Source of the DNA: a virus
Taxonomy: Duplodnaviria > Caudoviricetes
DNA length: 56,921 nucleotides
Virus record (IMG/VR): IMGVR_UViG_3300037294_000251
Coordinates: 1 to 56,921 of that record
Strand: one strand, 5' to 3'
The translations under genes were made by a program, and so were the position numbers. Shown piece by piece: positions 1-56,921 of this stretch. The notes beneath the pieces are model-generated. The model saw nothing but the letters and a program-made list of their open reading frames with translations, was not told the DNA's origin and did not search any database. Position 1 is the stretch's first letter. Each line of letters starts with the position of its first letter.

Positions 1-127
1 AAGAAAAATGACATATGACCGCAGGCAGCAGCTCGACAGCGAGCCAGATACAAGCCCGGAAGACGAGCTTTTCAAATACGCCGGCAGATTTCTGGTGCTG
101 GTATCCGCAGTAATTATGGTGGCTGGA
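1..127. repeat. Terminal direct repeat, copy 1 (identical to 56795-56921); circular-assembly overlap
   Basis: First 127 nt match the last 127 nt; 127 is a common assembler k-mer size. Confidence 0.95.
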
Positions 128-154
128 ATGGCCAAGGTTTGGGGGTGGATATGA
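8..154 (+). CDS. Small predicted membrane protein (48 aa, MTYDRRQQLD...VWGWI)
   Basis: Translated by hand; ATG overlaps stop of the 56302-56805 ORF across the circle join and TGA overlaps next ATG (ATGA); hydrophobic C-terminal half. Confidence 0.55.
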   Translation: MTYDRRQQLDSEPDTSPEDELFKYAGRFLVLVSAVIMVAGMAKVWGWI

Positions 155-702
155 ATCAGCAAGAACAGCAAGCAATCGACACAGCGCTAGATAACTGCGA
201 AGTGCTACGGGCGCGATTGGCCAAGTATGAGGATGCGGATGGTGTTAGATACCCGCTCGTTTGGCCGCAAGCAGATGTTATGGCAAAGACACTTTCAGAC
301 CGTTGCGCCGATCAGTGCCAAGTAGATCGTGACGACTACTGGAAGCAATACGGTGACGATTGCATTGATGATGTTAAAGCCATGCTCGCCGCCGCCCCAA
401 AGCCTGCCGACCATAGTGAGGATGTGCGCGCATTGCTGGAGGCCGCCGTTTACGAAATGGGTGACCTCATCGGAATGATGGAGCCGTATTACTCGCAGTG
501 CAACGCTGACAAAAACGCAAACGAGCTGATTGAGCGAATCCAAGCTGTTTTGCCGCCTCCTCCAAAACCTTACGTTGCCCCGCCACTTTGCTGTGATCTA
601 TGTGAAGGCAACAAAGCCAAACGTGTTTTCAAAACATCTGACGCACTATGCGATCACAGACGCCATGTACACAGCCAACCAAAGGAGCAGAGTGATGAAT
701 GA
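151..702 (+). CDS. Early hypothetical protein with C-terminal C2H2-type Zn finger
   Basis: ORF track; CDLC...HRRHVH; ATGA coupling at 151. Confidence 0.65.
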   Translation: MNQQEQQAIDTALDNCEVLRARLAKYEDADGVRYPLVWPQADVMAKTLSDRCADQCQVDRDDYWKQYGDDCIDDVKAMLAAAPKPADHSEDVRALLEAAVYEMGDLIGMMEPYYSQCNADKNANELIERIQAVLPPPPKPYVAPPLCCDLCEGNKAKRVFKTSDALCDHRRHVHSQPKEQSDE

Positions 703-1288
703 GGTTAAGCGACTACCAGTGTGGCAGGCAGACTGTGAGTGGCCGGACGACGAGTATGTCGTCAAGGCTGTGGAATACGACGCCCTAGCCGCCGAACTGG
801 CAGCGGTGAAGTCTGAGCTAAACGAAACCCAAGCTGACGCTATGGCAGCGGCTTTAGAACTTGCCACACTCAAGGCGGGCGCGGGTGAGGTAGTCGGATG
901 GTACACGGTTGAAGCGCCTACGATCATAACCAATCATCCCAGCGTATGCGCCCTGTGGCATCGCAACAATCAAAGGGTTGCAGCCGCATACGCCGCCCCG
1001 CAGCCCGACCATAGCGCGCAACCCATCACAATGCCATGGAACACACCAGAAACGGCCCCTAAGAATCGCCAGATCCTAATCGACACCGGTTGGCCTTGGC
1101 CGTCTGCCGGTCTGTGGAGCGAGTCGGAAGGATGCTGGGTTATCGCAAGTATTCAAGGCAGCACATATCTCGGACAAGATGACCCCGGCTACATATCTGA
1201 GCATGAGCGCGATCTGGTTGGGTGGATGGAAATGCCGGCGCTTGACCGAGATGATGCAGCCAAATTCGAGAAGGGAGGTGATGTGTGA
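695..1288 (+). CDS. Early mosaic hypothetical protein (Ea22/DUF551-like modules)
   Basis: RBS AAGGAG before ATG 695; WNTPETAPK...GWMEMP module. Confidence 0.6.
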   Translation: MNEVKRLPVWQADCEWPDDEYVVKAVEYDALAAELAAVKSELNETQADAMAAALELATLKAGAGEVVGWYTVEAPTIITNHPSVCALWHRNNQRVAAAYAAPQPDHSAQPITMPWNTPETAPKNRQILIDTGWPWPSAGLWSESEGCWVIASIQGSTYLGQDDPGYISEHERDLVGWMEMPALDRDDAAKFEKGGDV

Positions 1289-1845
1289 ATCTGATCAAGG
1301 GAAACCGTTACAACTGGAAGAACCAGCCGGAGCGCCTTGTTTACATAGGCATGTGCGATCCGAGAAACGGGCACTGGCATCAGTTTGCCAAAGTTGAATC
1401 GCCGGAAGTCGTGTGGTGTGAAGTTCTGGCCAGTGACTTGCATATGCTGGAAGAAACCAAGGACCAACCCATGACTAACATAACGATTGACCGGGCGCTG
1501 CTAGAGCGCTACCTAGGGATGCGTGAAGGCGACTGGGTTGAAGTGGGTCACGAACTCCGAGACATCCTCGCCCAGCTAGCGCCAGAGGTTGAGGCCGAGT
1601 CACGCGCTAACGACTTGGCTTCGACGGCGCTTGTGACTGAGTTGCGGGAAGAGCTTGCAGATCTAAAGCGTGATGCTGAGCGGCTTGATTTTATGATCGT
1701 TGAGCGCGCATTTGTAGACTCACGCAGGTCAGAAAACGGGCATGCTGAGTATTTTGTTAGCTGGCCAGCCGCTTTTTTCAGCCAGTCACGTGCATACCGC
1801 AACGAAAGGGAAGCAATCGACGCCGCAAAGCAGTCGGCCTACTAA
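1285..1845 (+). CDS. Early hypothetical protein
   Basis: GTG overlapping previous stop, GGAGG RBS; RDAERLDF...REAIDAA C-terminal module typical of phage early genes. Confidence 0.7.
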   Translation: MNLIKGNRYNWKNQPERLVYIGMCDPRNGHWHQFAKVESPEVVWCEVLASDLHMLEETKDQPMTNITIDRALLERYLGMREGDWVEVGHELRDILAQLAPEVEAESRANDLASTALVTELREELADLKRDAERLDFMIVERAFVDSRRSENGHAEYFVSWPAAFFSQSRAYRNEREAIDAAKQSAY

Positions 1846-1995
1846 TGTGCGCCCATCACTTCCAGCTAGTCGGCACAGGCCCGCGCCAAGGCGAGGCGCG
1901 CTGCACGCTCTGCGAACTCCGGCTAGTGCCAACGCACCGGCTAGCAGTGGCTGACAAACCACTTCACGGCTTTACATCGAGATCGGAGGTACATC

Positions 1996-2445
1996 ATGAG
2001 CACCCCAATTGAGCCGCATGATTATTTGTATGGGCCAAAGGTCGTACACATTGAAGACTTACGAGTAGCGCGCGGGCTTACACGCCGGCCATTATCGTCG
2101 TGCATGCATCGGCAGATCGTCTATGACGACAAAGAGCGTCGTATCTGGTGCCAAGATTGCGAAAGCGAAGTCGAGGCGTTTGATGCTTTCATTCAAGTAT
2201 GCAGCGTGTTTCAGGGTGCGAAGTCAGCTATTGATAATCGGCGCAAGAAGCTAGCAGAGGCCGAGAAATTCCAACTCAGAAGTAGGGCTGCGAAGGTTAT
2301 GGATGAGGCATGGCGTAGCACGAAAATGGCCCCACTATGCCCTCACTGCAATGTAGCGATACTGCCGGAAGACGTGGCCAGCGGCGTGGCTATGACGGGC
2401 AAGCAGCTTATCAAGGCGATGCGCGAACGTAACAGCGCCAAGTAA
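1996..2445 (+). CDS. Hypothetical protein with Cys motifs (CQDC, CPHC)
   Basis: GGAGG RBS, clean 149-aa ORF. Confidence 0.75.
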   Translation: MSTPIEPHDYLYGPKVVHIEDLRVARGLTRRPLSSCMHRQIVYDDKERRIWCQDCESEVEAFDAFIQVCSVFQGAKSAIDNRRKKLAEAEKFQLRSRAAKVMDEAWRSTKMAPLCPHCNVAILPEDVASGVAMTGKQLIKAMRERNSAK

Positions 2446-2531
2446 CACCTCCGAACATTTGCCCGCTATATGCGGAGCACCTCCGAACATTACCCACAAA
2501 ATTAAGGCCGCAATGCGGCGAGGGCGAGGCT

Positions 2532-2981
2532 ATGTCCATGACAATTGCACGACCAACTGTAACTAAAGAAATGATCTTGGCTGCCTGCTTGATAGTGGCC
2601 ACCAAGATTGATGCGGACGCAGAAACCATTGCCGAGCATTACCGCCACCCCATGGACGGCCATGAGCTGGCCAAGGCGCTGGATATGTACGCCGGCTGGG
2701 ATACGCGGCGCGAAGATATGGAGGCGCTTGATGAGATTGAAAGTTTGGTCAGCTCAGCTCTTTCAGCGGCCGAAAAACAGTGGTTCACAGACAGCGATAT
2801 TCAGCCAACGTTTCCGATAGGGGCAAAGATTCTTGGGCATCACGGCAACGGCTCAGGCGAGATAACCGGAATTTATGAGTACGGCGTTGCCATGTATCAG
2901 GTAAAGCCGGACGGCCAAGATGACGAAGCAACCGGCCGCCGCCGCTGGTTGATTAAGTTCGAAGACGCAGTAGCCGCCTAG
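2532..2981 (+). CDS. Hypothetical protein
   Basis: GAGG RBS, 149-aa ORF. Confidence 0.7.
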   Translation: MSMTIARPTVTKEMILAACLIVATKIDADAETIAEHYRHPMDGHELAKALDMYAGWDTRREDMEALDEIESLVSSALSAAEKQWFTDSDIQPTFPIGAKILGHHGNGSGEITGIYEYGVAMYQVKPDGQDDEATGRRRWLIKFEDAVAA

Positions 2982-3023
2982 CCCATCCCACACTCCCCGG
3001 CATGACCGGGGTGGAGCATTGCA

Positions 3024-3230
3024 ATGCAACTGCAATTTCTGACTCCAGCAGAGGTGCGCGAGCTAACCGGCGCGGGCACAAAGGCTGGCCAAATCCTTAA
3101 CTTGAAACGAAACGGTGTGCGGCACACTATAAAAAAGAGTGGCTGGCCGAGCGTTACAGCATCCGCCGTGACCTCCACAGGCAACCAAGAAGTTGAAAAA
3201 CCAGCGTGGACACCACGCAAGGCGGGGTGA
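3024..3230 (+). CDS. Putative excisionase (DUF4224-like)
   Basis: FLTPAEVRELTG...Q...LKRNG motif; directly upstream of the integrase N-terminus. Confidence 0.75.
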   Translation: MQLQFLTPAEVRELTGAGTKAGQILNLKRNGVRHTIKKSGWPSVTASAVTSTGNQEVEKPAWTPRKAG

Positions 3231-3231
3231 T

Positions 3232-3405
3232 ATGGGTCGCAGGCCGGTTAAGCCGGGAGCCATTGCGCGGTTGCGTGAGCGCAAGAAGGCCAGCGGTAAA
3301 GTGTTCTATTACTATGATGTTGGCGGTAAGCCCCGGCGCGAGATTGCGCTAGGTAGCGACTACGGCCTGGCGATTATGGAGTACGCCAGGCTTGAGCGCG
3401 ATGCT
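3232..3405 (+). pseudogene. Truncated tyrosine integrase, N-terminal arm-binding region only
   Basis: MGRRPVKPGAIARLRERK..VFYYYDVGGKPRREIALGSDYGLAIMEYARLE resembles N-termini of Pseudomonas prophage integrases; no catalytic domain follows. Confidence 0.7.
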
Positions 3406-3856
3406 CGACGGCAAGCTGCGCAAGCTGCCGGCCAAAGCCAAACAGCGCGCCAAGATGCACGTTTGGTCGCAGGTGCACAAAGCGTTCAGCGTGGTCAGCG
3501 CGCAAGACATTCCCGCCGAGCAGATGGACAGCGTGCGCAACTTCATCGCGGCCTACACACTGGATGGCGAGTGGATGGCGAAAGAGGTGGCCCAGCCGCC
3601 CGCGCCAGCCGGCAACCTGCTCGACGATCAAGACTTCTACAAAGTCTGGTTCGCTTTACGCCACTTCAAGCACATCCACAGCATCATCCGCAAAGGCGGC
3701 ATGCTTGAGAATCTGCGTGGACTTGGTTCGCACTTCGCCTCCGACCTGAACGATCACCTCGTAGACGGCGGCAGCGCTGCCGTTGGATTGCTGGCCAAGC
3801 ACGCCACCGAGTTCGATGGCGTGCAGCAGCGCCTGCGGATTAATCAGTACCGCTAA
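3392..3856 (+). pseudogene. C-terminal part of a phage antirepressor (Bro-N/P22AR-type), N-terminus missing
   Basis: VWSQVHKAFSVVSAQDIPAEQMDSVRNFIAAYTLDGEW motif; no convincing start or RBS. Confidence 0.6.
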
Positions 3857-3885
3857 CCTTTGCGCAAGCGTAGGGCTGCAAAGCC

Positions 3886-6800
3886 CTACTGCTGCTTCGC
3901 CAGCGCAGTAAACCGCTCCATCCGCTGCGTCATGCGCTGCTCAATCGCTCGCACCACTTCCCGGCTAGCCCCTTGCTGCTCCAGTTCGCGGCGCCGGTTG
4001 CGCAACTTGCGCACCTCCCGATCCGCCGCATTGGCCGCCAGCCGCAACCTAGCCTGCTTGTGTTCTTGGGCGTAGTCGCTGGCCTCCTGCATCTTGCCTT
4101 CCAGTCGCAGCCCCTTCACTTGCTCTGCGTGGCGGCGCACCTCATCCATGCTCTCGTAAAACGCTGACTGCTTCGCCCCTTGATTGTCCGAGCCGCCGAA
4201 GAACCGGCCAACTAACGGAATTTTGTAGGCTGGCACCTCGTCGCCACTCCCTAGCGCCTGCCCGACCTGCATGGCCTTGGTGGCCTCACGCCCAACGCCA
4301 CCTGTCGCCTGCCCAAACAAGTAATCAATCTGATCTGGCGTAGGGGACAGCGCGCCGCGTACATGCTTGGTTCCGCCTGTTAGGTAGTTGATGCCTTCCG
4401 ATATCCACAGCGCCGGCAGCGATGCCGTGTCCTTCGCCAGCGCAGGCCCAGGCGTCAGCTTGTTGAACGATTCTTTGGCAATCGCGCGGCCGCTAAAGTC
4501 CTTGTTCTCGGCCAGTGCCGCCAGCGGGTCAAGCACAGTTGGCGCCAAGGTCTGCATGCTCAAGCCCGCGTTACCGATCGGGTTGAACGTATCCGAGAGC
4601 AGGCCAAGCAATTTCATTACTTGCTCAGCAGGCTTATCAAAGCCGGACAGCGCAAACTCAACAGGAATGCGGCCGAGGTTTGGCAGCACATGAAAGCCCA
4701 GCGGCATCGGGATGGTGATGTAGTTCTTGCCACCCGTTGGGATAATCAAGTTGCGCTCACGCACAAAGTCAGGTGGCTCGCCATCATCAAACCCGGCAGC
4801 TACAAGCAGCAGCGCCTGCATACCGCCCAGCATCACACCGCCCATAACAATCTTCTTACCCGTGGCAGACAGCCGCAGTGTCTTTGGCTTGCCTGCATCC
4901 ATATCAAACAGCGTATCGCCAATGCGCGCCGTACCCTGCACGCTTGCATTGAAGAACGCATACAGCGCGCCAACCTGCGTGGCGGACTGCCCTTTGCGGT
5001 TGAAGTTGGTGGTTAGGTTCTTTGCCAGGCTCGCTGCTTGCGCCTTGCTCATGCCGGCATCCAGCGCCGTTTTATAGGCAGCCAGTCGCGTGCTGTTTTC
5101 CATCGCCGTGTTGTAGTCATCCAACCACGAAAATATCGGCGCCATTGCCTTGCGCGCCACTTCCGCTGGCACTTTTAATCGTCCGCCAGCAGTGAAGAAG
5201 CGCCCAAACTTTGTTTCAGTCCATGCGCTCGGGTCGAGAGCCTGCGCCAATGCCTCGCCACGGTCGGCACTAGTGCGGAACTGGTCGCGGTAGCCTGTCT
5301 GCCCGCCCACATCCTGAAAGTCTTCCCACAGCTGCGCCCATTCCGAATGGGTGCCGCCCTTGCCCTTTGAGCGTGAGCGCATGTCGAAATAAATACCGCC
5401 AAGCGCCGCCAATGTTTGCCCCAAAACCTCACGCTGCTTGCCCGCCAACGGGGTTGATGACAGGTTAAGCGCTGCGCCTTGTACGTCGCGCGCCAAGTTG
5501 GTTGTGCCAAAGATGGGGTTGTACTGCGTGTTGACTGCCGCGAGGTAGCGCGTGACTTTCGCCGTTGCCCCCAGCAATCCCTCAAGCTGCGGCGCATCTA
5601 GGTTTTTCAGTGCGGCCGCCATGCGCAGAGCGCGAGCATCATCCTCATTGAACACCACGGCACGCTCGGTAACAGTGCCGTCTGCATTTGGTATCTTTGC
5701 CACCACCACGTTGTCACGCTGCTTGTACAGCGAGTCGGCTTGGGTTTTTACCTTGCCGTCCTTGTCCAGCACCTGTTGCGTTGGCACCACGTCAACGCTC
5801 CACAAGTCGGATGGGTTGGCCTTCGCCAGCCCCACCAGCGCTGCTGCTACGCGGTTTTTCTCGCCGCGCACAATCGCCCGCTCACGCTGCATGGCGACGT
5901 TCGCCAGAATATCCACCACTTTGCGGGTTGAGCCTGTGCGCCCTTTCGTCTCGCGCCCCTTAATCGAGAAGCCTTGCCCGGTGCCAAGCCCGCTCATGCC
6001 GTCGCCTTCCTGCTCACGCATCAGCGGTACATAGTGAGCAAAGGTTTTGCCCCAGCCGTCTACTGTTGCTTGGCTTTCAAGGCCGTAATCAACAAAGGTT
6101 TGGCGCGTGCTGGCGATAATCGCATCCACCTTGGTAGCTGCTACTTCCAGTTGCTTGCGCCGGATGCCGTTGTAAGCCGCCAACACCGCATCGGCCTCGG
6201 CATTGGTCATGCCCGAGCCGCCATCAGGCAGCTTAGGGTTGCGCTCGGCAATCACCTGGTTAGCTTCCTTTGCATGGCGGGCGTGCAAGTATTCCTCCAC
6301 GTCCTGCATTTTCAGCCCAGCAGCGGCCAGATACTGCATCAGCGGCTCAAGCTCCAGCGTCACAAAATCCTCTGTGCGCTTGGCTGCTCGCCCGTGATAC
6401 AGCTCTTCTTGCAGGTACACGTCCAAGTCATCGCTAATCGCCTTGCCCGTGGCGCGGATGGCCTCAAGCACGCGCTTGGTGTCGATGTGCTTGTCTTGCA
6501 GCTTGTAGGTCAGGTCATCCCACTGCGAAGCAGAAGGCGATTGCCATGCGGTTTGGGCTGCGGCTTCGGCCGTGCTTGCGCTCTCGCTGCGCCGGAAACG
6601 AATGTCACCGCTCCACTCGTCAAACTCGCCATTGTTATCGGTGGCCGACTTCATCTGCGTATTGCTAAAGGCAATCCACGTATCAGTGCCTTTCAGGTTG
6701 ATGCCGTCATAGCCCTCACGCTCCAGCTTGGCGCGCAGGGTTACGGCCTCGCCCGGCGAATCAATCGCCTGCGACTCCTCGACGCTCATCATGTACGGGT

Positions 6801-9800
6801 TGCGAATGGCTGCGTACAGCTGCATTACCCGCGAGTAACCGGGCATTCCGTCGCTGGCTTTGTCCGCGTAGGCTTGAGCGGTATCACGCGAGCCGGTCAT
6901 AAAGATGCCGAGTGGCGCAGTGCTGTGCCGGGTGCTGCTGCCGCTGCGGCCCTGATCGAATGAGGTGAAGTCTTCGCCAGTGCCGTGATACAGAATCTTC
7001 GGCGCGCCCTGCTTGTCGACCACTTTCGAGCTGCCAAACCAGTTTTTGAAGGCGGCAGTGGAGATTTGCTTGACCGATTCTACCCACTGAAATAATGGCT
7101 GACCGCTTACTGACCTGCCATCCGCATGCAGCGCAGCCTGACGCGCTCCGCGCAGCATAAAGGCCATATCTGCGGCATTTAGCTTGGCCAGCTCAGCCCA
7201 TCCGTTGTCGCGCAGCCAGTCGCGCACCGCGCCGTACCATTCCTGAATAATGCGCTTGAGACTGCCGGTCGACTCAGCCATGTGCGCCAACAACTCATCC
7301 ATGACCAGCACGCGACGCTGCGCCTCGGTCAGCTCCTTGTCCTGCTTGGCACCTTCAATATAGTGGTCAATGTTAAAGCCCTGCTCGGCCGCCATTGCCC
7401 GCACACCTTTTGTGCCGCCGATCTTTGCCCAAGTGCGCAGCAGCTTGTGATACAAATCCTTGCCGTACTGCTGGCGCAGGCCATAATGCGCATAATACTC
7501 ATGGAAAATGGCGCGCTCGACGTCGCGCACATCCGCAAACCGTCGGTCAACCAGATAGGTCTTGCCACGCCAATGAACCGCCTTTATCTCGCCTGGCTTC
7601 GCGCCCTGCGCTGCAGCCCTGTCCTTAATCGGCTGCGGCAGCTCTTCCCACGACGAAAAAACGAAACGTCTGGCCACGGTGGCTTCTGTTACAAGCCCGA
7701 CGGCGATCTGCTCTACATCCCTCCGGCCGAGCGTGGCCCCGGTGGCCCCGGTGGCGCTGCGGGAAAATAGCACAACATTGCCGTCTTCCGTTTCGCGGGT
7801 CTGGATAATCTCGACCAGCTTGTCAAAACTTTGATTGATCGCCTTGCGCTCGTCACCTGCAGGGAATGGCCGCTTCCAGCCCCACGGCGTTAGGATGCCC
7901 GCGTTTTCCGGGCCAAAATTCAGGAATGGACTACTACCATTGGCCTCTGCAACTTTGTCTTCTACATAACCTTGAAAGGCCCGCGCTGCCATTTCATGCG
8001 GAGTGGTCCAGTAGTCGGTGCCTCGCCCCTGATCCAGCTCCTTGGCGTCCATGGCAAACTGGGTAGGAACCTTCTTGAGCTTTTGTTCACCGTTCTGCGC
8101 ATCGGCAAGCATCTTGAGGCGAGATGAGTACGCGCCCATGGTCTGCCGCAGCCGATCGAGCACGCCATTGGTTTCCGCATTAAACCCAGTACGACCACGC
8201 ACAGCCTTGTAGATTTCGCTCATCTTCTCCAGGGCGTCATTGGTCCAGCGCATGCTGGATAGAACCGAGCGTGACTTGCCCGGGTTGGCGCGCAGCTCGG
8301 TGGTTAGCGCGGTGCCGTCCCGCACAAGCTGGGCGACAGTATCGAACTCGGCAAGCTGCTCGGCGCTGGCTGGCTTGTTGCTTCGCTTCCAGTATTTTGG
8401 ATCTTTCTGCTCGGCAAGGTCGCGGCGAATATCATCAAGACGGTCGGTTACCTCCTTGCGCGAGCGCCCTACAAACTCATCAACGCGGGCTGTGTCCTCA
8501 ACATAAGTCTCACCCTTGCTAAACATCGTTTTCATTAAGTCGGTGTACGCATCACGCAACACCTCACGAACACCGGAGTTGTTACGCAGAAACCCTGAGC
8601 TGGCCGCGTCACTCTCAAAGTTGCTTGATATTTTCAGCGCCCGCGTACCGTCCTTATCCACTGACCACTCGGAGGAAGACTTGCCATCCTGTCGGGCAAA
8701 ATAATGATCAAGCGCATGGAACCATTCATGCGCCAACGAGCCTGCGCCATTCAGCTTGGTCAGGTTAATAACCACTTTACCCGGCTCGTAGTGCGCTCGA
8801 GCACCGCTCAGGCCTTGGCCGCGCGCACCGAATGCCAGCGCCAAGTCGCCATTTAAACTGATAGCGCGCGCCGGGATGCCCATCACATCAGCCAGATCAA
8901 GCAGGCCGTCGTAGGCGTCGTTCAGCAGCTGCTGACGCTCTTCCTGATTATTCCAGTTACCGAATTCCACGCCGCGAAAGCCAAAGGCCTCGGTAAACGC
9001 ACTGTCCATAACTGGGCCGGTACGGCGCTCGGCACCCTTGCGCACAGTGCTATCAGGCCTTGGCAGGTCAGCCTCGCCGAACGTGGTATTGGTTTCGATG
9101 ATTGCTTCGGCGTTCTTCGCCATGTACTCCATCCCAGTCTCGCGGGATGGGAATACCTGATCGACCACTTTCACACGCTTGCGGTCAGTAACATCGCGCC
9201 AGATTTCAAAGCCGGTACCATCGCCATCGCGCACAGACAGCACGCGATGCTTCATCGCTACCGCAATTACCGGCAGCATTTGCAGTGCTTCTTCCTCGGT
9301 CGCGTAGTTGCCGCGCAGCTGCCGAGGCTGCTTTTTCCAATCCAGCTTGCGCTTATCGCTGATTACCCAGCGGCCGACTTCACTGGGCGTGGTGCTGGCG
9401 GCGATTTGGGTTATTTCATAGCGGCGCTGCCAGGCTGGGCGGCTGTCCGTTTCCTTGGCGGTTTTCTTCTTTCCGGTAGTAGCAGTGTCTTTTCTCGCGC
9501 CGCCGATCTTCTCGCCAAAGTCCTCGACCTTAGCTTTCGGCTCAGCGGCAGATTCGGCAGCTGCGGGCTGTGCTACGCTGTCAGCGCTGCTCTGGCCCGA
9601 AGGCATCGTGGGTTGATCACCGGCTTTTTGATCAGCTTCAGCAAACGGGGACAGCTCGCCGGATGCGACAGCAGGAACGGCCTCCCTGCTCCAGAGCAAC
9701 TTCCACCCTTTCTTCTTCTCTGCATACGTCACCGATACGGGGAACGCGGTATTTACCGCATAATAATCCCCTGCCGCATCAGTGCCGGGCTGCAGCTGGA

Positions 9801-12800
9801 TAAATACAGCCTTGCCCTTGCCGATCAGCTCAATCACCGCGAGCTGTGTTGTTGACTCTGGACGCCATACAAAATCAGGTGATTTCACGGCAGCCGCCAC
9901 AAACTGCTCAACTGAGTCGTAGCCGGCCTTCCTAATCTGCGCTCCATGCCGCAATTCTATGTGCCGCAAGCCCCGCGAATCATCGCCCTGTTGCAAGCGA
10001 ATCTTGCCAGCCTGACGGCCAGCTGCCGTTGCCATTTCCGGGGTGATTTCGCCAAAATCAATCGAGCCATCGGGGTTATTAACGAAAGCATCAGGTTGTT
10101 CGGCGGCAGCAACCGGCTCTGCAACTGGCTGCGCCTTCTCGCGCACTTCAAAGCGGCCTGGATCAGCCTCAACAACCTCATGGGTAGCCTGCAGTTTCTT
10201 TCCTTTCAGATAGAAGCTGGCCTTGTTTTGGGTGCCAAACCATTTGACTGGCGCGACCGGCCCTGACTGATCGTCCGTATTTGCGGGGGCTGTGTCTTTG
10301 ACGGGTGTTTGATTGGTAGCCTTGGAGCTAGCTAGCTTTGCTTCGGTTTGGCTGCTGAGTTCGAGGCTTGGAGCTGTTTCAGGCGCTCCAGTTGCTCTGG
10401 CGTCATTGTCGCTTGTCGGCGGGCGTTTTCCGCTTCCAGCGCTTCCACTCTCGCCAGTTCCATTGCGCTGCTCTTCTTGAGCGCTGCTATCCGCGCTTGG
10501 CGTTCCGGGGCTAGGCCCATCGTTTGCATCTCCAAAAATAGCGTCGAGTTCTGCCGTATGTTTCGCCGCTGCTTCGGCGCGAACTTCCATCAGGTCGGTA
10601 TCGTCAAGCAAGTCAGACTCAACCGCCTGAGCCGAATCAAGGGCGCCGCTAGCCTCCTGCTGCGCCGCAGTATCAGCCTGGCGCTGCTCCTCAGCCTTAA
10701 CTGCTTCCTCTTCTTGACGTTTTGAGCCTGGAGCAAAGTGCGTCTTGCTGCCGCTAGCTTCATCCTGCAAGGCGGCCTGCAGCCAGCGAACGCCGCCGTC
10801 CTTCTCCATCTCGCCAACCGGCACATAGCCGTGCTGATCAAGCAGGGACGCCATGTCGTCAATGCTAGTGCCGGTCTTGTCGCCCCACAAAGCACCCACG
10901 CCCGGTAGCTGCGCATTGCCCTTGGTATCTCCGGTCGTGTCTTGGCGCCACTCGGTTTTAATCCCGCCCAGACGAATGACTGCATGGGTCAGGCTGTCGC
11001 GGTCGCGGTCAATTTTGCGCGCAGGAGCCTTCGGTTTGACCGTTGCAGTGACCGGCTGCGCTGCGTCATCTTGCGCCCATTTTTCCGTCGCCGCCTGCTC
11101 GGGGCGAATGGTAAATAGCTGACCGCCTGATGGCGTGCTGACTTGTGCGCGACCATCATCTAGAACCTTGTTTACATGATATACATCCTTGCCGTGCCGC
11201 CACTTCTGGCCTGCAGCGAACTGAATCGGTGCCTCCTGTGCTGTTACGCTCGGCGCTGGCTCGGCGGCAGCCGTTGGCTTTACTTCATAGTGCTTATCGG
11301 CAACCTTAACCACCTCCAGCAGCTTAGGCTGCGCTGCCTTGCTGATGGCATTCTTGGCTTGTATCGGGTTGCTGTAGCGCTTACCGACTGGCGTTTGCTG
11401 GTCCATGCCGCGACCGCCCTGCACATAATCGGCAGTTGGTGCGCGATTAACTTTATCGGCTACAGCATTGCCTGCAGCGTCAACGGTAAAGCTGTCGGTG
11501 CCTTGTGGGCGGGTGTCGGTAAGCGCTGGGCGCTCGCCGTCAAAGGTGTTTTGAGTGGCTGGCGATTGATTCTTTGGCGCGTACTGCGAGCGGGGAATGT
11601 AATCGCCCTCCACGCTCGGCGCTGCGCCGCGATCTGCTTGCTGATCCATGCCGGAGCCAAAGCTCTGCGGGCCTTTCTCGCGGCCAGTTGGCCGGTACTC
11701 ACGATCAACATCACGGGCCGGGCCGCTTGGCGACACGTTGCCGGCGGCGTCAGCAAACAGTGTTTGCTCGGGGCTTGGCAGAAATCCGGCAATGCTCGGC
11801 GCGGGCAATGCAAAGGCAGCGCGTGATAACGGGCCAGCATTCGGATCGGGGCGCGGAACCGGTGCAGGCGCTGGGTTTTCAGCGGTAGGTGTCGGCTGCA
11901 CAAAGGTCGCTGGGTCAGGCTGAGAAAGCGCGGTGTGCACGCCGCCTGCGCCACCAATAACGCCGCCCATTGTTGCGCCTGCCGCTGCTGCGTTCAGGTA
12001 CTCTTTCCCGGCTTCGGCGTCTGCCAGATTAAGATTGCCAGCGTATCGCTCAAGTACGGTTTGCCCGGCTTCGACTGGCGCTTCTTTCAAGCCGGTGACG
12101 CCGGCCTTTGCTGCGGCCGTCTTGGCAATTGCGCCAGCGCCCGTACCTGCAGCGCGCCAGCCTTCTTTGCTGATCGCACCCAAGCCAATTTTATCGCCTA
12201 CAAATTCAAGACCAGCATGACCAATGGCAGCCGGTACAACGCGGCCAAAGTCGACGTTATCAATTGAGCCACCATCCTTTGTTGCTTCACCAATAGCGCG
12301 CCCGCCAGTCTCGCCAAAACCGTGCGCCAGTGCGCCGGTAGCAAGGCCGGCATTTAAGCCGATCTTCTGGCCGGTAGCCTTGGCCGCCTCTTTTGCCAGA
12401 AATGACTGGGCAGCACCCTCGCCCTGCTCTGCCAGTAGCTTGCGAGCTAGCGCCTTGACACCCTGCTTTACAGCGGCGCCCTCGATAGCGCCGGCAATAC
12501 CGCCGGCAAGCGCGCCCGGAACAGCGCCAACACCAGCGCCTGCCGAGCCAATAGCACCGCCAACCGCGGCGCCTGCAGCAGCAGTTGCAAGCGACTCACC
12601 AATCATGCCGACAGCTTGTCCAGCCTGGTAAGGCACATAGTCGGTCAGCAGTGAGCCGACGCCTTTATCCAGCGCGCCGGTAAATTCATCGGTATCTTTG
12701 CCGACCATTTGCCCGGCTGCATCGGACGACCACTCCTGCCCTTTGTCGATCATGCCTTGCGAGACTTCGCCGGGGCCAAGCGCCTTGCGCATACCGAGGC

Positions 12801-12981
12801 CGGCAAGCGTGGTCAGGTCTCCGCCAATTTGCTTGGTCTGAGGGATGTAGTTTTTCAGGCCGCGAACGAAGTCGCCATCTTCCTCCTGAGCCGGAGCGGA
12901 ATCGGCGTACATCGAATCAAGCGGATTTTCAGGCGCGGCGCTATTTGGCGAGTCGTACATTTCATCGAGCGGATTAGTCAT
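3886..12981 (-). CDS. Giant polyvalent (probably virion-ejected) protein: PBECR-like nuclease, LPD5, LPD1, metallopeptidase-like, ART-like, LPD38-like regions
   Basis: 3031 aa; motifs GLRHIELRHG, EDFGEKIGGARKD, FGFRGVEFGNW/AHEWFHALD/EMAARAF, FHEYYAHYGLR, FKNWFG..LYHGT..GYDG; last gene of the late operon. Confidence 0.8.
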   Translation of the reverse strand: MTNPLDEMYDSPNSAAPENPLDSMYADSAPAQEEDGDFVRGLKNYIPQTKQIGGDLTTLAGLGMRKALGPGEVSQGMIDKGQEWSSDAAGQMVGKDTDEFTGALDKGVGSLLTDYVPYQAGQAVGMIGESLATAAAGAAVGGAIGSAGAGVGAVPGALAGGIAGAIEGAAVKQGVKALARKLLAEQGEGAAQSFLAKEAAKATGQKIGLNAGLATGALAHGFGETGGRAIGEATKDGGSIDNVDFGRVVPAAIGHAGLEFVGDKIGLGAISKEGWRAAGTGAGAIAKTAAAKAGVTGLKEAPVEAGQTVLERYAGNLNLADAEAGKEYLNAAAAGATMGGVIGGAGGVHTALSQPDPATFVQPTPTAENPAPAPVPRPDPNAGPLSRAAFALPAPSIAGFLPSPEQTLFADAAGNVSPSGPARDVDREYRPTGREKGPQSFGSGMDQQADRGAAPSVEGDYIPRSQYAPKNQSPATQNTFDGERPALTDTRPQGTDSFTVDAAGNAVADKVNRAPTADYVQGGRGMDQQTPVGKRYSNPIQAKNAISKAAQPKLLEVVKVADKHYEVKPTAAAEPAPSVTAQEAPIQFAAGQKWRHGKDVYHVNKVLDDGRAQVSTPSGGQLFTIRPEQAATEKWAQDDAAQPVTATVKPKAPARKIDRDRDSLTHAVIRLGGIKTEWRQDTTGDTKGNAQLPGVGALWGDKTGTSIDDMASLLDQHGYVPVGEMEKDGGVRWLQAALQDEASGSKTHFAPGSKRQEEEAVKAEEQRQADTAAQQEASGALDSAQAVESDLLDDTDLMEVRAEAAAKHTAELDAIFGDANDGPSPGTPSADSSAQEEQRNGTGESGSAGSGKRPPTSDNDARATGAPETAPSLELSSQTEAKLASSKATNQTPVKDTAPANTDDQSGPVAPVKWFGTQNKASFYLKGKKLQATHEVVEADPGRFEVREKAQPVAEPVAAAEQPDAFVNNPDGSIDFGEITPEMATAAGRQAGKIRLQQGDDSRGLRHIELRHGAQIRKAGYDSVEQFVAAAVKSPDFVWRPESTTQLAVIELIGKGKAVFIQLQPGTDAAGDYYAVNTAFPVSVTYAEKKKGWKLLWSREAVPAVASGELSPFAEADQKAGDQPTMPSGQSSADSVAQPAAAESAAEPKAKVEDFGEKIGGARKDTATTGKKKTAKETDSRPAWQRRYEITQIAASTTPSEVGRWVISDKRKLDWKKQPRQLRGNYATEEEALQMLPVIAVAMKHRVLSVRDGDGTGFEIWRDVTDRKRVKVVDQVFPSRETGMEYMAKNAEAIIETNTTFGEADLPRPDSTVRKGAERRTGPVMDSAFTEAFGFRGVEFGNWNNQEERQQLLNDAYDGLLDLADVMGIPARAISLNGDLALAFGARGQGLSGARAHYEPGKVVINLTKLNGAGSLAHEWFHALDHYFARQDGKSSSEWSVDKDGTRALKISSNFESDAASSGFLRNNSGVREVLRDAYTDLMKTMFSKGETYVEDTARVDEFVGRSRKEVTDRLDDIRRDLAEQKDPKYWKRSNKPASAEQLAEFDTVAQLVRDGTALTTELRANPGKSRSVLSSMRWTNDALEKMSEIYKAVRGRTGFNAETNGVLDRLRQTMGAYSSRLKMLADAQNGEQKLKKVPTQFAMDAKELDQGRGTDYWTTPHEMAARAFQGYVEDKVAEANGSSPFLNFGPENAGILTPWGWKRPFPAGDERKAINQSFDKLVEIIQTRETEDGNVVLFSRSATGATGATLGRRDVEQIAVGLVTEATVARRFVFSSWEELPQPIKDRAAAQGAKPGEIKAVHWRGKTYLVDRRFADVRDVERAIFHEYYAHYGLRQQYGKDLYHKLLRTWAKIGGTKGVRAMAAEQGFNIDHYIEGAKQDKELTEAQRRVLVMDELLAHMAESTGSLKRIIQEWYGAVRDWLRDNGWAELAKLNAADMAFMLRGARQAALHADGRSVSGQPLFQWVESVKQISTAAFKNWFGSSKVVDKQGAPKILYHGTGEDFTSFDQGRSGSSTRHSTAPLGIFMTGSRDTAQAYADKASDGMPGYSRVMQLYAAIRNPYMMSVEESQAIDSPGEAVTLRAKLEREGYDGINLKGTDTWIAFSNTQMKSATDNNGEFDEWSGDIRFRRSESASTAEAAAQTAWQSPSASQWDDLTYKLQDKHIDTKRVLEAIRATGKAISDDLDVYLQEELYHGRAAKRTEDFVTLELEPLMQYLAAAGLKMQDVEEYLHARHAKEANQVIAERNPKLPDGGSGMTNAEADAVLAAYNGIRRKQLEVAATKVDAIIASTRQTFVDYGLESQATVDGWGKTFAHYVPLMREQEGDGMSGLGTGQGFSIKGRETKGRTGSTRKVVDILANVAMQRERAIVRGEKNRVAAALVGLAKANPSDLWSVDVVPTQQVLDKDGKVKTQADSLYKQRDNVVVAKIPNADGTVTERAVVFNEDDARALRMAAALKNLDAPQLEGLLGATAKVTRYLAAVNTQYNPIFGTTNLARDVQGAALNLSSTPLAGKQREVLGQTLAALGGIYFDMRSRSKGKGGTHSEWAQLWEDFQDVGGQTGYRDQFRTSADRGEALAQALDPSAWTETKFGRFFTAGGRLKVPAEVARKAMAPIFSWLDDYNTAMENSTRLAAYKTALDAGMSKAQAASLAKNLTTNFNRKGQSATQVGALYAFFNASVQGTARIGDTLFDMDAGKPKTLRLSATGKKIVMGGVMLGGMQALLLVAAGFDDGEPPDFVRERNLIIPTGGKNYITIPMPLGFHVLPNLGRIPVEFALSGFDKPAEQVMKLLGLLSDTFNPIGNAGLSMQTLAPTVLDPLAALAENKDFSGRAIAKESFNKLTPGPALAKDTASLPALWISEGINYLTGGTKHVRGALSPTPDQIDYLFGQATGGVGREATKAMQVGQALGSGDEVPAYKIPLVGRFFGGSDNQGAKQSAFYESMDEVRRHAEQVKGLRLEGKMQEASDYAQEHKQARLRLAANAADREVRKLRNRRRELEQQGASREVVRAIEQRMTQRMERFTALAKQQ

Positions 12982-14827
12982 TGAGGGTGATCCCGTGCGC
13001 TTTCATGTCAGCAAGAACTTGCTCGCGGCTAATTCCACGTCGCTTGGCCATTTCGTCTACGTTCGCATTGCTGGCTGTCGAGCCGCCGCTAGCGCTAACC
13101 ATCTCGCGGGTGCGCTTGTCGAACACCATCGAGGCATCTTTTCCGCCCAGATTATTCGTGCCGCCAGCAACCTGCATATAACGGTCTTTCTCGCCGGTAG
13201 TGAGTGAGGCGTAGGCTGCCTCTGCATTGGCGCGGTCAGCGCCCTGCACGCTCGGATCGGCCAGCATTTGGCGCAATTGCTCAGTGCGCTGAGCTGAATC
13301 TAGCGATAGCTGGCCAGCCTGAATTTCCTGCTGGGTTTTCTGGTTGTTAATGCTGTCGTTGGTTTGGTTGCGTGCGTCTTGAGCGTCAAGCCGACGCGAA
13401 TCAATGCCCAGCCGGCGCTCATCGCGTGCGCCGCGACCTTGCAGCTCGGTCGTTTGTGCGCGGGAGTTGTCGAGCTTGGCTTGCTGGAACTCAGCCAGTG
13501 TTGGCGCGCGCGAGCTGTCACGCACGATATTCAGCTGTCCGCCGTTATCACCCATTTCACGCGGGCGCTGCATACCTGCACGAATGGCGTTAGCTCGGTC
13601 AAAGGTGGCGATTGCTTTGGCTGCATCGCCAGGCTGGCCCATAACGCTAAAGGTGCCGATGCCATTATTCATATTGCGAGCGCTGCCTGGCGAGGCAAGC
13701 AGAGCCTCTCCGACCGGAACATTTGAGCCAGACGCAAGTACGCGACTGCCGCTAGGTGCCGCCATCTGCCCAGCCCTTGTGCCTAGCTGGGCTTGAGCCT
13801 GCTGTGGTGGCGTGAATGTACCGCGCGCACCTGCCTGTGCGGCCGCATCATTACTGAACTCTGGAACGCCGTCAGCTCCAACCTTGGCCACAATTTCGCC
13901 ACCAGCCGAATCCTTGCCGATACCTGTCCCGGCATAGCCATTGCTTTGCGGTTGCTGGACTGACTGTGTTTGAGCCTGCGCCTGATTTGGATAGATTATT
14001 GGGCCGGAAGCTGTCGGCGGTAATGCAGCGGGAATATTTGCCGCGTCTTTGGCCATACCCTGAACCTTGCCCGCAAAACCGCCCACCGCAGTTGGAATTA
14101 AAGGTGATGGCTGCGTGGACAGCCCCGGCACAGATTGAGCAGCGGATGGCTGAAAGCCAAATCGAGCCAGCGGCATCTTGTTCTGCGAACTTTCCAGCCC
14201 TTTCGATAGGTTGCCGCCAATGCGCATGCCAATCTGCGCAATGTCACCGCCCGCAACACCTGCTGGGCGCTGTGCCTGCGGTGTATTGGTTGCATCGAAA
14301 GAGGTCTGCTTGGCTGGTGTAACGGCAGAGCGCGGCCCTGTTACCGGCTGATCGAACTGCGCCTGCATCTGCGCGGCGCGATTAGGGTTACCGGGCGCTT
14401 GAGTTGCTGGCGTGAGTGCAGCGCTAGGCTCGCCGGGAAAGCGGCGCTTTAGTAGCGGATCTTCAACTGGTCCGCCATTGACGAAAAACATTTCCTTGCC
14501 TTTCGGCTCTGCTGCCGGCGCATGCGTAGCATCTTTCACATGGTCGAGCGCCTGAACGCCAATAGCGCTTACCTGCTCAGGCGTGAATTGGTGCTCACCA
14601 TTGCTCAGGTTGACCGGAACACCCATGCCGAGGCGCGGCGCTTCGACAGGTTGCGACGGTTGCGATTGTTTGGAATTTAGGCCGAGCTTTGCCGTCGAAT
14701 CGGCCGGCATGATGTAGCTGCCAGCAGGTACGTTCGCCTTGATTGAATCGGAAGTGCCTGTGCCGGGGCCAAGTACCGGGCCGCCGCCCTTGAGTTTTTG
14801 AGCTTTTTCGCGGGAAACGCCGTACAT
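12974..14827 (-). CDS. Putative internal virion/ejection protein
   Basis: 617 aa, Ala/Gln/Gly-rich, GPGTGTSDSI and LSNGE motifs; overlaps start of giant gene. Confidence 0.65.
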   Translation of the reverse strand: MYGVSREKAQKLKGGGPVLGPGTGTSDSIKANVPAGSYIMPADSTAKLGLNSKQSQPSQPVEAPRLGMGVPVNLSNGEHQFTPEQVSAIGVQALDHVKDATHAPAAEPKGKEMFFVNGGPVEDPLLKRRFPGEPSAALTPATQAPGNPNRAAQMQAQFDQPVTGPRSAVTPAKQTSFDATNTPQAQRPAGVAGGDIAQIGMRIGGNLSKGLESSQNKMPLARFGFQPSAAQSVPGLSTQPSPLIPTAVGGFAGKVQGMAKDAANIPAALPPTASGPIIYPNQAQAQTQSVQQPQSNGYAGTGIGKDSAGGEIVAKVGADGVPEFSNDAAAQAGARGTFTPPQQAQAQLGTRAGQMAAPSGSRVLASGSNVPVGEALLASPGSARNMNNGIGTFSVMGQPGDAAKAIATFDRANAIRAGMQRPREMGDNGGQLNIVRDSSRAPTLAEFQQAKLDNSRAQTTELQGRGARDERRLGIDSRRLDAQDARNQTNDSINNQKTQQEIQAGQLSLDSAQRTEQLRQMLADPSVQGADRANAEAAYASLTTGEKDRYMQVAGGTNNLGGKDASMVFDKRTREMVSASGGSTASNANVDEMAKRRGISREQVLADMKAHGITLND

Positions 14828-14855
14828 GAGGAAACCCCTCTAACTATGTACGGTG

Positions 14856-14892
14856 ATTCTTTATGCTTGAGCAATTGGGCGCGAACCCTACA
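14856..14892 (-). promoter_or_regulatory. Late promoter motif copy 1 (TGTAGGGTTCGC-N19-AAGAAT)
   Basis: Exact 12-mer at 14881-14892 upstream of the 14827 start; one of four copies. Confidence 0.7.
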
Positions 14893-14904
14893 GGCTGGAA
14901 GCCC

Positions 14905-15411
14905 TTACGCTTCCTCAGCGGCGAGCACTCTGCGCTGCCAAAAAAGAGGTCGCGATGGAGGCGCTATGCTGGCGAATCTAGCGGCAGAATACAGCTGTGA
15001 ATTTTCCGGCTCATCCACTACCGTAAATACCTGCGATGCCGGTGAAAACATATCGTCGCAAGTTACTTTGATGCTTGGAAACTGCGAGTACAGCGTCCAC
15101 CTCTTGCTAGGCTCTTCAGCATCATTACGAACCGCTATAACATCGGCGTACTCGGCATATCTCGCCTTATCGCTAGGGGCTGCCGCCTCATTGCTAGTAA
15201 TGAGAAAGCCAAGCGAGGCCAGCGCCGGCCCAAGCGATTGATCGCCGCCGTAGCCACTCGCATCGATTGCGACCTGTAACGCTGCGGCATTAACAAACGC
15301 ACCCGCGTAGTCGCTTTCTTCAGCTGCCACAACAGCGGCAAAAATACCGCCTTCCATGCTGTCGAAACTTTCTTTTGCGGCGTACTTTAACGAGCCATAG
15401 CTAACGCTCAT
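14905..15411 (-). CDS. Hypothetical late/structural protein
   Basis: 168-aa ORF packed in operon. Confidence 0.55.
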   Translation of the reverse strand: MSVSYGSLKYAAKESFDSMEGGIFAAVVAAEESDYAGAFVNAAALQVAIDASGYGGDQSLGPALASLGFLITSNEAAAPSDKARYAEYADVIAVRNDAEEPSKRWTLYSQFPSIKVTCDDMFSPASQVFTVVDEPENSQLYSAARFASIAPPSRPLFWQRRVLAAEEA

Positions 15412-15413
15412 AA

Positions 15414-15974
15414 TTATGAGTACCCCTTATGCGCGGCATTAATTACGGCGCCGCTGTCGAAGTAGATCGACGGTGCCGGCTCCGGGGCTGTCCCCTCCCG
15501 CTGAAACTCCCGCGCTTCAGACGCTCGGACAATGCGGCTTACGTTTGAGTATATCGCCAGCCATCCGCACTCCATCCACACCCCGCCAGCAGCAGAGACA
15601 ACAGCTCTAGCCATCACTCGATACGATTGGCCGGGGCTTGGGTCTGGCCTTTCAACGGTAGCAGTTGCAAGCAGCTCTACGGTCGCAGTCTCTACATCGT
15701 CAATGCTCGACACAAGCCCTAGCTTGTAGAGGCTAAATGTCTTGCTTGGGGATATGCTGCTATATGAGTCGAATTTAGCCAAATACAAGTATCCGTTAGC
15801 TAGCGTGTAATTACCCTCATTAAATAGGGGGTTCCCATCACTGCCAAGCCCGCCAGGTGGCGCCTGTGCATATATGTTGTCGCTGCTATCAACGCCTTCT
15901 TCCGGGTACATGAATAACGTAATAATGTCGGAATTGTCAAATTCCAAGTCATACAGCTTAAAGGGCTGGCGCAT
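15414..15974 (-). CDS. Hypothetical late/structural protein
   Basis: 186-aa ORF, GAGG RBS. Confidence 0.65.
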   Translation of the reverse strand: MRQPFKLYDLEFDNSDIITLFMYPEEGVDSSDNIYAQAPPGGLGSDGNPLFNEGNYTLANGYLYLAKFDSYSSISPSKTFSLYKLGLVSSIDDVETATVELLATATVERPDPSPGQSYRVMARAVVSAAGGVWMECGWLAIYSNVSRIVRASEAREFQREGTAPEPAPSIYFDSGAVINAAHKGYS

Positions 15975-15982
15975 GAATACCT

Positions 15983-18367
15983 CTAATCAAAAGGATGCTG
16001 TTGCTTTGGGCGCCACGCGGCATTCCCAAGAAAGTGATAGCCCATCGGTGATACACCCGGATTTTTACCAGCGGCAAAGCTGCTTTTAGCGTAAACCAGC
16101 GGCTCCCACGTCACTCCTCCGTCGCGTGAAACCAAGGCATAGCCCGCTAGCCCGCTCGCAACGGTAAGCAGTAGACCTGCCGGTTTAACAAGCGCGCCGT
16201 CGACAACTACCTCTTGCTGGTAGCAGGTCAGTGAGTGAATCGGGAATCGCTGCGAATCAGCCGAATAGTGCTCACCAATAACCCACGGTGTCGCGACCGC
16301 CGCGTAATGAGTGGCCTCGCCATCGACTACTGCGATCAACTCAACTGTCGCGCCTCTGCCGCCCCCATCTTTAGGGGGCAGCATGAGCAAAACCTTGACG
16401 CTTGAGATAGCGGCGACGAGTTCAGCGCTGGTGCCCGGAGCGTAATACTCCTCAAGCGCGTACTGCGCGGGCCACCCAGGCGCGTTCGGGTCGATGGCCA
16501 TGTGGCTGAACACCGCCGAGGCGTACCACGAAAACCACGCATTACTAGACTGGTCTGGGCTGGCGCCTTCAATGGCTCGATGTGAAGCGCTGTGCGTGCT
16601 GGGTACGGGGATTACTGTTCGACTGTTGCCGCGCAGCCACCACACCTCCTCCGGTACCGCATCTGCATAAGCGCCAAACCCTAAGTCTGTCCCGTAGCCA
16701 GGCGTGCGATACGAGCCAGCATCAACCGGCACAACCCCCCGGTAGTTCGGAGACTTGGGAATGTCGGTAGAAATATCTTGCAGCACGCCACCAAGGAACG
16801 CGGATCGCGCATAGCGAACAGCGCGAACCATGTAGCAGCGCTCCCCGTTAATAACCCCGCCCCACATAACCTGCGGCATGAATGCTACGGCTGCCGGCAT
16901 ATCGGCAGAGCTGAATAGCGGGCAAGTGGCGGGGCCAATCAGGTCATGGTGCAAGAGTGTTGCCGCGCTGATTCCATTCTGTATCCGAACGCGCATAAGT
17001 CCAACCTTGGTCACGCGTACTGAGGCGGCAAACCTCGGTGCAATGCCGGCCACATCGACCCGGTGTTCCGCTGTGATTGGCTCGTCATAGCGTGCAGTAC
17101 AGCGAACGCCGACGATTAGCTCAACCTCGTCATCAATCACTGTCGTAGCGGTTGCGCCTAGCGTGCAAGCCTCGTATGAATCAATCCCTGACTCGTCAAC
17201 GGTATCTTCGCGACTCAGCAGGCCATCGCCATCAATGATCGCGCGGCTTATCGTGAGCGGGCCGCTGTCTGGCCTGAAATACGCTGGCCACTCTGACGGC
17301 CACGACACGGACGTTTCGGAGATTTCAGGAATGATCAATGGCGTACCGCTCGACTCCTTCGGCGTCAGCCATGACGGAGGAGCGCCGATAGTGCTTACAG
17401 TCACGCCAATATCTGTGAGCTTTTCATTTTTCAATGCCGCCCGTGTGATCAGGCCAGCAATCAGCAGCCCCGGCACCGCGGCTCTGCGCGTCCATACGTT
17501 CGCCCGATACCACTTATTGCCATCACCGATGGTGTTTTCAAACAGCATGAACTGGTGCGCTGGCATTACCGAGAACGGCGCGACAAGCAGTGTCTTTACC
17601 ACGGCAGGCGTTAGCGCAGTAGCCTGAGCCTCCCACTGAGCGATGGCTGAGGCCGAGTATTGCCGGGGTATCAGGTTGTTCCATCTGCGCAGATACGGAG
17701 ACTGCCCGCTACCAGTCGGAGTAACGGGCGCCACCTCGGGCAGCGGGGTGTCAGATGAGTCATAGCTGGTGGCAAATGAGGCAAGCGGCTGATTCGTCAC
17801 CGCCTGTAGGTGCTTGTCGCGGATCGACACCACAAGCCGCTCGGAACCCCATACGGCAAACACGCCAAACTTATCAGTTGAGCTGCCGCTAAGCACCTGA
17901 TCTGCGCCTGATGCGCCGGATAGCACTGTCGAAGTCCATGCGCGGCCAAACCCATGATTCGAGACAGGCATCGCGGCGAAGTTGTAAGCCCGATCTGTGT
18001 TACTGGCCGGGTAGGAACGCAGCACGGCATACGTTAGCCGGTTCCCCGCAGCGAGATTCTTGTCGCGCTTTTTTTCGGGCGGCAGTGTTTTGACTGGTCG
18101 GTAGTTTGATCGAGTGCCAGCCGTAGTGATTCCGAACGCATTTAGACCGCCCCCGCGCCCCACTCCACCGGTCCGCGACAGTAAGTCAGTCGGCGGATCA
18201 ATGACGGTGCCAGTCGTGCGCGCCGCACTCGCTTTAAGCCGGCATAGGTAGCCCAGCAGTACGAACGTCTTAACCCTGCCAATGCGCATTGATCGCCCGA
18301 CACTAATCACCTTGCGGCGAACCGTAGCATCAGGTTCGCACGCAAAACGCACAAGCACCTGCCGCAT
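15983..18367 (-). CDS. Putative tail/structural protein (beta-rich)
   Basis: 794 aa, TAATG coupling; SRDGGVTW Asp-box-like motif near C-terminus. Confidence 0.65.
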   Translation of the reverse strand: MRQVLVRFACEPDATVRRKVISVGRSMRIGRVKTFVLLGYLCRLKASAARTTGTVIDPPTDLLSRTGGVGRGGGLNAFGITTAGTRSNYRPVKTLPPEKKRDKNLAAGNRLTYAVLRSYPASNTDRAYNFAAMPVSNHGFGRAWTSTVLSGASGADQVLSGSSTDKFGVFAVWGSERLVVSIRDKHLQAVTNQPLASFATSYDSSDTPLPEVAPVTPTGSGQSPYLRRWNNLIPRQYSASAIAQWEAQATALTPAVVKTLLVAPFSVMPAHQFMLFENTIGDGNKWYRANVWTRRAAVPGLLIAGLITRAALKNEKLTDIGVTVSTIGAPPSWLTPKESSGTPLIIPEISETSVSWPSEWPAYFRPDSGPLTISRAIIDGDGLLSREDTVDESGIDSYEACTLGATATTVIDDEVELIVGVRCTARYDEPITAEHRVDVAGIAPRFAASVRVTKVGLMRVRIQNGISAATLLHHDLIGPATCPLFSSADMPAAVAFMPQVMWGGVINGERCYMVRAVRYARSAFLGGVLQDISTDIPKSPNYRGVVPVDAGSYRTPGYGTDLGFGAYADAVPEEVWWLRGNSRTVIPVPSTHSASHRAIEGASPDQSSNAWFSWYASAVFSHMAIDPNAPGWPAQYALEEYYAPGTSAELVAAISSVKVLLMLPPKDGGGRGATVELIAVVDGEATHYAAVATPWVIGEHYSADSQRFPIHSLTCYQQEVVVDGALVKPAGLLLTVASGLAGYALVSRDGGVTWEPLVYAKSSFAAGKNPGVSPMGYHFLGNAAWRPKQQHPFD

Positions 18368-19308
18368 TAGACCGACTCGATCTGCGCAATCAGCGTGCCA
18401 GCCGCAGAGCTTGCCGAGCCAGCTACGTCCGCAAACCCACGAACAGCTTGGCCGTGTCCGCTCGCTGCCGAACTAGCGCTACTCATGCTTACGCGGTTTC
18501 TGTCGATACTTGCACCAACTTCTGATCTTGTCTTGGCCGCCTCCAGTCGCATGGCCTCCCATGAAGTCTCTACGTCGTAATAACTTTTCAATGAGCTGTA
18601 ATAGGCGCTGTATGCTGCCGCTCGCGCTCGCGCTGCCTCGGCATCCTGCTGGTACACCTGATGCCATGCACGAAAGAAATCAGCACTGCTATTGAGCAAG
18701 CCCATTTTCAGTTGTGCGGCTATCTGCGCGGCGTGCTTTAGCAGTTCGACCTTAATGTCCGCATCCTTGATGGCTTGCTCGCGGCTCACGTCAAGAATAG
18801 CTCCGGTGGCGCGCTGCTCGGATTGTGCGATTGCGTCGACCATCGCGCCTGGCGGAAGCGAGAAACCTTTGACGCTGAATGCTGCTTCTAGGGTGCGCTG
18901 CTCGCTCTTGGTTGTTTGGTAGGCGCGGTCACGGGCTTGCGACCACACCATATCGAACACGCTTCGATCTGTGCCGAACGGCATTACGCCGCTAATCACA
19001 CTCGCGCACCAGTCCTCGTTAAGTGTCTGAAACGAACCATTAATCGCAGGGAAGTATTTGCCTAGCCAGCGGTCTACTTGGTCATTTAGCTCTGAGATAT
19101 TTGACTGAGTGTTATCGACACCCGAAAACAGGTCGGAGAATACTGGCGCTGTGGTGGCTGGACGTTTGCTGGGCGTAAAACTAAACCCAACCTCATCTAA
19201 GTTGGTGTTGCCTGCTCCAATCCGACCAGCGCTTAACGAGGCAAGGTTTATTGATCTTTCAGCCAAGCTAAAAAGCTCGCTGGTTGTCCCGCCGTATTCT
19301 TCGCTCAT
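18367..19308 (-). CDS. Putative virion structural/ejection protein
   Basis: 313 aa helical; GFSLPPGAM motif; coupled to neighbours. Confidence 0.7.
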   Translation of the reverse strand: MSEEYGGTTSELFSLAERSINLASLSAGRIGAGNTNLDEVGFSFTPSKRPATTAPVFSDLFSGVDNTQSNISELNDQVDRWLGKYFPAINGSFQTLNEDWCASVISGVMPFGTDRSVFDMVWSQARDRAYQTTKSEQRTLEAAFSVKGFSLPPGAMVDAIAQSEQRATGAILDVSREQAIKDADIKVELLKHAAQIAAQLKMGLLNSSADFFRAWHQVYQQDAEAARARAAAYSAYYSSLKSYYDVETSWEAMRLEAAKTRSEVGASIDRNRVSMSSASSAASGHGQAVRGFADVAGSASSAAGTLIAQIESV

Positions 19309-21212
19309 CGTTTCTGCCTCATTAGTCGTCTACCGGAAGCCCCGGCTACCCATTCGATGCTGTCTAGGTCGATATTTGTGGCTTCGGTAATATCCACGCG
19401 CAGCCGCCAGTGGCGCGAATTGGCACCCTTGCCGGCGTCGGCGCGGTACATATCGCCGCGATTGACTGCCTGATAGGTGTACTGGCTGCCGTCGTCGGCC
19501 TCTAGGCGAACAAGGGCCGTACCGTCGGTTGTCATGCCAAGGTAGAGGTTGCTGACGCGCTTTTGCTTGTTGGTGCCCATATCGTCGGCGGCGTACTCAA
19601 CCATCGCAGACAGTAGATCGCCATTGTCGGTGCGCCCGCCCAGTCGATAAATTCCATCCGCCTTCCAGCCGTATGCGCTTCCGCCGGCTGACGCAAAACC
19701 AAGAAAGCCGAAGTTGCTGTAGTTGGTTACAGCGCCAGTAGTCAGGTTGGTGGCGTACTGCAGAAGCTCGCGACGTAGGTAGTTCACATCGTCACTAAAG
19801 GCCGCGCCGTAAGTGATTAGCGCAGTAATCAGGGCGTTAAAGTCGTACTCGTCCACGATCCCGATGGCGTCATACAGCAGCGCATCAATCGAGAACACTG
19901 CGTCAAAGACCAGCCCGACACCAACCTCGTAGTTGATGATCCCGAACAGCACCGGGTCAAAAATATAAGCATCCACTGCCGCGACGAGTTGCGCATCGTC
20001 ATACCGGCCCGGCGCATTAGGCATGGATACGCCATTAACAGCCATTCCGGCGCTCTCGATAATCAGCCGCGCATCGGCATACCCGCCTTCGTCGGCGGCA
20101 GCTAGAGCAACATCCATCGCCATGTAAGCGCCACCAACACCTGTCTTGGTGCCCGTAGCTAGCATGGCCATGCCGACCATCATCACGGCGCCGCCATAGG
20201 AGATTTCTGGAAAACCGCCAGAGCCGGAAACAGTGAAGTCAGCCACCTCTGCGCGCATTTCCCCGACAGCAAAGTCAGACCCGCGACAGGCCATATCAAT
20301 GTTTAAGAAGGCTTCGCCGTCATTACCAACCGCTCGGCCTGACCAATCCCATCGCGTAGATACTGGGCCGCCTGTGATCTGCGACACGCCTGCATATGTT
20401 TTCCAATCCCACGCAGCAGGGTTCATGGATCGAGTGCGCCACTCCCAGCCGGTGCGCGCCGAAAACGACTCTGCATTTTCTGCTGCCGACCAATCCCAGT
20501 CAGCGCTCAGAAATACCGAATCAATCGCCGATAAAGCCGGAGAGTCAACGTAGTCCCCAGCCGCATACAGCTCAGCAAACAAGCTCACTCGACCGGTGGA
20601 CGGCGCCGCACTTATCACGGTTAAGTCACCGACGATGTAGGACACCGTTGTACCGATGCGCACAATCTGGACGCCCGAGGCATACCAAAGGTCGTCCGTA
20701 ATCATGGTGCGCAGAACACCGCTCTCTATCGGTCGGATGCCGGCGTCAGTGATATACAGCCCGTGCGTGATTGAGGCCAAGCTGCCAGAAGGTGACGACG
20801 ACTTACCTAACCCGCACGCCACGCCAACTGCATTAGCAGGGATATTGAACGACGCCACAGCATCGCCACTCACAAAGCGCTTACTGACCGCGCCCGAGTT
20901 CCATCCGGGGTTGCTGCCCAAGTCAAAATGCTCGTCAACACCAGTAACCGCCCGAATGGCCGGATAGCAAACAGTACTTGGTGCAGGCGCTGGAGGGCCG
21001 ACATAGGGTATTTTTGTTATGTAGGAATCGCCTGGTCCGCCGTAAGTGTAATACCCATACTCAGACGCTCCTCCTGCACCTCCGTCACCACCAAGTCCGC
21101 CGCCTTTCGATTTTGGCGGGCGCTGAGTAGTGCAAAACGCATCCCGACCTATTACCTCACGCACAGCGGGGACGTAGGTAAAGGTCGGGGTCTTGGTCAG
21201 GCGATTAGTCAC
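19305..21212 (-). CDS. Putative tail structural protein
   Basis: 635 aa in structural operon; C-terminus resembles tail nozzle/stabilisation proteins. Confidence 0.65.
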   Translation of the reverse strand: MTNRLTKTPTFTYVPAVREVIGRDAFCTTQRPPKSKGGGLGGDGGAGGASEYGYYTYGGPGDSYITKIPYVGPPAPAPSTVCYPAIRAVTGVDEHFDLGSNPGWNSGAVSKRFVSGDAVASFNIPANAVGVACGLGKSSSPSGSLASITHGLYITDAGIRPIESGVLRTMITDDLWYASGVQIVRIGTTVSYIVGDLTVISAAPSTGRVSLFAELYAAGDYVDSPALSAIDSVFLSADWDWSAAENAESFSARTGWEWRTRSMNPAAWDWKTYAGVSQITGGPVSTRWDWSGRAVGNDGEAFLNIDMACRGSDFAVGEMRAEVADFTVSGSGGFPEISYGGAVMMVGMAMLATGTKTGVGGAYMAMDVALAAADEGGYADARLIIESAGMAVNGVSMPNAPGRYDDAQLVAAVDAYIFDPVLFGIINYEVGVGLVFDAVFSIDALLYDAIGIVDEYDFNALITALITYGAAFSDDVNYLRRELLQYATNLTTGAVTNYSNFGFLGFASAGGSAYGWKADGIYRLGGRTDNGDLLSAMVEYAADDMGTNKQKRVSNLYLGMTTDGTALVRLEADDGSQYTYQAVNRGDMYRADAGKGANSRHWRLRVDITEATNIDLDSIEWVAGASGRRLMRQKR

Positions 21213-21215
21213 TGA

Positions 21216-21653
21216 TTAGCCTGCTGTAATAGCGACAACGTAGAAGTTGATTTTGCGCTCGTCACCTTCCAGAAAATCTATGTCACTGAATTGCAGGTCA
21301 GTGCCGATGATGCCGACAGACCCCTGAATACGGATAGCCGTGCTTGACGCATCGCCTGCGTCACCAGGCAAGGTCTGCCGGAAAAACGATGGCGTGCCGC
21401 TAGCCAGAATGCTTCCACGCCACACTTCATTAGTATTTTTGGTCAGCTGACCTTGGCTTGAGGTGTTATTCATGGTGATTGCCGTGCCGAGACCATCGAC
21501 CGTGATACGGCATAAGTGAACTGCAGCGCCTAGTGCGGAATCAGCTGACACAGGCTCAGCGCCACCAAAAATATCCACCACTGTATTTGCCAGCGCGTTT
21601 TTAGCTGAGCCGGTGGCCAGCAGATAATCACGAAAACCTGTACTGCGTTTCAT
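21216..21653 (-). CDS. Putative virion structural protein
   Basis: MKRSTGFRDYLL...GTPSFFR...IRIQGSVG pattern; coupled ORF. Confidence 0.7.
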   Translation of the reverse strand: MKRSTGFRDYLLATGSAKNALANTVVDIFGGAEPVSADSALGAAVHLCRITVDGLGTAITMNNTSSQGQLTKNTNEVWRGSILASGTPSFFRQTLPGDAGDASSTAIRIQGSVGIIGTDLQFSDIDFLEGDERKINFYVVAITAG

Positions 21654-22030
21654 GCCGCACCTCCGATCACTAATTCACCTGCGGCGATGCGTGCTGCACC
21701 TCCTGTTAATAGCATGCGCGCCGCTGCCAAAGGCAGTACCACCAAGCTGTTGCCTAAGTTGTCTAGAACGGAAACAAACGAATAGCTGTAGCCTGCCGAT
21801 GCAGTCGGGAAAACTATGTCGGCACTGTTGGAGACTGAGCCTGCACCAGTATCGTGCGTGAATGTCACGCTCTGGCGCGCATAACTGCCAACAGCAATCT
21901 CATTGGCGCCGGTATTACCGGGATCACCTGAGTGCAGTAAGACCTGCCATGAGGTCGGACGGGTAGCCGCGGCGAAGGTTGTTAGTTGGTGCGCAAGCGT
22001 CAAGTTGCGACCGGCGAGTGTCATGCCCAT
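21650..22030 (-). CDS. Putative virion structural protein
   Basis: LHSGDPG..GANE..YARQSVTF..SNSADIVFP pattern common in phage tail modules. Confidence 0.7.
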   Translation of the reverse strand: MGMTLAGRNLTLAHQLTTFAAATRPTSWQVLLHSGDPGNTGANEIAVGSYARQSVTFTHDTGAGSVSNSADIVFPTASAGYSYSFVSVLDNLGNSLVVLPLAAARMLLTGGAARIAAGELVIGGAA

Positions 22031-22040
22031 AAGTTAATCC

Positions 22041-22586
22041 TCAAGAGGCGCTGATAAGGGTAAGCACGGCGCCGAGCCGAAACACGGAGCCGGCTGGCAC
22101 GTCATATGGGGTTTGGAATCGAGCAATGGAAAGCAGCGTTCCGCTATTCCCGCCCTTGGTGCTGTTGGACACCAGAAAAGCTGTGCGTAAACGCTTGGCG
22201 GCGGTAAACGTGAACTCTGCGCGACTGGCAATGCTGCCGATCTGCGACACGCCATCAAAGGAGTTGCTCCAAATAGGCCGAGCCGCCTCGCTGTAGGCGG
22301 TAGATTCGACCACCGAGCCGGGAAGGTCTGCAGACGTAGTGGCCGAAGACGGCACAAAGTCGCCCTCGCCTACGCCGATATACCACGATGAAATTGGTAC
22401 TCCGGTGCCGCGAATCATGGCGGCAATGTGGCTAATACCGCTTTGTGGTACGACATTCTTAGTTGGCGGCAGGGTGATAACGCTCCCATCCGGGAGCACT
22501 ATATCCGCGTAATACACCACGCCAAATTTGACGCGGCGCAAGGCTGCAATGACGCTCTTCCAAGCGGCTTTAAATGCTGAAATCAT
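22041..22586 (-). CDS. Putative virion structural protein
   Basis: 181 aa; NVVP..G..WYIG..GTLLSIARF pattern. Confidence 0.7.
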   Translation of the reverse strand: MISAFKAAWKSVIAALRRVKFGVVYYADIVLPDGSVITLPPTKNVVPQSGISHIAAMIRGTGVPISSWYIGVGEGDFVPSSATTSADLPGSVVESTAYSEAARPIWSNSFDGVSQIGSIASRAEFTFTAAKRLRTAFLVSNSTKGGNSGTLLSIARFQTPYDVPAGSVFRLGAVLTLISAS

Positions 22587-23779
22587 GGGGTTATTACCTC
22601 GCCTTCGTAGTAATCGGTAGCGGCAAGAGGGTTGTCCCTGCGCGCACTGTTTAAGGTGGTCACGACAAGCTGATTACCGTTGTACTCAAGCAGCCCGCTG
22701 GCCCCGCCCGATGCTTGCTCGGGAGCAAAGTTCTTTTCGCTGATTAGCGCGATAGAGCCTTGCGCATCACCAACCGCTATCCCGTAGCGCGTCATCCACG
22801 CCACGCGGCCATCAGGAAGCTCGGTGACGGTGCCAGCGACAGCGCCGTAAGGCAGTCGCTCCGACTGATTTGGTTCGGCTGTCTCAATACCGGAAAGGAA
22901 ATAGGTTTTATCCGCGCAGACGTAGATGCCGCCAGCGACAGGCGCCATCACTGATATGGCGGACGGGTATTGGAAGAACGCGCGCATAGGGCTGCGAAGG
23001 TGCGGCCGGAAGGGTTCGCTATGCCAAAGCACGCTACCGTCGACAGAAACAATGACGCCGTTAATTGACGACAGTGAATCAGCGGGCTGCGGCTCAACCA
23101 TGAACTGAGTGCTAAGCCGCGCACCCGAGGTATCAATCGACACAAGGGTGAACTCTCCGGCTCCATCATACTGAAGGTACGGGGTAGATCCTGCGTTATC
23201 ACTGACGTACAGCCGTGCGCCAGAAGGCAGGCTAAAGGTCAGCGACGAATTGTCGGGCACGGTGATCGACATTGATCCGCTTGTGCCGCCCTCATCGCCA
23301 TCAAGCAGCAAGGTCATGGTGATCTGGTAAGTGCCAGCTGGCAATCCGCCCGCACCGATAATGGGAACCGGCTGAGCGATAACGGTAGGCACGCCCCAGC
23401 GCCGAACCCGAGCGCCGTCATAGCGAAGGCACTGATTCTCGGTGCTGATAAACAGCTCGTCATTGAACACGGCGGCGCTAAACCGACCTGCCCCGGCAAT
23501 GGTTGCGATGCTCTGCGTGCTGTCGGTGTGTTGGTTGTAGCTGCGCAGTTGGTCCCCGTCAGCGAATACAACCTCGTTGCGGTAGCCAATAGCGCCACGA
23601 ACCGCTGAGCCGCTGGCGGCCGCCTCAAAGCCTGCGCGCAAACCAAGAACGCCACCGGGAAGCGGGTCAAGGTTGACCAGCCGGCGTACAAAGCCTTCGG
23701 GCATCGCCTGCTCTGCCGACTTGTTGTCGATCCCACCGGGCCATGTAGCTCTGCGTGTAAAGTCCATTGCCACCACCAA
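22583..23779 (-). CDS. Putative tail stabilisation/nozzle protein
   Basis: 398 aa beta-rich; N-terminal WPGGIDN..P..R..N.D pattern; first gene after a late promoter motif. Confidence 0.65.
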   Translation of the reverse strand: MVVAMDFTRRATWPGGIDNKSAEQAMPEGFVRRLVNLDPLPGGVLGLRAGFEAAASGSAVRGAIGYRNEVVFADGDQLRSYNQHTDSTQSIATIAGAGRFSAAVFNDELFISTENQCLRYDGARVRRWGVPTVIAQPVPIIGAGGLPAGTYQITMTLLLDGDEGGTSGSMSITVPDNSSLTFSLPSGARLYVSDNAGSTPYLQYDGAGEFTLVSIDTSGARLSTQFMVEPQPADSLSSINGVIVSVDGSVLWHSEPFRPHLRSPMRAFFQYPSAISVMAPVAGGIYVCADKTYFLSGIETAEPNQSERLPYGAVAGTVTELPDGRVAWMTRYGIAVGDAQGSIALISEKNFAPEQASGGASGLLEYNGNQLVVTTLNSARRDNPLAATDYYEGEVITP

Positions 23780-23827
23780 AACAGGATTTATGCACTAGCT
23801 TGTAGCTACTCAGTGCAATCAATTTGA

Positions 23828-23864
23828 ATGATCTAGCGATGCTTATTTAAGAGCGAACCCTACA
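23828..23864 (-). promoter_or_regulatory. Late promoter motif copy 2 (TGTAGGGTTCGC-N19-GATCAT)
   Basis: Exact 12-mer at 23853-23864. Confidence 0.7.
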
Positions 23865-24393
23865 GGCTACTTACCGGAATCAGGCCGATGGCGAGCATCT
23901 GCACAACGGCCTGCGGCGAGGTCATGCGCGTCGGCAAAAGTGCCAGCGCAGCGGCCACGATTTTGCGTGCATCTGATAGCCGCATACTTTTCTCAGGGCG
24001 TAAAAAAGCCCGCGCTGGGCGGGCATATATAGCGGCCATGACATGACTCGGAAAGTTAAATTCCGGCGAAGCAGGTATGGCTGGCTTACTCGATAGATCG
24101 TCATAGCTACCACTGATGGCAACTTCTGATAGTGATTCAAGCTGAACTGCAGAGTCTGCCTTTGTGCCCTGCTCTTGCGTAGCAGCCCCAATTTCTGAAG
24201 GTGTCGGCTTGGCATGTGCATGATCGGAGCGAGAGGCATCTAGTGATACGCCAGGGGATGCAGCGCCGAGTGGTTGCGGCGCCGCATCACTTACAGATGC
24301 GCCCCCACCTTCATTCACAACAATAAATGTTCTAAGGCCTGCGGCTAGTATCTGTCGCGCAGGGCGATGGATTACAAAAACTAAGTTACCCAT
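23860..24393 (-). pseudogene. Chimeric remnant: tail-fibre fragment, terminator-like hairpin, and N-terminus of a second endolysin-like gene (ATG 23985)
   Basis: SRSDHAH/EIGAAT..QG.KADSAVQ/SGSYDDLSSKP fibre motifs; hairpin plus T-run at 24002-24024 inside the ORF; ALALLPTRMTSPQAVVQMLAIGL resembles a Pseudomonas phage endolysin start. Confidence 0.5.
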
Positions 24394-24432
24394 GATTCAC
24401 CAAAAATCAGAGCCATTTCCTGGCGGTTAAAG

Positions 24433-24933
24433 TTAAGCGCTGAGAGCGGCAGCCAGAGCGGCGTTCAGCACTGCCGAGCCAAGCTGCTGCCCCATAGTTC
24501 CGGGCGCTTGATGTGCAGCAGCAAGGGCAGCCCACACAGCTTCGGCGACTTGCTCGGGGGTTAGGCTTGAGCCGCCACCCGCCGAAAATGCCTGTGCCTG
24601 CACTGGCACGGTGTATTGCACGCTGACGTTGAAGCTACCGAGCGTGTTGACTACAGGTGCGCCGCCGCCCTCAACGAACAGGTTCCCAGCCAGTACCAGC
24701 AAGTGGTCTGCCTCCATTGGTCGCACGCGCCATGCACCTTGCAGGAAGTAATACGGCGGGATTGCCAGCCCGCCGCCCAAGTCATCCGAACCAACTTGTC
24801 GGATAACCAAGCCCCATTTGATGTTGTCACCCTCTGCCGCCCAATCCATCCAGCGACTGTAAATTTCGGTCGCGGTCACGGTCGAGCTATCGAGAATAAT
24901 CCGTTTGGTTGCCGCGTCGAAGAGGATGGCCAT
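24433..24933 (-). CDS. Putative tail-associated protein
   Basis: 166 aa, TAATG coupling. Confidence 0.7.
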   Translation of the reverse strand: MAILFDAATKRIILDSSTVTATEIYSRWMDWAAEGDNIKWGLVIRQVGSDDLGGGLAIPPYYFLQGAWRVRPMEADHLLVLAGNLFVEGGGAPVVNTLGSFNVSVQYTVPVQAQAFSAGGGSSLTPEQVAEAVWAALAAAHQAPGTMGQQLGSAVLNAALAAALSA

Positions 24934-26285
24934 TACGCATAAACCCTGTCCTGCTCGGCTACCAGCGACAGCGCGATGCCTTTGCTGCGAGTAAGTACGC
25001 CAGTAGCGGCCACATACTTGCCACCACCTGGGCGCACGCCGATCAGTGTTACTGGGCGATCAGTAGCCGCGGCGAATCCGGCTTGCACGTTGCCGTCATA
25101 GTCGTAGTCAAATCCGATACTGGCACTGCTTATGGTGCCGGTAATCGGCACGCCCGCAGCGTTATTCACCGTTACGGCGCCCGCCTCGCCAAAGTCATTG
25201 CCCGCGCCCGGTGGCGCAGTGAACATTAGGCGGTAGCTTGAGCCGGCGCCAACCAGCGGTGCGTTAAAGCTAATGGTGCCGGCGGCGGTGTATGGGTTTT
25301 CGCGGAAGGTTCCGCTGTCGTCTTTGAGCTTAACCCGGTTGCTATCGGCACCTTGGATGTTATCGATGTACACCGAGACGGTTGTTTCTAGCGTGTCACC
25401 CACAAACCCCAGTAGCGCTGATGCTGTCTTGCCAGTGATTGCGCCAGCCGTGCCCGCGGTATTGATGTTGCTGTTCTGGCGCAGCAGGTACTGCACTTTG
25501 GTGTAAATCTGCTCAAGCGTGGCGCCGTTGCCGGCCACAATGATCTTGAAGCTGTAGTTTGTGCCGCCGACTGCGCGTACTTGGTTGGCCGTGTAATAGC
25601 TAACGGTAATGCCGCTGTATGGCGCGCCAGACATAGCAGCATCGCTTGCCTGAATTTTTAAGTCGCTCTCATTGGACAGCAGCAGGTTGACCAAGTTAGC
25701 GCCGGTCGCAGTTTTGCCGGTGTCGGCCAGTACGCTGTCTTTGTACTTTTTACCCTGCTCGCGCACGAAGCCCTTGAAGTAGGTGCGCTTATCGAAGTTG
25801 CCGTTGGTAGTATCACCGAATACCTGAATGCCTTCATTGCACTGGTCGACGAAGGTGAAGTTGATAGGCGCATCTACTGCAGCGCGCTGATAGTAGAGCT
25901 GCGCGCCCGCAGACACAGCGCCAAGCCCAACGATACCCACATAAACCCGCTGCAATACACCGGCTCCGCTGTACTCAGACCAGCCGCCGTCGCGCAGCAT
26001 TTGCCGACTTGCATCGGTGGCAAATGTCCAGCCGCTATAGGTTGCTCCATCTGTACCAATCTGAAACTGCCCCGATAGGGCGTCGATGGCATAGGCTGGG
26101 AAAGGGCTATCTTGATACGAGGCAGTAGCCCACAGGTCAACCAGCTTTGAATAGAGCGCCTGCCACGTCACGCCGTCTTTAGCCACCAGATTACCGGCCA
26201 CGTTGAGCGTGATAGTGCGCGCCACCTCGTTTACGGTTAACTCGGTGCCGACATTAAGCTGCGCCTTGCTGGTGATTTTGGCCAT
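24933..26285 (-). CDS. Putative tail fibre/spike-associated protein
   Basis: 450 aa Gly/Thr/Ala beta-rich; ends EQDRVYA. Confidence 0.7.
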   Translation of the reverse strand: MAKITSKAQLNVGTELTVNEVARTITLNVAGNLVAKDGVTWQALYSKLVDLWATASYQDSPFPAYAIDALSGQFQIGTDGATYSGWTFATDASRQMLRDGGWSEYSGAGVLQRVYVGIVGLGAVSAGAQLYYQRAAVDAPINFTFVDQCNEGIQVFGDTTNGNFDKRTYFKGFVREQGKKYKDSVLADTGKTATGANLVNLLLSNESDLKIQASDAAMSGAPYSGITVSYYTANQVRAVGGTNYSFKIIVAGNGATLEQIYTKVQYLLRQNSNINTAGTAGAITGKTASALLGFVGDTLETTVSVYIDNIQGADSNRVKLKDDSGTFRENPYTAAGTISFNAPLVGAGSSYRLMFTAPPGAGNDFGEAGAVTVNNAAGVPITGTISSASIGFDYDYDGNVQAGFAAATDRPVTLIGVRPGGGKYVAATGVLTRSKGIALSLVAEQDRVYA

Positions 26286-26458
26286 TAGTCAATTTCCTGT
26301 GCGTCGATAACGTAGTTGCTGTTGCTTAGCCGAAGCGAGCCGTCTGGCTGGGCCTGCACTTTATCGGGATAGAAGCTGAAGCCATCAAAAACCATGGGCT
26401 TGTCAGGGTCGAACTCGCGGCCAATAAAGCGCCCATCCGTGGTACTCACGATCTGCAT
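26285..26458 (-). CDS. Small hypothetical tail-module protein (57 aa, MQIVSTTDGRF...QEID)
   Basis: Translated by hand; fills the gap with overlapping start/stop on both sides. Confidence 0.65.
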   Translation of the reverse strand: MQIVSTTDGRFIGREFDPDKPMVFDGFSFYPDKVQAQPDGSLRLSNSNYVIDAQEID

Positions 26459-28059
26459 CATGGGAGGTAGCTCCGGTCTATTTCTAAGCTGACGGGAATT
26501 GCAGTGTTTGTTGCTGCAAGCTGAAGGCTGCGCAGGTATCGAAGCTTATAGCCGGGCTTGATGATGCCAACATCAACCAGCGGAGTACCTATGTACTCAA
26601 ACTCAAATGTGGTGCCGGCCAGCTCGTCTGCCTGTACCAATACTGTCGAGGTGCCGGCCTCCAGTACCACAACGTCGCAGCCAGTCGGCATTCCTGTAAG
26701 GGTAAGTTTCGTCCCAGCCGCAATAACTGTTATTCCGCCTCCGGCCGTAGTAGCGCTGTAGAGCATTCCGGCGGGCAGAATTACTACCACCGCATTTATA
26801 GCCGAGTTATTGCGCACCTTTAGCGTGTACCCACTTGGCACTGTAATTTTAGGAAGCTCATAAGTGCCGGCGCCACCCGCGCCCAGCTCAATATCGTAGC
26901 TAGCAGTGGGATTGTTAAGCCGCGTAACTAGTGATGAATAAACACCGGCACCAGATAGAATTTTAAGCCCCGTGGTTTTCGCTCCACGAATCACACCGTC
27001 AGTGATAACAGTCGAAGCTGTAACCTCAACTGCACTACCGCAGTCGTTCCAAATGCAATCTGTGTAAATTCCGTGCGCAGCCCTAAAACCATCGGCGCGC
27101 CAGAACTGCACGCGAGTAATAACAGCCGAGCCAGAGCCAGACAACTCCCACTGCCACCAGCCCGCCGATGCAATCGAGCCGTCAGTAAGAGCAAGTATAT
27201 CGGACGCGGACTGAATGACCTCGAAGGCTCGCACATGCGCCGGTCCGTGCAAAATCCAAGGGCCAGTGCTGCGGAATGCAGGTGAAAATTCATGCGGGTT
27301 TTCAAAGCCGATAGCGAAGTTTGAGTCAGTTAAGTTTGTTGCCGTTACGCCATCGCCAATAGTCAGGCCGATTCGTGCGCTAAAGATTGTTTGCGCGGCA
27401 GACTGCTGGTATTGAGGCAATACTGCGAGTAGTGCTGGGTCATAGATGTTGCTAGCCCATAGCTGCTCTATCCCTTGCGCAAAAGTTGTGAGCGTTTCTG
27501 TTCCCGTCATAGACGGGGCGTTGCGCTTGACTGGCTTAAATATGCTCATATCTTTTCGATATGCAGTAATGGTTTTTGTAGAGCTTTCAATCGCAACGAT
27601 GTTCGACCAGTTGATTACCCCGGACGATATAGCGGGAGGGCGAAACCTTGAGACATAAAAAGTAACCATCGCTGCGGCGTTACTAACCAAATACCCTTGT
27701 ACTTTTCCAGCGTTATAGTCCGGTACATCTCCACCGTACAAATTGAAGCCTGCATAGGCTCCCGCTCCATCTACAAAAATTACACGCATACCTCCGTTAG
27801 CAATGGTGTCCATTCCTTCGGCAGGGTTATACGTGCTGCAAAAGTGCTGCAGCCCGATGTAGTCATAGCCTGTAAAGTCCAGCGGTGACGGGTATGACAA
27901 GCGCATACCGTAACGACCGACGAGAGCTGTTAGGGTGTCAAACCGTGGAAAGATGTTTGTTATGTAAGACGCCGCTGCCGCGCCCTCGATAAGTGGCGCG
28001 GTCGGGGTCTGCGAGGTGGATGCAGGGAACAACCCAACGGCGTTTGTATTAGTTGCCAT
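26458..28059 (-). CDS. Putative receptor-binding/tail spike protein
   Basis: 533 aa beta-rich, visibly more AT-rich; ends EIDRSYLP. Confidence 0.6.
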   Translation of the reverse strand: MATNTNAVGLFPASTSQTPTAPLIEGAAAASYITNIFPRFDTLTALVGRYGMRLSYPSPLDFTGYDYIGLQHFCSTYNPAEGMDTIANGGMRVIFVDGAGAYAGFNLYGGDVPDYNAGKVQGYLVSNAAAMVTFYVSRFRPPAISSGVINWSNIVAIESSTKTITAYRKDMSIFKPVKRNAPSMTGTETLTTFAQGIEQLWASNIYDPALLAVLPQYQQSAAQTIFSARIGLTIGDGVTATNLTDSNFAIGFENPHEFSPAFRSTGPWILHGPAHVRAFEVIQSASDILALTDGSIASAGWWQWELSGSGSAVITRVQFWRADGFRAAHGIYTDCIWNDCGSAVEVTASTVITDGVIRGAKTTGLKILSGAGVYSSLVTRLNNPTASYDIELGAGGAGTYELPKITVPSGYTLKVRNNSAINAVVVILPAGMLYSATTAGGGITVIAAGTKLTLTGMPTGCDVVVLEAGTSTVLVQADELAGTTFEFEYIGTPLVDVGIIKPGYKLRYLRSLQLAATNTAIPVSLEIDRSYLP

Positions 28060-28500
28060 CTACACCACCTCCTGCATGATCGCGGCCAAGCTGCCATCTT
28101 GGCTATAGGTAAAGGTCTTGCGCGTAGTCACTGCGCCGACAACATAGTCCAGCTGGACGAGTACGCCGGCGGCATAGATGAAGAGCTTGTACGCACCGCT
28201 GGCGTAGTCGATGCGGCTAACACGGCCTGCGGTGTAGGTGAATGCGGGGGATGTTTCGCCGGAAGCGCCATCGTCGCCTTTTCGGCCTGGTATCCCCGCA
28301 GCAATTACGTGGCTCTTGGCCTTCTCAATAACAATTAACTTTGCAGGAGCTATTTCGGTAGGAGTTATGGCTGATACAGCTGACTTGATAATGATTTGGT
28401 GACGCTCTGTCGGCGCAGCAATTATCCCCGGCTTTACGTCCGCGATCGCAGTAACTGCCGCGCTGCTTTGCGGCACTATCACCAGCTGCGTATCGCTCAC
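28060..28500 (-). CDS. Putative tail protein with short collagen-like GxxGxxG stretch
   Basis: GIPGRKGDDG; coupled ORF. Confidence 0.6.
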   Translation of the reverse strand: MSDTQLVIVPQSSAAVTAIADVKPGIIAAPTERHQIIIKSAVSAITPTEIAPAKLIVIEKAKSHVIAAGIPGRKGDDGASGETSPAFTYTAGRVSRIDYASGAYKLFIYAAGVLVQLDYVVGAVTTRKTFTYSQDGSLAAIMQEVV

Positions 28501-29105
28501 GCAGTCACCTCGCCCGCTACAGCAACGGCGCTAGGCCCAATAAGCTCGCGCACCTCGCCATCGGCAAACATGACCTCAACGTCATAAACGCCTTTGGTCC
28601 ATGTGAGTGCGGCTGTGGTGGTGGCGCTTATTCCGAGAGTGACCTTTGCCCCATCAATAACAACTGTTCCACCCATACTCGGTGCTGGAACTGCACCCAA
28701 GTTGCTATTCCAGCTAAACAGAACATCGCCTCCGATCTTGCTGCGTATCTGTGCGCGCACCTCTGCACCTACTAGCGGTGCAGGCTCATTAAATACGAGC
28801 ATGCCACCAGAGGAATATGGCTTCAGGTCGCTGGCGTTGAAGTCGTTGATCTCAACTGTATCAACATCAACAACTAACGGAGTTCGGTATTCGCCGTCTC
28901 CAGTATTTAGCTCTGCGGGCGACTTTACCCCGGCAATGCTGACTGGCCACCCGTCCGGGATTCCATGCGCAGCCACGGATAACCGGCACGGCGCAGTGCT
29001 CGGCATTGCCGTAATTGGTCTGTATGCCAGCTTGCCTGAGCCATGCAAAAATGCCTGAGCGAACGTCTTTCCGCGACTGATAGTTATAGGGTATTCATTG
29101 CTCAT
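28497..29105 (-). CDS. Putative tail fibre adaptor/baseplate-like protein
   Basis: ITISRGKTF...RAQIR...GVYDVEV pattern. Confidence 0.65.
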   Translation of the reverse strand: MSNEYPITISRGKTFAQAFLHGSGKLAYRPITAMPSTAPCRLSVAAHGIPDGWPVSIAGVKSPAELNTGDGEYRTPLVVDVDTVEINDFNASDLKPYSSGGMLVFNEPAPLVGAEVRAQIRSKIGGDVLFSWNSNLGAVPAPSMGGTVVIDGAKVTLGISATTTAALTWTKGVYDVEVMFADGEVRELIGPSAVAVAGEVTA

Positions 29106-29590
29106 TCAGGCGCTCCAGGCATCTGTTCGGCGGACTTCATGCGCACCAAAGTTGCGTATTCCTGCAGCCCCTTGATCATCTGCCGGCTTAGGGCGAGCTG
29201 ATCGCGGAGGGTGTAATAATCTTGTCGAGCGTCTGCTGAGAGTTCGGCGCTTCCTGCATCATCCACGCTGGCGGCGCTGGAACTATTGGCAGCGGGCACT
29301 CGGCAGGTTGACTTGATGAGCAGCCGCTTACGGCCATCAGCAACATCAGCGCGCAAGCCATCATTGGTTTTGCGTACATGGGCAAGCTCCGTTGTATTGC
29401 GGGCATCAATGTCGTCGCGCTCAGTTAAGAGCATGCGACTCAGCTTTAAGGTATTGCGCAATGACGCAGCCCTAGCCTCGCTGGACGCCGAAGCATCGAG
29501 CGCGCCGTCACGGGCAGCCGTCACGCTGTCAATCCGCCATAGCGCCAAAACCAAGGCAAGGGCGAGCGCAGCGATTAGGTACTTAGTCAT
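29102..29590 (-). CDS. i-spanin (Rz-like)
   Basis: N-terminal TM helix, coiled coil, AELSADARQDYYTLR...GLQEY; follows endolysin. Confidence 0.85.
   Translation of the reverse strand: MTKYLIAALALALVLALWRIDSVTAARDGALDASASSEARAASLRNTLKLSRMLLTERDDIDARNTTELAHVRKTNDGLRADVADGRKRLLIKSTCRVPAANSSSAASVDDAGSAELSADARQDYYTLRDQLALSRQMIKGLQEYATLVRMKSAEQMPGAPE
29188..29379 (-). CDS. o-spanin lipoprotein (Rz1-like), embedded in Rz
   Basis: Alternate frame, lipobox AVSGC, Pro-rich PAPPAWMM. Confidence 0.8.
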   Translation of the reverse strand: MYAKPMMACALMLLMAVSGCSSSQPAECPLPIVPAPPAWMMQEAPNSQQTLDKIITPSAISSP

Positions 29591-30111
29591 AGCGTGCATA
29601 ACTCAGCTTCCCCGTTTCGCCGGTCCCATAAACCGGTGCAATAGCGTTGCTCGGTAGAGCAATCAATCTTCTTGCTGTCACGGGTAATGAAGCGCCAGTT
29701 CAAGATGGCTTTACAGCCACCAGCCTGCTCGCCTTGATTAAGGAGTTTCACCGTTGTAGATCGAGCGCACCCTGCATTGCCTACGTTGAAACACCAGCTA
29801 CCTACGCCAGCCCATGCAGGCTCGCTCATAGGCACCTTGATAATTGAGTGCGCGAAGGTTAGGCGCTGGCCAATCTCCGTCTTGCGCCACGCATCGCATT
29901 GGGCCTTAGTCATCACCGTATTGCGAGTGACGGCCTCGGTCTTGCCGTCGCATACAGTCCAGACGCGAGCGCCATCCTGATAGGATTTTAGCGGCGTAAT
30001 ACCGCTGCTTTCCTTCTCTCGAAGGTACTGATCCATGATGGTTGGCGCCGAAGCGCCGGCCAAAACTAGCGCGAGCACTGCGGCAGACAGGTAGCTCTTA
30101 ACCTTATTCAT
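29587..30111 (-). CDS. SAR-type endolysin (GH24 lysozyme)
   Basis: N-terminal hydrophobic SAR segment; E..YQDGARVWTVCDG; FNVG; GL..RR..E..LC. Confidence 0.9.
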   Translation of the reverse strand: MNKVKSYLSAAVLALVLAGASAPTIMDQYLREKESSGITPLKSYQDGARVWTVCDGKTEAVTRNTVMTKAQCDAWRKTEIGQRLTFAHSIIKVPMSEPAWAGVGSWCFNVGNAGCARSTTVKLLNQGEQAGGCKAILNWRFITRDSKKIDCSTEQRYCTGLWDRRNGEAELCTL

Positions 30112-30409
30112 GCTGATCACTTGGAGGAATGCTGCATGCCTGATTGCTACGCATCGAAAGCCGACTGCAGATACGCTGCACTTCAAGTTCGTGCAGCTTC
30201 TCGGCGCGCCGGTCTGCAGCCTTTTGCGCGGCAGTCTCGCGGCGATCCTTGCGAATCAACCACACCTGATTGGCCACCAGCGTGATAAGCGCGGTCAAAA
30301 TACCGATCACGATGCCCCACTCGGTCAGTGTCAGCCCCGATATGACGGACACCGCAGCACCGGAGTAGCTGACTGCGCTCATCACCTTATCGGTCATTGC
30401 GTCACTCAT
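30104..30409 (-). CDS. Holin
   Basis: Small TM protein (LTLTEWGIVIGILTALITL), charged C-tail, directly upstream of endolysin. Confidence 0.8.
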   Translation of the reverse strand: MSDAMTDKVMSAVSYSGAAVSVISGLTLTEWGIVIGILTALITLVANQVWLIRKDRRETAAQKAADRRAEKLHELEVQRICSRLSMRSNQACSIPPSDQHE

Positions 30410-31077
30410 ACGAAAAACGCCTTATTAGTCTGTGGCACGTCCTCGCGGGTGGTGCGCCGCAAGTCACTGTCGGGGCGCATGCCGAAGTAGCCGGTAAAGG
30501 CTGCTTCGGCGTCTGCGGCACGGCCAAGGTCGAGGGTTTCTGCGTCCGGCAAGCTAAACGCCCGATGCAGCATCCAGTGGACTAAGTGCCGATGGTGCGC
30601 TACGCCAATCTCAAGGGCTTCCGGTGGCGTTACTGCTAGCGTTGCCAGCGGTAGCCGGAACCCCTCAAGCAACACGGTGCCTGCAATGCTTGGTCGAGGC
30701 ACGATCCGCACCGAACTGTCGTTTTGAATGAGGTACTTAGGCTCACCATCGCGATCACGCCAGTCCGACATAACACTATCCAGATACTCGGGCGATACCA
30801 GCATTAACTGCCGGCGCCCTGTCGACCCAGCACAGCGAAAGCTCACATGACTAAGCTCATACAGCGCTGCGTGCATCGGGTAGGCTGACGTGCCAACTGA
30901 CACATCAATCTCACACACCGCTGCATTCTCAGACTCATGCAGTAGACGGCCGCGAATAGCCGCCTCAGCCTCTGCGTCAACCGACCATTGCGCTACCCAG
31001 TCCTTTCGGAATAGGTACGGCTCTATCAAGTCCTGAGTAACAACCCGGAACTCTTTTACTAGGTCGGCGCGACGCAT
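30406..31077 (-). CDS. Putative head-tail adaptor
   Basis: 223 aa after capsid genes; D..EPYL..W, HHRHLVHW...A..F..YFG pattern. Confidence 0.6.
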   Translation of the reverse strand: MRRADLVKEFRVVTQDLIEPYLFRKDWVAQWSVDAEAEAAIRGRLLHESENAAVCEIDVSVGTSAYPMHAALYELSHVSFRCAGSTGRRQLMLVSPEYLDSVMSDWRDRDGEPKYLIQNDSSVRIVPRPSIAGTVLLEGFRLPLATLAVTPPEALEIGVAHHRHLVHWMLHRAFSLPDAETLDLGRAADAEAAFTGYFGMRPDSDLRRTTREDVPQTNKAFFV

Positions 31078-31937
31078 TAGACAGCCCCGTACTGGTCAAT
31101 CAGACCGATGACCTTCGCGCGCATGCCCGCCACCGAATCACGCACATTCAGCGGGATGCGGTAGTTGTTGGTCGCGTAGTCCTGTAGGCGCTTCTTGTCC
31201 ATCAGCATCACCTGATCGCGCAGGTCTTGAAGTTGACTCACTTCATCGCGCTGCTCGTTCTTGTTAGCGCCAGCGGCATTCAGCACGCTACCGGTGTCGT
31301 CACCGGATACGTCCGCAACATCGCCAAGCTCAAACAGGTCCGTATGCCGTAGGAACTTCCGCGCCAAGTCGCCCGGCAAAATCCGCGTCTGGCCCTTACT
31401 AAAAGTAAGGCCGGTGCCGTATTGGCGGTCGACATAGCTCTCTCGGTGGTGGATATATGTCACAGCCAGATCACCCGGCATGATCCGCGCAATTCCCTGC
31501 CCAGACGCTTCGCCACAGACCTTTTCCGTGGCCTTGAGCAATGCAGCTTCCAGTCCAGCAGTTGCAGCAGTGGCAGCCTCATCGATCGCACGCTTAGTGG
31601 CGTGCACTACGCCGCGAAAAATGTAGTCCTTGGCCTTCTGCGCCTCGGGCAGCTCGGCATACGGCACGCAGCACGGGTGCTCTTTCTTATCGGCGTCCTT
31701 TTCAGGGCCATAAATCCAGCCATCGGCCACCTTTTGCGCCAACCAAGAGGCGTGCGAGTCCTCAGGCGTAGCGTCTGGATTAGCAAGGTGCATATTTACG
31801 CCAGCGATAGCGCTATCTTTTTGCCAGTCCGGCGCGTCTTCCCATAGCAACTGGGTAAAGTCGCCCATGCCCATGCAATAGGCGCGGTTGGCCTCATGCG
31901 CAGCCATAGCGATCAACGTAATAATTAGCAATTCCAT
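31077..31937 (-). CDS. RyR-domain-containing protein
   Basis: AHEANRAYC...SHASWLAQKVADGWIYGPEKD..KEHPCCVPYAELPEAQKAKD. Confidence 0.8.
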   Translation of the reverse strand: MELLIITLIAMAAHEANRAYCMGMGDFTQLLWEDAPDWQKDSAIAGVNMHLANPDATPEDSHASWLAQKVADGWIYGPEKDADKKEHPCCVPYAELPEAQKAKDYIFRGVVHATKRAIDEAATAATAGLEAALLKATEKVCGEASGQGIARIMPGDLAVTYIHHRESYVDRQYGTGLTFSKGQTRILPGDLARKFLRHTDLFELGDVADVSGDDTGSVLNAAGANKNEQRDEVSQLQDLRDQVMLMDKKRLQDYATNNYRIPLNVRDSVAGMRAKVIGLIDQYGAV

Positions 31938-31951
31938 CGGTGTACTCCTGT

Positions 31952-31986
31952 AAAAAAGGCGCAGCCATCACAGCGCCGCGCCTTTT
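31952..31986 (-). terminator. Probable intrinsic terminator after capsid/decoration genes
   Basis: AAAAGGCGC...GCGCCTTTT inverted repeat with A/T runs. Confidence 0.6.
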
Positions 31987-31994
31987 ACTGCGGT

Positions 31995-32477
31995 TTAACG
32001 AGCTAGACCGAGTTCGCCAGTGAGCAGCAGGTCGATCTGGCTGGCTTTCGCGTTTGCGGCGCCGGCAGTGACCAAGATCAGCTTGGCGGGTTTAGGCAGT
32101 ACGACCGGCGCTTTGCTGGTTGCCATGCGCAGGCGGCCGACAGCGTTCAGCACCAAGCCCGCACCGAAGTACGCAGCATCTTGCGGAACTGCGGCACTAT
32201 CGACGCCATCGTCATACTCAAAGCCGAGCGTACCGGTCACTGCGGCAGTCATGGCGGTACTAACTACCAGCATGCAGTCATCCAAGCGCATGCCGGTTGG
32301 CAGCACGCCGAGTACTACCTTGTCGCCCAGGCCGATGGCAGCAACAGAGTCAGCGCCAATAGCAGCGCCAATGGAGTTGGTTTTTAGCTGAAATGGCAGC
32401 GCAGTGACGTTGCCGTAAGCGCCTGCAGCGCCGCCGAACTGACGGGCGCGGAACTGGTTAATCGTTACAGTAGGCAT
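31995..32477 (-). CDS. Putative capsid decoration/cement protein
   Basis: 160 aa directly after the major capsid gene, strong RBS. Confidence 0.6.
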   Translation of the reverse strand: MPTVTINQFRARQFGGAAGAYGNVTALPFQLKTNSIGAAIGADSVAAIGLGDKVVLGVLPTGMRLDDCMLVVSTAMTAAVTGTLGFEYDDGVDSAAVPQDAAYFGAGLVLNAVGRLRMATSKAPVVLPKPAKLILVTAGAANAKASQIDLLLTGELGLAR

Positions 32478-32531
32478 AGTGATTCTCCATCCTTCACGGA
32501 AGGGCCGGCCCGGTTGCCCAGGCCGAGCCGA

Positions 32532-33827
32532 TTAGTTGCGCGCGCCGATGATCGGCACAGCGGTGTCGATGCAGGTCACGCCGTAGTCGGTGAACTGGCT
32601 GCCGTTGCCGTAATCCATATCGAAGCGGATTTTTGACACGCCACGGATCATGCCGATCAGCAGTTCGCACTTGTCGAAATGATCCAGTTCTTTCTCCGAC
32701 CAGAAGAACGGAATCTTCGACCTGTCGCTGGCCGCCATTGCCTCGGCGATTGCCTGGCCACCCAGCAAGATGGCGCGGTCAACTGCGAAGTTAGTGCCAA
32801 AGCCAGCCGGCACAATGCAGCTCGACTCGGTTTCGCTGGTGAACGAGCCGCAATACTTGATGGTGTCACCGGCATAGAAGCGAATCGGCTTAGGCATCTT
32901 CATGATCAAGATGCCATTCCACAGACCTGCATCACCTTTGAACAGCGGATGACCGGCTGCTTGGCTAGCGCGCGCCATTGCAGACGCTTGGAACTGACGG
33001 AAGACTGGATCAGTTGCGAACCCGCTGTACTGGGCAGACGACACCAGTAGGGCGCGAATCGGGCTGTCAGTCGCCGCCTCGTCACCCTCGAAAATCACTG
33101 GTGGTGGCGGCAGAGCGATTTGCTCCATCACGGTACGAATGCCGTCGATGGTTTCCATATTCAGTGTTTCGGTGGTCAGCAGATCAATTTCACCGGCATT
33201 GACGGTGAATGGCTCAATGCCGGCGCCGCCCTTGGCGATGAAGTGGCGGTTCTTGGTCGGCGCCTTCACGCGGTTTACCATGATTTCCGCGAACTGAGGG
33301 TCAGCTTCGGTAGGAACGCCCCACTCGATGTTGTCATGGAAGCCGCGAGCGCCTGCCATGTGTACCAGCAACGTTTGGTCGACGTACCTGTCTGCCATGC
33401 CCTGCGCAACGGGACGGCCCAGCTTGCGGAAGTCGGCCGGCGAGCGAATGCCGGTCATGGTGTTACCCAAATCGATTGGGAAACGAGCCTGGTCAACGCG
33501 CAAGCGATCTTCCGACAGCTTCATGCCGACGCCACGGCCTTCTGCCACAGCGCTGCCCATGATCGGCTTGGCATTGGTAGGGTTAAGCAGGTGGAAGGTC
33601 ACTTCATCGCCGCGACCTTTGCTTAGGTCTTCGCACTTGACGATGGGCATGTGTTGAGTGGTCTGCTTGCGCAAGGTAGCTTCAGCGCCAGCGGTGCCGG
33701 ATGGCATGCTGCCGGTGAGGCGGCCCATCATCGAGTTGCGCTGGTTGTGCGTGGCGAGCAGGAACGCGGCCTGTACGACCTGTGCGCCCTTATCGCCGTA
33801 CTGCATATTGGTCTTTGGTGCTGGCAT
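32532..33827 (-). CDS. Major capsid protein (N4-gp56/DUF4043-like)
   Basis: DLSKGRGDEVTF, PLFKG..GLWNGILI, DRAILLGGQA, DYGV..IDTA; follows scaffold. Confidence 0.85.
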   Translation of the reverse strand: MPAPKTNMQYGDKGAQVVQAAFLLATHNQRNSMMGRLTGSMPSGTAGAEATLRKQTTQHMPIVKCEDLSKGRGDEVTFHLLNPTNAKPIMGSAVAEGRGVGMKLSEDRLRVDQARFPIDLGNTMTGIRSPADFRKLGRPVAQGMADRYVDQTLLVHMAGARGFHDNIEWGVPTEADPQFAEIMVNRVKAPTKNRHFIAKGGAGIEPFTVNAGEIDLLTTETLNMETIDGIRTVMEQIALPPPPVIFEGDEAATDSPIRALLVSSAQYSGFATDPVFRQFQASAMARASQAAGHPLFKGDAGLWNGILIMKMPKPIRFYAGDTIKYCGSFTSETESSCIVPAGFGTNFAVDRAILLGGQAIAEAMAASDRSKIPFFWSEKELDHFDKCELLIGMIRGVSKIRFDMDYGNGSQFTDYGVTCIDTAVPIIGARN

Positions 33828-33863
33828 GGTGATACTCCAAATAGCGGGACTTGAACCGGTGCC

Positions 33864-34859
33864 TTAAAGCATTCGGCTCGCGTATTCCTCCCGCTGCTTA
33901 GGGGTCATTTTTTGCATGGCCTCGCTAAGCTCACGGGAGTTCATGGCGTCCATCGCTTCAAACTTCCCGCCAGACACGGCTGCGCCGCCCGGAATATCCG
34001 AGAGACTTAGCGGTACATGGGTAGGGGTTTTGGCGATGGCAGCTTTTGCAGCGGCGCGCGCATCTAGCGGCGCTGGCTGCTGAGTCAATCCAGTGGCTTC
34101 CTTGAACGAATCGAAAAACTCGATGACCTCGGGAGCAGTACCTTTGCTGTTCAGGTGGTCGAAGCCAGCCCGGACATACGCCGGCTGTGCTGCGAGCCAA
34201 TCACTCAGCTCTTTGCTTTCGAGGATCGAGTCAAGGTCCGGGTGCGCGTCATAGATAGCCCCAAAGTGGGCCTGCTCCACGGTTTGCGCCTCATTGGCCT
34301 TGGCCTGCTCTTCCTTTTGACGGTAAGGGGCCAGCGCCTTTGCGACCTGCTCATCAACCAGTCGCTTTACGCCACTGGCGATCGCGCCTTCGGAAAAGTC
34401 CCCAAAAATATCGGGGTTTACACCGGCATCAATGGCAGCTTCTGCAACTGCTAACTGCTGGTCGGCCACGGTAGGCGCAATACCTGCGTCTGCCCGCTGC
34501 TGTGCCTGAGCCTTGAGCTGCTCAATCTCTTGCGAGAAAGCCGCTACCTGCTCTTTCAGCACCTTCTTTTCCGCGCGCTCATCGAGCAACTTTTGGTAGT
34601 CGATGGTGTGCTTGCCGTCTTTGGCGAGAATCACGGTGTTGTCCACCGTCAACTGGTCGTCGCTGATCGATTCGTTAGTAGTGCCTGTCGCAACCACTGG
34701 CTGCTGATCGTCATCAAGGGCGGCGTCGGGCGCGCCACCTGTTTCCGCAAGTGCGGTATCGCCCTGTCCGCCAAGCTCTAAAAGCTGGGCGGCCTGCTGC
34801 GCGGTCAAGTTGCCGTCCGGTGCGTACTGCTGGATAAAATCTTCGGTGTTCATGTTCAC
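33864..34859 (-). CDS. Capsid scaffolding protein
   Basis: Acidic, helical, KDGKHTI.Y motif; between portal and capsid. Confidence 0.75.
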   Translation of the reverse strand: MNMNTEDFIQQYAPDGNLTAQQAAQLLELGGQGDTALAETGGAPDAALDDDQQPVVATGTTNESISDDQLTVDNTVILAKDGKHTIDYQKLLDERAEKKVLKEQVAAFSQEIEQLKAQAQQRADAGIAPTVADQQLAVAEAAIDAGVNPDIFGDFSEGAIASGVKRLVDEQVAKALAPYRQKEEQAKANEAQTVEQAHFGAIYDAHPDLDSILESKELSDWLAAQPAYVRAGFDHLNSKGTAPEVIEFFDSFKEATGLTQQPAPLDARAAAKAAIAKTPTHVPLSLSDIPGGAAVSGGKFEAMDAMNSRELSEAMQKMTPKQREEYASRML

Positions 34860-34955
34860 TTCGTCCCGCCACTTATCGCTGTGGCCGCAAGGGGCTTTAG
34901 CTGCGCAGGGCGTTGCCGCCGTGCGTGTCGTCGCGCATGACGCGACTTACGGCAA

Positions 34956-34992
34956 AGTGTGGGGAGCGAGGTTTTTTCGGGCGAACCCTACA
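34956..34992 (-). promoter_or_regulatory. Late promoter motif copy 3 (TGTAGGGTTCGC-N19-CACACT)
   Basis: Exact 12-mer at 34981-34992 upstream of scaffold. Confidence 0.7.
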
Positions 34993-35027
34993 AGGTGCAT
35001 GGGTTTGCGCAGGCAAATCGCAGGCAC

Positions 35028-35052
35028 AAAAAAGCCCGCGCGATGGCGGGCT
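35028..35052 (-). terminator. Intrinsic terminator after portal
   Basis: AGCCCGC-loop-GCGGGCT followed by T-run on minus strand. Confidence 0.75.
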
Positions 35053-35075
35053 GATGTGGTGTTGCCGGTGTCGTG

Positions 35076-35171
35076 CTAGGCGCTAATCCGCGCCACGTTT
35101 TGCGCATTCACTAATCGCGGCGCAGTCAGGCATTTAGCGATGATTTCCTGCTCGATTGATTTGTCATTCAT
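35076..35171 (-). pseudogene. 31-aa remnant of a gp49/66-like gene (MNDKSIEQEIIAKCLTAPR...)
   Basis: Translated by hand; ATG overlaps portal stop; start resembles gp49/66-family proteins, then diverges. Confidence 0.5.
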
Positions 35172-37480
35172 TGCTGCATTCCTTCTAGGTTGTCAGTGGT
35201 TCGCGGTGTCTCGATACCCTGCATTGGCGAGCCGCCCTGCTGCGGCACGGGCGGGAATGCTGGGCTGGTGTTCTGCTGTACGGCTGGAGGTAATTGCTCA
35301 CTGCCAACCTGTGCACCATCGCCCTGTATGTACGGGCTGCTGATATTTGAGGCGGCTGTCTGCTCGGCCGTTGGGAAGTTCGGATCGTCGCCGCCGGGGC
35401 TAGGCCGCTTGTAGCCGGCGCCCTGCATAACCACGTCAGCAATCGGTGCAATCTGCGGCATCTGCGCCACCTGCACGCCTGCCTGCATTGCGCTGTAAGC
35501 GGTCTGCACGCCAATCTGCACAGCCTGGGCCAGCAGTTTTTCAATCTCGGCGTCGCTGCGTTTCTCTTTGAGCGCCACCTCGCGCATCTTCACGTCGACG
35601 CCCGACTTCTGCAGCGCGTCCTGCGCGGCCTGTTGAATACGCTGCTCGATAGCCTCTGGTGACTCTTGCGCGCCGGCGGCCTTGATTGCATCCATCACGT
35701 CTGACTTATAGGGAATATCCATCAGCCCGACCATGGACGGCAGCATCGCCGCCTGGTACTGCGGTGGCAGCGACTTGACCGCCTCCGACATAGCATTTAG
35801 CTGCTGGCCTCGATAGCTGGCCGAACTTGGCACGTCCTCAAGCGACACTTTCAGTCGAGTGCGCTGCAGGTCGTTGGACAGATAGGTGTAACCCTCGTCC
35901 TCGTCTACCTCGGGCTTATTGATGATGACGGTACGATCTTCCTTCACTGCGTCACCCTGAATCACAATCGTGTGCTCTTTGCTGCCCAAGTCCTCGACGA
36001 TCATCGACAGCAGCAGCTCACCGACTTGTGATCGCCCTTCACGAAAGCTATCCATCATGCTGGCTAGACTCTGATTGCTTTGCTCGACCTGCGTCTGCTC
36101 TTGCACGCCAGACGTTGCAGTACCCTGCTTGCCCATAAAGCCAGATGTGACTGCGCTCACCCGCTGAATACTGGCGCGACTGTCCTGAATCATCTGGAAG
36201 TGCTGGGTGTTGAGCTGGAAGTCACGCTTGACCTCAAAGCGCGCGCCAGGCTTAGCCATCGCAGCCGCATCGAGCACAATGTCCGCGTCGACACGACCAA
36301 CCTGCGCCCGAAACTGGGCGTCAGTCATAGCGACGGCACCCTTGGTGCGCTCAGTGCGGGCCACTGCCATGCCCCAGCGCAGCTTAGATATGCCGCTGTT
36401 CAGTGCGTCTTGCGGGTAGATCATGCCGCGCACATAGCCGTAAGGGATATTGGTTGCGTCCTCGCGGAAGCCCCAAAACGGCACATATGGGAAGTGCGTG
36501 TGTGCGTAAGGCGTCGGGCCATCGAACAGGCAGTGCGGGCCAAGCCAGTAGCTTCGGCGCATGCGGCACACGACAGCCATTGAATACTCGACCGAGCCGC
36601 TGGCCACGGCCGCGTTATGCGCCTGGTTATCCTCGTCGTACTCAACCACGCGCCCATCCGGGCTTTTAATGACCGGCACATTTTCCCAGCGGCGATACCA
36701 GACCTCGGCCACGCACACCTGCTTGCTTGTCGGGTTGTACCAGCGATCTTCCTGCACGGTCCATGATCGAGCTTCGGCCCAAGCGTTATTAAGGCCGGTA
36801 GATAATCCGTCACCATATGACTCGATAGACAGCTCGGACCACCACTGCGGCCCGTACTTGCCGACAGCCCTGATTAGCTCTTTATGCTCAGGGAACACCA
36901 ATGACACACGCTCAGGATCAATCCAGCGTTGCCGGCGCAGGTAGCGTGCATCGCTCAGGTCTGACTCTTGCGCGGCAAAGTCCCAGTGAATTTCGCGGCG
37001 ATGCACATGCACGCAGCGGTACGGGTACTTAAAGGGGTCACTCTCACGCTTTACTTCTACCCAGCCAAGCCCGATAGCAATCTGCGGCCGGAAGGCGTCA
37101 GAGCACGCAGCATCGGCCCTGGATTGTCGTTCCACTTCATTCAGCTTGAAGTTCAGCGCGTCAGCTATGTCCTGCCCGCCTGTTTGGCCGTTAGGCGTTA
37201 CGCGCCAGTCAGTACGAGTAGCAGACTCATAGCCTTGGATCGACAGCAGCGCCGGACCTACCAAATCCTCCACGGCTGGCGGGATGCCTAGCGCCTGCTG
37301 ACGCTTTAGCAGATCGCTATCAAGTTGATTGCCGTCTGCATAGTCCATCTCTTTATCGGCTATGTGTCTCCAGCGCGGCTGCTCTTCAATTTCGCGCATG
37401 TACTCGGTGTACTCATGCAACGTCAAAGCTAGCGGCTCAGCCTGCTCGTCGTCCGGTGCTTCGATGAATGCGGCGTCCAT
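35168..37480 (-). CDS. Portal protein (P22-like)
   Basis: 770 aa after TerL; DYADGNQ, FPYVPFWG..YGYVR....QD..N, ATSG motifs. Confidence 0.9.
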   Translation of the reverse strand: MDAAFIEAPDDEQAEPLALTLHEYTEYMREIEEQPRWRHIADKEMDYADGNQLDSDLLKRQQALGIPPAVEDLVGPALLSIQGYESATRTDWRVTPNGQTGGQDIADALNFKLNEVERQSRADAACSDAFRPQIAIGLGWVEVKRESDPFKYPYRCVHVHRREIHWDFAAQESDLSDARYLRRQRWIDPERVSLVFPEHKELIRAVGKYGPQWWSELSIESYGDGLSTGLNNAWAEARSWTVQEDRWYNPTSKQVCVAEVWYRRWENVPVIKSPDGRVVEYDEDNQAHNAAVASGSVEYSMAVVCRMRRSYWLGPHCLFDGPTPYAHTHFPYVPFWGFREDATNIPYGYVRGMIYPQDALNSGISKLRWGMAVARTERTKGAVAMTDAQFRAQVGRVDADIVLDAAAMAKPGARFEVKRDFQLNTQHFQMIQDSRASIQRVSAVTSGFMGKQGTATSGVQEQTQVEQSNQSLASMMDSFREGRSQVGELLLSMIVEDLGSKEHTIVIQGDAVKEDRTVIINKPEVDEDEGYTYLSNDLQRTRLKVSLEDVPSSASYRGQQLNAMSEAVKSLPPQYQAAMLPSMVGLMDIPYKSDVMDAIKAAGAQESPEAIEQRIQQAAQDALQKSGVDVKMREVALKEKRSDAEIEKLLAQAVQIGVQTAYSAMQAGVQVAQMPQIAPIADVVMQGAGYKRPSPGGDDPNFPTAEQTAASNISSPYIQGDGAQVGSEQLPPAVQQNTSPAFPPVPQQGGSPMQGIETPRTTDNLEGMQQ

Positions 37481-37489
37481 AATCTGTCC

Positions 37490-39064
37490 TCAAGTGCGCC
37501 AGTCGGGCGGCGGTGCTGGCTCGTAAGCGGTGGCTATACTGTTGATCATTCCAAGCTCTTTAGCTTGGGCGTACTGACGGAATCCATCAGCGCCCTCACT
37601 ACAACCGTTAGCCTTGTTTGGCTGGTCGGTATATCGGTTGTCGCTGCGGCTAAAGACCTTCTTGTAACCCTCAAGCCGATTAACTCCCTGCTTGGTGCCG
37701 GCTTCATCGAAGTAGCAACCCTTCATGTGCTTGCGTGTTTGCTGAATTCCGGTGATTAGCTGGGTGATGCGTGGCACAATTTCAAAGCGCCGCCCTGGCA
37801 TTAGCTCCTCAAGCATTTCCTGCGTGCTGTTGTTGAAGTCGCCAAGGCGCTTGTGCTCGGCGTCATGCGGCAGATAGTGAGTGCCGAACACATAGCCAAG
37901 TGACGTGAGGTGCGCAACGTAGTGCCGCAAGTCCTCGCCATGCGCCTCGTAGTAGTTGATAAATCGATCTTCGCCGCGTAGCTCTTGGTGGAACCAGATA
38001 GCGCAGCCGTCGCTGTTACCAATATCCCAAAAGGTATTTACCGGCAGATCAAGCGTTGGCACTCGAGTGATGCCACCGCGCTTGCGCACTGCGATCAGAT
38101 CTTTGGCGTAGTAGTTGCCTTCGGTACTGACCTGAAACGCCTCTTCGGGCGTGCTCGGGTATTCCTGCCACATGCGCTCTTCGGCGCCGGAGAAGTCAGA
38201 GTGCTTTGTCGCCGTGTACCAGGCGCGCTGGTCAGGATCAATATGGCAATCCATCAGCCCTTCGATCAAGTCGAAGTATTCGTGCTCTGCTGCGCTGATC
38301 GATACGGTGCCGACCGGAAGCCGGTATTTAGGCTCCTGCCACCATGCGCAGAAATGAAAGCGGTAGTCCTTTGGCGTTAGCTTCTTCTTGCTGACGTGGT
38401 GCGCCTGCGAGCGCTGGACCATATCGAAGAACTCGCCTTCTCGGCCCTCGGCTGTCGACTCGATGATGAGCACGCCATTGGTTGGCACTGCCGGGATTGA
38501 CCCGGTAACAACCTCTCGGGCCTTATCCGGGAACTTCGCGCAGATTTTCCCGAACTCAGAAACATGCAGCCGGTGGATGGTTCCTGAGCGCATCGAGGTG
38601 CCGACACGCACCGAACTGTTGTTGTGCGCGAAAAGCAGCTCTGCCGCACTATCTCTGGCCAGCGGAAAACGCTCACGAATCTCTGGCGGAAGGTTCTCGT
38701 AGCCGAATTTCACCTTATCCCGAAAGATTGTCTCGGCCGCTTCACGGCCCTGCGCGATGATGCCGCAGCGCTGATTGGCGTTAAACAGCGCGTGATCCAG
38801 CCAAAGAATCGCCACTAGCGTGGTAAAGCCAAGCTGTCGCGCTTTCAAGATCAGGTTGCGGTGCCATAGGCGGCTGATGAATCGGCGCTGCGCACGGTTA
38901 GGCTTGAACGGCATGACTAGCTCGTCTTCGCCGTCTTCGCCCTTAATCATAATTTTGTACAGGCAGCCCGAGAATAACCGCCACTCAGGATTAGCCAGGC
39001 AACGCTCCAGCTCGGCAGCATCGGTCGGCAACTCAAGAAGCGGCGTGTCGATTCTCACTGCCAT
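37490..39064 (-). CDS. Terminase large subunit
   Basis: Walker A ILKARQLGFTT, Walker B LHVSE, IIESTA, nuclease WDIG and LPHDA. Confidence 0.95.
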   Translation of the reverse strand: MAVRIDTPLLELPTDAAELERCLANPEWRLFSGCLYKIMIKGEDGEDELVMPFKPNRAQRRFISRLWHRNLILKARQLGFTTLVAILWLDHALFNANQRCGIIAQGREAAETIFRDKVKFGYENLPPEIRERFPLARDSAAELLFAHNNSSVRVGTSMRSGTIHRLHVSEFGKICAKFPDKAREVVTGSIPAVPTNGVLIIESTAEGREGEFFDMVQRSQAHHVSKKKLTPKDYRFHFCAWWQEPKYRLPVGTVSISAAEHEYFDLIEGLMDCHIDPDQRAWYTATKHSDFSGAEERMWQEYPSTPEEAFQVSTEGNYYAKDLIAVRKRGGITRVPTLDLPVNTFWDIGNSDGCAIWFHQELRGEDRFINYYEAHGEDLRHYVAHLTSLGYVFGTHYLPHDAEHKRLGDFNNSTQEMLEELMPGRRFEIVPRITQLITGIQQTRKHMKGCYFDEAGTKQGVNRLEGYKKVFSRSDNRYTDQPNKANGCSEGADGFRQYAQAKELGMINSIATAYEPAPPPDWRT

Positions 39065-39068
39065 TGCG

Positions 39069-39788
39069 TCAGCCCTCGTCGTGCTCAGGGTCGTCAGCAA
39101 CTGGCGCAAAACTGTTGGCATTGCCAGAAGTGACGCGATTCAGCAGCGTCGATAGCGCGTCAGCTTGCAATCCTTCCTTGTCATCAAGGCCAAAGGCTTG
39201 CCGCTCAAGCATAATCATCACGCGCAGCGACTCACCCAAGTCCTTCATGGTTTTGGCGCGACCAGGCAAGCTAACGATCTTCTGGTACAAGTCGTTCAGC
39301 CGGTCTTGGCCGTTGTCGCCCTCGCTGCGCATGAGTTCGCCAAGCTCTTCAAGCATCGCAACATTGTCGGCGCCGGTCTGATACTCCAGCTCGTCGAAGA
39401 GCGACATAACAATACGTCGACTGCGGGTTATGTCCTTGCGGTGCGACAGGCGCACGGTAGCTACAGCAAGCGCGTTGGCCTCGACAATCTCGCGCTCAGA
39501 AACGCGGGTTTCCGTGGAAACCTGCCTGGAAACCGCCTCTCTGGAAACCAGCTCCTCAGCCTTTGCTTGTATGCGTACAGCTAGATCACGCTGCCAGTCA
39601 TCTCGCTTTGCACGCTTGCCGATTGCTGTATGGCTTACGCCGTGCTCGCTCGCTATCTGGCGCAGCGGCTTAATGCCAGCGCGGTAATCCAGCTCAATGC
39701 GCGACCAGTCAGGCACAACTGCAGAAGCCGCCTTGCTGTTGGGCTTGGCGGCGTCGGTATTGCTTTCGGGTTTTGGTTTGGTCGTCAT
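39069..39788 (-). CDS. Terminase small subunit
   Basis: N-terminal HTH (DW..IE.DYRAG..LRQIA..HGVS..AI.KRAK..W), LERQAFGL; upstream of TerL. Confidence 0.85.
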   Translation of the reverse strand: MTTKPKPESNTDAAKPNSKAASAVVPDWSRIELDYRAGIKPLRQIASEHGVSHTAIGKRAKRDDWQRDLAVRIQAKAEELVSREAVSRQVSTETRVSEREIVEANALAVATVRLSHRKDITRSRRIVMSLFDELEYQTGADNVAMLEELGELMRSEGDNGQDRLNDLYQKIVSLPGRAKTMKDLGESLRVMIMLERQAFGLDDKEGLQADALSTLLNRVTSGNANSFAPVADDPEHDEG

Positions 39789-39794
39789 GCTCGC

Positions 39795-39831
39795 ATAGTC
39801 GCGGCATGACGGAGGCAGGGCGAACCCTACA
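39795..39831 (-). promoter_or_regulatory. Late promoter motif copy 4 (TGTAGGGTTCGC-N19-GACTAT)
   Basis: Exact 12-mer at 39820-39831; -10-like element ends about 6 nt before the TerS ATG. Confidence 0.7.
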
Positions 39832-39955
39832 GCGGGGAGGGATCAGCACACTAAGACAAAGGCTGCGTAGGCAATAGCCGGGAGCAGTCCTGCAATTGGC
39901 TGCCATATACTCATAGCCGCGAGGGATGCCGCAAAGCAGCCGACTGCGACATTCA

Positions 39956-40399
39956 TCACGACATCATCCCTGCTCTTGGCGCGACAGCAGCTGCGCTATC
40001 GATTTCATCTGCCAGTTCACGCAGCGCGGCGCTTAACAAGCTCAATCCGTGTTTAAAAGAGCCGTCCACCGCGCAAGTCTTGATGCTGTCCTGTAAAACT
40101 TCGCGCACATTGAAAACATAAGTCGGCCCAGACCCAAGTCGGTCACCAAGCCCAGTGGTCAGGTACATAGTTAATGGGTCAGAGACAGCCGGACCTCCAA
40201 ACCCATCCGAGCTGTACTTATCACCCGGAGCGCCCGCCCACTCGATCGGGAAGCTGAGGTAAGACTCGTTGCTGTCCAGCGCCATGGCGAGCACGTCACG
40301 GCTGGCGTTAAGCAGCAACTGCTCCATGCCTTTGTGCAGCTCGTCAATCGAACCTAGCGAACATCCTGATAAATTAATCTCGCCTGACTTGCGCTTCAT
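39956..40399 (-). CDS. Hypothetical protein downstream of aca1
   Basis: 147 aa, AGGTG RBS. Confidence 0.7.
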   Translation of the reverse strand: MKRKSGEINLSGCSLGSIDELHKGMEQLLLNASRDVLAMALDSNESYLSFPIEWAGAPGDKYSSDGFGGPAVSDPLTMYLTTGLGDRLGSGPTYVFNVREVLQDSIKTCAVDGSFKHGLSLLSAALRELADEIDSAAAVAPRAGMMS

Positions 40400-40421
40400 G
40401 CTTCACCTATTGATTGAGTTT

Positions 40422-40628
40422 TCATTGCGCCAAGCACTCCAAACCAAACTGCACAAGGTATGGCGCGGCGCGATGGTTATCGCCGGCTTCATCGCTCAGG
40501 TAGTAGCGCATCATCCGTGGCTTGAAGCCAAGCGCTTCTGCGGCTTGGCTTTGCGTCAAGCCGGCCTGCGCTATCAAGCTGCGCAGGTAAGCCGGATCGG
40601 GGTTGTGGTTGCTGGCGTTAGGCTTCAT
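40422..40628 (-). CDS. aca1: Anti-CRISPR-associated HTH repressor, Aca1 family
   Basis: ASNHNPDPAYLR.L...AG..Q..AA..LG...R.MRYYLS....R.APY.VQF.LECLA matches Pseudomonas Aca1 as I recall it across its length. Confidence 0.9.
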   Translation of the reverse strand: MKPNASNHNPDPAYLRSLIAQAGLTQSQAAEALGFKPRMMRYYLSDEAGDNHRAAPYLVQFGLECLAQ

Positions 40629-40843
40629 CAGTGGATGCCATATTCTTCATCGATCCGCTCTGCCCATTCGTCGCTAACATCGCCATAAATCGTCTTGCCG
40701 TCAGGGCAAGACGCGAGCGCTGAATAAAAGTCGCCATCAACTAAAACATCTAACCCGTTGCGCTGATCTTGGATGCTTGGGTTTTCGCAGTTATAAACGC
40801 CATCGATGTTATTTGCGGCCAGTTCGTTTCTGTTAGCGGTCAT
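40628..40843 (-). CDS. Candidate anti-CRISPR/anti-defence protein (71 aa, acidic)
   Basis: AAGGAG RBS; TGATG coupling to aca1; 15 D/E versus 4 K/R. Confidence 0.75.
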   Translation of the reverse strand: MTANRNELAANNIDGVYNCENPSIQDQRNGLDVLVDGDFYSALASCPDGKTIYGDVSDEWAERIDEEYGIH

Positions 40844-40889
40844 GGTGTAGCTCCTTGGTTCGCCTCGCCGTTGTGGCTGGCATGTGTCT

Positions 40890-40918
40890 AATATAGGCAA
40901 CCATTGCCTATCTGTACA
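40890..40918 (-). promoter_or_regulatory. acr-type promoter (TGTACA-N17-TATATT) with overlapping palindromic operator ATAGGCAA-N3-TTGCCTAT (40893-40911)
   Basis: Perfect 8-bp inverted repeat spanning the -35/-10 spacer, directly upstream of candidate acr-aca1. Confidence 0.75.
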
Positions 40919-40936
40919 GAGCCGACCGACGAACGG

Positions 40937-41455
40937 TCATACTCCCACCAATCCCAGCTGCCCTTCATCGCACCGTCCGCGCAGCGCGCTTTTCACTGAC
41001 CTCAGCTCGCGGCGCAGGCTCTTTACCTGCAGCGCCAGGTCGGCAGCGATCATTGCGGCGTTGCGGCTTTGCTCGATCCCCACGGCTTGCATGACAACGC
41101 CCGCCTGAATCTGCGCCAGCATGCGGTCCTCTTTCGGCGTCAGCGTCAGCACATCGTCGCCTATGTCGATCTTGACCGTACCGTCCGGCAGTAGCGTTTT
41201 GCTGATAACCCGCGCTGCTTCGTGCGTGTCGACGGGGGCGTAAATGCCTCGGCGGATGCGCGTGACCATTCCGGCATTGATTAGCGTACCCACACGGTCA
41301 TCGATAACCGTCGCCGGCAAATCCAGCAACTCGATCAGCGCCTCGCGCGTCACGATCTGCTCCATCGCGTGCAGCTCTTGCACCGCCTCCAGCACTCGGC
41401 TGGTGGAGGAATTACTGCTCAGGTCAGACGTTGCGGCTAGCCGGCTTGTGGTCAT
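40937..41455 (-). CDS. Winged-helix-like protein, candidate late regulator
   Basis: VTREAL.ELL.L....IDDRV..L...G.V.R..RGIY pattern; last early gene before packaging module. Confidence 0.6.
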   Translation of the reverse strand: MTTSRLAATSDLSSNSSTSRVLEAVQELHAMEQIVTREALIELLDLPATVIDDRVGTLINAGMVTRIRRGIYAPVDTHEAARVISKTLLPDGTVKIDIGDDVLTLTPKEDRMLAQIQAGVVMQAVGIEQSRNAAMIAADLALQVKSLRRELRSVKSALRGRCDEGQLGLVGV

Positions 41456-41544
41456 GCACACCCCCAAAAAAACATGCTCGATTATACTTCTTCTGCATCA
41501 CTGAAAGCCACTAACTACGAGGCTTTCAGTGGTATTTTCACAGC

Positions 41545-41889
41545 TTAAAAACGCTCAATTTCCCAGCCGCCACCAGCCTTCTTTGTCTTTGCTGTAATGC
41601 CGAGTATCTGCAGCGGAAACATTGCCGCCGCAACCTTGGTTTTCACGCGAGCGTCATCTGTCCAAAAGCCTTTTACTTCGTGCAATTCAAGCGACCCACA
41701 CGACAGCATCACGGCAAAATCAGGCGTGTAAAAAGTCTTGTCTGCAAGGCGTAGCTTGATCCCCTCGAAAGCGTACCAAGCCACTTCTCCAGCAGCCTTG
41801 CGCAGCTCAAGGTGCTGCCGATAAGCCTGCTCCGTTTTGTTGAGCGTGCCGACTGGCAGCCGGCCTAGTGCTTGTAGACCGGCCATCAT
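41545..41889 (-). CDS. PD-(D/E)xK endonuclease (DUF1064-like)
   Basis: NKTE..Y, YTPDF, HEVKG motifs. Confidence 0.8.
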   Translation of the reverse strand: MMAGLQALGRLPVGTLNKTEQAYRQHLELRKAAGEVAWYAFEGIKLRLADKTFYTPDFAVMLSCGSLELHEVKGFWTDDARVKTKVAAAMFPLQILGITAKTKKAGGGWEIERF

Positions 41890-42284
41890 GTCCGCACCCC
41901 GAGATTTTTCTCGCAGTTGCAGTAGCCTGCGGCGCACTCATGGCAGCGCAGCGCGTCGATGGCTGCATAAATCGGCTCGGCCATTTCGCCTCCCTGCTGT
42001 ATGCCTTGCTGCCTGGGGCTGTCGTCATCAATCTCGCTTGCCGGTTCAAACGGCGCCGACTTCGCTCCCCGCCAATACTGATTCACGCCACGCAGCCACG
42101 ACACGGTGTACAGCACGCACAGCGCGAAGATTCCCCACTGCCCAGCGGAATAGGCCGACCAGAACCAAAAAGGCTGCGAGCACAAGCCAAACAAGCAGGC
42201 GTATCTGCGCTGATCTTCACTGGCGGCCTGCGACAGCCAGATAGCGACCACGCCGAATAGCGCAATACCTATTTGAGCAATCAC
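41886..42284 (-). CDS. Small multi-pass membrane protein
   Basis: Three hydrophobic segments; GL..QPFW..QWG motif. Confidence 0.65.
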   Translation of the reverse strand: MIAQIGIALFGVVAIWLSQAASEDQRRYACLFGLCSQPFWFWSAYSAGQWGIFALCVLYTVSWLRGVNQYWRGAKSAPFEPASEIDDDSPRQQGIQQGGEMAEPIYAAIDALRCHECAAGYCNCEKNLGVRT

Positions 42285-42454
42285 TCCTCGTCACCCAGCC
42301 AGCACATGGCTGTCATCCACAGCAGCGGACAGGCCAAGCAGATCAGTGCTGCGGGTATCGCTAGTGCTTTTTTCATCGGTCTTACTCCCCTGTTTTGGCA
42401 AAATTCCACGTTCTTGCAGGTCGCGGCACTGTCGTTCCGCGTATTCTTTCAGCG

Positions 42455-42727
42455 TCACTTGATCTTGCCTTCGCGCCGCAAAATCTCTTGCGTGCGGAAA
42501 ACCCCATGCGCAAAGTCGAGGCGTGTCTCTGCGTCTCGCAACTCAGAATGCAGGTGGCAGTCAGAGCACGCCCACGCGGCTTGCTGGTCATTTGGCTTGA
42601 TGCCCATGCCGTTGCTGCCAGCCATGCGGTAATGCGCGAGCACGGTTGTCTCAGGATTGAAGTTGCACACGCCGGCATAGCGCACCTGGCAGTCACGGCC
42701 GCGCGCGGCTTCGGTTAGCTTGCTCAT
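42455..42727 (-). CDS. DUF1364/YbcO-like Zn-binding nuclease-family protein
   Basis: AARGRDCQVR..GVC....ETTVLAHYR....GMG.KP.D..AAWACS.CH. Confidence 0.85.
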   Translation of the reverse strand: MSKLTEAARGRDCQVRYAGVCNFNPETTVLAHYRMAGSNGMGIKPNDQQAAWACSDCHLHSELRDAETRLDFAHGVFRTQEILRREGKIK

Positions 42728-42994
42728 GCCTTGCCTCGCTCACTGATCGCAAAGGCCAGCAATCCGAGCACCATAAACACCAAGCCCGCATCGGCATTGC
42801 CGCTTAATGATTCGCCAGAGCTAACTCCCATAAGGAATATGAAAACTTTCATGCGTGCCGCCCCGCGTATCTCGCTTTGCGTATCAAACTGCATTGCGCA
42901 TGCCTGCCGATTGATCGCTTTTTCTTGCACACATCGCACACCGACTGAGTTGTCATCAGGAACCCATGCGCTAGCTGGCCAGTTGTTTTATGGG

Positions 42995-43213
42995 TCACGC
43001 CGCCGCACTCCTACAGTCGTCACACTGCCAGCCCTTTATCGCCTTACGAGCGCCTTTTGGCTTTGACGCCTGGCACGACTCACAGAAGCGCCTCCCGTAC
43101 GCGATATAAATACCCTGCCTTGACTGGTCCTTTACCGCCTCCAGATGACGACTTCCGCCAGCTCTGCGCTGCTGTACGGCGCACTTATCCTCGTCGCTCA
43201 ACTTGCGCTTCAT
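42995..43213 (-). CDS. Small Zn-ribbon protein
   Basis: CESC...WQCDDC; ATGA coupling. Confidence 0.6.
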   Translation of the reverse strand: MKRKLSDEDKCAVQQRRAGGSRHLEAVKDQSRQGIYIAYGRRFCESCQASKPKGARKAIKGWQCDDCRSAAA

Positions 43214-43725
43214 GCGACCTCCTTAAACGAGTCAAATTCAGCCATTTCGGTTAGCCGCTCTTCGGTTAGCGTCGGCCAGTCGGTAGCAACAAGGTGCGCG
43301 CAGCACTTCGCCCAAAAGTCCTGAAATACCTCTTCGCCCATCGAGTCATACGACAGGCCTTGCGGGGTATGGCGGGTCAATCGGCCAAGGCCGGGCAGGT
43401 CGAATACTTCTTCATCGCAGTACACGCCAGACTCCAGCTGCAGCGCCTTGAGTGCGTCATGCGACTGCTTGCCAGTGAAGCGGTCGATGTTCTGCGCCAA
43501 TACCCGGCCAAGGCCATGCACAAGCCGGTTAAAGCGCTCGTTTCTTGGCTGTGTGAGTGCCGCGCGTACCTTGGTCGATAGCCGAAAGCCGCGCTCACGC
43601 ATCAGCGACTTGTCGGAGTCGGTTGCCGGCACTAATGCGCCGATGCGCTTACCGGTGGCCGGGTCAATAACTTCGCGGATGACGAAGTAAATTGGCATTG
43701 GTTTTGGCTTCGCTGGCTTAGCCAT
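43210..43725 (-). CDS. NinB-like/hypothetical protein
   Basis: PRN..FNR..H, LSYDSM.E..F patterns; nin-region position. Confidence 0.55.
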   Translation of the reverse strand: MAKPAKPKPMPIYFVIREVIDPATGKRIGALVPATDSDKSLMRERGFRLSTKVRAALTQPRNERFNRLVHGLGRVLAQNIDRFTGKQSHDALKALQLESGVYCDEEVFDLPGLGRLTRHTPQGLSYDSMGEEVFQDFWAKCCAHLVATDWPTLTEERLTEMAEFDSFKEVA

Positions 43726-43886
43726 GATTCACCTCCGCCATCGGCCAAACCCGCCGCGCAGTTTCCAGCGCTTCCGGTCGGGTAATAGCCGCACCAACCA
43801 TCGCAAAAGTTGCCCTGTTCGCAGTAATGAGCCAGCCCATGCGTTTAACGGTGTCTGCCAGCGGTATGAATGGCTCAGAGTCGAAG

Positions 43887-44048
43887 TTATCCATCGATCA
43901 GTACCCCGCTGCGCACGATCTGGATTCGTGGCCCGCGCTCGATACTCACAGGATTGCGGCATGTGATAACCCATCCATCAGCAAGCATTCGCTCTACATG
44001 GGCGCGCATTGCTGGGTAGGCCCGGCGTTCGATTTGTTGGTTATTCAT
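43887..44048 (-). CDS. Small hypothetical protein (MNNQQIERR...)
   Basis: AAGGAG RBS; GW....R.PV..ERG pattern. Confidence 0.5.
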   Translation of the reverse strand: MNNQQIERRAYPAMRAHVERMLADGWVITCRNPVSIERGPRIQIVRSGVLIDG

Positions 44049-44192
44049 GGATGGCTCCTTTTTTGGCTGCATGCTCACGGACATCACGCAGGAACTTGAC
44101 TGCATGCGCCCGGTCTTTTTCTGTTTTTTGCTGAAAGACGATATGTCCAATAACCCGCGCAAGCGGCTCGCTGACGTGACGCGGCCTGACGG

Positions 44193-45569
44193 TCATTTGC
44201 TGTACCTCCCGCCGCCGCGAGGCTTGTCGTCATCTGGCTTGGCGCTGTAGGTATCAAACGAAAGCGTGGAAGAAACGAACCGTTGAAACTGGCCTTGGAA
44301 CTGCAACAGGCAGAACCCAGGCTTTGCGTGCCGACACTTCACAACGTCCCACTCGGTAATCCCGCTGGCACCGTGCGGGCTTTTTTCATCGCGGAATGCC
44401 AGCGCGATAATGTCCGCGTCTTGCTCGATTTCGCCGGAGTCGCGCAGGTCGCTCATTTGCGGGCGCGAGTTAGCACCTCGGCTTTCCATCGCCCGGTTGA
44501 ACTGCGCCAGCACGATAATCGGGATACCCAGCTCTTTCGCCAGCGCCTTAAATCCGCGAGTGAAGGAGCCGATTTCGGCGCTGCGAGTCTGGTGCTTGCT
44601 GCCGGGGTCTGGGGCAACCAGCGTTAGGTAGTCGATAACGATCAAATCAAGCTTGCGGGCGCGATGCTCAAAGCGGGCGATATTGCAAATGCGACTGAAT
44701 GGCAGCGCGCCCTTGTCGCAAATGCGAACGTCAGCGCCCTTCATCTTCGCAACAGCGGCCTGTACTTTTATCGACTCGTCTGGGTTGCAGACGGCCTCGC
44801 CCGACTCAAGACGGTCTTTGCTCACGCCTGCGATTGCAGCCAGCCCGCGCAAGGCCAATTCTTTCTTGCCCATTTCGAGCGAAAATATCAGCGCCGACTT
44901 GCCGTCACGGGTTGCAATTTTGTCGCATAGGCCAGTCCCCATCACGGTTTTTCCGGTGCCTGGCTTGCCAGCGATAATCACCAAATTGCCGGGGCGAAGG
45001 CCGCTGGTAACGCCGTCTAGCTCAGACAGCCCGAAAGTCAGCCCAATCTCGGTTTTACCGTCTAGCCGGTCTTGCATATCGGAAAACACCGGCCCCAACG
45101 CTTGCTCGTAGCTCACCACGTCCGGCTCTTCATCCTCGAAGCAAAGGCCCATCAGCAATTGCTGCGCCTCTGCAATTTGATTGCTGATAACGCCCTTAGC
45201 CGTGGCAATTTCCATGATGGCGCGGCCGGCTTCGTAAAGCTGGCGGGCTTGGTGGCGCTCAGCAACCGTCTTGGCGTAATGCACGCCGTTAGCTGCGCTG
45301 GTCGTGTTTTTCTGTATCGCGCCAGCTAGGTAGGTCGTTGATTCGCCAGACGGTAGCCGGTCGGATATTTCGGCAAGCGTGATCAGGTCAGGCTTGACCC
45401 CCCTGGAATGGCATTGCAGCGCCAAGCCGTACAGGCAGCCAAGGTCTGCATCGCTGAAACTGGAGCCGGACAGGAATGCGCCGATGGTTTCGCAAAGCTC
45501 GGGCTTGAGGATCAATGCACCGATAACGCCCTGCTCTGCTTCGACTGAGTACAGCGGACGCTCGTTCAA
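44193..45569 (-). CDS. dnaB: Replicative DNA helicase, DnaB family
   Basis: EAEQ.VIG, Walker A GKPGTGKT, FSLEM, IDYL, LAQFNR, SDLRDSGEIEQDAD. Confidence 0.95.
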   Translation of the reverse strand: MNERPLYSVEAEQGVIGALILKPELCETIGAFLSGSSFSDADLGCLYGLALQCHSRGVKPDLITLAEISDRLPSGESTTYLAGAIQKNTTSAANGVHYAKTVAERHQARQLYEAGRAIMEIATAKGVISNQIAEAQQLLMGLCFEDEEPDVVSYEQALGPVFSDMQDRLDGKTEIGLTFGLSELDGVTSGLRPGNLVIIAGKPGTGKTVMGTGLCDKIATRDGKSALIFSLEMGKKELALRGLAAIAGVSKDRLESGEAVCNPDESIKVQAAVAKMKGADVRICDKGALPFSRICNIARFEHRARKLDLIVIDYLTLVAPDPGSKHQTRSAEIGSFTRGFKALAKELGIPIIVLAQFNRAMESRGANSRPQMSDLRDSGEIEQDADIIALAFRDEKSPHGASGITEWDVVKCRHAKPGFCLLQFQGQFQRFVSSTLSFDTYSAKPDDDKPRGGGRYSK

Positions 45570-46387
45570 TTCATGCGCTCCATCAGCTTGATGGCGTTCT
45601 TGGGCGTAGTCACAAAGTCGAAATCAGCACGCCATCCTCGGTCGTTCTGGCCGATCCAGTGCGGCTCGGTTAGGCAGTCAGCGAAGTATTGCTGCCAGAC
45701 TTCAATGCCTTGCGTGAATGGCTTTTTCCCCATGAACTCAATCGAAGCCATCGCCTTGATCTGCCGCTTACGGCTTTCGTTCATCACGGCGCAGGCAGGA
45801 AGAGCTGGCGAACAGGTTTCGTTGTATGCCTGCTGGATGGTTGAGTAACAGATCTTTTTTGCGGCGCGCTCGTCGTCGACAGACGGCAAGGGTTCTTGAT
45901 CTTCTTCAGGATTCAGGATTCCACAATCAGGAATCAGAACATCAGGAATCAGGGCGTTTACTAACGGTGGTTTAACGTTAACTAACGATTCGCCAACGTG
46001 AACCTTCTTGCTTTTACCTGTAAGAACAACGTTCTTGGCGCGTTCGTTAACGGTTAAGTACCCGTCTTTGTCTGGGAGGATGCTGTCTTTTTCTGACCCG
46101 TGAGGGCTTTGGTGTTTGTGAAAGTTAACTATCTCGACGACATTGGTGTCGCCGACTTGATAGCGAATCACAAAGCCAGCGGCGCAAAGATCAGTCAGGC
46201 CCGCGTCAACGTCATACGAATCACACGGAAACAGCTCCATCTTGATCCGCTTAGGTCGATCCTCTATCCGGCCTTCACGATCAGCAAGGCACCACAGACC
46301 TACAAACAGCAGGCGGTCAAACGCCTGAAGCTCGGCTAGTAACTCATTGCTGAAAAAGGCTGGCTTGATATTGCGTGCGCGAGCCAT
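45566..46387 (-). CDS. Replication initiator (O-like)
   Basis: MARARNIKP.FF.NE.L, RLLF.GLWCLADREG, C-terminal GWRADFDF; upstream of DnaB. Confidence 0.85.
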   Translation of the reverse strand: MARARNIKPAFFSNELLAELQAFDRLLFVGLWCLADREGRIEDRPKRIKMELFPCDSYDVDAGLTDLCAAGFVIRYQVGDTNVVEIVNFHKHQSPHGSEKDSILPDKDGYLTVNERAKNVVLTGKSKKVHVGESLVNVKPPLVNALIPDVLIPDCGILNPEEDQEPLPSVDDERAAKKICYSTIQQAYNETCSPALPACAVMNESRKRQIKAMASIEFMGKKPFTQGIEVWQQYFADCLTEPHWIGQNDRGWRADFDFVTTPKNAIKLMERMN

Positions 46388-46491
46388 CAGGCATTCACCC
46401 CGAGACTGCTCATTGTCCGCGCCACGTTTTCGCCAATCGCAAAGCGTGGCGCGCTTAATCCGGTATTGCTAAAGTGGTGTTCAGTCTGCAT
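46387..46491 (-). pseudogene. 34-aa remnant of a Rha/antirepressor-like N-terminus
   Basis: Translated by hand: MQTEHHFSNTGLSAPRFAIGENVARTMSSLGVNA; stop overlaps initiator ATG. Confidence 0.45.
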
Positions 46492-46627
46492 AATTGGGCC
46501 TCTCTGTTGTAACGAACTAGCCACCCGCTCCGGTGGCTTTTTTGTGCCTGAAATTCAGGCGTTTTAGGTGCCTGGCGCATCCGTGGTAACTTTTTGCTTC
46601 CACACGAAAAGGCCACGGAGGCCAGAC

Positions 46628-46948
46628 ATGAACAAAGAAAACGATTTGAGCGCGCAGCAAACAGAAGCACCGGAATTGGCCGCAGCCCTGAAAGCCACAC
46701 AGGAAGGTACGGCGCTGGCGATCTTTGCCTTGGCCGATGCGCTGAAAAAATCCACAGCAGTGGACGTGCAAAGCTTGTCGGAGAAAGTCGAGCGCATCAT
46801 CAAACACGCCAGTCCTGATCTTCATCCGGGCACAGGGGATTGCTTCCTGCTTCCACTGAAGCAAGTGCTTTGGGCGATGTCGGAACGATCAGCAGCGGAT
46901 GAGCTTCGGATTTTTGGTGATCTGAAGTTAAATCTGTCGGCTGAGTAA
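46628..46948 (+). CDS. Counter-oriented moron-like hypothetical protein (106 aa)
   Basis: GGAGG RBS; opposite strand to the pR operon. Confidence 0.6.
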   Translation: MNKENDLSAQQTEAPELAAALKATQEGTALAIFALADALKKSTAVDVQSLSEKVERIIKHASPDLHPGTGDCFLLPLKQVLWAMSERSAADELRIFGDLKLNLSAE

Positions 46949-47135
46949 TAACGTCCGCATTACCCATCAACTCATCAAACGCCGCACGGACAGCCTTGGC
47001 GTAAGTAATGGCCAGGGCTTCAATTTCAACTGAATTCCGCACAGCCAATGGCAGCGCCTCAATCAGTACGATCTTCAATGTTTCGGTCTCGGCGTTGCTT
47101 ACTGCTCTTAGCTTGCCCATGCCCTTCCCCTTCAA
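46800..47135 (-). CDS. Hypothetical protein downstream of cII (3' end overlaps the moron)
   Basis: ORF track; start uncertain. Confidence 0.35.
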   Translation of the reverse strand: MKGKGMGKLRAVSNAETETLKIVLIEALPLAVRNSVEIEALAITYAKAVRAAFDELMGNADVITQPTDLTSDHQKSEAHPLLIVPTSPKALASVEAGSNPLCPDEDQDWRV

Positions 47136-47434
47136 TTAGTTGCGCCCCTGATCGCCGCCATTTCTGGCGCCAACTCAAAGCCAAGCCCTGCCATCGTGTG
47201 CAGCGCTCTGATCACGATGGCAGGGCGATACGTCTGCTCGTCTGCACCTACCAACTTCAAACCGAGGGCAGCAGCAAAAATTGCGAAACGCTCAATGTCA
47301 GCATCCGGCCCTTTCATTCTCGAAATGGTCGATTCATGTACGCCCATCGCGTCCGCCGCTCGTTTTTGGCAAGACGCTGCAAGAGCATGCAAAAGTGCTG
47401 TTTGGTTCTTGTTGGTCAGATCGCTAGTGGTCAT
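47132..47434 (-). CDS. cII: CII-like transcriptional activator
   Basis: Q...ADAMGVHESTISRMK...LGLK.V motif; follows cro. Confidence 0.8.
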   Translation of the reverse strand: MTTSDLTNKNQTALLHALAASCQKRAADAMGVHESTISRMKGPDADIERFAIFAAALGLKLVGADEQTYRPAIVIRALHTMAGLGFELAPEMAAIRGATN

Positions 47435-47445
47435 CTGTAATGAGC

Positions 47446-47661
47446 TCAGGCGGCAGCAGTTGAAGCGGGAAACACCGCATCAAGATCGCAGCTAGCGCCC
47501 AAGGCGTTCAGGGCTGCGACAAGCTCGCGAGCCTCACTTAGGCCGGGTGTGCGATGGCCGTTCTCGTAATTACTCAAGCGGCTCTGGGACCAGCCCAGCA
47601 GCGAGTACAAGGCTGCTGGCTTTATCCCGGCGCTTTCGCGAACTTCGCTAATGCGGTTCAT
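47446..47661 (-). CDS. cro: Cro-like HTH repressor
   Basis: MNRI...RE.AG......LGWSQSRLSNYENG.R.P; divergent from cI; GGAG RBS. Confidence 0.85.
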   Translation of the reverse strand: MNRISEVRESAGIKPAALYSLLGWSQSRLSNYENGHRTPGLSEARELVAALNALGASCDLDAVFPASTAAA

Positions 47662-47687
47662 GGGGTTTCTCCTAGTTAACTGCACAC

Positions 47688-47759
47688 AGGATAAACACGC
47701 ATCGTGATTACTGCAAACACAATTAGTGAAAGGCCGTTATTTCATAACGTGTTTAAAAT
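47688..47759. promoter_or_regulatory. OR region: three 17-bp operators (47693, 47715, 47738), pR (TTGCAG-N17-TATCCT, minus) and pRM -10 (TAAAAT 47754-47759)
   Basis: AAACACGCATCGTGATT, AAACACAATTAGTGAAA, TATTTCATAACGTGTTT share the AAWCAC-N5-GTGWTT pattern with OL. Confidence 0.8.
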
Positions 47760-47766
47760 TTCACCT

Positions 47767-48492
47767 ATGAAAACTCTCGGATCGCGCATTGCGCATTACA
47801 GAAACATCGCTCAAATGTCGCAGGGCTCGCTTGCCAAAGCTTGCGGCTGGGCATCCCAGTCGCGCATAGGAAATTATGAGAAAGACACAAGGGAGCCGAC
47901 ACTTGAGGATATTGCGCAGATAGCCAAGGCATTAGGCATTGATCAGCGCCAGCTCCTTACAGCTGAACCCACAAGGCCCGTAGAGGCCAACGCCGAGCTG
48001 ATCGGCGCAATGTCTGCATGGGATAGCAACACGCCGCTTGGTGACGATGAAGTCGCCATTCCGCTCTATAAGGAAGTTGAATTGGCAGCAGGTAGTGGCG
48101 CATCAGAAGTAATCGAAGTGCCGGGGCGCTTGCTGCGGCTCGCTAAGTCCACGTTGCGCGAGGCTGGTGTACAGGCTGTGCACGCGGTATGCGCCACCAT
48201 TAAAGGCCGTAGCATGGAGCGCCTGATAATGGACGGCGCCACCATCGGCATTGATACCGGCAGCAAGGCCATTGAGGACGGCGAGATATACGCCTTCGAT
48301 CAGGGCGGCATGCTCCGGGTTAAATACCTCTATCGCCTACCCGCTGGCGCCGTTCGCGTGCGCAGCGAGAACGACGAAGAGTTCCCCGACGAAACACTAA
48401 CAGCTGAAGAGTTCGCCCAGGTGCGGATGCTTGGCTGGGTATTCTGGTGGTCAACCGTGCGCCGCCGGCGCGGACTGAGCATCGCTAAGTAA
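47767..48492 (+). CDS. cI: CI-like repressor (HTH plus S24 autopeptidase)
   Basis: HTH, Ala-Gly site ELAAGSG, G.SM catalytic Ser, RVK catalytic Lys. Confidence 0.92.
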   Translation: MKTLGSRIAHYRNIAQMSQGSLAKACGWASQSRIGNYEKDTREPTLEDIAQIAKALGIDQRQLLTAEPTRPVEANAELIGAMSAWDSNTPLGDDEVAIPLYKEVELAAGSGASEVIEVPGRLLRLAKSTLREAGVQAVHAVCATIKGRSMERLIMDGATIGIDTGSKAIEDGEIYAFDQGGMLRVKYLYRLPAGAVRVRSENDEEFPDETLTAEEFAQVRMLGWVFWWSTVRRRRGLSIAK

Positions 48493-48517
48493 TCAAAATC
48501 AACGCAAGGATGCGCAC

Positions 48518-48598
48518 ATGGGTTACCTCACGCTCTCCCGCCGCTCTGGCGAAATGATCCGTTCAGAGTTAGAGCATCCACCTACAGGCATCGTATGA
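48518..48598 (+). pseudogene. 26-aa remnant with CsrA/RsmA-like start (MGYLTLSRRSGEMIR)
   Basis: AAGGA RBS; L.LSRR.GE.I motif then divergence; stop overlaps next ATG. Confidence 0.45.
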
Positions 48599-48906
48599 CA
48601 GAAGAAGCTTTAAAGCCGATCACTCATGGCGAGCTGATCGAGTTCCTTGATGGAACGGGTCGCCCGCCAGAATGCCCCGCCTGCAAGCAAGCGGAGCAAG
48701 GATGGCTATTCCACGTGAACGATCACACGCTAGGGCAAAATGCGCTAATGACGGTGTTTAGCTTTCCGCTTGTTACTCCTGTGGAGCCAAGCGAGTTTCT
48801 AACAGTTATGGCTATGCTCTGTATTGAATGCCCAAAGTGCGCGCACATGGAGTTCATTAGACTGCTGCGTGTTTACCAGTATCTTAAGGGGGCTGCCAAT
48901 GGGTGA
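48595..48906 (+). CDS. Zn-finger-like protein (CPAC...CPKC), immunity-region moron
   Basis: 103 aa, two CxxC motifs. Confidence 0.7.
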   Translation: MTEEALKPITHGELIEFLDGTGRPPECPACKQAEQGWLFHVNDHTLGQNALMTVFSFPLVTPVEPSEFLTVMAMLCIECPKCAHMEFIRLLRVYQYLKGAANG

Positions 48907-49219
48907 CGTATTGAAGGGTAGATGGTCGGCTAATGACAGAGGCGGTAATGGCGGCCATACTGGAGGCACACCACCCGGAGGAAATGACGTGGAAGCCCGT
49001 GTAGCGAAGCTTGAGATCACTGTTAATGACGTACAGGTTCGCCTGGTGCGCATTGAAACTCGTTTAGAGCAAGTGGCTACAAAGACTGATCTGCACGAAA
49101 TGGCGACCTCTTTTCATAAGTCGATGAACGAGCAGACTTGGAAGTTTCTCGCGGGCGCTACAGGTATGTCGGCGCTGTTTGCGACTATCGCATTCGGGCT
49201 TTCTCGGATGGCTGGATAA
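48899..49219 (+). CDS. Coiled-coil protein with C-terminal TM helix, immunity-region moron
   Basis: Gly-rich linker, EARVAKLE coiled coil, ATKTDL, TM at C-terminus. Confidence 0.75.
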   Translation: MGDVLKGRWSANDRGGNGGHTGGTPPGGNDVEARVAKLEITVNDVQVRLVRIETRLEQVATKTDLHEMATSFHKSMNEQTWKFLAGATGMSALFATIAFGLSRMAG

Positions 49220-49239
49220 GCAAAGCCAAGACACCTTTC

Positions 49240-49340
49240 AGCCCGCCCTTCGCGGGGCTTTTTGTTTCTACCCTCCCCTAGCCGTTCTGGCTGACTGACA
49301 AAATCGAATGACCAAGCCCGCCACTGAGCGGGCTTTTTAT
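49240..49340 (+). terminator. Two tandem intrinsic terminators ending the cI operon
   Basis: AGCCCGC..CGGGGCTTTTT and AAGCCCGC-CACTGA-GCGGGCTTTTT. Confidence 0.7.
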
Positions 49341-49356
49341 TGCCTACGATAAAATA

Positions 49357-49400
49357 AATCACATAACGTGATTGACATATTAAACACGATGCGTGATTAT
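49357..49400 (+). promoter_or_regulatory. pL promoter (TTGACA-N17-GATTAT) with OL operators at 49357-49373 and 49382-49398
   Basis: Consensus -35; AATCACATAACGTGATT and AAACACGATGCGTGATT. Confidence 0.85.
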
Positions 49401-49441
49401 CACCCCATCGGAAGCGCAAAACACCGCGCAACTGGAAACAC

Positions 49442-49453
49442 CGCTCTTTAACA
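49442..49453 (+). promoter_or_regulatory. boxA antitermination element
   Basis: CGCTCTTTAACA about 35 nt into the pL transcript. Confidence 0.8.
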
Positions 49454-49673
49454 GTCTGCGATTCACAAGGCCTTAGATGGTCGCGAGCTGCTACGGACTA
49501 GCAGCCACCCAAGCCCATGCGACGGTGCGAACAGGCAAGCAGATGCGACCCGACAGAATCGGTTAGCTGAATCGGCATTGAGGGCCGAGCGCGGAATGCC
49601 TGCGAGATACGGACACTTTCACTGAGCAGCCTTGGCGACAGGGCTGCTTGGGAAAATCAACCGGAGAAACACC

Positions 49674-50551
49674 ATGAAGCTATCCAAGTACATGCAGGCC
49701 TTAATGATCTGCGCAATTGCAGCACCAGCCATGGCGGAAACGCCCGCGAGCCTAAACTTTTGCACCGGCGGTGAAGGTGGCTTTTACGAAGGCCTAGGCA
49801 CGGACATCGGCAAGACGATCGTGAAGGGCTCAAGCATTAAGCTCAACGTGCTGAACACTGGTGGCAGCACGTTGAGAATGCCGAACGCTTGAAGGACGGC
49901 ACTTGTGACATTGCTGTCGTGCAGGCTGATGCCGTAATCACCCAGCCGCTGCCCTCTGATGTGAAGGTGGTCGACGCTCACGAAGAGGTGGTTTATTGGC
50001 TACACGGCAAGAGCGGCGTCAAAGACTTCGGCTTGATGGAAGACAACGCCATCGCCAAAAAATACGCAGTGGCGGCGGTATCCGGCAGCGGCGCATTGGT
50101 CACCGTTAAGCACTGGATCGACACTGACGACGACTACAAAGGCACGGTCGTTGTTGAGTTCGATGACTGGTATGCAGCCGCCGAGGCTGCGTCTCAGGGT
50201 TACGTCAAGAAGGCAAGCGTCACCGTTGAAATCGCCGGCATGCTGTACATCGGTCGCGCTGGCAAGATTAGCACCGACATTACCGAAGACTTTGGCAGCT
50301 CACTGCTAATTGGCGAGGTCAATGACGATTCTTTTGCCAGCTCCAAAGACGCCAACGGCAACCCCTTGTACCGGCATTGCTCTGTAGACAGAAAGCAAAC
50401 GTCAGGCATTAAAACCAGCACCACCCTGTTCCCAGACACCTACTGCCTGCGCGCCCAGATCGTCTACAACAGCGCCTGGCATCAGGGCGACAAGAAGCTT
50501 CGCAAGGCCGTTGATAGGGGCATCAACAGCATCGTGAAAGCGGTTCGCTGA
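49674..50551 (+). pseudogene. TAXI-family TRAP solute-binding protein, frameshifted near 49869
   Basis: Signal peptide, CTG..GG.Y, NTGGS then VENAERL..G.CDIAVVQAD continuing in another frame. Confidence 0.7.
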
Positions 50552-50552
50552 C

Positions 50553-50648
50553 ATGGGCGTCAATCTGCTGATTCTTTCAGCGGCTCTGGTGCCGCTAGCA
50601 ATCGGCTGGTTCGCCGGACGCTGGTGGTACAAGGGAAAAAAACGCTAA
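50553..50648 (+). CDS. 31-aa single-TM peptide (MGVNLLILSAALVPLAIGWFAGRWWYKGKKR)
   Basis: Translated by hand; starts 1 nt after the TAXI stop; TM plus basic tail. Confidence 0.55.
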   Translation: MGVNLLILSAALVPLAIGWFAGRWWYKGKKR

Positions 50649-50649
50649 C

Positions 50650-51095
50650 GAGCAACAAGCGGCCGCTGTGTCCGCCCTCTCCCGCTGATTAGCTGACCCG
50701 GCCCTAAGCTGCCGGCGAGCGTCACGGGAGGAAACGCAGAAGCCGGGCAATAATGCCGTCAACGTCTGACAGCCACGTCAGGGCGCAATGTGGACCGAGC
50801 ACCTCGTAAGAGGCTGTATCGGAGTGCTAGTTGGCAGGTACGAGGCCGGTCATGTCACCGCTGGACGAAAAGCCTCTGGCCAGGGAGCTATCGCCATGTG
50901 ATTCATCCCGGTGCTCTGCGCGTTTAGCTAACGCAACAACTAGCACTACCGATGCAGCAATCTCGCTGTGTCAAAACTCTGTCATCGAGCTAGACACTTG
51001 GGGTCAGAGCGCAACACTAGATCGGGCACGATCAGCTGCCAAGCTCTACGCCATGACGGCGGGTGCTTGGCAGCCGGGAAACGTAACCCGGCACT
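50650..51095 (+). ncRNA. Candidate structured RNA region
   Basis: 21-bp long-range stem 50813-50833/50937-50958 plus several hairpins; no credible ORF. Confidence 0.45.
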
Positions 51096-51103
51096 AATTC
51101 AAC

Positions 51104-51128
51104 AAGCCTAGCAACTGCTGGGCTTTTT
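51104..51128 (+). terminator. Intrinsic terminator in pL operon
   Basis: AAGCCTAGCA..TGCTGGGCTTTTTT. Confidence 0.7.
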
Positions 51129-51154
51129 TGTGCGCGCAGCACTAGGAGAACGCC

Positions 51155-51595
51155 ATGCAATTAGCACAACGCAACGCCAGCGCAATGCGCGCCGGCCAAG
51201 CAGCTTGGGATAACGCCGAGCCGCCAGAAGATTCGCCTAACTGGCTTGAGTCGAGCCAGGGCAGCGACTGGTTTGACGACTCGGTAAATAGCCTTGTGCA
51301 TGGCCATGACCTGCGCCTTGGTCGTCAGGTGATGGTTAGCACGGACGACCTGTATATCAGCGCCGAAGCGGTTTTTATGGCAAATGCCGCCGAGCTGGAC
51401 GGCCTGCAAATCGGAAACATGCTCAAGGCATTGCAGCTTGGCGAGCTGGACACTGCCCGCCGATGCGCTGCCGAGATTCTTGGTCAGCCAACCAAGCGCC
51501 TCGGCTCGGTGCTGGCCGACTTGGCCGAGGAACTGGTTAAGCCGCACGCCGATGCTGCATGCGCCGCGATGAATGCTTGGGAAGGTGAGCAATGA
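51155..51595 (+). CDS. Hypothetical early protein
   Basis: AGGAG RBS; Q..WDNAEPP motif. Confidence 0.75.
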   Translation: MQLAQRNASAMRAGQAAWDNAEPPEDSPNWLESSQGSDWFDDSVNSLVHGHDLRLGRQVMVSTDDLYISAEAVFMANAAELDGLQIGNMLKALQLGELDTARRCAAEILGQPTKRLGSVLADLAEELVKPHADAACAAMNAWEGEQ

Positions 51596-51695
51596 AAGAC
51601 CTAAAAGAACTTCAACGAATGATCCGCTGCCTGCAAGCCGCTGGCTTTGTGTATGTGCGCGATCTGGCTGGAAAGCGTGTGCAGAAGGTGGCGGC

Positions 51696-51944
51696 ATGAA
51701 AGCTAAAGATAATGACGGGCCTGCTTTTCCGGTAGACGCTGATTACCAGCTATTCCAGCCGAAAGACACTGCTGAGGCCAAGCGTCTTTTTTCGGGCATG
51801 ACACTGCGCGACTACTTCGCGGCAAAGGCGATGCAAGGAATGATCGCAAACGACTGGCCTATGCACGGCTTAGGCTCTGTAGCGCACCTTGCAGTGTCTG
51901 CATATGGAATGGCCGACGCCATGCTACTGGAGCGTGCCAAATGA
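51696..51944 (+). CDS. Conserved phage hypothetical protein
   Basis: GPAFP...GMTLRDYFAAKAMQ...AY..ADAML..R. Confidence 0.8.
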   Translation: MKAKDNDGPAFPVDADYQLFQPKDTAEAKRLFSGMTLRDYFAAKAMQGMIANDWPMHGLGSVAHLAVSAYGMADAMLLERAK

Positions 51945-52129
51945 AACGATTAACGATAATCACACTAGCGGCGCTGATGGGCGTAGCACTTGCGCATGGC
52001 ATGTTTTCTTTTTACTGGCTGACGTTTGATCCAAGCCTGTGGACTGCCGACGCAAGGTTTTATGCAATATCTCTTTATTCGGTCTCAGCGGCGGCTGCAA
52101 CGTTGGCTGCACGGGAGGCGACAGAATGA
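51941..52129 (+). CDS. Small two-TM membrane protein
   Basis: 62 aa, coupled. Confidence 0.55.
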   Translation: MKRLTIITLAALMGVALAHGMFSFYWLTFDPSLWTADARFYAISLYSVSAAAATLAAREATE

Positions 52130-52274
52130 CCACATCACCAGTAATGAGCGTGACGGATGAACTGATTGCGGAGCTTGAGGCGGCAGCTAAGGCGTTCGAT
52201 AACCTTGATTTCGATAGCAACACGTGGCGCGCTTGGCTGGATGGCATGTGGACGTATGCGTATCAGGTGAAGGT

Positions 52275-52478
52275 ATGAGCATGGTTTGCGACCTATGCAA
52301 TCTGTCCGGCATTCGATGGATGGGGCCAATGTCCGGCCTTACTCATACAGAGTGCCCGCATTGCGGCGGCACAAATTGTCAGCGCGAAGCCTTCGACGAT
52401 GCGCGATGCAAAGAATGTGGCGAGCCGGGCTGTAATGGCGAGTGCTACGGCGACGACATGATGGGCGCATCATCGTGA
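52275..52478 (+). CDS. Small Cys-rich protein
   Basis: CDLC, CPHCGG, CKECG motifs; ATGA coupling. Confidence 0.55.
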   Translation: MSMVCDLCNLSGIRWMGPMSGLTHTECPHCGGTNCQREAFDDARCKECGEPGCNGECYGDDMMGASS

Positions 52479-52650
52479 CCCGCTACCAGCGCGCCAAGCG
52501 CCACGCAACATGGAAAGGCGCAACACTGGCTCTGATCGCAGTAGCCGCCTACATCTTCGCCCTGAGCTTCGCAGGAAGCCTTACCGGGCAATAATCAAAA
52601 CCAAATCACGCGAGCACGGCCAAGGGCTTTGCTTGCGCGGGAGAAAAAGC

Positions 52651-53469
52651 ATGAGTGCTGTTATTAAACACACGGAGGCGATGCCAGCCATTGCTGAACA
52701 AGCGCTTGTAGAGGTGCTAAGCGGCAGCCTGTACCCGGGCGCCGCGCATAACTCCGTAGTTATGGTGCTTGCTTACTGCAAGGCCGCCCAGCTCGACCCG
52801 ATGCTAAAGCCGGTGCATATCGTTCCGATCTATCAAAAAGGTCTCGGCATGATTGATGTGGTTATGCCGGGTATCGGCCTGTACCGCATTCAAGCGGCAC
52901 GCACTGGCCAGTACGCCGGTATCACTGAGCCTGAGTTTGGGCCAGCGGTTAGCGAGAAGCTGGGTGGCGTGGACGCCATCTACCCCGAGTGGTGCCGCGT
53001 AACGGTTAAGCGCCGAATGCATGACGGCGCCATTGCTGAGTTCACCGCCTATGAGCGCTGGACAGAAAACTACGCAACGGCGGGGCGAGACACGAAGGCG
53101 CCAAACACCATGTGGCTAAAGCGTTCCTTTGCCCAGCTCGCCAAATGCACGGAGGCGCAAGCGCTGCGCAAGGCATTCCCCGAGGTTGGCGCAGCACCTA
53201 CAGCCGACGAAATGGAAGGCAAGTCGTTTGAAGAGTCGGCGCGCGATGTTAGCCCAGCAGCATCAGTGCAAGAACAGAAAAAACCCGGAAAGGCACAGTT
53301 TGAAGACGCTGCATTTGCCGAAAAACTGCCGGTATGGCAGGCGGGAGTCGACGCCGGCAAGACCAGCCCAGAAGACCTGATTGCCTTCCTGCAATCCAAG
53401 TACGAGCTAACTGACAGCCAGATTGATTCGATCAACCGTATGGCTCCAATTGAGGGTAGCGAAGCATGA
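52651..53469 (+). CDS. bet: Single-strand annealing recombinase (Bet/RecT family)
   Basis: YC....LDP..K.VH.VP, GI..YR..A.R, QLAKC.EAQALRKAFP. Confidence 0.9.
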   Translation: MSAVIKHTEAMPAIAEQALVEVLSGSLYPGAAHNSVVMVLAYCKAAQLDPMLKPVHIVPIYQKGLGMIDVVMPGIGLYRIQAARTGQYAGITEPEFGPAVSEKLGGVDAIYPEWCRVTVKRRMHDGAIAEFTAYERWTENYATAGRDTKAPNTMWLKRSFAQLAKCTEAQALRKAFPEVGAAPTADEMEGKSFEESARDVSPAASVQEQKKPGKAQFEDAAFAEKLPVWQAGVDAGKTSPEDLIAFLQSKYELTDSQIDSINRMAPIEGSEA

Positions 53470-55130
53470 AAATTCATTCCGTAGATCAAGGCACTCCAGA
53501 ATGGCAAGCGCTGCGCGCCAACCACTTCACCGCCTCCGAAGCGCCAGCCATGAAAGGTGCTTCTAAGCATCAGTCACGCAATGCACTACTGGCCTTGAAA
53601 AAGTCTGGTATTGCGCCGGAAGTCACGCCGTCGATGCAGATCATCTTCGACAAAGGGCATAAAGCCGAAGCGGCGGCACGGCCGATTATTGAGGCGCTAA
53701 TTGGCGAAGAGCTTTACCCGATTACCGGCTCAAGCGGCAATCTGCTGGCGTCGATGGATGGCGCCACAATGATGGTTGATACGCTCTTTGAGCATAAATT
53801 GTGGAATGCGGCGCTGGTCGAAAGCGTGAACGCTGGCGAGCTTGGCCCGCATTACTACTGGCAGCTTGAGCAGCAATTGCTTGTCAGTGGCGCGGAAAAG
53901 GTGATTTTCGTTTGCTCCGATGGCACTGCCGAAAACATGGTGCATATGGAATACCGCGCAGTTCCTGGCCGCGCCGAGCAGTTGCTTGACGGCTGGGCGC
54001 AGTTTGAGCAAGACCTTGCTGAATTTGTGCCGGAAGATGCTGCCCCGCTGGTGATTGGCAAGGCGCCGGACGAGTTGCCAGCGCTGCGCATTGAGCTGAC
54101 CGGCATGGTTACTGGCAGCAACTTGAAAGCCTTTGAAGCGTCAGCGCTGGCGGTGATTGGCTCGGTGAAAACCACGCTGACCACAGATCAAGACTTTGCC
54201 GACGCCAAGAAGGCCGTGAAGTGGTGCGGCGACGTTGAGTCGGCTGTAGCGCTGGCAAAAAAACAAGCGCTTGGCCAGACCGAATCAATCGAAGAGTTGT
54301 TTCGCTCACTTGATCGCATCAGCGCCAACGCCCGTGAAACGCGCCTGAAAGTCGACAAGATGGTCAAGGCGCAAGAACTGTCGATAAAGACTGAAATCAA
54401 ACAGGCTGGCGAATCAGCATTTACCGCCCACGTCACGGCCATCAATGCGCGCCTAGGTAGCGTGCAGCTACCAGCAATCACTGCTGACTTTGCCGGTGCA
54501 ATGAAGGGCAAAAGCAGCCTTTCGAGCATCCGCAACGCGGTAGATACCGAGCTGGCCCGCGCCAAGATCGAGGCCAACGCTACCACCGAGGCAATCGAGG
54601 TCAATCTGGCGTCACTGCGCGAATTAGCAAACAACCATCGCGGCCTGTTCGCAGATCGCCAGCAATTAGTACTCAAGGATAACGAAACGCTAGTGCTGCT
54701 GATTAATGCGCGAATTTCCGAGCATGAAAAGGCTGAGGCGGTGAAGGATGAGGCGCTACGCGAGGGAATCCGACTGGAGGAGCTGGCTAAGATTAAGCGG
54801 GAGCAAGACGCCAAGGTAGACGCAGACGCGGAAGCTGAGCGCATTGCTGCGCTGCCAGTGGTTGAACCGGTGCAGATAACGGCTGAGCCAGTAGCGGCGG
54901 CGCTTGAGCCTGCTGCGGCGCTGGAAGATATTGGCCTTGTTCGCTCGCCGGAGCCTGTATCAGTTGCTCGCGCTCCGACCCAAATCAAGATCGCCCCACT
55001 TGAACGAATCACTATTGTGATCGAGGGCGCAACAATGCCGGTCAATCTTGGCTTGCAAGTGCTTGGTGGTGTGATCGTCAGCGCGCACCTTGGCGATTAT
55101 TCGGACGCTATCGAGGCCGCAGCAGCATGA
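53466..55130 (+). CDS. YqaJ/lambda-exonuclease family protein with long coiled-coil extension
   Basis: QGT.EW...R...FTASEA, ASMDG, EHK, YYWQ..QQL. Confidence 0.9.
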   Translation: MKIHSVDQGTPEWQALRANHFTASEAPAMKGASKHQSRNALLALKKSGIAPEVTPSMQIIFDKGHKAEAAARPIIEALIGEELYPITGSSGNLLASMDGATMMVDTLFEHKLWNAALVESVNAGELGPHYYWQLEQQLLVSGAEKVIFVCSDGTAENMVHMEYRAVPGRAEQLLDGWAQFEQDLAEFVPEDAAPLVIGKAPDELPALRIELTGMVTGSNLKAFEASALAVIGSVKTTLTTDQDFADAKKAVKWCGDVESAVALAKKQALGQTESIEELFRSLDRISANARETRLKVDKMVKAQELSIKTEIKQAGESAFTAHVTAINARLGSVQLPAITADFAGAMKGKSSLSSIRNAVDTELARAKIEANATTEAIEVNLASLRELANNHRGLFADRQQLVLKDNETLVLLINARISEHEKAEAVKDEALREGIRLEELAKIKREQDAKVDADAEAERIAALPVVEPVQITAEPVAAALEPAAALEDIGLVRSPEPVSVARAPTQIKIAPLERITIVIEGATMPVNLGLQVLGGVIVSAHLGDYSDAIEAAAA

Positions 55131-55441
55131 TTACCGCCGCCCAACTCCAGCAATACGAAAGCGCCGGAATTGTGGCGGCAGCCCGCGCGCTAAAGCTGCA
55201 TACCTCAACGATTCACAGGCTCGCCCGCCAGCTTGGCGTCAAGTTCAAAGCCGATAACACGCTGGCTGAGCAGTACCGGCGCGAGCGTCAGCGTAAGGCG
55301 CTGGCCAGCAAGGTCCGCAAGCTAGCCTCCAAGTGCATGACGCAGGCCGATATGTGCCAAGAACTTGGAGTCAGCCGAAACACGCTCAGGCGCATAGGTC
55401 GCGAGCACCGGATAAACATCAACAGCCGGTCACTTTATTAA
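55127..55441 (+). CDS. Small HTH protein
   Basis: Two HTH-like segments (AARALKLHTSTIHR; MCQELGVSRNTLRR). Confidence 0.7.
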   Translation: MITAAQLQQYESAGIVAAARALKLHTSTIHRLARQLGVKFKADNTLAEQYRRERQRKALASKVRKLASKCMTQADMCQELGVSRNTLRRIGREHRININSRSLY

Positions 55442-55486
55442 CCACGGGGCGCACACAGCGCCCTTTTTCTTGCCCGAGAGTCAGCC

Positions 55487-55864
55487 ATGTACCAGAACCT
55501 AATCCAGCAGAAAGACCCTGAGCGTGCGCGCTTGGCGGCGCTAATGGCTGCCTTCCCAGCCCATAAAGTGCAGGTACTCGGAAGCCTTGACCGGCCTCCA
55601 ATCGAGCCGTCAAAGCACATCACTGATCATAGCTCTAGCGGCCATCGTGCAAGAGCAGCCAAGGCCAAGACGGCACGACTCGCCGCTCATGCGGTGCTGA
55701 TCGAGCGAGCCAAAGCAATGGCGGCCATCGGCCTGAGCGCTAAAGAGGCTCACCTTGCTTTGCGTGATGCAGGCTACGACCGACGCCATGTGTCGATTAA
55801 GTCGCTTGAAGTGCTGGGCACGCAAGAGGGTTTCGCGTTCGCCAATAAGGGCACTAAGAAGTGA
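55487..55864 (+). CDS. Hypothetical protein
   Basis: 125-aa ORF after a terminator-like hairpin. Confidence 0.65.
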   Translation: MYQNLIQQKDPERARLAALMAAFPAHKVQVLGSLDRPPIEPSKHITDHSSSGHRARAAKAKTARLAAHAVLIERAKAMAAIGLSAKEAHLALRDAGYDRRHVSIKSLEVLGTQEGFAFANKGTKK

Positions 55865-55931
55865 AGCGCCTAACCCGCGCCCTCGCGTCACGCCGCCGCA
55901 TTGCCCATCACGATCTACAGGACACCGCACC

Positions 55932-56243
55932 ATGCCTGCAAACGACCAGGAACGCAGCGCCAAGCGTAACGCCAAGCGCGCAATGCAAGGTGCCGAAGAG
56001 TTGCGCCTTGTCGCACTCGCCGGCACGCGGACAGCGCTTGCTGAGCTGATGCAGTGGCACGGCATCGAGCAGCAAGGCGAGGCCATGACGCTAATGATTC
56101 ACAACCTGCACGCAGCGGGTAGCGACGGATCAGCAGCAGCCTTTGCCGTGCCGCGCCACGAAATAAAGATCGAGCCATCTGTGGCGCGAAAACTTGAGAG
56201 CGAAGGCCGCCGACAAGCCGCACGCCTAGACCAAGACGAATAA
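55932..56243 (+). CDS. Conserved Pseudomonas-phage-type hypothetical protein
   Basis: AGGA RBS; EELRL...GTR.AL..LM.W.GIE...EAMTL.IH. Confidence 0.7.
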   Translation: MPANDQERSAKRNAKRAMQGAEELRLVALAGTRTALAELMQWHGIEQQGEAMTLMIHNLHAAGSDGSAAAFAVPRHEIKIEPSVARKLESEGRRQAARLDQDE

Positions 56244-56301
56244 CCCCATTCCATAGCCCGGCGCCAGCAGCGCGACGGGCTGCTATTGCCTGGAGAAAGC
56301 T

Positions 56302-56805
56302 ATGCAAAACGTACTTTATGCCGGCCTGCGCAACCCTGAGCGGGATCAACGCATCTACAACGCAGCGCTTGGCAAGCCAATCAAGGAGGCTGCTGAGTAT
56401 CTGGAGCTGACGCCCAGCACCGTGCGGGCCGCTGTTAGCCGTATCGCGAACCTCAGCACCTTCAGCCTAATGCTAGTGGGGGGGGGTAAGAGCTTGGCTG
56501 TCGGACCTGTTGCGGCGCGATCGTTCCTGCGCGGCCTGCAGATTCGCATTGGTGCCGGCGACAAGATCAATGACGTTGACCGGATCATCAAGACGCTCGA
56601 CGGCAAGCAGTTTAAAGCGCGTGAAACTGAGTACGCCATGAACACGGCATTCAATGACGGCGCAGTGTTCGAAGACGACTACTACCGCGCCAAGGCATTC
56701 AAGAACGGCAACCTGCACATTGAGTTTAAGCGCGCTGACTTGCTCGACGGGCTGAACGAGCAGATTGCCCTGTACTACGGAAACGCATTAGGTAAAGAAA
56801 AATGA
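56302..56805 (+). CDS. Chimeric protein: HTH-like N-terminus plus DUF4942-like C-terminal fragment
   Basis: GGAG RBS; C-terminal EDDYY....FKNGNLHIEFKR.DL...LN..IA..YG..L. Confidence 0.6.
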   Translation: MQNVLYAGLRNPERDQRIYNAALGKPIKEAAEYLELTPSTVRAAVSRIANLSTFSLMLVGGGKSLAVGPVAARSFLRGLQIRIGAGDKINDVDRIIKTLDGKQFKARETEYAMNTAFNDGAVFEDDYYRAKAFKNGNLHIEFKRADLLDGLNEQIALYYGNALGKEK

Positions 56806-56921
56806 CATATGACCGCAGGCAGCAGCTCGACAGCGAGCCAGATACAAGCCCGGAAGACGAGCTTTTCAAATACGCCGGCAGATTTCTGGTGCTGGTATCC
56901 GCAGTAATTATGGTGGCTGGA
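56795..56921. repeat. Terminal direct repeat, copy 2
   Basis: Identical to 1-127. Confidence 0.95.

What the first reader, a model, noticed from the sequence alone, without database searches (positions are those of the whole stretch)
40628..40843. Candidate new anti-CRISPR gene in an acr-aca1 operon
Seen: a self-contained cassette between the early genes and the terminase, with promoter, palindromic operator, AAGGAG RBS, a 71-aa ORF (MTANRNELAANNIDGVYNCENPSIQDQRNGLDVLVDGDFYSALASCPDGKTIYGDVSDEWAERIDEEYGIH; 15 D/E vs 4 K/R) and TGATG coupling to an Aca1 homolog. Known: small genes upstream of aca1 in Pseudomonas elements are the classic source of type I-C/I-E/I-F Acrs, many of them acidic DNA mimics. 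The 5' leader CATGCCAGCCACAACGGCGAGGCGAACCAAGGAG also looks like the JBD30-type acr leader as I recall it. Inference: this is an Acr or other anti-defence protein; I cannot match it to any named Acr I remember.
Basis: partly seen in the sequence, partly recalled or inferred. Interest (0 to 1): 0.9.

Follow-up and report, generated by a model that had tools for sequence, protein, structure and literature searches.

The report
Candidate new anti-CRISPR beside Aca1
A small, very acidic phage gene sits in a textbook anti-CRISPR operon, and its relatives occur fused to a known anti-CRISPR, so it is probably the first member of an unnamed anti-CRISPR family, though its activity is untested.

Summary
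Window 40628-40843 (minus strand) encodes a 71-aa protein with 15 D/E and 4 K/R. It has an AAGGAG ribosome-binding site and its stop overlaps the start of a true Aca1 homolog (PDB Aca1, E 6e-23). Upstream lie a promoter, a 19-bp perfect palindrome at the position of the JBD30/DMS3 Aca1 operator IR2, and the 24-nt leader shared with Pseudomonas acr-aca1 operons.

The protein ("X") matches no Pfam, PHROG or NCBIfam family, no PDB sequence or fold, and no deposited phage or plasmid. It does belong to a real, unnamed family of uniformly acidic small proteins found in metagenomes.

Two new lines of evidence support the anti-CRISPR reading:
- Two divergent clusters (52% identical, 11 sequences) are natural fusions of an AcrIE4-like domain to X. 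This is the same architecture as the dual inhibitor AcrIE4-F7, with X where AcrIF7 sits.
- In other phages and prophages, X homologs are followed by overlapping genes for DNA-binding proteins of other families (a ribbon-helix-helix protein; a winged-helix protein).

Best reading: a new anti-CRISPR family under Aca1 autorepression (about 0.6). The target and mechanism are inferred only (a type I system, possibly I-F, through an acidic surface). No experiment or binding prediction supports the function yet.

The parts
40890..40918 (-). Sigma-70-like acr promoter: -35 TGTACA (40913-40918), 17-nt spacer, -10 TATATT (40890-40895).
   Evidence: One search finds the site. It aligns with the DMS3/D3112 acr promoter. 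A single consensus match in this region is what chance gives.
40893..40911 (.). Putative Aca1 operator: a 19-bp perfect palindrome with half-sites GGCAA/TTGCC separated by 3 bp. It lies in the promoter spacer and overlaps the -10 hexamer, at the position of IR2 in JBD30/DMS3.
   Evidence: unique in the window; alignment. The JBD30 IR2 core half-site GGCAC and its spacing come from passages of PMC8633003.
40861..40884 (-). Conserved 24-nt 5' leader shared by Pseudomonas acr-aca1 operons.
   Evidence: identical in DMS3, D3112 and BUCT566, with one change in Ab31. One search gives the megablast match.
40851..40856 (-). Ribosome-binding site AAGGAG, 7 nt before the ATG.
40628..40843 (-). Gene X: a 71-aa acidic protein and candidate anti-CRISPR of an unnamed family.
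   Evidence: establish the gene and its family. One search gives the charge, another the fold model, and the excess of synonymous changes between homologs.
40422..40628 (-). aca1: a 68-aa helix-turn-helix repressor whose start overlaps the stop of X by one base.
   Evidence: The DNA-contact residues R44, R47, Y48 and R59 of JBD30 Aca1 are conserved in the alignment, numbered as in the passages.

Best explanation
Gene X (40628-40843, minus strand) is the anti-CRISPR gene of an acr-aca1 operon carried by a complete 56.9-kb temperate-type phage. It founds an anti-CRISPR family that has not been named.

Proposed working: early in infection the strong promoter fires and X is made from the conserved leader. 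Aca1, translated from the overlapping start, accumulates and binds as a dimer to the 19-bp palindrome inside the promoter, shutting the operon off. X, a compact alpha/beta protein with net charge -11, binds a component of a type I CRISPR-Cas interference complex and blocks target DNA recognition or cleavage. Because relatives are fused behind an AcrIE4-like domain exactly where AcrIF7 sits in AcrIE4-F7, the likeliest target is a system other than I-E, with type I-F first, possibly through a positively charged DNA-binding surface.

Shown here: the operon anatomy, the Aca1 identity, the existence of the family, the fusions, and the recurrent downstream DNA-binding genes.

Inferred: that X inhibits CRISPR-Cas at all (about 0.6), the subtype (I-F about 0.3), and the charge-based mechanism.
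For: 1. X occupies the acr slot of a verified acr-aca1 operon.
- Aca1 matches PDB Aca1 at E 6e-23 with its base-contacting residues kept.
- The operator sits at the IR2 position with GGCA-type half-sites at the same spacing.
- The leader is shared with DMS3, D3112, BUCT566 and Ab31, whose slots hold genes annotated as type I-E Acr or AcrF2.

2. Natural fusions link X to a known Acr.
- P0006 (111 aa) and P0011 (119 aa) carry an N-terminal Pfam PF25703 domain above the curated cut-off (32.4 and 31.6 bits against 27).
- P0011 residues 3-51 match the AcrIE4 half of PDB 7vzm AcrIE4-F7 at E 9.6e-5.
- Both are 38-39% identical to the 52-aa D3112 orf31.
- Their C-terminal halves are X homologs.
- The two fusions are only 52% identical to each other over their full length and stand for 2 and 9 sequences, so the fusion is a maintained lineage.
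- In AcrIE4-F7 the residue 1-52 domain binds Cas8e and the C-terminal AcrIF7 domain binds Cas8f (passages of PMC8887544).

3. The downstream regulator is swapped between loci. X homologs are followed by overlapping genes for other DNA-binding proteins.
- In L008/L009 it is a 58-aa ribbon-helix-helix protein (Pfam TacA1 N-terminus, E 4.5e-7, above cut-off). There X has its own TTGACA-17-TATAGT promoter just after a Q-like antiterminator gene.
- In L005/L007 it is a 148-aa protein. 18 of 22 relatives match winged-helix families weakly, the AF2 model has mean pLDDT 68.7, and the top Foldseek hits are all MarR/ArsR-type regulators, but at E 0.02-0.1.

4. X is a real, selected gene family.
- 24 small proteins are among the 35 hits in 1.84 billion representatives, and 36 proteins match the family profile.
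- Codon differences are mostly synonymous: 15 synonymous against 2 non-synonymous, and 25 against 11.
- All 64 family and cluster proteins examined are acidic: net charge -5 to -24, median -11.

5. All loci recovered are on phages, prophages or phage-like contigs.
Against: - No functional data exist, and no similarity in sequence or fold to any solved or named Acr was found.
- Guilt by association fails for a share of candidates.
- More distant family members sit in contexts that are not clearly acr-aca-like. In L006 an unknown 178-aa gene follows X. In L017/L018 an N-terminally extended form lies inside a run of small early genes.
- The Marinobacter MAG that carries an X prophage shows no Cas1 or Csy3, although it is an incomplete 2.6-Mb assembly.
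- The ribbon-helix-helix and 148-aa partners are not named Aca families.
- The winged-helix assignment for the 148-aa partner rests on sub-threshold matches.
- The identity of PF25703 and D3112 orf31 with AcrIE4 is partly my recollection. The paper passages say only that AcrIE4 came from phage D3112.
- The host and its CRISPR type are unknown.
Confidence: 0.6

Rival explanations
1. X is an anti-defence protein against a system other than CRISPR-Cas, for example an acidic DNA mimic that blocks restriction-modification or another DNA-binding defence. It has been placed under Aca1 control in the same accessory slot.
For: The whole family is strongly acidic, and X has no similarity to any known Acr. 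The family reaches marine and salt-water Gammaproteobacteria with different regulators. No cas genes were detected in the one host MAG examined. The abstract of 10.1101/2020.05.22.110304, seen in the listing, reports that anti-defence genes cluster with acr genes.
Against: The fusion partner is specifically an AcrIE4-like domain, and the known fusion of that kind combines two Acrs. In the acr-aca1 loci I fetched, the genes in the slot before aca1 are annotated Acrs where they are annotated at all.
Confidence: 0.2
2. X is a phage accessory or early protein with no counter-defence role, for example a modulator of a host or phage DNA-binding protein. Its place before aca1 reflects only that this is a permissive, well-expressed cargo slot.
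For: Distant members (L017/L018, L006) lie among ordinary small early genes without a clear aca partner. The family is rare: it was found in 1 of 401 sampled genomes of the class, and that one was the centre genome itself.
Against: Three different DNA-binding partners are coupled to X, and X is fused to an AcrIE4-like domain. Both are hard to explain without a shared counter-defence role.
Confidence: 0.15
3. The ORF is not a functional gene but a chance open frame in an acr-aca1 remnant.
For: None beyond its small size.
Against: It has a consensus ribosome-binding site and its stop overlaps the aca1 start. Dozens of homologs share conserved motifs. Changes between homologs are mostly synonymous. 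The AF2 model is confident, with mean pLDDT 80.7.
Confidence: 0.02

Closest known systems
acr-aca1 operons of P. aeruginosa Mu-like phages (JBD30 acrIF1-aca1; DMS3, D3112, MP29)
   Same: The layout is the same: promoter, an inverted-repeat operator in the promoter spacer, a conserved 24-nt leader, a small acr gene, then an overlapping aca1. The Aca1 proteins are about 61-63% identical.
   Different: The gene in the acr slot is unrelated to any of theirs. The window has one inverted repeat where DMS3 has two (IR1 and IR2). The half-site is GGCAA rather than GGCAC, and Aca1 V45 is replaced by M. The host phage is a 56.9-kb lambdoid-type phage whose terminase region is closest to P. stutzeri phage 8P (73%), not a Mu-like phage.
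AcrIE4-F7 (PDB 7VZM), a natural dual inhibitor from a P. citronellolis mobile element
   Same: P0006 and P0011 have the same two-domain plan: an AcrIE4-like helical domain of about 50 residues, a short linker, then a small acidic C-terminal domain.
   Different: The C-terminal domain is X, not AcrIF7. X shows no sequence similarity to the 67-aa Ab31 ORF67, which I take to be AcrIF7 from recollection. The profile and fold searches do not find AcrIE4-F7 or AcrIF7 chains. The window's X stands alone, without the AcrIE4-like domain.
Acidic Cas8-binding anti-CRISPRs (AcrIF7 and the AcrIE4 domain; AcrIF2 and AcrIF10 by recollection)
   Same: They are small, have pI about 4, and have negative surfaces needed for binding the PAM-recognition site of Cas8 (passages of PMC8887544). 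X and its family have pI about 4.1.
   Different: No shared fold was detected. The model is beta-beta-alpha-beta-alpha-beta-alpha with no PDB or BFVD match at E <= 0.001. A Cas8 target for X is a guess.

Membership tests
Aca1 (the downstream gene, 40422-40628) | Sequence homology to structurally characterised Aca1 across the whole helix-turn-helix domain | tested here: met
   E 6.1e-23 to 7c0g and 7.5e-23 to 7fa3, covering residues 3-67 of 68; phrog_3865 at E 5.9e-29; 128 phage records match.
Aca1 (the downstream gene, 40422-40628) | Conservation of the residues shown to be needed for IR2 binding (R44, R47, Y48, R59 of JBD30 Aca1) | tested here: met
   The alignment, read with the numbering in passages of PMC8633003: R44, R47, Y48, Y49, R59, R22 and Q32 are kept. 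V45 becomes M, S42 becomes K and R33 becomes S.
Aca1 (the downstream gene, 40422-40628) | An inverted-repeat operator of the GGCAC-N3-GTGCC type in the promoter of its own operon | tested here: met
   GGCAA-N3-TTGCC at the IR2 position, differing in one base per half-site. Binding itself cannot be tested with these tools.
Anti-CRISPR (functional class), for gene X | A small gene directly upstream of, and co-transcribed with, an aca gene on a mobile element | tested here: met
   a one-base overlap with aca1, no terminator between the genes, and a complete phage record.
Anti-CRISPR (functional class), for gene X | Homologs also associated with aca-like regulators or with known acr genes | tested here: met
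   A ribbon-helix-helix partner in L008/L009, a winged-helix partner in L005/L007, and AcrIE4-like fusions. This does not hold for the distant members in L006 and L017/L018.
Anti-CRISPR (functional class), for gene X | Inhibition of a CRISPR-Cas system in vivo, or binding to a Cas component | not testable with these tools
   This needs plaque or transformation assays and binding experiments.
Named Acr families with a Pfam or NCBIfam model or a solved structure (including AcrIF7 and AcrIE4) | Detectable similarity of X in sequence or fold | tested here: not met
   Pfam, PHROGs and NCBIfam give 0 families. PDB by phmmer and by profile gives no Acr. Foldseek against PDB gives 0 hits at E <= 0.001. 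BLASTP against Ab31 ORF67 finds no alignment.
AcrIE4 / Pfam PF25703 ('AcrF31') | Presence of the roughly 52-residue helical domain | tested here: not met
   It is absent from the window's X. It is present only in the fused relatives P0006 and P0011.

The most novel reading that the evidence does not exclude
X is the first member of a new-fold anti-CRISPR family that spreads as an exchangeable module. It occurs alone under at least three unrelated repressor families (Aca1, a ribbon-helix-helix protein, a ribbon-helix-helix-plus-winged-helix protein). It also occurs welded to AcrIE4-like and to other, still unknown N-terminal domains (P0009, P0013, P0020, P0059, and the 143-aa form in L017), giving natural multi-target inhibitors. 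Those unknown N-terminal domains would then themselves be undiscovered anti-defence domains, and the ribbon-helix-helix partner a new class of Aca.
Probability: 0.3. Interest if true: 0.7.

Novelty: new member of a known kind. Interest (0 to 1): 0.55.

Why it matters
If X inhibits a CRISPR-Cas system, it adds an anti-CRISPR family with no detectable relative among solved structures, and so probably a new way of blocking a type I complex. It would also provide a second natural two-domain inhibitor built on AcrIE4, which helps explain how phages assemble multi-system inhibitors. The family then becomes a new seed for guilt-by-association searches beyond Pseudomonas, through its ribbon-helix-helix and winged-helix partners and through the unknown domains fused to it. 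The claim can be tested directly with standard plaque assays.

Tried and rejected
**Searches that led nowhere**
- X has no family in Pfam, PHROGs or NCBIfam.
- PDB sequence searches found no Acr, with either the single protein or the 20-sequence profile. The best matches were chance hits at E 0.26-1.2.
- tblastn found nothing in 50,697 phage records or 72,556 plasmid records.
- Foldseek of the AF2 model found 0 matches at E <= 0.001 in PDB or BFVD.
- The ESM Atlas gave no usable feature hit, and its structure hits rest on a poor model of its own.

**Hits set aside.** Of the 35 hits, I set aside 11 long proteins (342-3683 aa) with several matched stretches. They are repeat proteins that match only short blade-like motifs of X many times over. 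I also discarded the VopV match of P0020, a sum of insignificant repeat matches. PDB searches of the N-terminal extensions of P0009 and P0013 found nothing.

**Complex prediction.** X (alignment A4) with Swiss-Prot CSY1_PSEAB, the P. aeruginosa Cas8f used as a stand-in host protein, gave 'no answer' with score 0.00 and the controls were not run. This is neither support nor evidence against.

**Expression.** The only listed holder of the region is one DNA run, X1, which may be the source sample. No RNA holder is listed.

**Extra loci.**
- Four further scans of viral contigs found only one contig already held and two distant loci.
- The genome and metagenome scans found 1 and 4 loci.
- L011 is cut at the contig end and was not analysed.
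- The 401-genome class search found only the centre genome.

**Literature.** Searches for AcrIF31, AcrF31 and AcrIF26-30 did not find the source of the Pfam name 'AcrF31'. These text searches and those cannot find a protein by sequence. Papers whose supplements could hold it include PMC7913775, 10.1101/2020.05.22.110304, PMC10799925, PMC7319584 and PMC9765179. Of these I saw only listings and abstracts.

**Papers read.** I read passages only, through find, of PMC8887544, PMC8633003, 10.1101/2024.01.05.574328 and PMC12658196. The last has no occurrence of 'ribbon-helix-helix' or 'RHH'.

**Rejected idea.** X is not a diverged AcrIF7: there is no alignment and no fold match.

**BLASTP miss.** BLASTP between the ribbon-helix-helix protein of L008 and the 148-aa protein of L005 found no alignment. 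Their N-terminal likeness is by eye only.
Full report
**What is there**

The window is a complete virus record of 56,921 bp with direct terminal repeats. On the minus strand the gene order runs as follows:
- replication and nin-type genes: a DnaB-like helicase at 44193-45569, a NinB/Orf-like gene at 43210-43725, an HNH gene at 42455-42727, and a resolvase-like gene at 41545-41937;
- a 172/176-aa protein of phrog_8117 at 40937-41467;
- the cassette under study;
- an orphan 147-aa ORF at 39956-40399;
- the small and large terminase subunits at 39069-39788 and 37490-39121.

- The -35 hexamer TGTACA lies at 40913-40918, followed by a 17-nt spacer and the -10 hexamer TATATT at 40890-40895.
- A perfect 8+3+8 palindrome lies at 40893-40911.
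- A 24-nt leader lies at 40861-40884 and AAGGAG at 40851-40856.
- The 71-aa ORF X lies at 40628-40843.
- The stop of X shares one base with the start of a 68-aa ORF at 40422-40628.
- No terminator-like site was found on that strand between 39800 and 41600.

**The downstream gene is Aca1**

It matches the solved Aca1 structures at E 6e-23 over residues 3-67 and phrog_3865 at E 5.9e-29. tblastn finds it in 128 phage records, 127 of them Pseudomonas phages, at about 61-63% identity in the records listed.

I read the alignment with the residue numbers given in passages of PMC8633003. The residues whose alanine mutants lose IR2 binding (R44, R47, R59) or weaken it (Y48) are all kept. V45 is M.

The JBD30 operator IR2 has the core GGCAC-AAT-GTGCC. 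The window has GGCAA-TGG-TTGCC at the aligned position, inside the promoter spacer and overlapping the -10 hexamer. So the operator has the same geometry with one changed base per half-site. DMS3 has two such repeats. The window has one.

**The leader is the Pseudomonas acr leader**

The 24 nt at 40861-40884 are identical in DMS3, D3112 and BUCT566, and differ by one base in Ab31. This holds although those operons carry different acr genes. In a 10-kb megablast, this promoter and leader stretch (window 40839-40906) is the only part that matches P. aeruginosa phages (85.7% over 68 nt). The terminase and portal region is closest to P. stutzeri phage 8P at 73%. The regulatory module has therefore moved between otherwise unrelated Pseudomonas-type phages.

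**What X is not**

- X has no Pfam, PHROG or NCBIfam family.
- It has no PDB relative by sequence, either alone or as a 20-sequence profile.
- It has no tblastn match in 50,697 phage or 72,556 plasmid records.
- BLASTP finds no alignment to the 67-aa gene in the acr slot of phage Ab31.
- An AlphaFold2 model built on 31 sequences is fairly confident (mean pLDDT 80.7, pTM 0.64) with the order beta-beta-alpha-beta-alpha-beta-alpha. It has no Foldseek match at E <= 0.001 in PDB or BFVD.

**What X is**

X is a member of a real but unnamed family.
- HMMER against 1.84 billion representatives gave 35 hits at E <= 0.001.
- 24 of these are small proteins of 55-124 aa that share the same motifs along their whole length.
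- The other 11 are long repeat proteins that match short pieces many times, and I set them aside.
- A profile search found 36 proteins. None carries a name beyond 'hypothetical protein', and only one has a precomputed Pfam domain.
- All 64 family and cluster sequences I held are acidic: net charge -5 to -24, median -11, median pI 4.13.
- Between homologous genes, most codon differences are synonymous: 15 synonymous against 2 non-synonymous for L005/L007, and 25 against 11 for L005/L010.
- The family is rare. It was found in 1 of 401 sampled genomes of the class of the one genome that carries it, and that one is the carrier itself.

**New evidence 1: fusion to an AcrIE4-like domain**

P0006 (111 aa) and P0011 (119 aa) have X as their C-terminal half. 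Their N-terminal 50 residues hit Pfam PF25703 ('Anti-CRISPR protein F31', a model of 52 positions) at 32.4 and 31.6 bits, against a cut-off of 27.

P0011 residues 3-51 match residues 5-53 of PDB 7vzm, AcrIE4-F7, at E 9.6e-5. Both proteins are 38-39% identical to the 52-aa orf31 of phage D3112.

Passages of PMC8887544 state three relevant points:
- AcrIE4 was found in phage D3112.
- Residues 1-52 of AcrIE4-F7 form the AcrIE4 domain, which binds Cas8e.
- The C-terminal AcrIF7 domain binds Cas8f, joined to the first by a flexible linker at residues 52-53.

That orf31 is AcrIE4, and that the Pfam name refers to 'gene 31' of D3112, is my inference. My text searches did not find the source of the name.

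In the alignment, read with the paper's numbering, P0011 keeps acidic residues at the positions of E19, D22, D30 and E31, which the paper found important for Cas8e binding.

The two fusions are 52% identical to each other over both halves and represent 2 and 9 sequences in their 90% clusters. The fusion is therefore a maintained lineage and not an assembly accident. X thus occupies the place that AcrIF7 has in the only characterised fusion of this type.

**New evidence 2: changing regulators**

In two metagenome contigs (L008, L009), an X homolog 63% identical to the query follows a Q-like antiterminator gene. It has its own TTGACA-17 nt-TATAGT promoter. A 58-aa ORF overlaps its end by 14 nt and matches the ribbon-helix-helix N-terminus of TacA1 at E 4.5e-7, above the cut-off.

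In an IMG/VR record rated complete (L005) and in a Marinobacter MAG (L007), the order is integrase, a 96-aa ORF, X, then an overlapping 148-aa ORF. That protein has 26 homologs.
- Of the 22 I aligned, 18 give weak hits to winged-helix families.
- Its AF2 model (mean pLDDT 68.7) shows two helices after a disordered start, then helix-helix-helix-strand-strand.
- The best Foldseek hits are all MarR/ArsR/TFE-type winged-helix proteins, but only at E 0.02-0.1.

L010 has a related arrangement by eye. One gene family coupled to three unrelated small DNA-binding proteins is the pattern by which acr-aca operons are recognised.

The pattern does not hold for the distant members. In L006 (35% identical), an unknown 178-aa ORF follows X and a sigma-70 region-4-like gene lies upstream on the other strand. 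In L017/L018, a 143-aa N-terminally extended form lies in a run of small early genes behind a 59-aa ORF that only looks like a helix-turn-helix protein to the eye.

**Mechanism**

Shown here:
- the anatomy of an Aca1-controlled operon;
- a conserved acidic alpha/beta protein;
- the linkage of X to an AcrIE4-like domain and to repressor genes.

Inferred:
- Aca1 dimers repress the promoter through the palindrome, as shown for JBD30 (passages).
- X is produced in an early burst and binds a CRISPR-Cas interference component.
- The fusion logic of AcrIE4-F7 (two domains, two systems) points to a target other than type I-E. I put type I-F first at about 0.3, then I-C or another component.
- The uniform negative charge would fit binding to a DNA-binding surface, as reported for AcrIF7 and the AcrIE4 domain, but charge alone is weak evidence.

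**Against**

- There are no functional data.
- X resembles no known Acr.
- The host and its CRISPR type are unknown.
- The one host assembly available, an incomplete 2.6-Mb MAG, shows no Cas1 or Csy3.
- Part of the family lies in ordinary early-gene contexts.

**Comparison and novelty**

The operon is a standard acr-aca1 operon, a known kind. The gene in its acr slot belongs to a family with no name in any library or collection I could search. I file it as a new member of a known kind: a candidate new Acr family, not a member of any existing one.

I could not search Anti-CRISPRdb, dbAPIS or the supplementary tables of guilt-by-association screens. An earlier listing as a candidate cannot be excluded.

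**Verdict**

I put the confidence that X is an anti-CRISPR at 0.6, another anti-defence role at 0.2, another function at 0.15, and no gene at 0.02. Interest is 0.55: a well-founded, cheaply testable lead with an informative natural fusion, but of a kind that the field finds regularly.

Noticed in passing
window 40861-40884 (-); L002 963-986, L003 1177-1200, L004 840-863, L015: The 24-nt leader between the -10 hexamer and the ribosome-binding site is invariant, or changed by one base, across acr-aca1 operons. These operons carry different acr genes and, in BUCT566 and Ab31, a different sequence at the operator position. Such conservation in an untranslated stretch suggests a function of its own, for example at the RNA level. 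L008 shares a 9-mer (GCCAGCCAC) in its own leader, which may be chance.
   Followed up: partly
window 39956-40399 (-): An orphan 147-aa ORF starts 22 nt after aca1, has its own AGGTGA-like ribosome-binding site, and has no terminator-like site before it. It has no Pfam, PHROG or NCBIfam family, no phage tblastn hit and nothing usable in the Atlas. It may be further cargo of the same operon.
   Followed up: partly
window 3886-12981 (-): A 3031-aa 'polyvalent' protein carries LPD1 (residues 1649-1728), an ADP-ribosyltransferase ART-PolyVal domain (1989-2120) and LPD38 (2735-2924). It is probably an injected multi-domain protein.
   Followed up: no
L003 1130-1175 and L004 795-838: BUCT566 and Ab31 have Aca1 homologs and the conserved leader. 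At the position of IR2, however, they carry a different, non-GGCAC sequence. Their Aca1 operator, if any, must be built or placed differently.
   Followed up: no
proteins P0009, P0013, P0020, P0026, P0059; L017 2773-3204: X also occurs with N-terminal extensions of 45-75 residues. These are unrelated to AcrIE4 and have no significant Pfam or PDB match where searched (P0009, P0013, P0020 and P0026 in Pfam; P0009, P0020 and P0013 in PDB). P0059 and the L017 form were not searched. Some may be mis-called starts (P0012 looks like one). Others may be further unknown domains fused to X.
   Followed up: partly
L005 3539-3594: A 22-nt inverted repeat (82% complementary, 12 nt between the arms) includes a TATAAT. 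It lies upstream of the 96-aa ORF that precedes X in the Marinobacter-type prophage. It is a candidate operator for the 148-aa regulator.
   Followed up: no
window 40937-41467 (-): A 172/176-aa protein of phrog_8117 (E 5.7e-46, function unknown) lies directly upstream of the acr promoter. It has only weak winged-helix-type Pfam matches.
   Followed up: no
window 47704-48492 (+), 52510-55130 (+): A CI/LexA-type repressor (HTH plus Peptidase_S24) and a RecT / YqaJ-exonuclease pair mark the phage as a temperate lambdoid type. I did not look for an integrase.
   Followed up: no
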